Source: Bacteroidales bacterium
GTDB taxonomy: Bacteria > Bacteroidota > Bacteroidia > Bacteroidales > GCA-2748055
Assembly: GCA_035638735.1 (NCBI GenBank)
Contig: DASQZK010000783.1
Span: forward strand, 1 to 24,800
DNA: 24,800 nt
Direction: 5' to 3'
The position numbers were made by a program, and so were the translations under genes. Positions 1-24,800 of the stretch are shown piece after piece (the stretch's first letter is position 1; each line of letters begins with the position of its first letter). The notes under the pieces are model-generated. The model was not told where the DNA came from and did no database searches. It saw nothing but the letters and a program-made list of their open reading frames with translations.

Positions 1-514
1 TCGTGCTGTATTTGCCTGTCCAGAATACGATGGCAGCCGCGATGAGTGATGATACGGCTGAACCGGTCTGGGAAGCACTCCGTGTATGGCCGTAATAGTT
101 GACTTTTTGGGCTCCCCATCCTTTTATCCTGAGATATTCGAAGATCATGGCCTTATGTACCCCGCTGCGGAACGCTTCTCCAAGAGAGAAAAAGAGCATG
201 GCAAGGATGAACCAGGGATAGCTTCCGGTGAAGAAAAACGTTGTAAAGGAAACCATGTAAAAAAGGAAAGATCCGGCCAGGGTGCGGCGTCTTCCCCAGG
301 CATCGGCTACCAGTCCGCTCGGGATCTCAAAAAGGTTAACTGTAATCTCCCTGATGGCATAAAGGATACCGATCTGCAGAAAGCTAATCCCCTTTTCGAG
401 AAAGAACAACATCAGGAAGGGTTCGAAAAAGCGCAAATTTTTAAGGAAGCCGTAAGCCTGGAATTTCCTGAATTGCAGATTTTTCCGGATACCGTTCTTC
501 TGCTTTCGTGTCAT
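1..514 (-). CDS. MFS transporter, N-terminal part (3' end runs off the window)
   Basis: Hand translation of the minus strand from ATG 514 is open for 171 codons to the window edge: MTRKQKNGIRKNLQFRKFQAYGFLKNLRFFEPFLMLFFLEKGISFLQIGILYAIREITVNLFEIPSGLVADAWGRRRTLAGSFLFYMVSF...LGEAFRSGVHKAMIFEYL.... It has several hydrophobic helices and MFS motif A (G-x3-D-x-WGRR). The ATG lies 2 nt after the stop of the TPS/TPP gene. It is absent from the ORF track, probably because there is no stop codon in the window. Confidence 0.9.
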   Translation of the reverse strand, partial: MTRKQKNGIRKNLQFRKFQAYGFLKNLRFFEPFLMLFFLEKGISFLQIGILYAIREITVNLFEIPSGLVADAWGRRRTLAGSFLFYMVSFTTFFFTGSYPWFILAMLFFSLGEAFRSGVHKAMIFEYLRIKGWGAQKVNYYGHTRSASQTGSAVSSLIAAAIVFWTGKYST

Positions 515-516
515 GA

Positions 517-2730
517 CTATTTTACTACAGTCTTAAGTATTTCCCTGATGTTTTTATAACCGTCGACAAAGTATTTTGCCCGTGTCGATTTTTCGCCTAC
601 CTTAATAGTGATTGTTTCTTCGGGCAGGTATTCGAAAGTAAACTCATCGGTCCAGTCGTCGCCCATGGCAAGGATGAAATCGTAATGATTATTCCCCATG
701 CGCGACAGGGCTGCCCGTCCCTTGTTGATCCCCGAATTTTTAATTTCTATCACCTTGTCACCATCCATAATCTCGAGGTTAAGGTTTGTTACCAGGCTCT
801 GAAGTTCGTCTTTGAGCTCGTAGGAACGCTGAACGCCCAGATCGGGGTCGGAGTCGCGGTAATGCCAGACCAGGGAATAATTTTTTTCTTCGATAAAGCT
901 TCGCGGTGTGCGGTCAACATAAAAATCGAGAATGGGTTTGATGATCTCCATCCAGTCTTTGTCGATAGCATCAACCGTATGCCACTGACCATCCACTTTT
1001 TTATGCCATACCCCGTGTTCAGCTATAAAACCGATGCGCCAGTCTGCATTGAACCAGTTGGAAAGGGTTTCTTTATCGCGTCCGCTGATGATGACAACAT
1101 TATTTTTCTTGTCAGCCGTGAGCTTTTTGAGAATGCTGTATAATTCCTTATCGGGTTTGGCGTCCTGTGGATCTTTGAAAAAGCCCTGCAGTGTTCCGTC
1201 GTAGTCGAGGAATATCATCCTGTTATTTGACGACTTGTACCTGTCGATAATAGCCTTTGAGATGCGATTGTTTATCTTTCGCGTCAGGTTGTATTCCTGG
1301 TTCTTCTTGACGGCTTTGAGAGCTTCCAGAAAATCGGTTGCCCACTTTTTATTGGTATAGGTTGAAAGTCGTTTTTGAAGGGCCTTATTTCTCCGGATCT
1401 GTTCTTCTTCGGGCATGGAAAGTGCCTGGCAAATGGCGTCTGATATTTCCCGCCTGTTGTTGGGGTTTACAATGACCGCTTCACCCATCTCCTTGGAGGC
1501 GCCGGCCATTTCGGAGAGGATAAGGACGCCTTTCTGATCGGGTTTGGAAGCAATAAATTCTTTTGAAACCAGGTTCATACCGTCCCGTAACGGCGTTACC
1601 AGCGCAATGTCGGACGAGACATACACTTCCACAAGCTGGTCGAAGTTCAGTTCCCTGAAAAAGTAAAAAACAGGCGTCCAGTCTATACGTCCATACTCAC
1701 TGTTGATCTTTCCGACCTGCTGGTCCAGTTCTGCCTTGATCAGCTTGTTTTCGGGATCGTTTTCCCTGAGGGTGGTGATGTACATCAGCAGCGATACTTT
1801 TCGGCGGTAATTCTCGTTTTTCTCAAGAAATTCGCGATAAGCTTTGACCCTGTTAATGAGCCCTTTCGTGTAATCGAGACGTTCCAGTAACAGGATGATC
1901 TTATTGCCGGGCCTTACCCGGACGTGTTTCTCAATTTCATGATGAAAATTCGCCAGCTTTTCGGGTACCTTCACTTTTATTTCTGACGAACGGTTATGGA
2001 ATTTTTCATAGTCAATGCCCATGGGGAAGTTATCGACTTTGAGCTTCCGTTTTTGATAAGTGATCTGGTTAAAATAGGTATCGAGTCCTAAGAGACGTCG
2101 CAGGGAACTGATGAAGTGTCGCTCATAGTCGTAGGTGTGAAAACCTATCAGATCGGCGCCTAACAGGCCCTCGAGCACCTCGATGCGCCAAGGGAGCAGC
2201 CTGAAAACTTCGTAAGATGGGAAGGGAATATGCTGGAAATAGCCGATAGTAAGATCGGGAAAACGTTCCCTGAGCATTTTAGGCAGGAGCATAAGATGAT
2301 AATCGTGTATCCATACCGTATCACCCTTCCGGACGATCTTCTCCAGTTCATCGGCATACTTGTTGTTTACCCGGACGTATTGCATCCATTCTTTTTCGCG
2401 ATACGTCGATTTTTCATTGTAGTAGTGAAACAAAGGCCAGATCGTGCCGTTGGCAAAACCTTCAAGGTATTTCTCTCGCTCTTGCTTCCGCAGGGATATG
2501 GGAAAACAGTTTTTCTTTTTCAGATCTATGTTTATTTCTTCCCATTTTTCGGGTGACAGATCGCGGCGATCCAGACCTGTCCAACCTACCCATAAGGTGT
2601 CGTCTGTTTGATCGAACCTGTCAAGCCCGCTTGTGAAACCGCCAATACGCCGGGTGAGAGCGGTTTCTCCTTTTTTGTTCCGGTAAATTTTTAATGGTAA
2701 CAGATTTGATACAAAGATAAGTCGGCTCAT
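517..2730 (-). CDS. Fused GT20 trehalose-6-phosphate synthase-like domain + HAD trehalose-6-phosphate phosphatase (OtsA-OtsB type fusion); acceptor site of the TPS domain is atypical
   Basis: GT20 motifs WPLFHY, WIHDYHL, HIPFP, RLDYTKG, RDGMNLVSKE. HAD-IIB TPP motifs DYDGTL, SGR, AEHG, WHYR, NKG, GDDWTDE. The track start at 2760 is a TTG; ATG 2730 (MSRLIFVSN, AT-rich upstream) matches the usual family start better. Confidence 0.93.
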   Translation of the reverse strand: MSRLIFVSNLLPLKIYRNKKGETALTRRIGGFTSGLDRFDQTDDTLWVGWTGLDRRDLSPEKWEEINIDLKKKNCFPISLRKQEREKYLEGFANGTIWPLFHYYNEKSTYREKEWMQYVRVNNKYADELEKIVRKGDTVWIHDYHLMLLPKMLRERFPDLTIGYFQHIPFPSYEVFRLLPWRIEVLEGLLGADLIGFHTYDYERHFISSLRRLLGLDTYFNQITYQKRKLKVDNFPMGIDYEKFHNRSSEIKVKVPEKLANFHHEIEKHVRVRPGNKIILLLERLDYTKGLINRVKAYREFLEKNENYRRKVSLLMYITTLRENDPENKLIKAELDQQVGKINSEYGRIDWTPVFYFFRELNFDQLVEVYVSSDIALVTPLRDGMNLVSKEFIASKPDQKGVLILSEMAGASKEMGEAVIVNPNNRREISDAICQALSMPEEEQIRRNKALQKRLSTYTNKKWATDFLEALKAVKKNQEYNLTRKINNRISKAIIDRYKSSNNRMIFLDYDGTLQGFFKDPQDAKPDKELYSILKKLTADKKNNVVIISGRDKETLSNWFNADWRIGFIAEHGVWHKKVDGQWHTVDAIDKDWMEIIKPILDFYVDRTPRSFIEEKNYSLVWHYRDSDPDLGVQRSYELKDELQSLVTNLNLEIMDGDKVIEIKNSGINKGRAALSRMGNNHYDFILAMGDDWTDEFTFEYLPEETITIKVGEKSTRAKYFVDGYKNIREILKTVVK

Positions 2731-2882
2731 ACTTTTTAGGTTGGTATTTGAATAAAACAACGATAATTAATCAACAATTCAAAGCTCCGAAACGTTTTAA
2801 TTATTCAGAAAGTTCAGTGAAATCTGGTGTTATGAGGCTTCTGTCATTCAGTATCATTGCTCATCAACCACCTGCCAGGTTA

Positions 2883-2890
2883 CAAAGATA
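2883..2890 (-). promoter_or_regulatory. Putative Bacteroidota -7 promoter box (TATCTTTG) for the TPS/TPP-MFS operon
   Basis: The plus strand reads CAAAGATA, which is TAnnTTTG on the minus strand, about 150 nt upstream of ATG 2730. No clear -33 TTTG. A 6-position motif in AT-rich DNA can occur by chance. Confidence 0.5.
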
Positions 2891-2926
2891 TAGCGTTAAC
2901 CCATACTAAGAATTCGGCTGTTAACA

Positions 2927-2934
2927 TATATTTG
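2927..2934 (+). promoter_or_regulatory. Putative Bacteroidota -7 promoter box (TATATTTG) for the HAD-GH65 gene
   Basis: Exact TAnnTTTG 61 nt upstream of ATG 2996. No clear -33 element. Confidence 0.55.
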
Positions 2935-2995
2935 TTTAATTTTAGATCAAACAGATCCGATTCTCAATCTTAAATATAATAAAGATACTTTATTT

Positions 2996-5900
2996 ATGGA
3001 AATACATCACTTTGATGCCGTCATATTTGATCTTGATGGAGTCATTACAAAAACGGCGCTGGTGCATTCCTCGGCCTGGACCAGGATGTTTAACGACTTT
3101 CTTACCTCAAGAGAAGAAAAATATGGCGAATCGTATAGCGAGTTTACACACGAAAAAGATTATCTGCCCTATGTTGATGGAAAACCCAGGTATAAAGGGG
3201 TCGCAGACTTTTTAAAGTCGCGTGATATTGACATCCCTTTCGGTGATCCCTCCGATCCTCCCGAAAAAGAAACGGTCTGTGGACTTGGAAACAGGAAGAA
3301 TAATTATTTTACCGACATTCTTGAAAAAGACGGCGTTGAAGTTTACGAAACAAGTGTAGCGTTCATCAGGCAACTTCGGTCTGAAGGTATACGTGTAGGT
3401 GTTGCCTCATCGAGCAAGAACTGTAAGAAGGTGCTTGAAACGGCAGGACTGATTGATCTGTTTGAGACACGTGTTGACGGGTTGGTTTCAGCCGACATGG
3501 GGTTGAAAGGGAAGCCCGAACCCGACATTTTTACTACGGCCTGCGATAACCTGAATGTGGCCTACGACCGCTCTGTGGTAGTGGAAGATGCTGTAAGCGG
3601 TGTACAGGCCGGAGCTGCCGGTGGATTCGGTCTCACCCTTGGCATTGCCAGGGAAGGCAATGTTGCTGAGCTCCGTAAGAACGGGGCTGATATCGTTGTC
3701 GAAGATATTGGTGACCTCGGCGGTATTGAAGCGGTGAACCGCTGGTTTAAGGATGACCTCGAGAAGTTAAGATGGTCTGTACTCTATAAGTCTTACGATA
3801 AAGAGAAGGAAAAATCGCGCGAGGCCCTTCTCACCACCGGAAACGGTTTTTTTGCAAGCCGGGGGGCGATGGAGGAAACTTCTGCCGGTGAATACAACTA
3901 CCCGGGAAGTTATATGACAGGTTTATACAACAGGCGGAAATCCAAAGTGAGTGACCGCTGGATTGAAAATGAAGATTTTGTGAACTTTATAAACTGGCTG
4001 CCGGTGAATTTCAGGGTCGACGGCGGCGAATGGTTCGATCCTAATGCACACGACTTCCATCTTATTGAACGCCGCCTGGATCTGAAGACCGGCATGTTAT
4101 ACCGGTCACTTATTGTTAAACATGATAAGGGACGGGAAACACTCGTCGAGTCCAGGCGTTTTGTGAGTATGGCCGATCCCCACCTTGGCGGGCTTGAATA
4201 TAAGGTGACACCAGTCAACTACGCAGGCAAAATTGAGATCATGTCGGCTCTCGACGGCGATCTGATCAACGACGGCGTCGAACGCTACAGCGACCTGGAC
4301 CAACATCATCTCGATCAGCTCGATCAGGGAACAATGAATGGTCTCGACTATGTCATTGTTAAAACCAACCAATCGGATATTACCGTTTCGGTAGCACAGA
4401 AACTCGACGTGACCCTTGCAGGAAAAATGGTGAACCGTTCATCTTTCGAACCTGTAAAAGGAAAGGTGACTTCATATTTCGAATCGAATGCGGCAGCCAA
4501 TGAATGCTTGCAACTACGTAAAATTGTCTGTATTCATAACTCCCGTGATTTCGAAGTGAACAATCCACTCGGTGCCGTGGCTGAACAATTATCTGCCGAG
4601 GATGATTTTAACAAAATCTTCGGTGCCAGTGAACAGGCCTGGGGAAAAATCTGGAAAAAATCCGATATTGCCATCAGTGGTGACCGATACTCCCAGATGC
4701 TGATCAGGCTGCACATTTTTCATCTCCTCACAACGGCATCTCCCCATCATAAGCACCTCGATGCCGGTATCCCCGCCAGGGGACTGCATGGGGAGGCATA
4801 TCGCGGACATATTTTCTGGGATGAATTATATGTGCTGCCTTTCTTTGCTACCTACTTCCCGGAAACAGCGCGGTCTGTGCTGATGTACCGTTACCGCAGG
4901 CTCAACAAAGCACGCCAGTATGCTGCTGACCATAATTATGAAGGTGCCATGTTCCCGTGGCAGAGCGGAAGCGATGGCAGGGAAGAAACACAGGTCGTTC
5001 ATCTTAATCCGGTATCCGGCGAATGGGGCGATGATTACAGCTCACTGCAAAGACATATATCATCGGCTATCGCTTATAATATATGGCAGTATTATAAAAT
5101 ATCGGCCGACCAGGATTTTATGAATCAGTATGGAGCAGAAATGTTCTTTGAAATTTGCCGTTTCTGGGCTTCAAAGGCCAAAAAGGATGAGAAAACAGGC
5201 CGGTATTCCATCGGTAAGGTTATGGGACCTGACGAATTTCACGAAAAACTGCCCGATGCCGATGAAGGCGGACTAAAAGATAATGCGTATATCAACATCA
5301 TGAGCGCCTGGATAATGAAAACGGCGTTCAGCATCATGGACCAGCTTGATATTAATGAACGCAAAAGGATTGTCGAAAAAATCGAATTAAAGAAAGAGGA
5401 ACTCGTCAAATGGAAAGAGATGTCGCTAAAAATGAATCTTCTCTTTAATGACAACGGCATTCTTGAACAGTTCCAGGGCTATTTCGATCTCAAAGAACTC
5501 GACTGGGACGAATACAGGAAAAAATATGATGACATTCACCGTATGGACCGGATCCTAAAGGCCGAGGGTAATTCACCCGACGATTATAAAGTGGCTAAAC
5601 AGGCCGATGCGCTGATGACATTCTACAACCTCGACAAAGACGAGGTTATCAGTCTGTTACATGATATGGGGTATGAAGCGGATGCCTCCATATTGAAGAA
5701 AAACTTTGATTATTACCTACCCCGTACCTCTCATGGGTCAACCCTGAGCCGCGTGGTTCACGCTTACCTCGCCAGGCTTACCGGTAAAAATGAGCTTTGC
5801 GACGAGCTCTACATGGAAGCCCTGGCCAGTGACTACGTCGATATACAGGGAGGTACCACGGGAGAAGGCATCCATGTGGGCGTCATGGGTGGCACTGTTT

Positions 5901-6151
5901 TAAATGCGCTCACCATTTATGCCGGGGTGAACTGGCATGGGGAGACACTCCGCCTTGATCCGGCTCTTCCCCCGGGCTGGAAAAGTCTCGCATTTAATTT
6001 CAACATCGATGGCCGGCATTTTCACTTCGAGATCTCAGCCCACGACGTGAAGATTCAATATAATTCCGATAATGGATCCCCAGGCAGAATCTTTGTGAAA
6101 GGCATTAAATGTGAACTTGAAAACAGCCGTACCATCTTCGTTGAGTTGTAA
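2996..6151 (+). CDS. Beta-phosphoglucomutase-like HAD domain fused to a GH65 glycoside phosphorylase, probably of the trehalose-6-phosphate phosphorylase (TrePP) clade
   Basis: The N-terminal ~240 aa carry bPGM-type HAD motifs DLDGVITKT, YVDGKPR, ASSSKN, KPEPDIF, VEDAVSG. The GH65 part has LLTTGNG, NEDFVN, ARGLHGEAYRGHIFWDE, catalytic GPDEF, KQAD and SHGSTLS. From memory, ARGLHGEAYRGHIFWDE and NEDFVN are typical of the TrePP/OtsB1 branch rather than maltose or kojibiose phosphorylases. GH65 membership is firm; the substrate is less certain. Confidence 0.88.
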   Translation: MEIHHFDAVIFDLDGVITKTALVHSSAWTRMFNDFLTSREEKYGESYSEFTHEKDYLPYVDGKPRYKGVADFLKSRDIDIPFGDPSDPPEKETVCGLGNRKNNYFTDILEKDGVEVYETSVAFIRQLRSEGIRVGVASSSKNCKKVLETAGLIDLFETRVDGLVSADMGLKGKPEPDIFTTACDNLNVAYDRSVVVEDAVSGVQAGAAGGFGLTLGIAREGNVAELRKNGADIVVEDIGDLGGIEAVNRWFKDDLEKLRWSVLYKSYDKEKEKSREALLTTGNGFFASRGAMEETSAGEYNYPGSYMTGLYNRRKSKVSDRWIENEDFVNFINWLPVNFRVDGGEWFDPNAHDFHLIERRLDLKTGMLYRSLIVKHDKGRETLVESRRFVSMADPHLGGLEYKVTPVNYAGKIEIMSALDGDLINDGVERYSDLDQHHLDQLDQGTMNGLDYVIVKTNQSDITVSVAQKLDVTLAGKMVNRSSFEPVKGKVTSYFESNAAANECLQLRKIVCIHNSRDFEVNNPLGAVAEQLSAEDDFNKIFGASEQAWGKIWKKSDIAISGDRYSQMLIRLHIFHLLTTASPHHKHLDAGIPARGLHGEAYRGHIFWDELYVLPFFATYFPETARSVLMYRYRRLNKARQYAADHNYEGAMFPWQSGSDGREETQVVHLNPVSGEWGDDYSSLQRHISSAIAYNIWQYYKISADQDFMNQYGAEMFFEICRFWASKAKKDEKTGRYSIGKVMGPDEFHEKLPDADEGGLKDNAYINIMSAWIMKTAFSIMDQLDINERKRIVEKIELKKEELVKWKEMSLKMNLLFNDNGILEQFQGYFDLKELDWDEYRKKYDDIHRMDRILKAEGNSPDDYKVAKQADALMTFYNLDKDEVISLLHDMGYEADASILKKNFDYYLPRTSHGSTLSRVVHAYLARLTGKNELCDELYMEALASDYVDIQGGTTGEGIHVGVMGGTVLNALTIYAGVNWHGETLRLDPALPPGWKSLAFNFNIDGRHFHFEISAHDVKIQYNSDNGSPGRIFVKGIKCELENSRTIFVEL

Positions 6152-6221
6152 AAATCGAACATAATTATGGTATTCTAAAGAATTGCTTCTATTTTTGGGA
6201 TTATTTTAATTCCAGATATTT

Positions 6222-6887
6222 ATGCTTGGTGACATACTTATTATCCGTGAAATGCACAAGGCGGCTGCCGAAGCAATTGCAAAAAGGGTTATTCAGGAGA
6301 GAGATAAGCTACATAAAGGTTATAAATTCATTGTTGGCATTTCAGGTGAGTCAGGGGCCGGGAAGTCAGAGGTTTCCCATTCCCTTGCCAGACGTCTTAA
6401 ATCAGAAAGGATTAGAGTCAAGGTACTGCATGCCGACGATTATTATAAAGTTCCTCCGCTGCTTAGAACCGAATGGCGTCGGGTACAAGGCATCGAAACG
6501 GTAGGCATGCAGGAATACGACTGGAACCTGATCCAGCGTAACATCCAGGATTTTAAGGAAGACCGGGAATCAATGATGCCCTGTATCGATATTATCCCCG
6601 AGCAGGTCGATAAACTGATAACCGACTTCAAGAAGATCGACCTCCTGGTGGTTGACGGCTTGTACGCTCTCAAAGCCGACGGATTGGATATGCGTGTCTT
6701 TATTGACCTGGATTACCATGAGACAAAAATTTCACAGATACAGAGAGGTAAAGAAAATCTGGATGACTTCAGGCTTGCCGTCCTTGAAAAAGAACATCAG
6801 AACGTTCTTTCACTTAAACCATTAGCCGATCTGATTATTGATAAGAACTACCAGGTTATCGACCCCAGGACGGGCGAATTCGTATAA
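6222..6887 (+). CDS. P-loop small-molecule kinase, uridine kinase/phosphoribulokinase fold, substrate unknown
   Basis: Walker A ISGESGAGKS, HADDYY (compare SQDSYY of uridine kinases), LVVDGLYAL (compare IIVEGIL) and MRVFID. The uridine-kinase NFDHP motif is not present (VGMQEYDW instead). Confidence 0.75.
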   Translation: MLGDILIIREMHKAAAEAIAKRVIQERDKLHKGYKFIVGISGESGAGKSEVSHSLARRLKSERIRVKVLHADDYYKVPPLLRTEWRRVQGIETVGMQEYDWNLIQRNIQDFKEDRESMMPCIDIIPEQVDKLITDFKKIDLLVVDGLYALKADGLDMRVFIDLDYHETKISQIQRGKENLDDFRLAVLEKEHQNVLSLKPLADLIIDKNYQVIDPRTGEFV

Positions 6888-6974
6888 AAATCCTGTTTTC
6901 TTCCTGAAATAGCCATTCAAATCATGGTTTCCTGAATTTTTTCAGGTAAATTTTGGAAATAATTTCTCATTTCC

Positions 6975-9845
6975 ATGCAAAAGACCTTTTCCGGCATACT
7001 GATAATATGCTTCACTTTTGTCTTTGCTCCTTTTTGGTCTTCCCTGTCGGCCCAGAAGGCGACTAAATCTTTCGTGATCAACTTCAACAAGGAAACTTAC
7101 GGGGCCGGGAGCCAGAACTGGTCCGTTTCTATCGACAGTAGCGGGATCGTATATATCGGGAACAACAAGGGACTGATGAGTTACGACGGGGCCAACTGGA
7201 ACCTTTACCGCATGCCCGACGATATGGTGGTAAGGTCGGTTGCCGCAGGTAGTGAAGAAAGGATCTATGTGGGGGCGTTTGAGGAATTTGGATATTTTTC
7301 ACCAGACGGTCATGGCGGACTGACGTATACTTCGTTGAGCAGCCTGCCCGAAAGTCAGAGTTTCCACAACGATGAAATATGGCGTATCCTGGTCCATAAC
7401 GGCAACGTATATTTTCAGTCATTCTCACATATTTATGTTTACGACGGAAAAAGGGTAAAGGTGATTGATCCCGCCGGAACCATCGTATTGCTTATGGAAG
7501 CCCGCAACCGGGTGTTCGTTCACAAAGTAGGGGATGGCCTGTACGAACTTAAAAATGATAGTCTCGTATTCGTTCCGGGAAGCGAAAAGTTTTCAGACGA
7601 TGAAATAAAGACCATACTGCCTTTTGGAAGGGATGAATTCCTTGCCGGTGCAGCTTCAGGTGGTCTGTATGTCATGGACAACCATGGGTTCAGACCCCTG
7701 GAAAAACCTGTCAATTCGATGATCAGGGATGCTGAGATCAACAACGGAATTGTCCTCGACAGTTTTCTTATCATTGGTACCATCGTTAACGGGATCTATG
7801 TTCTTAATTATGATGGAAGCCTCAGGGAACATCTAAATACAGATAATTTTCTCCAAAACAACACCATTCTGGCTCTGAAGCCTGGAATAGGACGCTCGTT
7901 CTGGGCCGGACTGGACCGGGGTATCGATTATATTAACCTGGATACCCCCCTGACCTTTTATATCGATCCATCGCTCAACAGGCGTGCTGTGTACGATGCT
8001 GCACTTACAGGCGATACACTTTGGGTAGGCACTAATCAGGGTTTGTTCCGCTATGCATACGATCCTTCCTCGGGCTATTCTCACCCCGAACTTGTGGAAG
8101 GCACCCAGGGCCAGGTGTGGGACCTTAGCGTGATTGACGGAGATTTGTACTGCGGCCATACCAACGGAACCTTTCTCATACGTAACGGAGTGCCTGTCCG
8201 TATTTCAGATGTCAACGGTGGATATGAAATCAAGAAAATTAATGCCAACGGCCACGAAATCCTTCTTCAAAGCAGTTACAGTGTGTTCTCAGTCTTTACC
8301 CGTAAAGGCAATATATGGGAATTTTCCAGGGCCATTCCAGGATTTTACGAACCCGTACCGCAATTTGAAACTGATTTTTACGGCTATATTTGGGCTTCGC
8401 ACGCCAATAAAGGTCTGTACCGATTGAAATTTGACCCGGGCTATTCACGCCTCGAGGAGACAAGATATTTCGGACAGGCCAATGGACTGCCTACAGAACG
8501 TCATATTGGCATAGCAACCGTTGATAACCGGGTAGTATTTTGTACCAGGAATAAAATTTATACGTATAACGACCTGTCCGATACCATCGTTCCTTACGAC
8601 TGGCTTAACCAGCAACTTGGTGAATTTGCTTCCTCCGGACGGATTGTAAACGTAGGCCACAACCGTTACTGGTGCGTCGATGGCAATAAGGTTGCCCTGT
8701 TTCATATTGCCAACGGAAAGAGCACCCCCATTTTTACCTACGATCTGTCCCTTCAGGGGGCTACTTTTGGCAGTGGGCAACCGGGAATTTCTGTACTGAA
8801 TAACAGCCTTTACCTCCTGTGTCTGGATAACGGATTTGCCTTGTTCGACCGGTCAGATTCATCTGCACTCGTTGCACCCGCCATGCAACCTATTATCAGG
8901 CAGGTACTGGCTTTCAACCGTAAACATAAACCTTTTCGGTTACCGGCCACTTTAAACGGAAAACAACCTGAGCTGTCCTGGGGACATAGAAATATCGGGT
9001 TTATCTATTCAACCGATCAGATCAGTGTGTCCCCTCTTTTCAGCCATCGCCTGACTGGCATCGAAAACCAGTGGTCGGAGTGGTCGGGCCGTTCAAAAGT
9101 AACCTATACCCGCTTACCTGCCGGAGATTACCGATTTGAGGTTCGTACCATGAAAACGGATGGAACCGCCAGCCAGCCCATACTTTACAGTTTTGGAATA
9201 AAACGGCCATGGTATGCCTCCCTGCTGGCCCTGCTTATTTACGGTATAATGGTGATTGCCGGAGTCGTGGTTCTTCGCATCATCTTTGTCAGGCGGGTAA
9301 GGAAGCATACCCTGCGCATGCAGACCCTTGAAATGGAAAAACGCCGACGCGACAAGATCATCGCCGAACAGGATATCGTCAGGCTCAGGAATGAAAAACT
9401 GCACGCCGAGGTGTCGCATAAAAACATCCAGCTGGCCAATTATACCATGACCATCCTTAAGAAAAACGAACTGCTGATTAAGTTGAGAGATGAAATCAGC
9501 AGGCAAAAGAAGGACCTTGGTGGCAGGTACCCGAACTATCATTACGACCGGCTTATCGCGATGATCGATTCCAATATTTCTTCTGAAGACGACTGGCAAA
9601 TCTTTGAAATGCATTTTGACCAGGCCCATGAAAATTTCTTTATGCGCCTGAAAGCCGCCTATTCCGAACTTACTCCCAGCGATCTTAAGCTTTGTGCTTA
9701 CCTTCGCCTTAATCTCACTTCCAAGGAGATTGCACCGCTGCTCAATATTTCTGTCAGGGGCGTTGAAATACGCCGATACCGTCTCAGAAAACGATTAATA
9801 CTCAATACCGAAGATAACCTCGTGGAGTTTCTCATGAATTTCTAA
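6975..9845 (+). CDS. Membrane-anchored one-component PUL regulator: periplasmic beta-propeller + Y_Y_Y domain, one TM helix, coiled coil, C-terminal LuxR-type HTH
   Basis: N-terminal signal sequence, propeller repeats (YIGNNKGL, WAGLDRG, WVGTNQGL), Y_Y_Y region (HRLTGIENQWSEW...YTRLPAGDYRFEVR), TM WYASLLALLIYGIMVIAGVVVL and HTH LTPSDLKLCAYLRLNLTSKEIAPLLNISVRGVEIRRYRLRKRL. No histidine kinase or receiver motifs. Confidence 0.88.
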   Translation: MQKTFSGILIICFTFVFAPFWSSLSAQKATKSFVINFNKETYGAGSQNWSVSIDSSGIVYIGNNKGLMSYDGANWNLYRMPDDMVVRSVAAGSEERIYVGAFEEFGYFSPDGHGGLTYTSLSSLPESQSFHNDEIWRILVHNGNVYFQSFSHIYVYDGKRVKVIDPAGTIVLLMEARNRVFVHKVGDGLYELKNDSLVFVPGSEKFSDDEIKTILPFGRDEFLAGAASGGLYVMDNHGFRPLEKPVNSMIRDAEINNGIVLDSFLIIGTIVNGIYVLNYDGSLREHLNTDNFLQNNTILALKPGIGRSFWAGLDRGIDYINLDTPLTFYIDPSLNRRAVYDAALTGDTLWVGTNQGLFRYAYDPSSGYSHPELVEGTQGQVWDLSVIDGDLYCGHTNGTFLIRNGVPVRISDVNGGYEIKKINANGHEILLQSSYSVFSVFTRKGNIWEFSRAIPGFYEPVPQFETDFYGYIWASHANKGLYRLKFDPGYSRLEETRYFGQANGLPTERHIGIATVDNRVVFCTRNKIYTYNDLSDTIVPYDWLNQQLGEFASSGRIVNVGHNRYWCVDGNKVALFHIANGKSTPIFTYDLSLQGATFGSGQPGISVLNNSLYLLCLDNGFALFDRSDSSALVAPAMQPIIRQVLAFNRKHKPFRLPATLNGKQPELSWGHRNIGFIYSTDQISVSPLFSHRLTGIENQWSEWSGRSKVTYTRLPAGDYRFEVRTMKTDGTASQPILYSFGIKRPWYASLLALLIYGIMVIAGVVVLRIIFVRRVRKHTLRMQTLEMEKRRRDKIIAEQDIVRLRNEKLHAEVSHKNIQLANYTMTILKKNELLIKLRDEISRQKKDLGGRYPNYHYDRLIAMIDSNISSEDDWQIFEMHFDQAHENFFMRLKAAYSELTPSDLKLCAYLRLNLTSKEIAPLLNISVRGVEIRRYRLRKRLILNTEDNLVEFLMNF

Positions 9846-9864
9846 TATTTCCACCGAGGGCATA

Positions 9865-9955
9865 TCTACATATTTTCTACAACTCTCCATTCTGTATCTA
9901 TTAATTGATAAATGATACCCGTATGATTACTGCGTATGATGTAGTGATGATGTAT
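9865..9955. promoter_or_regulatory. Helically phased repeats, candidate operator of the adjacent LuxR-type regulator
   Basis: TCTACA at 9865 and 9876 (11-bp period, TGTAGA on the minus strand). TGATGTA at 9937 and 9948 (11-bp period). CGTATGAT at 9920 and 9933. All lie between the regulator and the first PUL gene. Confidence 0.45.
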
Positions 9956-10073
9956 GGCTAAAAATGCTGTTTCATAACATGAAGTAATGAAGTGAAGGTA
10001 AAGATTTTCAATAAGATATATTCAAATGATAACTTGTTATTCATTGTTCTTAATGAGAAATTCTTCCCTTACT

Positions 10074-11471
10074 ATGAAAAGAAACAACAAAGCCGCTATG
10101 AAAGCGCTACTGTTTTCCGGTCTGCTTTTTTTCGTTCTAATCGTCTCATGCACCAATAGTAAGAGACCTGCAGAAGCTCCCGACCGGGAGGCTTTTCTTT
10201 CTGATCTTAAACAACGGACCTTCAATTATTTCTGGGAGCAGGTTGATATGCCGACCTGGGGAATCCCCGACCGTTATCCCAGCCGCAGGTTTACGAGCAT
10301 TGCCGCCACTGGTTTTGGTCTGACGTCATACCTGGTGGGCATTGAAAACGGGTATATCACCCGAGAGCAGGGAGCCGGGAGGGTGTTAAATACATTACGC
10401 TGGTTCTGGCATTCGAAACAGGGGCCTGAGAAATCGGGTGTGACCGGATACAAAGGTTTTTATTATCACTTTCTCACCTATGGTGATGGAGAAAGGTTTG
10501 AAAATACTGAGTTATCGACCATCGATACGGGGCTGTTAATGGCTGGGATTCTTTCCTGTCAATCTTATTTCGATGGTGATAATACTGAAGAAACCTCGAT
10601 CAGGGCCCTGGCCGATTCCCTCTACCTAAGGGTACAATGGGACTGGGCTATGAACGGATTGGATGCCATGTCGATGGGTTATCATCCCGGGCAGGGATTT
10701 CTCAAAGCTAAATGGGTGGGTTACAATGAAGCCATGGTGCTGGTCCTGATGGCTATGGGGTCACCGACACATCCTATTGGCGACAGTGCCTGGTCTACCT
10801 GGTGCAAGCCCTATGTATGGGCTGACTTTTATGGTTACGACATGATCAATTTCAGTCCCCTGTTTGGACATCAGTATTCGCAAATGTATGTTGACTTCCG
10901 GGGTATTCAGGATGCATATACTCGCTCAAAGGGCATTGATTATTTCGAAAATTCAAGAAGGGCTACTCTGGGGAACAGGGCGTATTGCATCGACAATCCC
11001 AAAGCTTATGATGGCTACTCCGATAATATATGGGGTCTGACTGCCTGCGACGGTCCGGGCCATAGTGAACAAATGACAGACCACGGCCTCAGGCAATTCT
11101 GGTCTTATCGTGCACGTGGCGCCAGCGCTATTGACACCATTGATGACGGCACCATTGCCCCGACAGCTGCAGGAGGTTCCATACCCTTTGCACCCGACGA
11201 ATGTATAAATGCCCTGATGACCATGAAAGCACAATACGGTGATTCACTATACCGGAAATATGGCTTTTGCGATGCCTTCAATATGACATATAAAACGAGT
11301 AGTGGTAAAAAAGGCTGGTTCGACGTAGATTATATAGGTATTGACCAGGGCCCCATTCTTATCCAGCTGGAAAATTATCAGACAGGACTGATCTGGGACG
11401 TGATGAAGAAAAACAAATATATCGTAGCCGGCCTCAGGAGGGCAGGTTTCAGTGGAGGATGGCTGGAGTAA
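10074..11471 (+). CDS. GH144-like (glucoamylase-family/DUF3131) beta-1,2-glucanase lipoprotein, paralog A, catalytic domain only
   Basis: Motifs QRTFNYFW, SIAATGFGL, GFYYHF, ELSTIDT, GYNE, WGLTACD, GIDQGP. Lipobox LIVS-C. Start uncertain: 10026 (track), 10074 or 10098; the latter two give normal-length signal peptides. Confidence 0.82.
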   Translation: MKRNNKAAMKALLFSGLLFFVLIVSCTNSKRPAEAPDREAFLSDLKQRTFNYFWEQVDMPTWGIPDRYPSRRFTSIAATGFGLTSYLVGIENGYITREQGAGRVLNTLRWFWHSKQGPEKSGVTGYKGFYYHFLTYGDGERFENTELSTIDTGLLMAGILSCQSYFDGDNTEETSIRALADSLYLRVQWDWAMNGLDAMSMGYHPGQGFLKAKWVGYNEAMVLVLMAMGSPTHPIGDSAWSTWCKPYVWADFYGYDMINFSPLFGHQYSQMYVDFRGIQDAYTRSKGIDYFENSRRATLGNRAYCIDNPKAYDGYSDNIWGLTACDGPGHSEQMTDHGLRQFWSYRARGASAIDTIDDGTIAPTAAGGSIPFAPDECINALMTMKAQYGDSLYRKYGFCDAFNMTYKTSSGKKGWFDVDYIGIDQGPILIQLENYQTGLIWDVMKKNKYIVAGLRRAGFSGGWLE

Positions 11472-11547
11472 ATGTTAAAAAAAACGAACAATTTATGCTT
11501 TACATCGCTTATACTCAAATTGATATAACATTCTAAACCGCCTGTCT

Positions 11548-14500
11548 ATGAATTCAAACAAAGGGTCTGGATACCTGAGGATTTTTTCAGTTATCCTGAT
11601 AATGTTGCTTATGGCTCCGGTCGTTTTTGCCCAGCAAAGGCAGATAACCGGCAAGGTGACCGATGCCGCCGATGGAAGCTCTCTGCCGGGAGTCAATGTC
11701 TTTATCAAAGGAACAACCCGGGGAGTGATTACTGATCTTAGCGGGAATTATACCATTCCTGTGAATCCCGGGGACGATACCCTTGCTTTTTCTTATGTCG
11801 GATATCAACCACAAGCCGTCCTCATTGACGATAAAACAGAAATTAATATTCAGCTCAAAGTGGAGGCTGAAGCTATAAATGAAGTAGTGGTGATAGGTTA
11901 CGGAACGGTTAAGAAAAGCGACCTTTCGGGTTCGGTAAGTTCATTAAAATCGGCCGACATCACCAAAATCACTTCTCAAAACCCGGTTCAGTCACTCTCA
12001 GGCAAAGTGGCCGGTATCCATGTCACCAGCAGCTCTGGAGCACCGGGTGCTTCACCGGTTGTAAGGATCCGGGGTGTTGGTACGTTCAATAACTCATCCC
12101 CGATTTATGTCGTCGATGGTGTTATTCTTGACGATATCTCTTTCCTGAACAGTGAAGACATTGCCTCTGTTGAGGTACTTAAAGATGCTTCGGCAACAGC
12201 TATTTACGGTTCACGTGGCGCCAACGGTGTTATCATTGTCACTACCAAGTCGGGCCAGGCAGGGACGGCAAAACCGCAGTTCAGCTTCGATGCCGAATAC
12301 AGCATCCAGCAGGTAGAGAGGAAAATTGACCTGTTGAACGGCCGGCAGTTCGCTACCATTTACAATGAAATCCAGCCGGGGAGGTTCAATAACGTCGACC
12401 TGGTTCCAAATACCAACTGGCAGGACCTGATCTTTCATACAGCTCCCCTCCAGAATTACCAGTTCTCGGTTTCGGGCGCCACAAAGGTCAATCACTATTA
12501 CGTTGGTATTGGCTATTACGGCCAGGAGGGTATTATTGACAAGTCGCTATACCAAAGGCTTTCTCTGAGGTTTAACAATACCTATAACCTGACCGACCAT
12601 ATTACCTTTGGTAACAATATCACTATTGTTCCTTTCAAACAGCGCAATGCCCCCAATGTGACCTATGCTGCTTACCGGGCCCAGCCTGTTTTTACACCTT
12701 ACAATCAGGATGGAAGTTATGCTGAGGTCGAGAATGTGGGCAACCCCCTGGCTGACCTGCATTATTCTCATAATTTCAACAAAGGCGTCAGGGGTGTCGG
12801 TAATATCTACGGACAGGCTGTCATATTTAAGATCCTGACACTTAAATCGAGCTTTGGTGTTGATGCCAATATGGAAAGACCGTTGAATTTCACACCCGCT
12901 TTCCATGTTTCACCCCAGCAGGAAAATGTACTGAGTGACTTATCCAAGGGGCTGAACCAGAGGTTCTCCTGGCTTTGGGAGAACACGGTTACACTGCAGA
13001 AAACATTTGACCAGCATTCTATTAATGCTGTAGCCGGATATACAATGCAGCGTTACAGCTCGGAAATAATTAATCTTCCGGGTGAGAACCTGATCAGGGA
13101 TCAGAGCCAGTTCTGGTACGTGTCGCCCTCGAACATATATGATCCGTCCAATGGTGTGAACACCATACAGGACATTTTCGATGGGGTAGACAATAACCTG
13201 TACTATTCGATGATATCTTATCTTTTCAGGGCAAATTACACTTATAAACAGAGATACATTCTCACCTTTACCTACCGGCGCGACGGTTCCTCCAAGTTCG
13301 CTTCCGGTAACCGTTATGGTGATTTTCCGTCGGGGGCCATTGCCTGGAATGTTTCCCGTGAACCTTTCATGGATAATTTAGAGTTTATCAGCAATCTGAA
13401 GATAAGGGCAAGCTACGGTCTTATAGGAAATGAAAAGATCCAGTACCTGGAACGTTATAACCAGGTAGATCAAAGCCTCCTGGCGGTCTTCGGTATAAAT
13501 GAATCGGCGAATTCTGCGGCTACCTTCGGCCGTAGTGGAAATCCGGGTCTGCACTGGGAGAATACCAAACAGGCCGATGTGGGTGTCGAGATTGGTGCAT
13601 TGAAAAACAAGTTGACGGGTGAGTTTGATTATTATCACCGTAAGACCAATGATATTCTAATTGCTCTGCAGATTCCGGCCATCCTGGGCAACGGTGGCGA
13701 CAAGAAATCATTTAATGCCGCACAGGTACTCAATTCAGGTTTTGAATATAAAGTTGAGTGGCGTGACCGTATAGGCGATTTCAATTACAGCGTAGGACTG
13801 GTAGGGTCCACTGTTCATAACGAAGTGCTGGCCATTGGTGGGTCGAGCGGTTCCGACTCGGTTTTGATCGGTGGTTTCCTGGGTAACGGCATTCCGGTTA
13901 CCCAGAGCAGGGTAGGCCTTCCCATTGGTGCTTTCTATGGTTATGAGACCAACGGGATATTTCAATCCCAGCCAGAACTGGATTCGTATCCCCACTTATC
14001 CAATGCCGGCGTTGGAGATTTACGTTTTGTGAATACGAATCATGATAAGGTGCTCGACGGGAAGGACAGGACTTATATCGGGTCGCCCATTCCGGATGTG
14101 ATTTTCGGCCTAAATATTACGGGTGAATATAAAGGTTTTGACCTGGCCCTGGATTTCCAGGGACAGTATGGCAATAAGATATTTAACGCCAAGGAGGTTG
14201 TCAGGCCCGATCCTTATAATTTTGAAGCCCATGTGTTCGACCGTTGGACCGGTCCGGGAACGAGTACTACCGAACCACGGCCATCGTTTGGCGGTTATAA
14301 CTACATTCCTTCCGACAGATTTATACAGGATGGCTCTTATTTACGTCTCAGGACTTTCGTGCTGGGCTACAGTCTGCCGGCCTCCCTGTTGGCCAAAATG
14401 CCTATCGACAGGCTCAGAATCTACCTGAAAGGGACCAACCTTTATACTCTAACCCAATTTACCGGTTATTCACCCGATATCGCGAGCAGTGATGTGATAT

Positions 14501-14571
14501 CCAACGGCATTGACAGTGGTACATATCCAGTTACCAGGCTTTATTCAATCGGACTAAACATTTCCTTTTAG
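11548..14571 (+). CDS. susC: SusC/RagA-family TonB-dependent outer-membrane transporter
   Basis: Signal peptide, N-terminal extension QITGKVTDAADGSSLPGVNVFIKGT, EVVVIGYG, PIYVVDG, plug signature DIASVEVLKDASATAIYGSRGANGVIIVTTK and C-terminal YPVTRLYSIGLNISF. The symbol denotes the family. Confidence 0.97.
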   Translation: MNSNKGSGYLRIFSVILIMLLMAPVVFAQQRQITGKVTDAADGSSLPGVNVFIKGTTRGVITDLSGNYTIPVNPGDDTLAFSYVGYQPQAVLIDDKTEINIQLKVEAEAINEVVVIGYGTVKKSDLSGSVSSLKSADITKITSQNPVQSLSGKVAGIHVTSSSGAPGASPVVRIRGVGTFNNSSPIYVVDGVILDDISFLNSEDIASVEVLKDASATAIYGSRGANGVIIVTTKSGQAGTAKPQFSFDAEYSIQQVERKIDLLNGRQFATIYNEIQPGRFNNVDLVPNTNWQDLIFHTAPLQNYQFSVSGATKVNHYYVGIGYYGQEGIIDKSLYQRLSLRFNNTYNLTDHITFGNNITIVPFKQRNAPNVTYAAYRAQPVFTPYNQDGSYAEVENVGNPLADLHYSHNFNKGVRGVGNIYGQAVIFKILTLKSSFGVDANMERPLNFTPAFHVSPQQENVLSDLSKGLNQRFSWLWENTVTLQKTFDQHSINAVAGYTMQRYSSEIINLPGENLIRDQSQFWYVSPSNIYDPSNGVNTIQDIFDGVDNNLYYSMISYLFRANYTYKQRYILTFTYRRDGSSKFASGNRYGDFPSGAIAWNVSREPFMDNLEFISNLKIRASYGLIGNEKIQYLERYNQVDQSLLAVFGINESANSAATFGRSGNPGLHWENTKQADVGVEIGALKNKLTGEFDYYHRKTNDILIALQIPAILGNGGDKKSFNAAQVLNSGFEYKVEWRDRIGDFNYSVGLVGSTVHNEVLAIGGSSGSDSVLIGGFLGNGIPVTQSRVGLPIGAFYGYETNGIFQSQPELDSYPHLSNAGVGDLRFVNTNHDKVLDGKDRTYIGSPIPDVIFGLNITGEYKGFDLALDFQGQYGNKIFNAKEVVRPDPYNFEAHVFDRWTGPGTSTTEPRPSFGGYNYIPSDRFIQDGSYLRLRTFVLGYSLPASLLAKMPIDRLRIYLKGTNLYTLTQFTGYSPDIASSDVISNGIDSGTYPVTRLYSIGLNISF

Positions 14572-14573
14572 AT

Positions 14574-16061
14574 ATGAAAAAGATCAGATATACCATAACA
14601 GCTTTTCTCCTGGTACTTATTCTTTTGCCGGGGTGTGAGGACTTTCTGAACACAGAACTCCAGGGCAACCTTACCCAGGAGACTTTCCCGACCACGGCTG
14701 GTGATGCCTTGCTGGCTAACAATGCCGTCTATGCTTCACTGCGGGAATGGAATTACAATTCGGGAGGATACCCGATACTGGACATCATGTCGGATGATGC
14801 CCGAAAGGGAAGCAACACCAACGACCAGGTGGCAAACCTGGGTCCTTATAATAATTTCACTATTACAACCACCCAGGACGGCCTCGACCGCTGGTGGACA
14901 AATCTTTACCAGGGCATTAAACGTGCGAATGTGGTCATCAATATCGTTTCCACGATCGATATGGATACCACCCTCAGGAATCGCTATGTTGCTGAAGCCA
15001 GATTTTTACGGGGATTGTTCTATTTCGACCTGGTCAGAGCCTGGGGGGAAGTTCCTGTTATTACAAGTGAAAATCCGCCGGTGCACGTTCCTAAATCACC
15101 AGTTGATGATGTCTATAGCCTCATCAGGAGTGATCTCAACTATGCGGTTACTCATCTACCCCTGAGAAGCGAATACCAGGGCAACGATATCGGAAGGGCA
15201 ACAAAAGGAGCCGCCAAATCTCTGCTGGCCAAAGTTTACCTGTTCGATCACGATTTTGTCAATGCCGGGAAATATGCTCTGGAGGTGATCAATTCCGATG
15301 AGTATGGTCTTGAGCCGGTTTTCACCGATGCCAATGGTGTTAACGGCGAACACGGCACGGAGTCTGTTTTCGAAGTAGGTGCCCTTGAAGTGAGCGGTGG
15401 CGGAGGCCCCGGGAACCAGTATGCTAACACGCAGGGTGTAAGAGGAACACCGAACAGGGGATGGGGATTTAACCGACCTTCCCTCGACCTTCGAAATTCT
15501 TTTGAGTCTGGTGACCCCAGGCTGAAAGGCACTATTATAGACCTTGGCGATACCATTGACGGGATAAAGATCCTGGGTGACGGCCCTACACCCGATGAAT
15601 TGCGTGACAGCCAGGGGAACCTTATCGAAGTGGAGTGTTACAGCCGGAAAGTATGGATGCCCGGCACCAGCACTATCGAAGAATGGGGATACAATCGCAG
15701 GATCATCAGGTACGCCGACGTATTGCTCATGGCCGCCGAAGCCCTCAACGAGAATGACAAACCAGGCCAGGCGCTTATTTATCTTAACAAAGTGAGGGAA
15801 AGAGCCAGACAGGGTAACACCCAGATCCTTCCTGATATTACCGAAACCAATAAAGACAGCCTGCGTGATATCATTCTCGAGGAACGGCGGCACGAACTGG
15901 CTATGGAAGGACAACGCTTCTGGGACCTGGTGCGTACCGGCAAAGCACAGGACGTGCTCGGTCCACTTGGCTATACATCCAAATATGAAACGCTTCCTAT
16001 ACCGCAAAATGAAATTGATATTTCACAAGGATCATTAGTGCAAAACCCGAATTGGCAATAA
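14574..16061 (+). CDS. susD: SusD/RagB-family glycan-binding lipoprotein
   Basis: Lipobox LPG-C, AEARFLRGLFYFDLVRAWGEVP, RIIRYADVLLMAAEALNE, ERRHELAMEGQRFWDLVR. Starts 2 nt after susC. The symbol denotes the family. Confidence 0.96.
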   Translation: MKKIRYTITAFLLVLILLPGCEDFLNTELQGNLTQETFPTTAGDALLANNAVYASLREWNYNSGGYPILDIMSDDARKGSNTNDQVANLGPYNNFTITTTQDGLDRWWTNLYQGIKRANVVINIVSTIDMDTTLRNRYVAEARFLRGLFYFDLVRAWGEVPVITSENPPVHVPKSPVDDVYSLIRSDLNYAVTHLPLRSEYQGNDIGRATKGAAKSLLAKVYLFDHDFVNAGKYALEVINSDEYGLEPVFTDANGVNGEHGTESVFEVGALEVSGGGGPGNQYANTQGVRGTPNRGWGFNRPSLDLRNSFESGDPRLKGTIIDLGDTIDGIKILGDGPTPDELRDSQGNLIEVECYSRKVWMPGTSTIEEWGYNRRIIRYADVLLMAAEALNENDKPGQALIYLNKVRERARQGNTQILPDITETNKDSLRDIILEERRHELAMEGQRFWDLVRTGKAQDVLGPLGYTSKYETLPIPQNEIDISQGSLVQNPNWQ

Positions 16062-16096
16062 TAAATTTTTTGTTAAATCTTTAATCTACTTGACTT

Positions 16097-17335
16097 ATGA
16101 ACAAACAGCATCTTTTTTTAAGTATGGTATTTACACTGGCAGTACTGCTTATAGTGCCGTCAGGTTGTAAAAAAGACGAAAATCCTGCGCCTCCTAAGAT
16201 TTCCACACTCATGGCAGATGATATGGATCTCAACGGGGCAACACCACCCACTAACGTGTCTACAACGCCTGTCATCAAGGCCACCTTTAATGTTGCCATT
16301 GATCCGGCAACAGCCAACTCCGGCTCCATTACGATGACACAGGATTATGACAATGCAGATATTCCTCTTGTTGTGACAGTAAGTGGAAAGGAAATAACCA
16401 TTACGCCTCAGCAGGAACTTGGTATGGGCGCTTTGTATAAGCTGAATTTTTCTGCCGATGTCATGTCAACCGACGGCCTGGCAGTGGAAGCTTTCAGCCG
16501 CTCGTTTACTACCATGGGGACTTTTGCTCCATCGGGTGCCATCGCTTACTGGAACTTTGAGAATAATGCCGATGACCAGGTTGGTAATTTCAATCCCATG
16601 GCTAATGGTGTTATCGATATTACCTATGCAGCTTCTCATAACGATGCCTCGGGTATGGCTGCCCAGTTCAATGGCAATACAAGTCTCATCGAGATTCCAA
16701 ATGGAGATCAGCTGATGAATAATGGTGATTTCGCCCTTTCTTTCTGGGTGATGGCCGATTCCACCCAGCACGGACAATTTACCATGGGCCTGGCCGGATG
16801 GAACGGATTCCAGTTTGAAATTGCCGGCGACTACGGATCCTGTAAGCTCGCTGCCCAATATGCTTATGCCGATGGGACTTCCGGTTCGGAAGACCTATGG
16901 TTCCCGGGTACAGGACTTACGCCTGATTCATGGCAGGGATGGACCTTCCAGAAGGACCTGACCAACTCCGGCGGCGTTAAGGCTTTACTGGCAGACAAAT
17001 GGGCTAACATTGTATGCGTATACAATAGTGCCACTAAAGTGGGTACCATGTATATCAATGGTGAGAAAATGAAAGCACAGGACTTCAACCTGTGGCCGGA
17101 AGGTGATATAAAAACCACGGTTACCGGTCTTAAATATGCCGGTAATCCCGGTAATAATATCCTGGCATTCGGATTTATCCAGGCCCCGGTCGATCCATCC
17201 ATTACCGATGCATGGGCAGACTATAATAACCCGGATAATAACCATTTCAAAGGGATGCTCGATGACGTAAGTGTTTATCATAAGGTGCTTACTGAAAAAG
17301 AGATCCAATTGATGTACAATTCGGGAAAACCCTGA
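16097..17335 (+). CDS. Surface lipoprotein with an Ig-like (Big_5-type) domain and a LamG/concanavalin-A-like domain; putative surface glycan-binding protein
   Basis: Lipobox PSG-C followed by KKDE. Big_5-like segment (VIKATFNVAIDPAT...ITITPQQELGMGALYKL...SFTT). LamG-like motifs AYWNFENN, FALSFWV, YING and FKGMLDDVSVYHKVLTEKEI. Directly after susD. Confidence 0.82.
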   Translation: MNKQHLFLSMVFTLAVLLIVPSGCKKDENPAPPKISTLMADDMDLNGATPPTNVSTTPVIKATFNVAIDPATANSGSITMTQDYDNADIPLVVTVSGKEITITPQQELGMGALYKLNFSADVMSTDGLAVEAFSRSFTTMGTFAPSGAIAYWNFENNADDQVGNFNPMANGVIDITYAASHNDASGMAAQFNGNTSLIEIPNGDQLMNNGDFALSFWVMADSTQHGQFTMGLAGWNGFQFEIAGDYGSCKLAAQYAYADGTSGSEDLWFPGTGLTPDSWQGWTFQKDLTNSGGVKALLADKWANIVCVYNSATKVGTMYINGEKMKAQDFNLWPEGDIKTTVTGLKYAGNPGNNILAFGFIQAPVDPSITDAWADYNNPDNNHFKGMLDDVSVYHKVLTEKEIQLMYNSGKP

Positions 17336-17357
17336 TAACTTTCATGATGTTGAAACC

Positions 17358-17387
17358 GGGAGGCGACCCTTACGGGTCCCTCCCTTT
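17358..17387 (+). terminator. Strong intra-operon stem-loop (partial terminator or RNA-stabilising hairpin)
   Basis: GGGAGG-C-GACCC [TTAC] GGGTC-CCTCCC: 11 bp, mostly G-C, with one bulged C, followed by only TTTAATT. It lies between the binding-protein gene and the last GH144. Confidence 0.6.
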
Positions 17388-17402
17388 AATTAAAGTAACG
17401 GG

Positions 17403-19391
17403 ATGGAACGGATCGTTATGAGATATGTTACCACGATAGTCATATCATCTTTAATGCTGGCTCTGACTGTTTCGTGTTCAAAGAAGGAAAAAACAACCCC
17501 GGCAGATAGCGGTTTTATTCAGTTGCAAAGTACACATGCCGGCGATGTTATACTGAAATTTAACGACATCACCCGGAATGTCCCGGTAGACAGGAATTTC
17601 ATCGTCACCTTCAGTACTTCGGTCGATACCAATGGTATCGCCAACCACATAATGATTACGAAAGATGGCATTACGGTTAAAGCACATATCGCCTTTCTCG
17701 ACAATAATACATCTGTAGTCCTTGACCCTTTGTCAGCACTTGAATATGGCACTTCTTACAGTCTTGCCGTGACACCTGAATTAACAGGTTCCAAAGGAGA
17801 GCGCTTTCCGGGATTTACTTATGATTTTATTACCAGGCAAGGCTCGCTGGATCTTGTTTCAATCCAGGTCAATGGTGTGAATCTTATGGCCACAGCGCGT
17901 AACGTGGGCATTGATCCTGCCCCGGTGAATATTGCCTTTGTCTTCTCTCAACCACTCAACCCCGATACCTATGCACCTTTTTTTACCATCACTGGTACCA
18001 GCGATTTTTCCACCCGGCTTTCCGCTGATTCCACCGAAGTTACCCTTACCACCAACGCTTCACTACAAGGATTGAGAAAATATTATGTCACTGTATCTTC
18101 GAACCTGACCTCTTCAAATGGTTTTGTTTTTACCGGTTACACCAACGCTTTTTTCACAGCCATCGATTCGGTGTATAACTTTCCTGTTGTCAGCGATGAG
18201 GCGTTACTGACAAAAATACAGCAGCAGACCTTCGGCTATTTCTGGGATTATGCACACCCCGCATGCGGCCTTGCCAGGGAACGGATGGGCAGTGGTGATG
18301 TCGTTACCATTGGAGGATCAGGCTTTGGGGTAATGGCCCTCATCGTAGGTGTTAAACGCGGTTTCATCACCCGCGCACAGGCATTGCAGCGCATGGACAA
18401 AATACTGACCTTCCTTGAGACCTGCGATCGCTTTCATGGTGCATGGCCACACTGGCTGAACGGCTCAACCGGCCAGACTATCCCTTTCAGTCCTAACGAT
18501 GACGGGGGCGACCTGGTAGAGACTTCATTTATGATTCAAGGACTCCTTACTTTCAGACAGTACCTCGAACCTTCGGTACTGGTAGAAAAAGCGCTGATTG
18601 ACCGTATTAACGCCCTGTGGCAAACCGTCGAATATGATTTTTATTCGCGTGGCGAACATGCCCTCTACTGGCACTGGTCGCCCACCACCGGATGGGAAAT
18701 CAACCTCAAGCTCCAGGGATATAATGAAACCATGATATGCTATGTCCTCGGAATAGGCTCGCCCCAACATTCTATTCCTGCTTCATCCTATTATGAAGGA
18801 TATATGAACAGCGGGTCAATACTGAACGGGAGTGATTATTATGGTTACGTTCTCCCTATGGGGCCTGCTTATGGCGGGCCGTTATTCTTCACGCAATATT
18901 CCTTCCTGGGGCTTGACCCACGTAACCTCCGTGGACCATACGTGAACTACTGGGAACAAAATGTTAACCACAGCCTTATTAACTGGGCCTATTGCGCCGC
19001 CAATCCGCAACATTATGCCGGCTATACAAAAGATTGCTGGGGACTGACGGCAAGTGACGGTTACCAAGGGTACTCGGCCCATTCACCCACAAACGACCGG
19101 GGTGTTCTGACACCTACCGCCGCTATTTCTTCGCTGCCCTATACGCCTGAACAGTCAATGAATGCCATTCATACATTCTACTATTTCCTTGGTGATAAAC
19201 TCTGGGGTACTTACGGATTTTACGATGCATTCAGCCCGACTAACAACTGGTACGCCAATTCCTACCTGGCTATCGACCAGGGACCAATAATTAGTATGAT
19301 CGAAAATGAGCGGTCAGGACTTTTATGGAACCTCTTCATGTCGTGTCCGGAGATACAGAAGGCTTTAGACGACATGAACTTTACATATTGA
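17403..19391 (+). CDS. GH144 endo-beta-1,2-glucanase-like lipoprotein, paralog B, with two N-terminal Ig-like (Big_5-type) domains
   Basis: Lipobox TVS-C (start 17403 or 17418), two Big_5-like repeats, then a catalytic domain from about 18190 with QQQTFGYFWDYAHPACGLARER, GGSGFG, RFHGAWPHW, DGGDLVET, GYNE, GGPLFFTQYSFLGLDP, WGLTASD and AIDQGP, the pattern of Chitinophaga/Bacteroides GH144 enzymes. Confidence 0.88.
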   Translation: MERIVMRYVTTIVISSLMLALTVSCSKKEKTTPADSGFIQLQSTHAGDVILKFNDITRNVPVDRNFIVTFSTSVDTNGIANHIMITKDGITVKAHIAFLDNNTSVVLDPLSALEYGTSYSLAVTPELTGSKGERFPGFTYDFITRQGSLDLVSIQVNGVNLMATARNVGIDPAPVNIAFVFSQPLNPDTYAPFFTITGTSDFSTRLSADSTEVTLTTNASLQGLRKYYVTVSSNLTSSNGFVFTGYTNAFFTAIDSVYNFPVVSDEALLTKIQQQTFGYFWDYAHPACGLARERMGSGDVVTIGGSGFGVMALIVGVKRGFITRAQALQRMDKILTFLETCDRFHGAWPHWLNGSTGQTIPFSPNDDGGDLVETSFMIQGLLTFRQYLEPSVLVEKALIDRINALWQTVEYDFYSRGEHALYWHWSPTTGWEINLKLQGYNETMICYVLGIGSPQHSIPASSYYEGYMNSGSILNGSDYYGYVLPMGPAYGGPLFFTQYSFLGLDPRNLRGPYVNYWEQNVNHSLINWAYCAANPQHYAGYTKDCWGLTASDGYQGYSAHSPTNDRGVLTPTAAISSLPYTPEQSMNAIHTFYYFLGDKLWGTYGFYDAFSPTNNWYANSYLAIDQGPIISMIENERSGLLWNLFMSCPEIQKALDDMNFTY

Positions 19392-19526
19392 GAAACTTAA
19401 AGTTCGAAGTGCTGCCGGCTGTGGCAGCCAATCAATTTGAATGAGAAAAAATCCAGGTTGATTATGTCGAAAGTCTCTGGTTAAAAAATGGATCAGTGCG
19501 GTTGAGTAGAGCGTTCAATTTGGGTT

Positions 19527-19564
19527 AACACGCAGTTCTGTTTCCCTGAACGGAACTGCGTGTT
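19527..19564. terminator. Probable bidirectional intrinsic terminator between the convergent GH144-B and SpoIIE genes
   Basis: Perfect 12-bp inverted repeat AACACGCAGTTC...GAACTGCGTGTT, extendable by wobble pairs around a CCCT loop, 7 nt from the minus-strand stop at 19572. The U-tracts are short. Confidence 0.7.
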
Positions 19565-19571
19565 TCTCAAG

Positions 19572-21665
19572 TTAAATTCTTATACCAACCATCAGTACAT
19601 CATCGACCTGGAAATAGTCGCCCTTCCATGTGGAGAATGCTTCTTCAAGTTTTTCATGTTGGTCGTTCATGGGTAAGTGCGAGATGTCGGAAATGACATC
19701 TTTTAATCGCTTCGACAGGAACTTCTTGCCCATGTCGCCACCGAACTGATCAATAAGCCCATCGGTGAACAGATAGATACAGTCGCCTTTAAGGATGCTA
19801 ATCTCCTCCATGATGAAGGGATCCATTTTCTGATAATAGGCTACTGGCATCTTGTCGGCCTTTATTATGCTGAGTTCTCCTTCACGCATATAATACATGG
19901 CATTATTCGCCCCGGCAAACAGAATCCGCGAATTTACAGGGTCGTAGGTAAGAACCGACATATCCATGCCGTCCATGGTCTCGAATTCATTGTCACCACG
20001 GTTCAGTGAACTTGATATCTTGTCTCTGAGAAGATTCAGAATATCGTGTGGCTGGTAAATCTTTTCCTTGTTGATGATCTCATTAAGGAAAGCAATGCCA
20101 TACATACTCATAAAAGCGCCAGGAACCCCATGCCCTGTGCAATCGGCAACAATGATGATGATTTTGTCGTCGACTTCCCCAAACCAGTAAAAGTCACCAC
20201 TTACAATGTCGCGCGGTTTATACATGATGAAATAATCACGGGTAATCTCTTCAAGAATTTTGCGCGATGGAAATGACGCATTCTGGATACGCCTGGCATA
20301 TTCAATACTGTCTTTGATCTCTTTATTCCGGATCTCCAGGAGCTCTTTCTGCTGCTCCACAATGGCGTTTTTCTCACGCAAAGCCTCATTGGCATGCTTT
20401 AATTCACCCGTACGCTCATTTACCTTTTGCTCCAGTTCGGCTGTCAGATTATCTTTCAGGTTGAGGTTTACCTCAAGCTGCTTGATATATCTCTGCTGAA
20501 ATCTTAATTTCTGGCGATCGAGGATCTTGATCTCCTCGGCAAGGCCAAAGGTGAAAATGAAGCCCTGGATCACCGAACCAACAACAACAGGGTATTTGTT
20601 GTCGAGAAAAATGTTGATGGCCAGGGAAATAACAACCAGGAGATTAGCAATCAAAAAGAACTTGGCCTTCTGCTCTTTTTGAAGAAGAATGGCCGACTCA
20701 ATCAACCCGAGAAGTGCTGCTGCTACAAAAAAGAAAAGTGACGAAAAGGCCAGGAAATTATTATACAAGTCCTTAACGTAAACAGTGAGGTAATAATAAG
20801 GTATTGATATGATCAGGAAAAACATGATCACATTGGTAACCGTATTCCAGCCCGGAAGATGCTTTTCCAGCTGCAGGTATTTTTTGCTCACCCGTAGAAA
20901 CAGAATTAATGTCAGAAAATAAGATGGAAGACTGATCGGAATATTTATCCGGGTATGCATAATAAACTCATCGTAAAAGCCAAGAAAGGAGAATGAAAAA
21001 AGGACCAGAGAGAGAAGATAAAAGAAAAGACTGATGAATGAAGAACGCTTGAGAATGAGGCCCAGTATCAGGTTTAGAATGGCACTGAAAAGGAGAAGGC
21101 CGATTAAAAGAGCATCGATAAATCTGTTTGGTAATTCCTGTTGCAGAAAATGATTGTAGTTGAACAGACGGAACTGTAAATTCCTGGCCCCCGGAAACAC
21201 ATTGTCGTCATTCTTGAGCAATTCCATGAATAACTCGCGGCTTTTTCCCGGTTGAACCTGGATACGGCCAAAGAGTTTTAATCCCCGTATGTTCAGCTTG
21301 TCACTTCGTATTATCGTTCCTGAATTATCGTAGACGTATACGTTTAACAGATCCGGAATACTTCTCGAAAGGCTGATATCTATTGGATTATACGATACAT
21401 TCCTGATAATCAGTCTGAAATACCGGGCGTATTCAACCTCCTCCGCCGATTTCTCCACCGATCCGGTATCGATGCGAAAATTCATGTATCTCAGATCCCC
21501 GAGTTGAAAAGTATCCGGATAGTCGACCAGAACACCTACCTGTACAGGATGAATCTTGATCTCGGAAAAGTCACTGTCAATAGTAATAGTATCCTGCGCA
21601 GTAAGGCTTACTGTTACCAATGTAAGGAAAAAGAAGACCAGGTGTAATCGTTGGAAAGACAGCAT
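19572..21665 (-). CDS. 7TM-DISM-type membrane sensor fused to a SpoIIE/RsbU-like PP2C phosphatase
   Basis: Signal peptide, ~170-aa extracytoplasmic domain, seven hydrophobic helices, coiled coil, then PP2C motifs VSGDFYW, ADCTGHGVPGAFMS, DGMD, FTDG and DDVLMVGI. The track start at 21722 is a TTG overlapping a -7 box; ATG 21665 (MLSFQRL) is preferred. Confidence 0.88.
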   Translation of the reverse strand: MLSFQRLHLVFFFLTLVTVSLTAQDTITIDSDFSEIKIHPVQVGVLVDYPDTFQLGDLRYMNFRIDTGSVEKSAEEVEYARYFRLIIRNVSYNPIDISLSRSIPDLLNVYVYDNSGTIIRSDKLNIRGLKLFGRIQVQPGKSRELFMELLKNDDNVFPGARNLQFRLFNYNHFLQQELPNRFIDALLIGLLLFSAILNLILGLILKRSSFISLFFYLLSLVLFSFSFLGFYDEFIMHTRINIPISLPSYFLTLILFLRVSKKYLQLEKHLPGWNTVTNVIMFFLIISIPYYYLTVYVKDLYNNFLAFSSLFFFVAAALLGLIESAILLQKEQKAKFFLIANLLVVISLAINIFLDNKYPVVVGSVIQGFIFTFGLAEEIKILDRQKLRFQQRYIKQLEVNLNLKDNLTAELEQKVNERTGELKHANEALREKNAIVEQQKELLEIRNKEIKDSIEYARRIQNASFPSRKILEEITRDYFIMYKPRDIVSGDFYWFGEVDDKIIIIVADCTGHGVPGAFMSMYGIAFLNEIINKEKIYQPHDILNLLRDKISSSLNRGDNEFETMDGMDMSVLTYDPVNSRILFAGANNAMYYMREGELSIIKADKMPVAYYQKMDPFIMEEISILKGDCIYLFTDGLIDQFGGDMGKKFLSKRLKDVISDISHLPMNDQHEKLEEAFSTWKGDYFQVDDVLMVGIRI

Positions 21666-21719
21666 CAGGATTCGGTTACTTTTAAGAATAATTAATGACA
21701 AAGTTTGACAATCCTTGCT

Positions 21720-21727
21720 CAAATATA
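21720..21727 (-). promoter_or_regulatory. Putative -7 promoter box (TATATTTG) for the 7TM-SpoIIE gene
   Basis: The plus strand reads CAAATATA, which is TAnnTTTG on the minus strand, about 55 nt upstream of ATG 21665. Confidence 0.55.
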
Positions 21728-22125
21728 AGGAGTTTCATGAATATTTGTAGCGGAACCTAAGGTAAATAGCATCTTAAATTTATGCACCTTTCATATAAGT
21801 GAATGGTAATATCGGCTTAGGTGTATAATAAATAGACATAAACGTGTAAAATTTACTCATATTTTATCATTCAAATCAATGGAATGCCAAAAATGGTTTA
21901 AGAACCCCGTTGTATCAGGTCAGGATTTTCCTTCACTAATTTTCGTGTATTCGGGCAGAACAGGCTTACGGGTGTAATTCTTTTGGTTGATGCGAAAGCT
22001 TGTCTACACAAAACAAGCATTGAAGTAACCACTGACCGTGTTAATCTAAATTTCGCCCGAATCCTTTATCAGCGTGCTTGAGGTTGCTATATTGCAATAG
22101 TAATAAAGTAAACAAAGAGGGAGTT

Positions 22126-22692
22126 ATGAGAAATAAACTGATGCTTCCGGTCATTGCACTTCTACTACTTTTGCCAGGCTGTAGTTTATTTGACAGCTTG
22201 ATACCCGATGTGGATACTGATTACTCAAAAACGTTTACCGTACATATTACCAACAGTTCCGGTTATACCGTTTCGACCCTGGTAGATGTTACCAGTTCGT
22301 CTGATTACAATGATTTTAAAGATCACATTGATGGTTTTACGATAAATAAAATCACCTGGCAAATTTCAGATTACCAGGCACCCGATGATATGTATTTCAA
22401 CGGTACAGTGAATGCCTGGGACGTTGACAGTACAAAAAGTTTTCATGTTGCAGATATCCGGAAAGTGAAACTGGCCAATGTGGTTTCCGCTGGTGAGCAG
22501 GATAATGTGGACGAAATTAGTGCCGGTACCGATCTGATTGCAGGATGGCTTAATTCGCCCGGCCGCTTTTATTTTGATGCCGGTTATGAACTCACCGATT
22601 CGTCGGGTAAGCCATACATGGTGGAAGGTAAGAATTACAGTTTTAAGATGACACTAACATATTATGTTACTGTGAAAACCGGATCAAAATAG
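22126..22692 (+). CDS. Lipoprotein of unknown function (188 aa, beta-rich)
   Basis: MRNKLMLPVIALLLLLPG-C lipoprotein signal from ATG 22126, preceded by AGAGGGAG; the track start at 22078 is a TTG. Followed by a clear terminator. No family recognised. Confidence 0.8.
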   Translation: MRNKLMLPVIALLLLLPGCSLFDSLIPDVDTDYSKTFTVHITNSSGYTVSTLVDVTSSSDYNDFKDHIDGFTINKITWQISDYQAPDDMYFNGTVNAWDVDSTKSFHVADIRKVKLANVVSAGEQDNVDEISAGTDLIAGWLNSPGRFYFDAGYELTDSSGKPYMVEGKNYSFKMTLTYYVTVKTGSK

Positions 22693-22721
22693 TTTCTTTG
22701 TGCTAAATAACCATTTGGTTG

Positions 22722-22753
22722 ACCTGTCCCTGGCTGTGGGCAGGTTTTTTTTT
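22722..22753 (+). terminator. Intrinsic terminator after the lipoprotein gene
   Basis: ACCTGTCC [CTGGCTGT] GGGCAGGT: 8-bp stem with one G-U pair, running into a 9-T tract (22745-22753), about 30 nt after the stop codon. Confidence 0.8.
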
Positions 22754-22804
22754 GAATACAGTAAGATGACGTTCCAGGTAAAATATGGATCAAGCTGCCT
22801 GTGC

Positions 22805-23599
22805 TCAGGAAGGATTATATTCGAGAACGTAATAGCAGGTTGTGATCATGAAATTCCGGAAGAAAGGCAGGGAAGAGATGAGTCTGCTCTGCTTTCTTGG
22901 TTTCAGCCTGAACTTGATTTCATAGTTTGGGTTGATGAACCAGAACACTTCCTTTTTTACCTGGTAGTTTTCCAGTCGTATCAATTTCCTGAATTTTTCT
23001 ATGGTTATTCGGGTATCCCTTATTTCCAGAAGGTTAATGATGTTTCCCGGTGCTTCGCCGAAAAGTTTCATTGTGGCAGGGTACAGTTTGCCGGGCAGAA
23101 GGTGGAGGAAGGGCGTTTTGCTGAGTAAACGGCTTTGGCACATCTGCTGATGTCCGCCAAACGGGTTTTGCCAGGGCGGGAACCCCAGGAAAAATTTTCC
23201 CCGGGGTTTCAGGAAGCGTTTGACATAATGCAAAAACTTCTCGTGATTGTGAATGTGCTCCAGCACGTCACGCATAATAATGACATCAAACCTATGGTCG
23301 AAACGGTCGCCTACATCATAGATGTCTTCGCACACAAGGGTAAGATTATTTTTGTGGGAATAATTCCGGTATATCTTCTTCGCATTTTCAATTTTGCTTT
23401 CAAGAAGATCCACTCCAGTTGCTTTTAATCCTATTTCGAGAAAAGGTCTCAGGTTTCCACCTTCACCACAACCAATTTCAAGGACTTCCATACCGGGGTC
23501 GAGTTTCATGACCTCCTCAATAAATGGGATTACATAATGTTTGGAAGTATACGCCTGTTCTTCGAAATACTTATCACGGTGAAAGTGCCGTTCCTGCAT
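22805..23599 (-). CDS. Class I SAM-dependent methyltransferase, substrate unknown
   Basis: Motif I VLEIGCGEG, then ATGVDL and FDVIIMRDVLEHI. Confidence 0.9.
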   Translation of the reverse strand: MQERHFHRDKYFEEQAYTSKHYVIPFIEEVMKLDPGMEVLEIGCGEGGNLRPFLEIGLKATGVDLLESKIENAKKIYRNYSHKNNLTLVCEDIYDVGDRFDHRFDVIIMRDVLEHIHNHEKFLHYVKRFLKPRGKFFLGFPPWQNPFGGHQQMCQSRLLSKTPFLHLLPGKLYPATMKLFGEAPGNIINLLEIRDTRITIEKFRKLIRLENYQVKKEVFWFINPNYEIKFRLKPRKQSRLISSLPFFRNFMITTCYYVLEYNPS

Positions 23600-23619
23600 A
23601 GTGAGATTATTTAAAGACT

Positions 23620-23627
23620 CAAAGGTA
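23620..23627 (-). promoter_or_regulatory. Putative -7 promoter box (TACCTTTG) for the methyltransferase
   Basis: The plus strand reads CAAAGGTA, which is TAnnTTTG on the minus strand, 20 nt upstream of ATG 23599. Confidence 0.55.
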
Positions 23628-23773
23628 TGAATTTCATATAAAAAAACAGGTCATTTTCTTTCCGGTCGCAATCAAAAAGTCATATTTTAGGTAAAAATTT
23701 GGACGCGGAGATATTTGGTGAGGCATCGACTTACCTATCCTGACTTTGATGTCCGGCAATAAATCGCACAACG

Positions 23774-24457
23774 ATGATTATACAATTTTTTCAACATGTC
23801 CCTTTCGAATCACCCGGTCACATCCTTGAAGTATGTCAGCGTTCAGGTTATAAGGTTAACACTACCAGGCTGTATGCCAACGAAGCGCTGCCGGCTTCCG
23901 GATCGTTTGATGCATTAGTGGTCATGGGAGGTCCCATGAGCATCCATGATGAGGAAACGTACCCGTGGCTGACCGGTGAAAAACGGTTTATACGTGAAAC
24001 CATTGAGAGCGGGAAAAAGATCTTTGGCTTCTGCCTGGGGGCTCAGCTGATAGCCAGTGCCCTGGGTGCTGAAGTCAAACCGGGGCTGTATACCGAGATT
24101 GGGTGGTACCCGGTAAAGAAAAGTATGACTGGCGATGTGCCTGGCTTTCTTCCCGACGTGTTTACGGTTTTTCACTGGCATGGCGACACGTTTTCACTGC
24201 CCCGCGGAGCCCGGCTTCTCTATAGTTCCGATGCCACACCCTGTCAGGCCTTTCTGTATGGCGACAATGTTGTCGCCCTTCAATTTCACCCCGAGATGAC
24301 ACGACACGGCATATCTGATCTGGCAGAACATTGTAGTAATGAACTTACCGATGGTCCTTATATCATGAAAAAAGAAGAGCTTCTTAACGGGCATGCCCTG
24401 TATCACCGGAATGGTTACAAAATGATTGACGGTCTGTTTCGCTACTACCTGGACTGA
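23774..24457 (+). CDS. Class I glutamine amidotransferase-like protein (stand-alone, GMP-synthase GATase-like)
   Basis: VVMGGPMS oxyanion strand, nucleophile elbow GFCLGAQL, HWHGD and catalytic His-Glu in QFHPE. Confidence 0.92.
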   Translation: MIIQFFQHVPFESPGHILEVCQRSGYKVNTTRLYANEALPASGSFDALVVMGGPMSIHDEETYPWLTGEKRFIRETIESGKKIFGFCLGAQLIASALGAEVKPGLYTEIGWYPVKKSMTGDVPGFLPDVFTVFHWHGDTFSLPRGARLLYSSDATPCQAFLYGDNVVALQFHPEMTRHGISDLAEHCSNELTDGPYIMKKEELLNGHALYHRNGYKMIDGLFRYYLD

Positions 24458-24800
24458 CAAACAACCTCCGAAGTACTCATACTGTCGCTGAATAGCGGTA
24501 AAAACCTTCAGACGGCTATTGCTTTATCCGTCAAGGAATTACAGGATGAATGAGCTGTAATCTTCTGACTAGCAGGTTTGAAAGATTCAAATATGACGAG
24601 ATTGACCGTAAACGTGATCCGTTGGTTTAAACGCTTGAAGCACAAATATCAAAAGTATTGAAACTTATACGAGAAAAACTTGTTGATTATTTTGATATCA
24701 TTTTATTGTTGATACTCCTGAAATTTTTTAAATTTAAGTGAGAATAATGACGAATTAGCGGAGGATAGTATTAGAATACGATTTTTAGCCATAATGACTG

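Follow-up and report, generated by a model that had tools for sequence, protein, structure and literature searches.

The window, which is an entire 24.8-kb contig, carries at one end four genes arranged as two divergent pairs that face away from a common spacer (Table 1). This layout had been read from the sequence in the original prediction, and both the open reading frames and their domains were borne out. The distance between the divergent pairs is 235-265 nt, or about 265 nt if the TPS-TPP gene begins at the ATG at 2730, as it does in the database copy. On one side of the spacer the MFS gene begins 2 nt past the TPS-TPP stop codon; on the other the kinase gene lies 70 nt downstream of the HAD-GH65 fusion gene, with no terminator-like site in the gap between them. 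The hairpin that follows the kinase gene probably closes an operon of fusion and kinase, and an unrelated beta-1,2-glucan PUL comes after it. Alignment with three related loci shows a conserved block containing the palindrome AAACGTTT in the TPS-TPP-proximal part of the spacer, and a TAtaTTTG box, which may be a Bacteroidota -7 element, lies about 55 nt ahead of the fusion ATG. The arrangement is not a chance one, since the fusion and kinase genes recur together in contigs of Bacteroidota and Chloroflexota.

Table 1. Features of the divergent locus, a proposed trehalose 6-phosphate (T6P) module, with positions counted from the first nucleotide of the window.
Feature	Position	Strand	Evidence or remark
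MFS transporter, N-terminal 171 aa	2..514	-	Pfam MFS_1, E 4e-11; truncated at contig end
Bifunctional TPS-TPP	517..2760, probable start ATG 2730	-	GT20 E 7e-143, Trehalose_PPase E 3e-52
TPP domain of TPS-TPP	about 562-1212	-	
GT20 domain of TPS-TPP	about 1315-2724	-	
Divergent intergenic spacer	2731..2995		Alignment with three related loci
HAD/beta-PGM-GH65 fusion, 1051 aa	2996-6151	+	
Beta-phosphoglucomutase-type HAD domain of fusion	2996..3760	+	Asp12 nucleophile 3029-3031, Asp14 3035-3037
GH65 phosphorylase domain of fusion, predicted T6P phosphorylase	3773..6151	+	Pfam GH65 N/m/C domains
GH65 specificity codons	3974-3976, 4961-4963, 4967-4969, 4991-4993, 5033-5035, 5564-5566	+	D327, Q656, G658, Q666, D680, E857
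Putative general acid E747 of GH65	5234-5236	+	
PRK/uridine-kinase-fold P-loop kinase, 221 aa	6222..6887	+	Pfam PRK E 5e-10; Walker A 6345-6368
Terminator-like hairpin and T-rich tail	6931..6946	+	After kinase gene

The GH65 part of the fusion contains the N-terminal, catalytic and C-terminal domains of the family (Pfam E-values 3e-59, 7e-125 and 6e-11, respectively), and its best match in the PDB is the T6P-acting GH65 enzyme 9lb6 (E 1.8e-157), with kojibiose phosphorylase at E 1.4e-97. Its six specificity residues, located at CsKP positions 64, 392, 394, 402, 416 and 585 by HMMER alignment to 3wiq and by MAFFT, read DQGQDE, the residue given to position 416 hinging on the loop alignment. This is the specificity motif defined for T6P phosphorylases (T6PPs) and is shared by the Caldithrix T6PP, whose activity has been confirmed by experiment (PMC8537180), and the same alignment returns the motifs of the maltose (KV..), kojibiose (EEAP) and trehalose phosphorylase (TR..) outgroups. 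Residues E747, K868, S915/T916 and H960 do not vary among the fusions and match the E-K-S-S-H of outgroups with the phosphorylase motif; going by the maltose phosphorylase structure, K868, S915/T916 and H960 are candidate phosphate-site residues, as would befit a phosphorylase as opposed to a hydrolase. A GH65 plus pgmB locus of Lentilactobacillus is 40% identical. In a tree of 110 T6PP-like GH65s, which places no characterised T6PP directly, an SH-aLRT value of 100% supports the split between the family and the maltose, kojibiose and trehalose phosphorylase (MP-, KP- and TP-type) outgroups. Motif, best PDB match and tree all agree with the original assignment of this domain to the T6P phosphorylase group, and we infer from them that its substrate is T6P. 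An enzyme acting on some other alpha-glucoside, with or without a phosphate (trehalose, kojibiose or a maltose phosphate), with trehalose genes nearby by coincidence, appears very improbable: the motif method is predictive only, and positions 394 (G/A) and 402 (Q/P) vary across the T6PP-like family, but the motif of the window matches the verified one exactly, the family stands apart from the outgroups, and the neighbours in every context are trehalose or T6P enzymes, namely TPS-TPP, TreS-like proteins and two unrelated families of T6P phosphatase.

The best solved relative of the HAD domain is PDB 8h5s, titled 'Beta-phosphoglucomutase' (E 1.5e-60). By comparison with Lactococcus lactis beta-PGM the domain of the window keeps the DxDG, cap Gly-x-x-Arg, SSSKN, KPxPD and ED motifs, and its FDLDGVIT, DGKPR, SSSKN, GKPEPDIF and VEDA segments align with those of both the L. 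lactis enzyme and 8h5s. The domain passes the NCBIfam subfamily model TIGR02009 (156.1 bits against 153.35) and falls below the equivalog cut-off of TIGR01990 (105.8 bits against 189.4). The earlier beta-PGM assignment (EC 5.4.2.6) therefore stands as far as the catalytic motifs compared are concerned. The fusion would thereby hold in one chain the reversible interconversion of T6P and phosphate with beta-glucose-1-phosphate and G6P, and of these with two G6P.

The tree resolves three clades that differ in their partner gene; the loci counted below belong to related genomes and metagenome contigs and cannot be treated as independent. In the clade of the window (clade K), the kinase gene lies directly downstream in 37 of the 43 loci with room for it, and the upstream position is taken by a divergent TPS-TPP gene in 17/36 and by a TreS-like GH13 enzyme in 9/36. 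About half of the clade-K loci have no nearby phosphatase, showing instead a combination of TreS-like enzyme, fusion and kinase. In a sister clade, to which all the green sulfur bacteria sampled belong, the gene immediately upstream encodes an intact T6P phosphatase in 31 of 32 loci, and there is no kinase. The third clade is without a conserved partner. In the green sulfur bacteria the gap between phosphatase, with its DRDGT motif, and GH65 gene is -3 to 46 nt, except at one locus (142 nt). None of 61 such genomes yielded an OtsA/GT20, and no TreY scored above the cut-off there. An intact T6P phosphatase also adjoins a T6PP-like GH65 in G091 and G504, and this adjacency is seen in three other architectures, that of the green sulfur bacteria included. 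The kinase and the Brugia-type T6P phosphatase, partners of sister GH65 clades, never both occur beside the fusion (0/32). The Lentilactobacillus-type GH65, a catabolic enzyme, falls with clade K on a long branch. The original view of the four genes as a unit is not upheld by this survey: the core consists of fusion and kinase, roughly one locus in two also has TPS-TPP, and the MFS gene is not conserved. The transporter, also proposed as a member of the unit, is kept in near relatives only (L006-L008) and was not found at the related loci L005, L010 and L012; its orthologue in L006 is a full-length, generic MFS_1/MFS_1_like protein of 423 aa, and the MFS gene probably lies outside the module core.

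A comparison of the TPS-TPP with OtsA/OtsB and other bifunctional enzymes shows the same architecture of GT20 and HAD-IIB TPP domains, with an intact donor site and intact TPP motifs. The donor and catalytic residues of GT20 (His154, Arg262, Lys267, Asp361 and Glu369 in E. coli numbering) are present within IHDYHL, ERLDYTKG and RDGMNLVSKE and are kept in 103-120 of 120 relatives; the TPP domain has motif I (LDYDGTL), SGR and GDD, and, as a member of PF02358/TIGR00685, scores 140.1 bits with TIGR00685 (cut-off 68.05). The protein passes the NCBIfam bifunctional equivalog (940 bits against 634) and misses the TIGR02400 OtsA cut-off, and its conservation is higher in the TPP domain (68%) than in the TPS domain (52%). 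It is the sole GT20 found in this genome, and each genus relative searched has one GT20 locus. Unlike OtsA, the TPS domain has Leu in place of both Arg9 (2701-2703, VSNLLP replacing SNR) and Tyr76 (2464-2466, KYLEGF replacing YYxGF), two residues that bind the G6P phosphate in the E. coli enzyme; the Arg300 equivalent is still Arg, but in an altered TLRE context. Canonical Bacteroidia TPS-TPPs keep all three in 40 of 40 cases (SNR, YY.GF, VPSR). In those linked to the module, Arg9 (replaced by L, E, K, Q, M, I or S), Tyr76 and sometimes Arg300 (replaced by G/E/D/N) are lost, with donor site and TPP motif both preserved. The original observation of an intact TPP domain beside a damaged acceptor-phosphate site is thus confirmed and extended, as the damage is specific to module-linked proteins. 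The further proposal that the TPS domain is dispensable fares less well: conservation of the donor site argues that the domain is not simply dead, and since GalU is also present in the genome, it may still act with altered acceptor binding.

These observations bear on the possibility that the two arms of the locus are separate, with TPS-TPP an ordinary UDP-glucose-dependent synthase whose G6P binding is lineage-specific, fusion and kinase serving only to degrade trehalose (internal trehalose once stress has eased, or imported), and the T6P hub never reversed in vivo. Divergent transcription with co-transcribed fusion and kinase would suit such a division, as would the conserved donor and catalytic residues, the bifunctional equivalog match, GalU and the position of the catabolic Lentilactobacillus-type GH65 with clade K; module-linked TPS-TPPs adjoining unfused beta-PGM and GH65 genes, moreover, retain Arg9 and Arg300. 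We nevertheless consider it unlikely, as the clamp has been lost repeatedly and independently, and only in the module context, and as the TPS-TPP of locus L176 lacks even the catalytic Arg262/Lys267 yet retains DYDGTL.

The kinase passes Pfam only at the level of the PRK family (39.9 against 22) and falls below all NCBIfam equivalog cut-offs, the best being 52 bits against 180 (udk). It is 88-90% identical among relatives whose fusions are only 76-79% identical. AgaSK of Ruminococcus gnavus combines a GH36 alpha-galactosidase with a sucrose kinase in a fusion protein, in which a PRK/APS-kinase-like P-loop domain phosphorylates a disaccharide. The predicted structure of the kinase resembles an Atlas cluster of AgaSK sucrose kinases (TM 0.86 over 209 residues), and AgaSK gave no detectable sequence match in a PDB search. 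Matches in the PDB are generic (UCK2, PanK, PRK and FrcK-like, with TM of about 0.6) and include 3c8u, titled fructokinase, with no characterised close relative among them. Unlike the kinase domain of AgaSK, that of the window stands alone; it is a candidate trehalose 6-kinase. Members of its family are fused to TPS-TPP-like, GH13, GT4 (SPS-like) and GH100 (invertase) modules, and three of these partners (invertase, SPS-like GT4 and GH13) would suit a hexokinase just as well. Fusions to the TPS-TPP-like module occur in loci that also encode GH65, HAD and TPS-TPP proteins, and the catalytic residues of these tri-domain proteins are altered (DYNGTL, Arg/Lys lost). At one locus, L177, the GH65, HAD, TPS-TPP and kinase-TPS*-TPP* genes are all on the same strand, an arrangement ill-suited to simple opposite regulation.

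A hexokinase would be expected if the whole module were anabolic, a reading that extends the main hypothesis of the original prediction, with the kinase supplying G6P, beta-PGM converting it to beta-glucose-1-phosphate, GH65 condensing the two to T6P, the TPP domain pulling the reaction forward and the TPS domain redundant or regulatory. The T6P phosphatase linkage in sister clades and the lack of any OtsA found in green sulfur bacteria speak for such a module, together with the erosion of the TPS acceptor site (as far as catalytic loss in L176), the kinases fused to or on the same strand as TPS-TPP-like proteins, and the invertase and SPS-like fusions and fructokinase match of the kinase. It seems rather doubtful all the same: about half of the clade-K loci have TreS-like enzyme, fusion and kinase with no phosphatase nearby, the mutual exclusion of kinase and Brugia-type phosphatase would be odd if the kinase merely fed synthesis, and the altered TPS and TPP parts of the tri-domain proteins are no working synthase in need of G6P.

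We favor, at a probability of roughly 0.5, the reading of this locus as a PTS-independent trehalose module centred on T6P, in which the reversible hub of the fusion would be flanked by two irreversible enzymes, the kinase and the TPP domain. In breakdown, the co-transcribed kinase would most likely phosphorylate free trehalose to T6P and feed the hub, converting trehalose and ATP to two G6P and substituting for the lactococcal PTS; a search of the genome, at 80% completeness, gave no match to PTS_EIIC, and GH37 trehalases are encoded there too. In accumulation, the TPP domain of the divergent TPS-TPP would free trehalose from T6P, and since the TPS domain still has a nucleotide-sugar site but no longer the G6P clamp, the hub in reverse may supply that T6P in part or wholly (2 G6P to T6P and Pi, and on to trehalose and 2 Pi). 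A trehalose kinase beside a T6P phosphatase is also a potential futile cycle. Both the direction of flux and the kinase substrate are inferred here. The synthetic direction put forward in the original prediction has good support in the sister clade, from T6P phosphatase adjacency and the lack of detected OtsA, and is plausible in the locus of the window, where the clade's own partner, a kinase and never the Brugia-type phosphatase, suggests mobilisation; as this kinase is co-transcribed with the fusion, the catabolic alternative raised at the same time is at least as likely here. That reverse T6P phosphorolysis is a natural, nucleotide-sugar-free trehalose route in this locus, feeding the TPP domain, with the kinase as trehalose 6-kinase for the return, is a tentative proposal somewhat short of even odds. 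As a de novo route in green sulfur bacteria it is fairly probable, since no OtsA or TreY was found there and the T6PP-fusion operon is conserved.

Five routes of trehalose synthesis are generally listed (OtsAB, TreS, TreYZ, TreT and TreP), and T6P is attributed to TPS, or to the PTS in the case of lactic acid bacteria. We found no description in the literature of a UDP-glucose-independent trehalose route of the present kind. The nearest catabolic system, in which the L. lactis PTS delivers T6P to TrePP (GH65, EC 2.4.1.216) and PgmB, has both chemistries, the GH65 motif and gene adjacency in common with the window. Unlike L. lactis, the window joins both enzymes in one polypeptide with no PTS EIIC found, has a PRK-fold kinase as conserved partner and links TPS-TPP divergently. 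T6P synthesis via T6PP works in vitro, in cascades with or without beta-PGM (Taguchi 2020, as summarised in PMC11442529; PMC13121652). These cascades run the same reaction of beta-glucose-1-phosphate and G6P to T6P and Pi, with beta-PGM linking the sugar phosphates, and show the direction to be feasible; they are engineered, and are called new-to-nature and TPS-independent by their authors, whereas the operons described here are natural ones, in which the phosphorylase is joined by a T6P phosphatase or a kinase. OtsB1 of Mycobacterium tuberculosis (Rv2006, 1327 aa) is reported to be a TPP homologue of unknown function without T6P phosphatase activity (PMC11046441). The order of HAD-TPP-like domain and then GH65, which the original prediction proposed for OtsB1, is seen in a Bacteroidia family (f107); unlike OtsB1, the fusion chain of the window lacks a TPP domain.

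If T6PP and beta-PGM are reversed in vivo, this would constitute a further trehalose route, cheaper by one UTP. Green sulfur bacteria build up trehalose when stressed by salt (PMC7824335), and such a route would explain how they can possess a T6P phosphatase although no OtsA was detected in them. For the production of T6P without cofactors, T6PP/beta-PGM enzymes that are naturally fused or thermostable would also be of practical value. Recurrent clamp loss in linked TPS domains offers a natural experiment on a bifunctional enzyme whose intermediate a neighbour can supply, and may bear on the unexplained mycobacterial OtsB1. If the PRK-fold kinase acts as a trehalose 6-kinase, this activity would be a novel one and would provide Bacteroidota and Chloroflexota with a PTS-free entry to the T6P pathway.

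The beta-phosphoglucomutase (beta-PGM)-GH65 fusion of the window belongs to a conserved, PTS-independent module, robustly recovered here, in which a trehalose-6-phosphate (T6P) phosphorylase and a beta-PGM are tied to either a kinase or a T6P phosphatase. The mutase and phosphorylase form one chain in the window, and no PTS EIIC was found in its genome, a Bacteroidales MAG of 816 contigs that is ~80% complete and in which the window constitutes an entire 24.8-kb contig. The gene layout described in the original prediction was borne out by the ORFs, domains, spacer and strands, with the database copy of the TPS-TPP beginning at ATG 2730 and no terminator-like hairpin in the fusion-kinase gap.

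Positions of features in the window, the rest of its genome and the related loci cited in the text
Feature	Position	Strand	Remarks
MFS gene	2-514	minus	truncated at contig end
TPS-TPP, 747 aa	517-2760	minus	GT20 E 7e-143, Trehalose_PPase E 3e-52
Conserved spacer block	2760-2830		TPS-TPP side of spacer; ~60 nt, nearly invariant in four related loci
Divergent spacer			235-265 nt, between TPS-TPP and fusion
HAD-GH65 fusion, 1051 aa	2996-6151	plus	
PRK/uridine-kinase-family protein, 221 aa	6222-6887	plus	70 nt past fusion
Terminator-like hairpin	6931-6946		3' of kinase
Polysaccharide-utilisation locus (SusC/SusD)	6975-19391		
GH37 trehalases, same genome	G000:C92:30-1451; G000:C200:813-1961; G000:C253:31-891		entry also covers second GH65
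Green sulfur phosphatase-fusion locus (example)	L016:6639-11181		
Kinase-GT20-TPP protein loci	L176:8001-10853; L177:5728-8574		

The HAD half of the fusion matches PDB 8h5s ("Beta-phosphoglucomutase") at E 1.5e-60 and, like L. lactis beta-PGM, has the DxDG nucleophile pair, the cap Arg and the motifs SSSKN, KPxPD and ED; its score clears the beta-PGM subfamily cut-off and falls short of the strict equivalog one. The nearest PDB entry to the GH65 half is 9lb6, a T6P-acting GH65 (E 1.8e-157, versus 1.4e-97 for kojibiose phosphorylase and 3e-61 for maltose phosphorylase), whose source is probably the T6P phosphorylase structure paper cited in PMC13121652. De Beul et al. (PMC8537180) defined six GH65 specificity positions and showed by experiment that a DQGQDE-bearing Caldithrix enzyme forms T6P from beta-glucose-1-phosphate and glucose 6-phosphate (G6P). 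The corresponding window residues are D327-Q656-G658-Q666-D680-E857. In a single alignment of 120 GH65 proteins gathered for this analysis, all fusion relatives read DQ[GA][QP].DE, while Bacteroidia GH65 genes adjoining pgmB carry the maltose phosphorylase motif KV.., the second GH65 of green sulfur bacteria the kojibiose phosphorylase motif EEAP, and one other protein the trehalose phosphorylase motif TR... Given the nearest structure and the DQGQDE motif, the window GH65 is a well-supported predicted T6P phosphorylase, and we place the probability that the reversible chemistry linking T6P and Pi to two G6P is right at about 0.85.

A scan of genome contigs with the single fusion protein yielded five loci, and sampling was therefore widened to whole genomes and one metagenome scan. 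The resulting 110 T6P phosphorylase-like GH65 genes with flanks came from close relatives, assemblies, 300 genomes sampled across the phylum and the metagenome scan; all counts draw on related genomes or contigs and lack independence. G396 and G468, both unpublished genomes, contribute to a single tally, and no claim depends on them. The tree was built without the characterised L. lactis, Caldithrix and Kuenenia enzymes and without PDB chains; as proxies we used the specificity motif from the literature, the alignment with 9lb6 and one Lentilactobacillus locus. The T6P phosphorylase-like proteins split from the outgroups with 100% SH-aLRT and form three supported clades, so that motif, nearest structure and tree together uphold and extend the clade assignment of the original prediction.

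Clade K (49 rows) includes the window and, on a long branch, the Lentilactobacillus GH65 and pgmB locus. The kinase lies directly downstream in 37 of the 43 clade K loci with room for it, in some as a tandem pair. The upstream position is taken by a divergent TPS-TPP (17/36), a co-directional TreS-like GH13 (9/36; E 2e-119 to trehalose synthase 5x7u) or another gene (10). The pairing with a kinase is best understood, above all where a TreS-like enzyme is present and a phosphatase is missing from the neighbourhood, as one in which the kinase provides T6P for breakdown. The TreS-like proteins, of ~570 aa, stand directly upstream of and co-directional with clade K fusions that have no TPS-TPP neighbour (L046, L050, L060, L067, L070-L072, L044, L101 and L073); on TIGR02456 they score ~465 bits, under the cut-off, with the match confined to the first 380 model positions. 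Two tandem kinase paralogues follow the fusion in metagenome loci L043, L051, L053, L055, L056, L067 and L098. In clade P (33 rows), a 440-aa Brugia-type T6P phosphatase is directly upstream in 31 of 32 loci, at a gap of -3 to 46 nt with one locus excepted; it has Pfam T6PP_N and T6PP_C, matches PDB 4ofz at E 7e-33 and keeps DRDGT intact. The kinase was never present in clade P loci. Pairing with a phosphatase would be pointless unless the T6P came from the phosphorylase, which points to synthesis. A search for a partner of clade N (28 rows) found none in common, its neighbours being mixed central-metabolism and stress genes; the exceptions are two members from Bacteroidia, in which the gene immediately 5' of the GH65 encodes a PF02358 T6P phosphatase.

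The phosphatase arrangement is found in green sulfur bacteria, identified in the sample (family f22) by the FMO protein in 5/5 genomes and 0/14 controls. All 63 sampled green sulfur genomes have a full-length fusion, 47-50% identical to that of the window, and the 16 fetched loci (L013-L028) all place a T6P phosphatase directly upstream. The two genes form an operon, the Brugia-type phosphatase (T6PP_N and T6PP_C, DRDGT) preceding the fusion. No GT20 was found in 61 green sulfur genomes, of which 54 reach 90% completeness or more, and no PF02358 TPP in five complete ones. These genomes thus keep a conserved T6P phosphatase although no T6P synthase was found in them, and the phosphatase is co-transcribed with two activities that can make T6P from G6P; the operon is most simply explained by the synthetic direction from 2 G6P to T6P to trehalose. 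Trehalose accumulation under salt stress has been reported for green sulfur bacteria (PMC7824335). An alternative source of this trehalose would be TreS acting on maltose. TreS is present within an ORF of ~1100 aa in 54 of the 61 genomes, and no TreY scored over the cut-off in any of them. Kinase homologues elsewhere in green sulfur genomes were considered as partners and set aside, their neighbours being unrelated. A second beta-PGM-GH65 fusion, of clade N and ~41% identical to that of the window, was seen in L029-L031 (genomes G218, G150 and G242); at L029 it has a two-component system downstream and adjoins phosphoketolase, acetate kinase and a P-type ATPase. The phosphatase-fusion operon is a candidate for OtsA-independent trehalose synthesis. 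T6P synthesis by T6P phosphorylase was termed new-to-nature in a 2026 paper, and our literature searches, outside subscription journals, found neither natural synthesis of this kind nor an account of the green sulfur operon.

The assignment of the clade K kinase is the weakest link of the model. The window protein has an intact Walker A motif and a PRK/uridine-kinase fold, and misses all curated kinase equivalogs. PDB fold and profile searches for its identity gave generic matches only: the predicted model (pLDDT 87) matches UCK2, PanK, PRK and FrcK-like proteins at TM ~0.6 only, and AgaSK, a galactosidase-sucrose kinase, was not recovered in PDB. The ESM Atlas offers closer neighbours among predicted structures, including a cluster that bears the AgaSK name (TM 0.86) as well as GH13 or SPS-like GT proteins with a fused kinase domain. 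Several of the ~100 representatives found at E <= 1e-30 by exhaustive profile search are tri-domain kinase-GT20-TPP proteins of ~950 aa, a fusion that shows the kinase acting in physical association with a module of trehalose/T6P type. Tri-domain proteins were observed at loci L176 and L177 (proteins P0248, P0250, P0251 and P0253). In their GT20 part, Arg9, Gly-Gly, Tyr76 and partly Lys267 are no longer present, and TPP motif I reads DYNGTL; they neighbor a GH65 with DQGQDE, an unfused beta-PGM and a second TPS-TPP with an eroded TPS half, all on the same strand in L177. In our reading, the altered TPP part serves to bind T6P or trehalose, a role that favors a trehalose/T6P kinase. A hexose kinase would equally fit, as family members are fused to invertase and SPS-like enzymes, and we rate trehalose kinase as an even bet. 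Literature searches, outside subscription journals, did not find a trehalose kinase enzyme.

The proposed combination of an intact TPP domain with a damaged TPS acceptor site was confirmed and extends to module-linked relatives. Compared with fungal Tps1 structures, SNR is replaced by SNL and YY.GF by YL.GF in the window TPS; in E. coli OtsA, the G6P phosphate is held by Arg9, Tyr76 and Arg300. TPS-TPPs drawn from 400 sampled genomes of the class served as the canonical comparison: nearly all lack an adjoining GH65, and 40/40 keep SNR, [FY]Y.GF and VPSR (one has AYRLP instead of SNR, with Arg9 still there). In the GH65-module-linked family, 53-100% identical to the window TPS-TPP, Tyr76 is substituted in all aligned members, and a more divergent protein at L177 retains it. 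Arg9 is retained only alongside separate beta-PGM and GH65 genes (L123, L124), being L, E, K, Q, M, I or S elsewhere, and Arg300 is lost in several lineages. The change of Arg9 to Leu was rejected as a marker of fusion linkage, as a divergent cluster with unfused beta-PGM and GH65 has an Arg9-bearing TPS; substitution at Tyr76 is the broader marker. A distant TPS-TPP at L176 has also lost the catalytic Arg262 and Lys267 while keeping the TPP motif DYDGTL. Among 120 relatives, His154, Arg262, Lys267, Asp361 and Glu369 are conserved in 103-120, and mean identity is 68% in the TPP domain versus 52% in the TPS domain. Conservation of these donor and catalytic residues argues against simple decay, and judging from sequence the TPS domain probably still binds a nucleotide sugar. 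GalU is present in the genome; the window TPS-TPP is the only GT20 found there, and in every genus relative searched its counterpart is likewise the sole GT20 locus. Fragmented TPS-TPP matches (two genus relatives, L008) were rejected as pseudogenes and look like assembly error, because the L008 fusion is fragmented likewise. In loci L148/L174 (genome G504), L131, L150 and L155 (family f107), a beta-PGM-like HAD and a PF02358 TPP-like domain (DYDGTL), apparently in one 550-aa frame, precede a T6P phosphorylase-like GH65, the order that the original prediction gave for OtsB1. These genes are divergent from a canonical TPS-TPP with Arg9, Tyr76 and Arg300 kept.

The proposed four-gene unit did not hold up: the core is fusion and kinase, the TPS-TPP is frequent and the MFS gene, rejected as a component since its conservation ends at near relatives, is incidental. 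Within the spacer, the conserved block contains the palindrome AAACGTTT and may serve the TPS-TPP/MFS operon as an operator or a 5'-leader element; the half of the spacer nearer the fusion shows little conservation except a TAnnTTTG-like box. The neighboring polysaccharide-utilisation locus encodes a Y_Y_Y/LuxR-type regulator, a GH144-like protein, SusC, SusD, a Big_5/Laminin_G protein and a second GH144-like protein with Ig-like domains, and looks like a locus for beta-1,2-glucan use. Its synteny is kept in close relatives (L005-L007), and it is functionally apart from the trehalose genes.

The synthetic direction favored by the original prediction is strongly suggested for the phosphatase-linked sister clade; that the window locus also runs this way, with the hub feeding TPP in this organism, is a tentative reading that we hold at somewhat below even odds. 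The conversion of 2 G6P to T6P and Pi by T6P phosphorylase and beta-PGM would be roughly isoergonic, a point we do not count as evidence. The genome also encodes, at the end of a contig, another GH65 that is only distantly related (28% identity). Its GH37 trehalases lie on other contigs, so the module is not the organism's sole means of trehalose use. Because the window carries both partners, the kinase in the fusion operon and TPP across the divergent spacer, we read its locus as a reversible hub with two one-way valves.

Follow-up and report, generated by a model that had tools for sequence, protein, structure and literature searches.

The closest described relatives of the gene studied here are the canonical fusions of a trehalose-phosphate synthase with a phosphatase (TPS-TPP; NCBIfam NF011071), of which Cytophaga hutchinsonii ChTPSP is reportedly an active example. 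In E. coli OtsA, which like fungal Tps1 (EC 2.4.1.15) has the GT-B GT20 fold, G6P is bound by Arg9, Trp40, Tyr76, Trp85 and Arg300 (PMC1769515), and replacing the Tyr76 equivalent of Candida Tps1 (Y89F) made in-vitro activity undetectable (PMC5527307). Synthase-like domains are also joined to phosphatases with intact HAD motifs in fungal Tps2 and plant class II TPS, and proteins unable to complement tps1 lack several of the OtsA binding residues (PMC1769515). Thermoproteus tenax TPSP shows phosphatase activity alone, its synthase activity requiring a partner protein (PMC3634074). The red-algal floridoside/isofloridoside-phosphate synthases of Galdieria and Pyropia are TPS-TPP-like proteins in which the donor site is conserved, the G6P site is not, and glycerol-3-phosphate is used (PMC6642608). 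Lactococcus lactis pairs a GH65 T6P phosphorylase (TrePP) with a beta-phosphoglucomutase, its T6P coming from the PTS.

Our window, the whole 24,800-nucleotide stretch at positions 1 to 24,800 (forward strand) of contig DASQZK010000783.1, comes from a Bacteroidales assembly (GCA_035638735.1) that is fragmented (816 contigs) and 79.7% complete. Near its start it carries a TPS-TPP fusion gene and the following neighbours:

2..514, minus strand: first part of a gene for an MFS transporter, lying just downstream of the fusion and cut by the contig end (ORF list)
520..2730, minus strand: coding sequence of the TPS-TPP fusion P0001, 737 amino acids (ORF list, translation; stop codon at 517-519)
562..1212, minus strand: trehalose-phosphatase (HAD-IIB) domain, amino acids 507-723 (Pfam Trehalose_PPase, E 3.1e-52), motifs I-IV intact
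1315..2724, minus strand: GT20 (TPS-like) domain, amino acids 3-472 (Pfam GT20, E 6.9e-143)
2731..2995, no strand: divergent intergenic region of 265 nt, shared with the GH65 operon (sequence)
2996..6151, plus strand: beta-phosphoglucomutase-GH65 fusion, 1,051 amino acids, with a T6P-phosphorylase signature (Pfam, NCBIfam)
6222..6887, plus strand: P-loop kinase of the uridine-kinase/PRK fold, 221 amino acids, always downstream of the GH65 fusion (profile matches, gene context)

P0001 has the two-domain architecture and length of the canonical fusions, to which it is 42-52% identical. Its reading frame is intact over all 737 residues and opens with an ATG at 2730, the start that its homologues also use. 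The GT20 half scored 477 bits against PF00982 (gathering cut-off 32.5), covering profile positions 2-472 of 473, and its nearest solved structures are fungal Tps1 (E 1.6e-106) and E. coli OtsA (E 7e-74). The phosphatase half passes both PF02358 (177.5 bits versus 27) and TIGR00685 (140.1 bits versus 68). Over amino acids 1-736, P0001 reaches 940.1 bits against the bifunctional TPS/TPP equivalog NF011071 (cut-off 634), a model that passes canonical fusions and the diverged clade described below alike and does not separate them. Glucosylglycerol-phosphate synthase GgpS (TIGR02398) was ruled out as an identity by score (325.5 bits versus a cut-off of 569).

Unlike OtsA and Tps1, with which it shares donor-side and sugar-contacting residues, P0001 has Leu in place of two of the three G6P-phosphate contacts, as well as a rewritten acceptor loop. 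The initial annotation had read both Leu substitutions, and the retained Arg300 equivalent, from a hand alignment. Residue equivalences rest on two alignments, one made with HMMER against Candida albicans Tps1 (5hut) and one made with MAFFT, with E. coli OtsA (L002) among its sequences; codons and alignments agree, and proper alignment with OtsA still places Leu at the Arg9 and Tyr76 positions. The relevant sites are:

1747..1782, minus strand: rewritten acceptor loop YITTLRENDPEN, amino acids 317-328 (sequence, alignments)
1879..1881, minus strand: Arg284 codon, equivalent to OtsA Arg262 (donor diphosphate), kept here and Trp in sister subclade C2
2464..2466, minus strand: Leu89 codon CTT (K-Y-L-E-G-F), at the position of OtsA Tyr76 and Candida Tps1 Tyr89 (sequence, alignments)
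2647..2649, minus strand: Arg28 codon, at the position of OtsA Ser19 (alignment), Arg in 97% of the subclade
2701..2703, minus strand: Leu10 codon CTG (VSNLLP), at the position of OtsA Arg9 (sequence, alignments)

Set against the G6P-binding residues of OtsA, P0001 reads Leu10, Trp47, Leu89, Trp98 and Arg322: Arg9 and Tyr76 are lost, and the full set of OtsA and Tps1 is absent. Arg322 (codon 1765-1767), equivalent to OtsA Arg300 and Candida Arg318, is retained inside the rewritten loop, in which Pro, Ser and Tyr have given way to Thr, Leu and Asn; the loop does depart from its usual form, as had been proposed. The donor-side and HAD motifs, also called intact at the outset, proved so when checked residue by residue. 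Gly30-Gly31, His167, Arg284, Lys289, Asp383 and Glu391 correspond to the OtsA donor-site set Gly21-Gly22, His154, Arg262, Lys267, Asp361 and Glu369. Trp47, Trp98 and Asp143 are likewise retained, and in P0001 itself the losses are limited to acceptor-phosphate residues.

The same changes recur throughout the window's 29-member subclade. Leu89 is common to all 29 sequences, position 10 is Leu or Val in each of the 28 that cover it, and the loop core L-R-E-N-D..N is invariant across the 10-member subclade C1. Moreover, R9->L and S19->R occur together in 28 of 29 sequences. Conservation of the pocket within the subclade is 0.995, compared with a domain mean of 0.776. Strong purifying selection therefore acts on the altered pocket, which matches canonical enzymes in its degree of conservation; the GT20 half thus probably still binds something. 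Three changes fixed in a clade support a functional shift and rule out the sequencing error that the initial annotation had thought unlikely. Despite the fragmented source genome, an artefact of sequencing or assembly, or a pseudogene drifting without function, is exceedingly improbable, and we rejected both given the intact 737-residue frame, the same residues in 29 independent sequences of other assemblies, the pocket conservation and the conserved neighbourhood.

Beyond this subclade, P0001 falls in a larger clade of some 140 fusions that is monophyletic (support 1.0, long stem), confined to Bacteroidales and sister to the canonical fusions of the same order. The residue set R-S/N-G-G-Y-R-R (OtsA positions 9, 19, 21, 22, 76, 262 and 300) is present in all 73 canonical fusions and in none of 141 diverged ones, and about three quarters of the diverged clade share the Tyr76->Leu change. 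The same Leu residues are not common in canonical fusions: Arg, Tyr and Arg are kept in those of the same order, in an uncultured Cytophagia genome and in about 20 other phyla, the Cytophagia comparison resting on the canonical fusion L048 rather than on the ChTPSP sequence. In sister subclades with the same gene context, donor-phosphate residues have been lost as well (Gly21->Asp, Gly21-Gly22->His-Ala and Arg262->Trp). The ratio of divergence rates between synthase and phosphatase halves is 1.37 in the diverged clade versus 0.94 in canonical fusions. The phosphatase half of diverged fusions is conserved even beyond the usual, its HAD motifs (D-Y-D-G-T, S-G-R, K-G and G-D-D-x-T-D-E) being kept in 97-100% of the clade.

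Canonical and diverged fusions coexist in G104 and in G017, two genomes that thereby mark the two kinds as paralogues with different roles. Judged from sequence, the diverged clade is an undescribed paralogue family of the bacterial TPS-TPP fusion that arose independently of the fungal Tps2 and plant class II TPS domains, and our literature search found no paper describing it. It differs from those domains further in that P0001 is changed at phosphate contacts only, with a pocket that is still under strong purifying selection. Automatic annotation thus lumps two families as 'bifunctional trehalose-phosphate synthase/phosphatase', one of which has a synthase half with systematically rebuilt sites for the substrate phosphates.

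The diverged family is also set apart by its neighbours. Nearly every diverged fusion with readable flanks has a beta-phosphoglucomutase-GH65 fusion and a uridine-kinase-fold kinase as its head-to-head neighbours (L003-L016, L018-L020, L080, L086, L090, L102 and L111-L113); among canonical fusions, by contrast, the GH65 fusion is nearby in 1 of 74 and the kinase in 0 of 74. The best PDB match of the GH65 half is 9lb6, a GH65 acting on T6P (530 bits, compared with 332 for kojibiose phosphorylase), and its specificity positions match the D-Q-G-Q-?-E pattern of PMC8537180, with the phosphate site intact. Plain trehalose phosphorylase was not favoured, as the enzyme has D-Q-G-Q-?-E rather than T-R-I-G-P-P and long loops. 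The T6P-phosphorylase signature and intact phosphate site point to a source of T6P other than the synthase half. Both lactococcal activities are thus fused in this one neighbour, here accompanied by a P-loop kinase and a TPS-TPP-like fusion; in other genomes, a TreS-like GH13 replaces the TPS-TPP-like fusion beside the kinase and the GH65/beta-phosphoglucomutase pair. A glucosylglycerate route with the kinase as glycerate kinase, an idea that came from its PRK/uridine-kinase family, was dropped because the GH65 carries the T6P signature and the kinase follows TreS-like genes elsewhere. Within the 265-nt divergent spacer, a block close to the fusion start is conserved with L003, and no Rfam family for a riboswitch or other RNA reached gathering scores. 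Our literature search found nothing directly relevant on this module, on a trehalose kinase or on residue lists for the Tps2 N-terminal domain.

The wider genome adds further context. No GT20 other than this fusion was found in the window's genome (79.7% complete) or in relatives G001-G003. A true TreS is encoded in the closest relatives, G001 and G002, so trehalose there would be independent of the synthase half. The window's genome, G001 and G003 encode GalU (UDP-glucose pyrophosphorylase), which is below cut-off in G002 and G004; GlgC was not found in any of these five genomes. A missing sugar donor was considered as an explanation, and this survey does not discriminate.

The initial annotation had offered a choice between a pseudo-enzyme and a new acceptor specificity. 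The functional shift holds up, the changes being fixed in a clade; the two-way choice seems too narrow, as the intact donor site, the selection on the pocket and the change of Ser19 to Arg28 allow a third reading, a relocated phosphate-binding arginine. Here Arg28 would replace Arg9 and hold the G6P phosphate together with Arg322, leaving an ordinary T6P synthase whose gene faces a degradation operon. The paired R9->L and S19->R changes resemble a compensating swap at two ends of one loop, at a position that is otherwise Ser or Asn in 73 of 73 canonical fusions. Passage of the NCBIfam bifunctional equivalog and the lack of a second GT20 among the genes found in the window's genome and G001-G003 are also consistent with an ordinary synthase. 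We nevertheless consider it quite unlikely: the Tyr76 hydroxyl is gone with no replacement identified, and the far milder Y89F already abolished measurable in-vitro activity of Candida Tps1 (PMC5527307). The OtsA equivalog TIGR02400 is not passed (503.7 bits versus 564.85), and the co-occurrence of canonical and diverged fusions within single genomes argues for different jobs.

Alternatively, the GT20 half may be an active enzyme that transfers glucose from NDP-glucose to an acceptor lacking a phosphate at the OtsA position, either free glucose, in which case trehalose would form directly as with TreT, or another small acceptor by analogy with red-algal floridoside-phosphate synthase. Complete donor-site residues in subclade C1, a pocket as conserved as in canonical enzymes with Leu10, Arg28, Leu89, Leu321, Arg322 and Asn328 fixed, a genome-encoded GalU and the red-algal precedent of conserved donor but poorly conserved G6P sites (PMC6642608) all fit such an enzyme. 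The red-algal enzymes are eukaryotic, however, and the P0001 locus has no sign of a matching acceptor. The canonical, extra-conserved phosphatase half implies a phosphorylated, T6P-like substrate, the adjoining GH65 has the signature for T6P and for no other glucoside, and the GgpS match is far under its cut-off. Sister branches in the same context also lack donor-phosphate residues, making a glycosyltransferase function shared by the whole clade unlikely. On balance a changed acceptor seems rather unlikely, if still worth serious weight.

Taken over the whole clade, those same donor-phosphate losses speak for a non-catalytic synthase half. We tentatively prefer, at somewhat under an even chance, that the synthase half makes no T6P from UDP-glucose and G6P and instead partners the phosphatase in a ligand-binding or regulatory role, with the neighbours handling T6P. 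The diverged family descends from canonical fusions of the same order and came to be linked head-to-head to an operon in which a small P-loop kinase accompanies a beta-phosphoglucomutase-T6P-phosphorylase fusion. Its phosphatase half is fully canonical, and its synthase half retains the fold and the sugar- and ribose-contacting residues. Remodelled are the residues that contact the G6P phosphate in OtsA and Tps1 and, in certain branches, those for the phosphates of UDP too. Such a synthase half would produce T6P at no useful rate and may serve as a sensor or scaffold gating the phosphatase; its highly conserved pocket is consistent with continued ligand binding. The neighbours would supply or remove T6P through the phosphorylase (from beta-G1P and G6P), the kinase (whose likely substrate is trehalose) and beta-phosphoglucomutase, so that the locus as a whole may decide which way flux runs at the T6P/trehalose node.

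Several observations on P0001 bear on this partner role from the other side. The donor side is intact in the window's subclade and GalU is encoded in the genome, which leaves room for catalysis by the synthase half. Purifying selection on the pocket would be equally expected of an enzyme with a changed acceptor. Arg28 may take the place of Arg9 at the phosphate site, and the fusion is the sole GT20 found in this genome and in G001-G003.

Taken jointly, a trehalose route without a nucleotide sugar that includes both a sensing switch and a trehalose kinase is a doubtful, though specific, prediction for this locus. beta-Phosphoglucomutase would convert G6P to beta-G1P, the fused GH65 would combine beta-G1P with G6P into T6P, and the phosphatase half would free trehalose, pulling the flow. 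The former synthase half would be the sugar-sensing switch, and the small kinase a trehalose kinase returning unneeded trehalose through the same enzymes. To our knowledge, a nucleotide-sugar-free route has so far been used only in vitro, for T6P production; if the neighbours do supply T6P, this would be a natural one.

Should the synthase half prove to be a sensor, the family would offer a bacterial counterpart to the regulatory TPS-like domains that fungi and plants have. In either case, annotation-based predictions of trehalose synthesis in Bacteroidales need revision. The diverged fusions are linked to genes for a T6P phosphorylase, a beta-phosphoglucomutase and a P-loop kinase, neighbours that could make or break T6P in other ways. 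The MFS gene cut by the contig end has a 416-residue orthologue in L004 that matches Pfam MFS_1, and the gene is also present at L013, L102 and L113. The diverged family is common in uncultured Bacteroidales of sediments and mats.

The 737-amino-acid TPS-TPP fusion P0001 is an intact open reading frame by translation, with a full-length GT20 domain (residues 3-472, Pfam E = 6.9e-143) and a trehalose-phosphatase domain (residues 507-723, E = 3.1e-52). It lies in the window among the following genes.

2-514, minus: MFS transporter, starting 3 nt past the fusion stop codon
520-2730, minus: TPS-TPP fusion P0001
2996-6151, plus: single-chain beta-PGM-GH65 protein with T6P-phosphorylase specificity positions
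6222-6887, plus: uridine-kinase/PRK-fold kinase
6975-19391, plus: beta-1,2-glucan-type utilisation locus
19572-21722, minus: 7TMR-DISM/SpoIIE-phosphatase signalling gene

The initial annotation held that the synthase half had lost the G6P-phosphate residues Arg9 and Tyr76 (E. coli OtsA numbering) and kept Arg300, and our analysis confirmed this. The CTG codon at 2703-2701 encodes Leu10 in V-S-N-L-L-P and the CTT codon at 2466-2464 encodes Leu89 in K-Y-L-E-G-F, both as read originally; the acceptor loop (residues 317-328) is Y-I-T-T-L-R-E-N-D-P-E-N. Aligned to Candida albicans Tps1 with HMMER and to E. coli OtsA (from locus L002) with MAFFT, P0001 has Leu10 at Arg9, Leu89 at Tyr76 (Candida Tyr89) and Arg322 at Arg300 (Candida Arg318). 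OtsA binds G6P through Arg9, Trp40, Tyr76, Trp85 and Arg300, and UDP-glucose through Gly22, Asp130, His154, Arg262, Asp361 and Glu369 (PMC1769515). P0001 has every one of these apart from Arg9 and Tyr76, and its donor-side set is thus complete.

These substitutions define a clade. Among the best 120 homologues, all 27 of the closest (59-78% identity) have Leu or Val in place of Arg9 and Leu in place of Tyr76; adding three loci taken from genome contigs gives a monophyletic group (support 0.997) that splits into three branches. C1, comprising the window fusion and nine others, has the loop x-L-R-E-N-D-x-x-N and an intact donor site, and the two sequences of C3 have Lys for Arg300. C2, counted at 18 sequences, takes in P0008-P0024, P0026, L005 and L111; it has a conserved Trp for the donor-diphosphate residue Arg262 and Asn or Ser for Arg300, with unchanged neighbour genes. 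If any synthase half is catalytically dead, that of C2 is the best candidate. The whole group nests within a larger monophyletic clade of ~140 fusions (support 1.0, long stem) from uncultured Bacteroidales, Prolixibacteraceae-like genomes and similar sources.

Canonical fusions are uniform by comparison. We sampled 58 from ~20 other phyla and archaea, an uncultured Cytophagia genome among them, plus 15 belonging to the GTDB order of the window. All 73 have Arg, Ser/Asn, Gly, Gly, Tyr, Arg and Arg at OtsA positions 9, 19, 21, 22, 76, 262 and 300, a set found in full in 0 of 141 diverged sequences. In the tree, the diverged clade pairs most closely with a canonical group of the same order, and two genomes of the order each encode one canonical and one diverged, GH65-linked fusion (G104, loci L085 and L086; G017, loci L089 and L090). 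The diverged fusions thus make up a family of paralogues and are not a local version of the housekeeping enzyme.

Within this family, the variable positions are the phosphate-contacting ones. Arg9 is replaced by Leu, Glu, Lys, Gln, Asn or Thr, Arg300 by Asn, Ser, Lys, His or Gly, and Gly21-Gly22 by pairs that include Asp-Gly, His-Ala and Tyr-Gly; at Tyr76 about three-quarters of members have Leu, and the remainder chiefly Ile or Val. Trp40, Trp85, His154, Lys267, Asp361 and Glu369 are near-invariant, and most members keep Asp130 (Asn in 6 of the best 120 homologues). Changes in the N-terminal loop are correlated: Arg9 to Leu accompanies Ser19 to Arg in 28 of 29 sequences, Arg9 to Glu accompanies Ser19 to Lys or Arg, and where Arg9 is kept, Gly21 is usually Asp or Glu, so this loop has been remade along several separate routes. 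Divergence of the synthase half runs at 1.37 times that of the phosphatase half, whereas the two halves of canonical fusions keep pace with each other (ratio 0.94). In C1, conservation at 19 pocket positions is 0.995 against a domain mean of 0.776, a level reached by 0 of 5,000 random 19-position sets, indicating that the altered pocket is under purifying selection and not simply decaying.

As for gene neighbourhood, all diverged fusions whose flanks could be read, bar L017, stand head-to-head with a HAD(beta-PGM)-GH65 protein, after which comes a 210-230-amino-acid uridine-kinase/PRK-fold kinase (loci L003-L016, L018-L020, L080, L086, L090, L102 and L111-L113); the HAD-GH65 protein is a single chain in most genomes and split in Prolixibacteraceae-like ones. 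Across 151 sampled genomes of the order, 33 have a GT20 above cut-off and 38 have the kinase; nine of the ten genomes with both have a diverged fusion with the kinase close by. Among 74 canonical fusions, none has the kinase nearby and one has a GH65 fusion (L095, G131:C13; 1.3 kb away). L095 falls within the canonical sister group and may resemble the pre-divergence state.

The GH65 half bears a T6P-phosphorylase signature and is predicted to act on T6P. At CsKP positions 64, 392, 394, 402, 416 and 585 it reads D, Q, G, Q, ambiguous and E; the published motifs are D-Q-G-Q-D-E for T6P phosphorylase and T-R-I-G-P-P for trehalose phosphorylase (De Beul et al., PMC8537180). Like T6P and kojibiose phosphorylases, it has long loops 3 and 7 (PMC11442529). 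Among solved structures PDB 9lb6 is closest (530 bits; kojibiose phosphorylase, 332 bits); this entry, whose deposited name is 'trehalose-6-phosphate hydrolase', has the same H-G-S-T phosphate-site motif. The GH65 half retains the catalytic Glu and the phosphorylase phosphate site (Arg, Ser-Thr, His). In eight of eight examined genomes that have the kinase and lack a TPS-TPP fusion (L103-L110), the kinase, often duplicated in tandem, directly follows a beta-PGM-GH65 fusion; a TreS-like GH13 precedes this GH65 fusion in at least six of them (best NCBIfam match TIGR02456, 448-480 bits, below cut-off). Without a sugar PTS, trehalose to T6P is the step missing from this cassette, making the kinase a candidate trehalose kinase.

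What the synthase half does can be read in several ways. We tentatively favour a non-catalytic, regulatory or ligand-binding role: some branches of the clade that share this gene context no longer have donor-phosphate contacts, sequence change has been relatively faster in the synthase half than in the phosphatase half, and neighbouring enzymes could supply T6P, assuming flux in that direction. A true TreS also occurs in the closest relatives (G001:C2:916904-918514 and G002:C1:351427-353037; 878-893 bits, above cut-off), where ORFs of 1118-1144 amino acids point to TreS-maltokinase-type fusions; the incomplete genome of the window yielded no true TreS. For P0001's branch, the complete donor site, the conserved pocket, GalU in the genome and Arg28, at the Ser19 position, which may substitute for Arg9, argue for retained catalysis. 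Given the intact donor site and the selection on the altered pocket, calling the synthase half of this branch dead may go too far. An active transferase with a changed acceptor would fit these features, but we consider it rather unlikely. An ordinary T6P synthase with a relocated arginine seems more doubtful still: in Candida Tps1 the conservative change Y89F, at the Tyr76 position, left no detectable in-vitro activity, with a mild in-vivo phenotype (PMC5527307), P0001 scores below the OtsA equivalog cut-off, and both paralogues coexist in two genomes. An artefact is highly improbable. The substitutions, the clade, the linkage, the T6P signature and the selection pattern are observations; activity, ligand, flux direction and the substrate of the kinase are inferred.

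Fungal Tps2 and plant class II TPS are precedents for pseudo-enzyme TPS-like domains, red algae for changed-acceptor TPS-like enzymes (PMC6642608), and Thermoproteus tenax for a prokaryotic TPSP whose synthase half depends on a partner protein (PMC3634074). The literature searched describes no family of bacterial paralogues in which the phosphate sites are remodelled and the gene is linked to T6P phosphorylase, beta-PGM and a kinase.

The MFS transporter recurs 3' of the fusion in L004 (12215-13465), L013, L102 and L113 and might import or export trehalose or a similar sugar. The beta-1,2-glucan-type locus (a Y_Y_Y regulator, two PF10091/GH144-like enzymes, SusC, SusD and a lectin-like protein) separates the kinase from the signalling gene in the window. 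These two genes adjoin in L005 and L113, which suggests that the locus was inserted into the trehalose module; L003 and L004 carry the same insertion.
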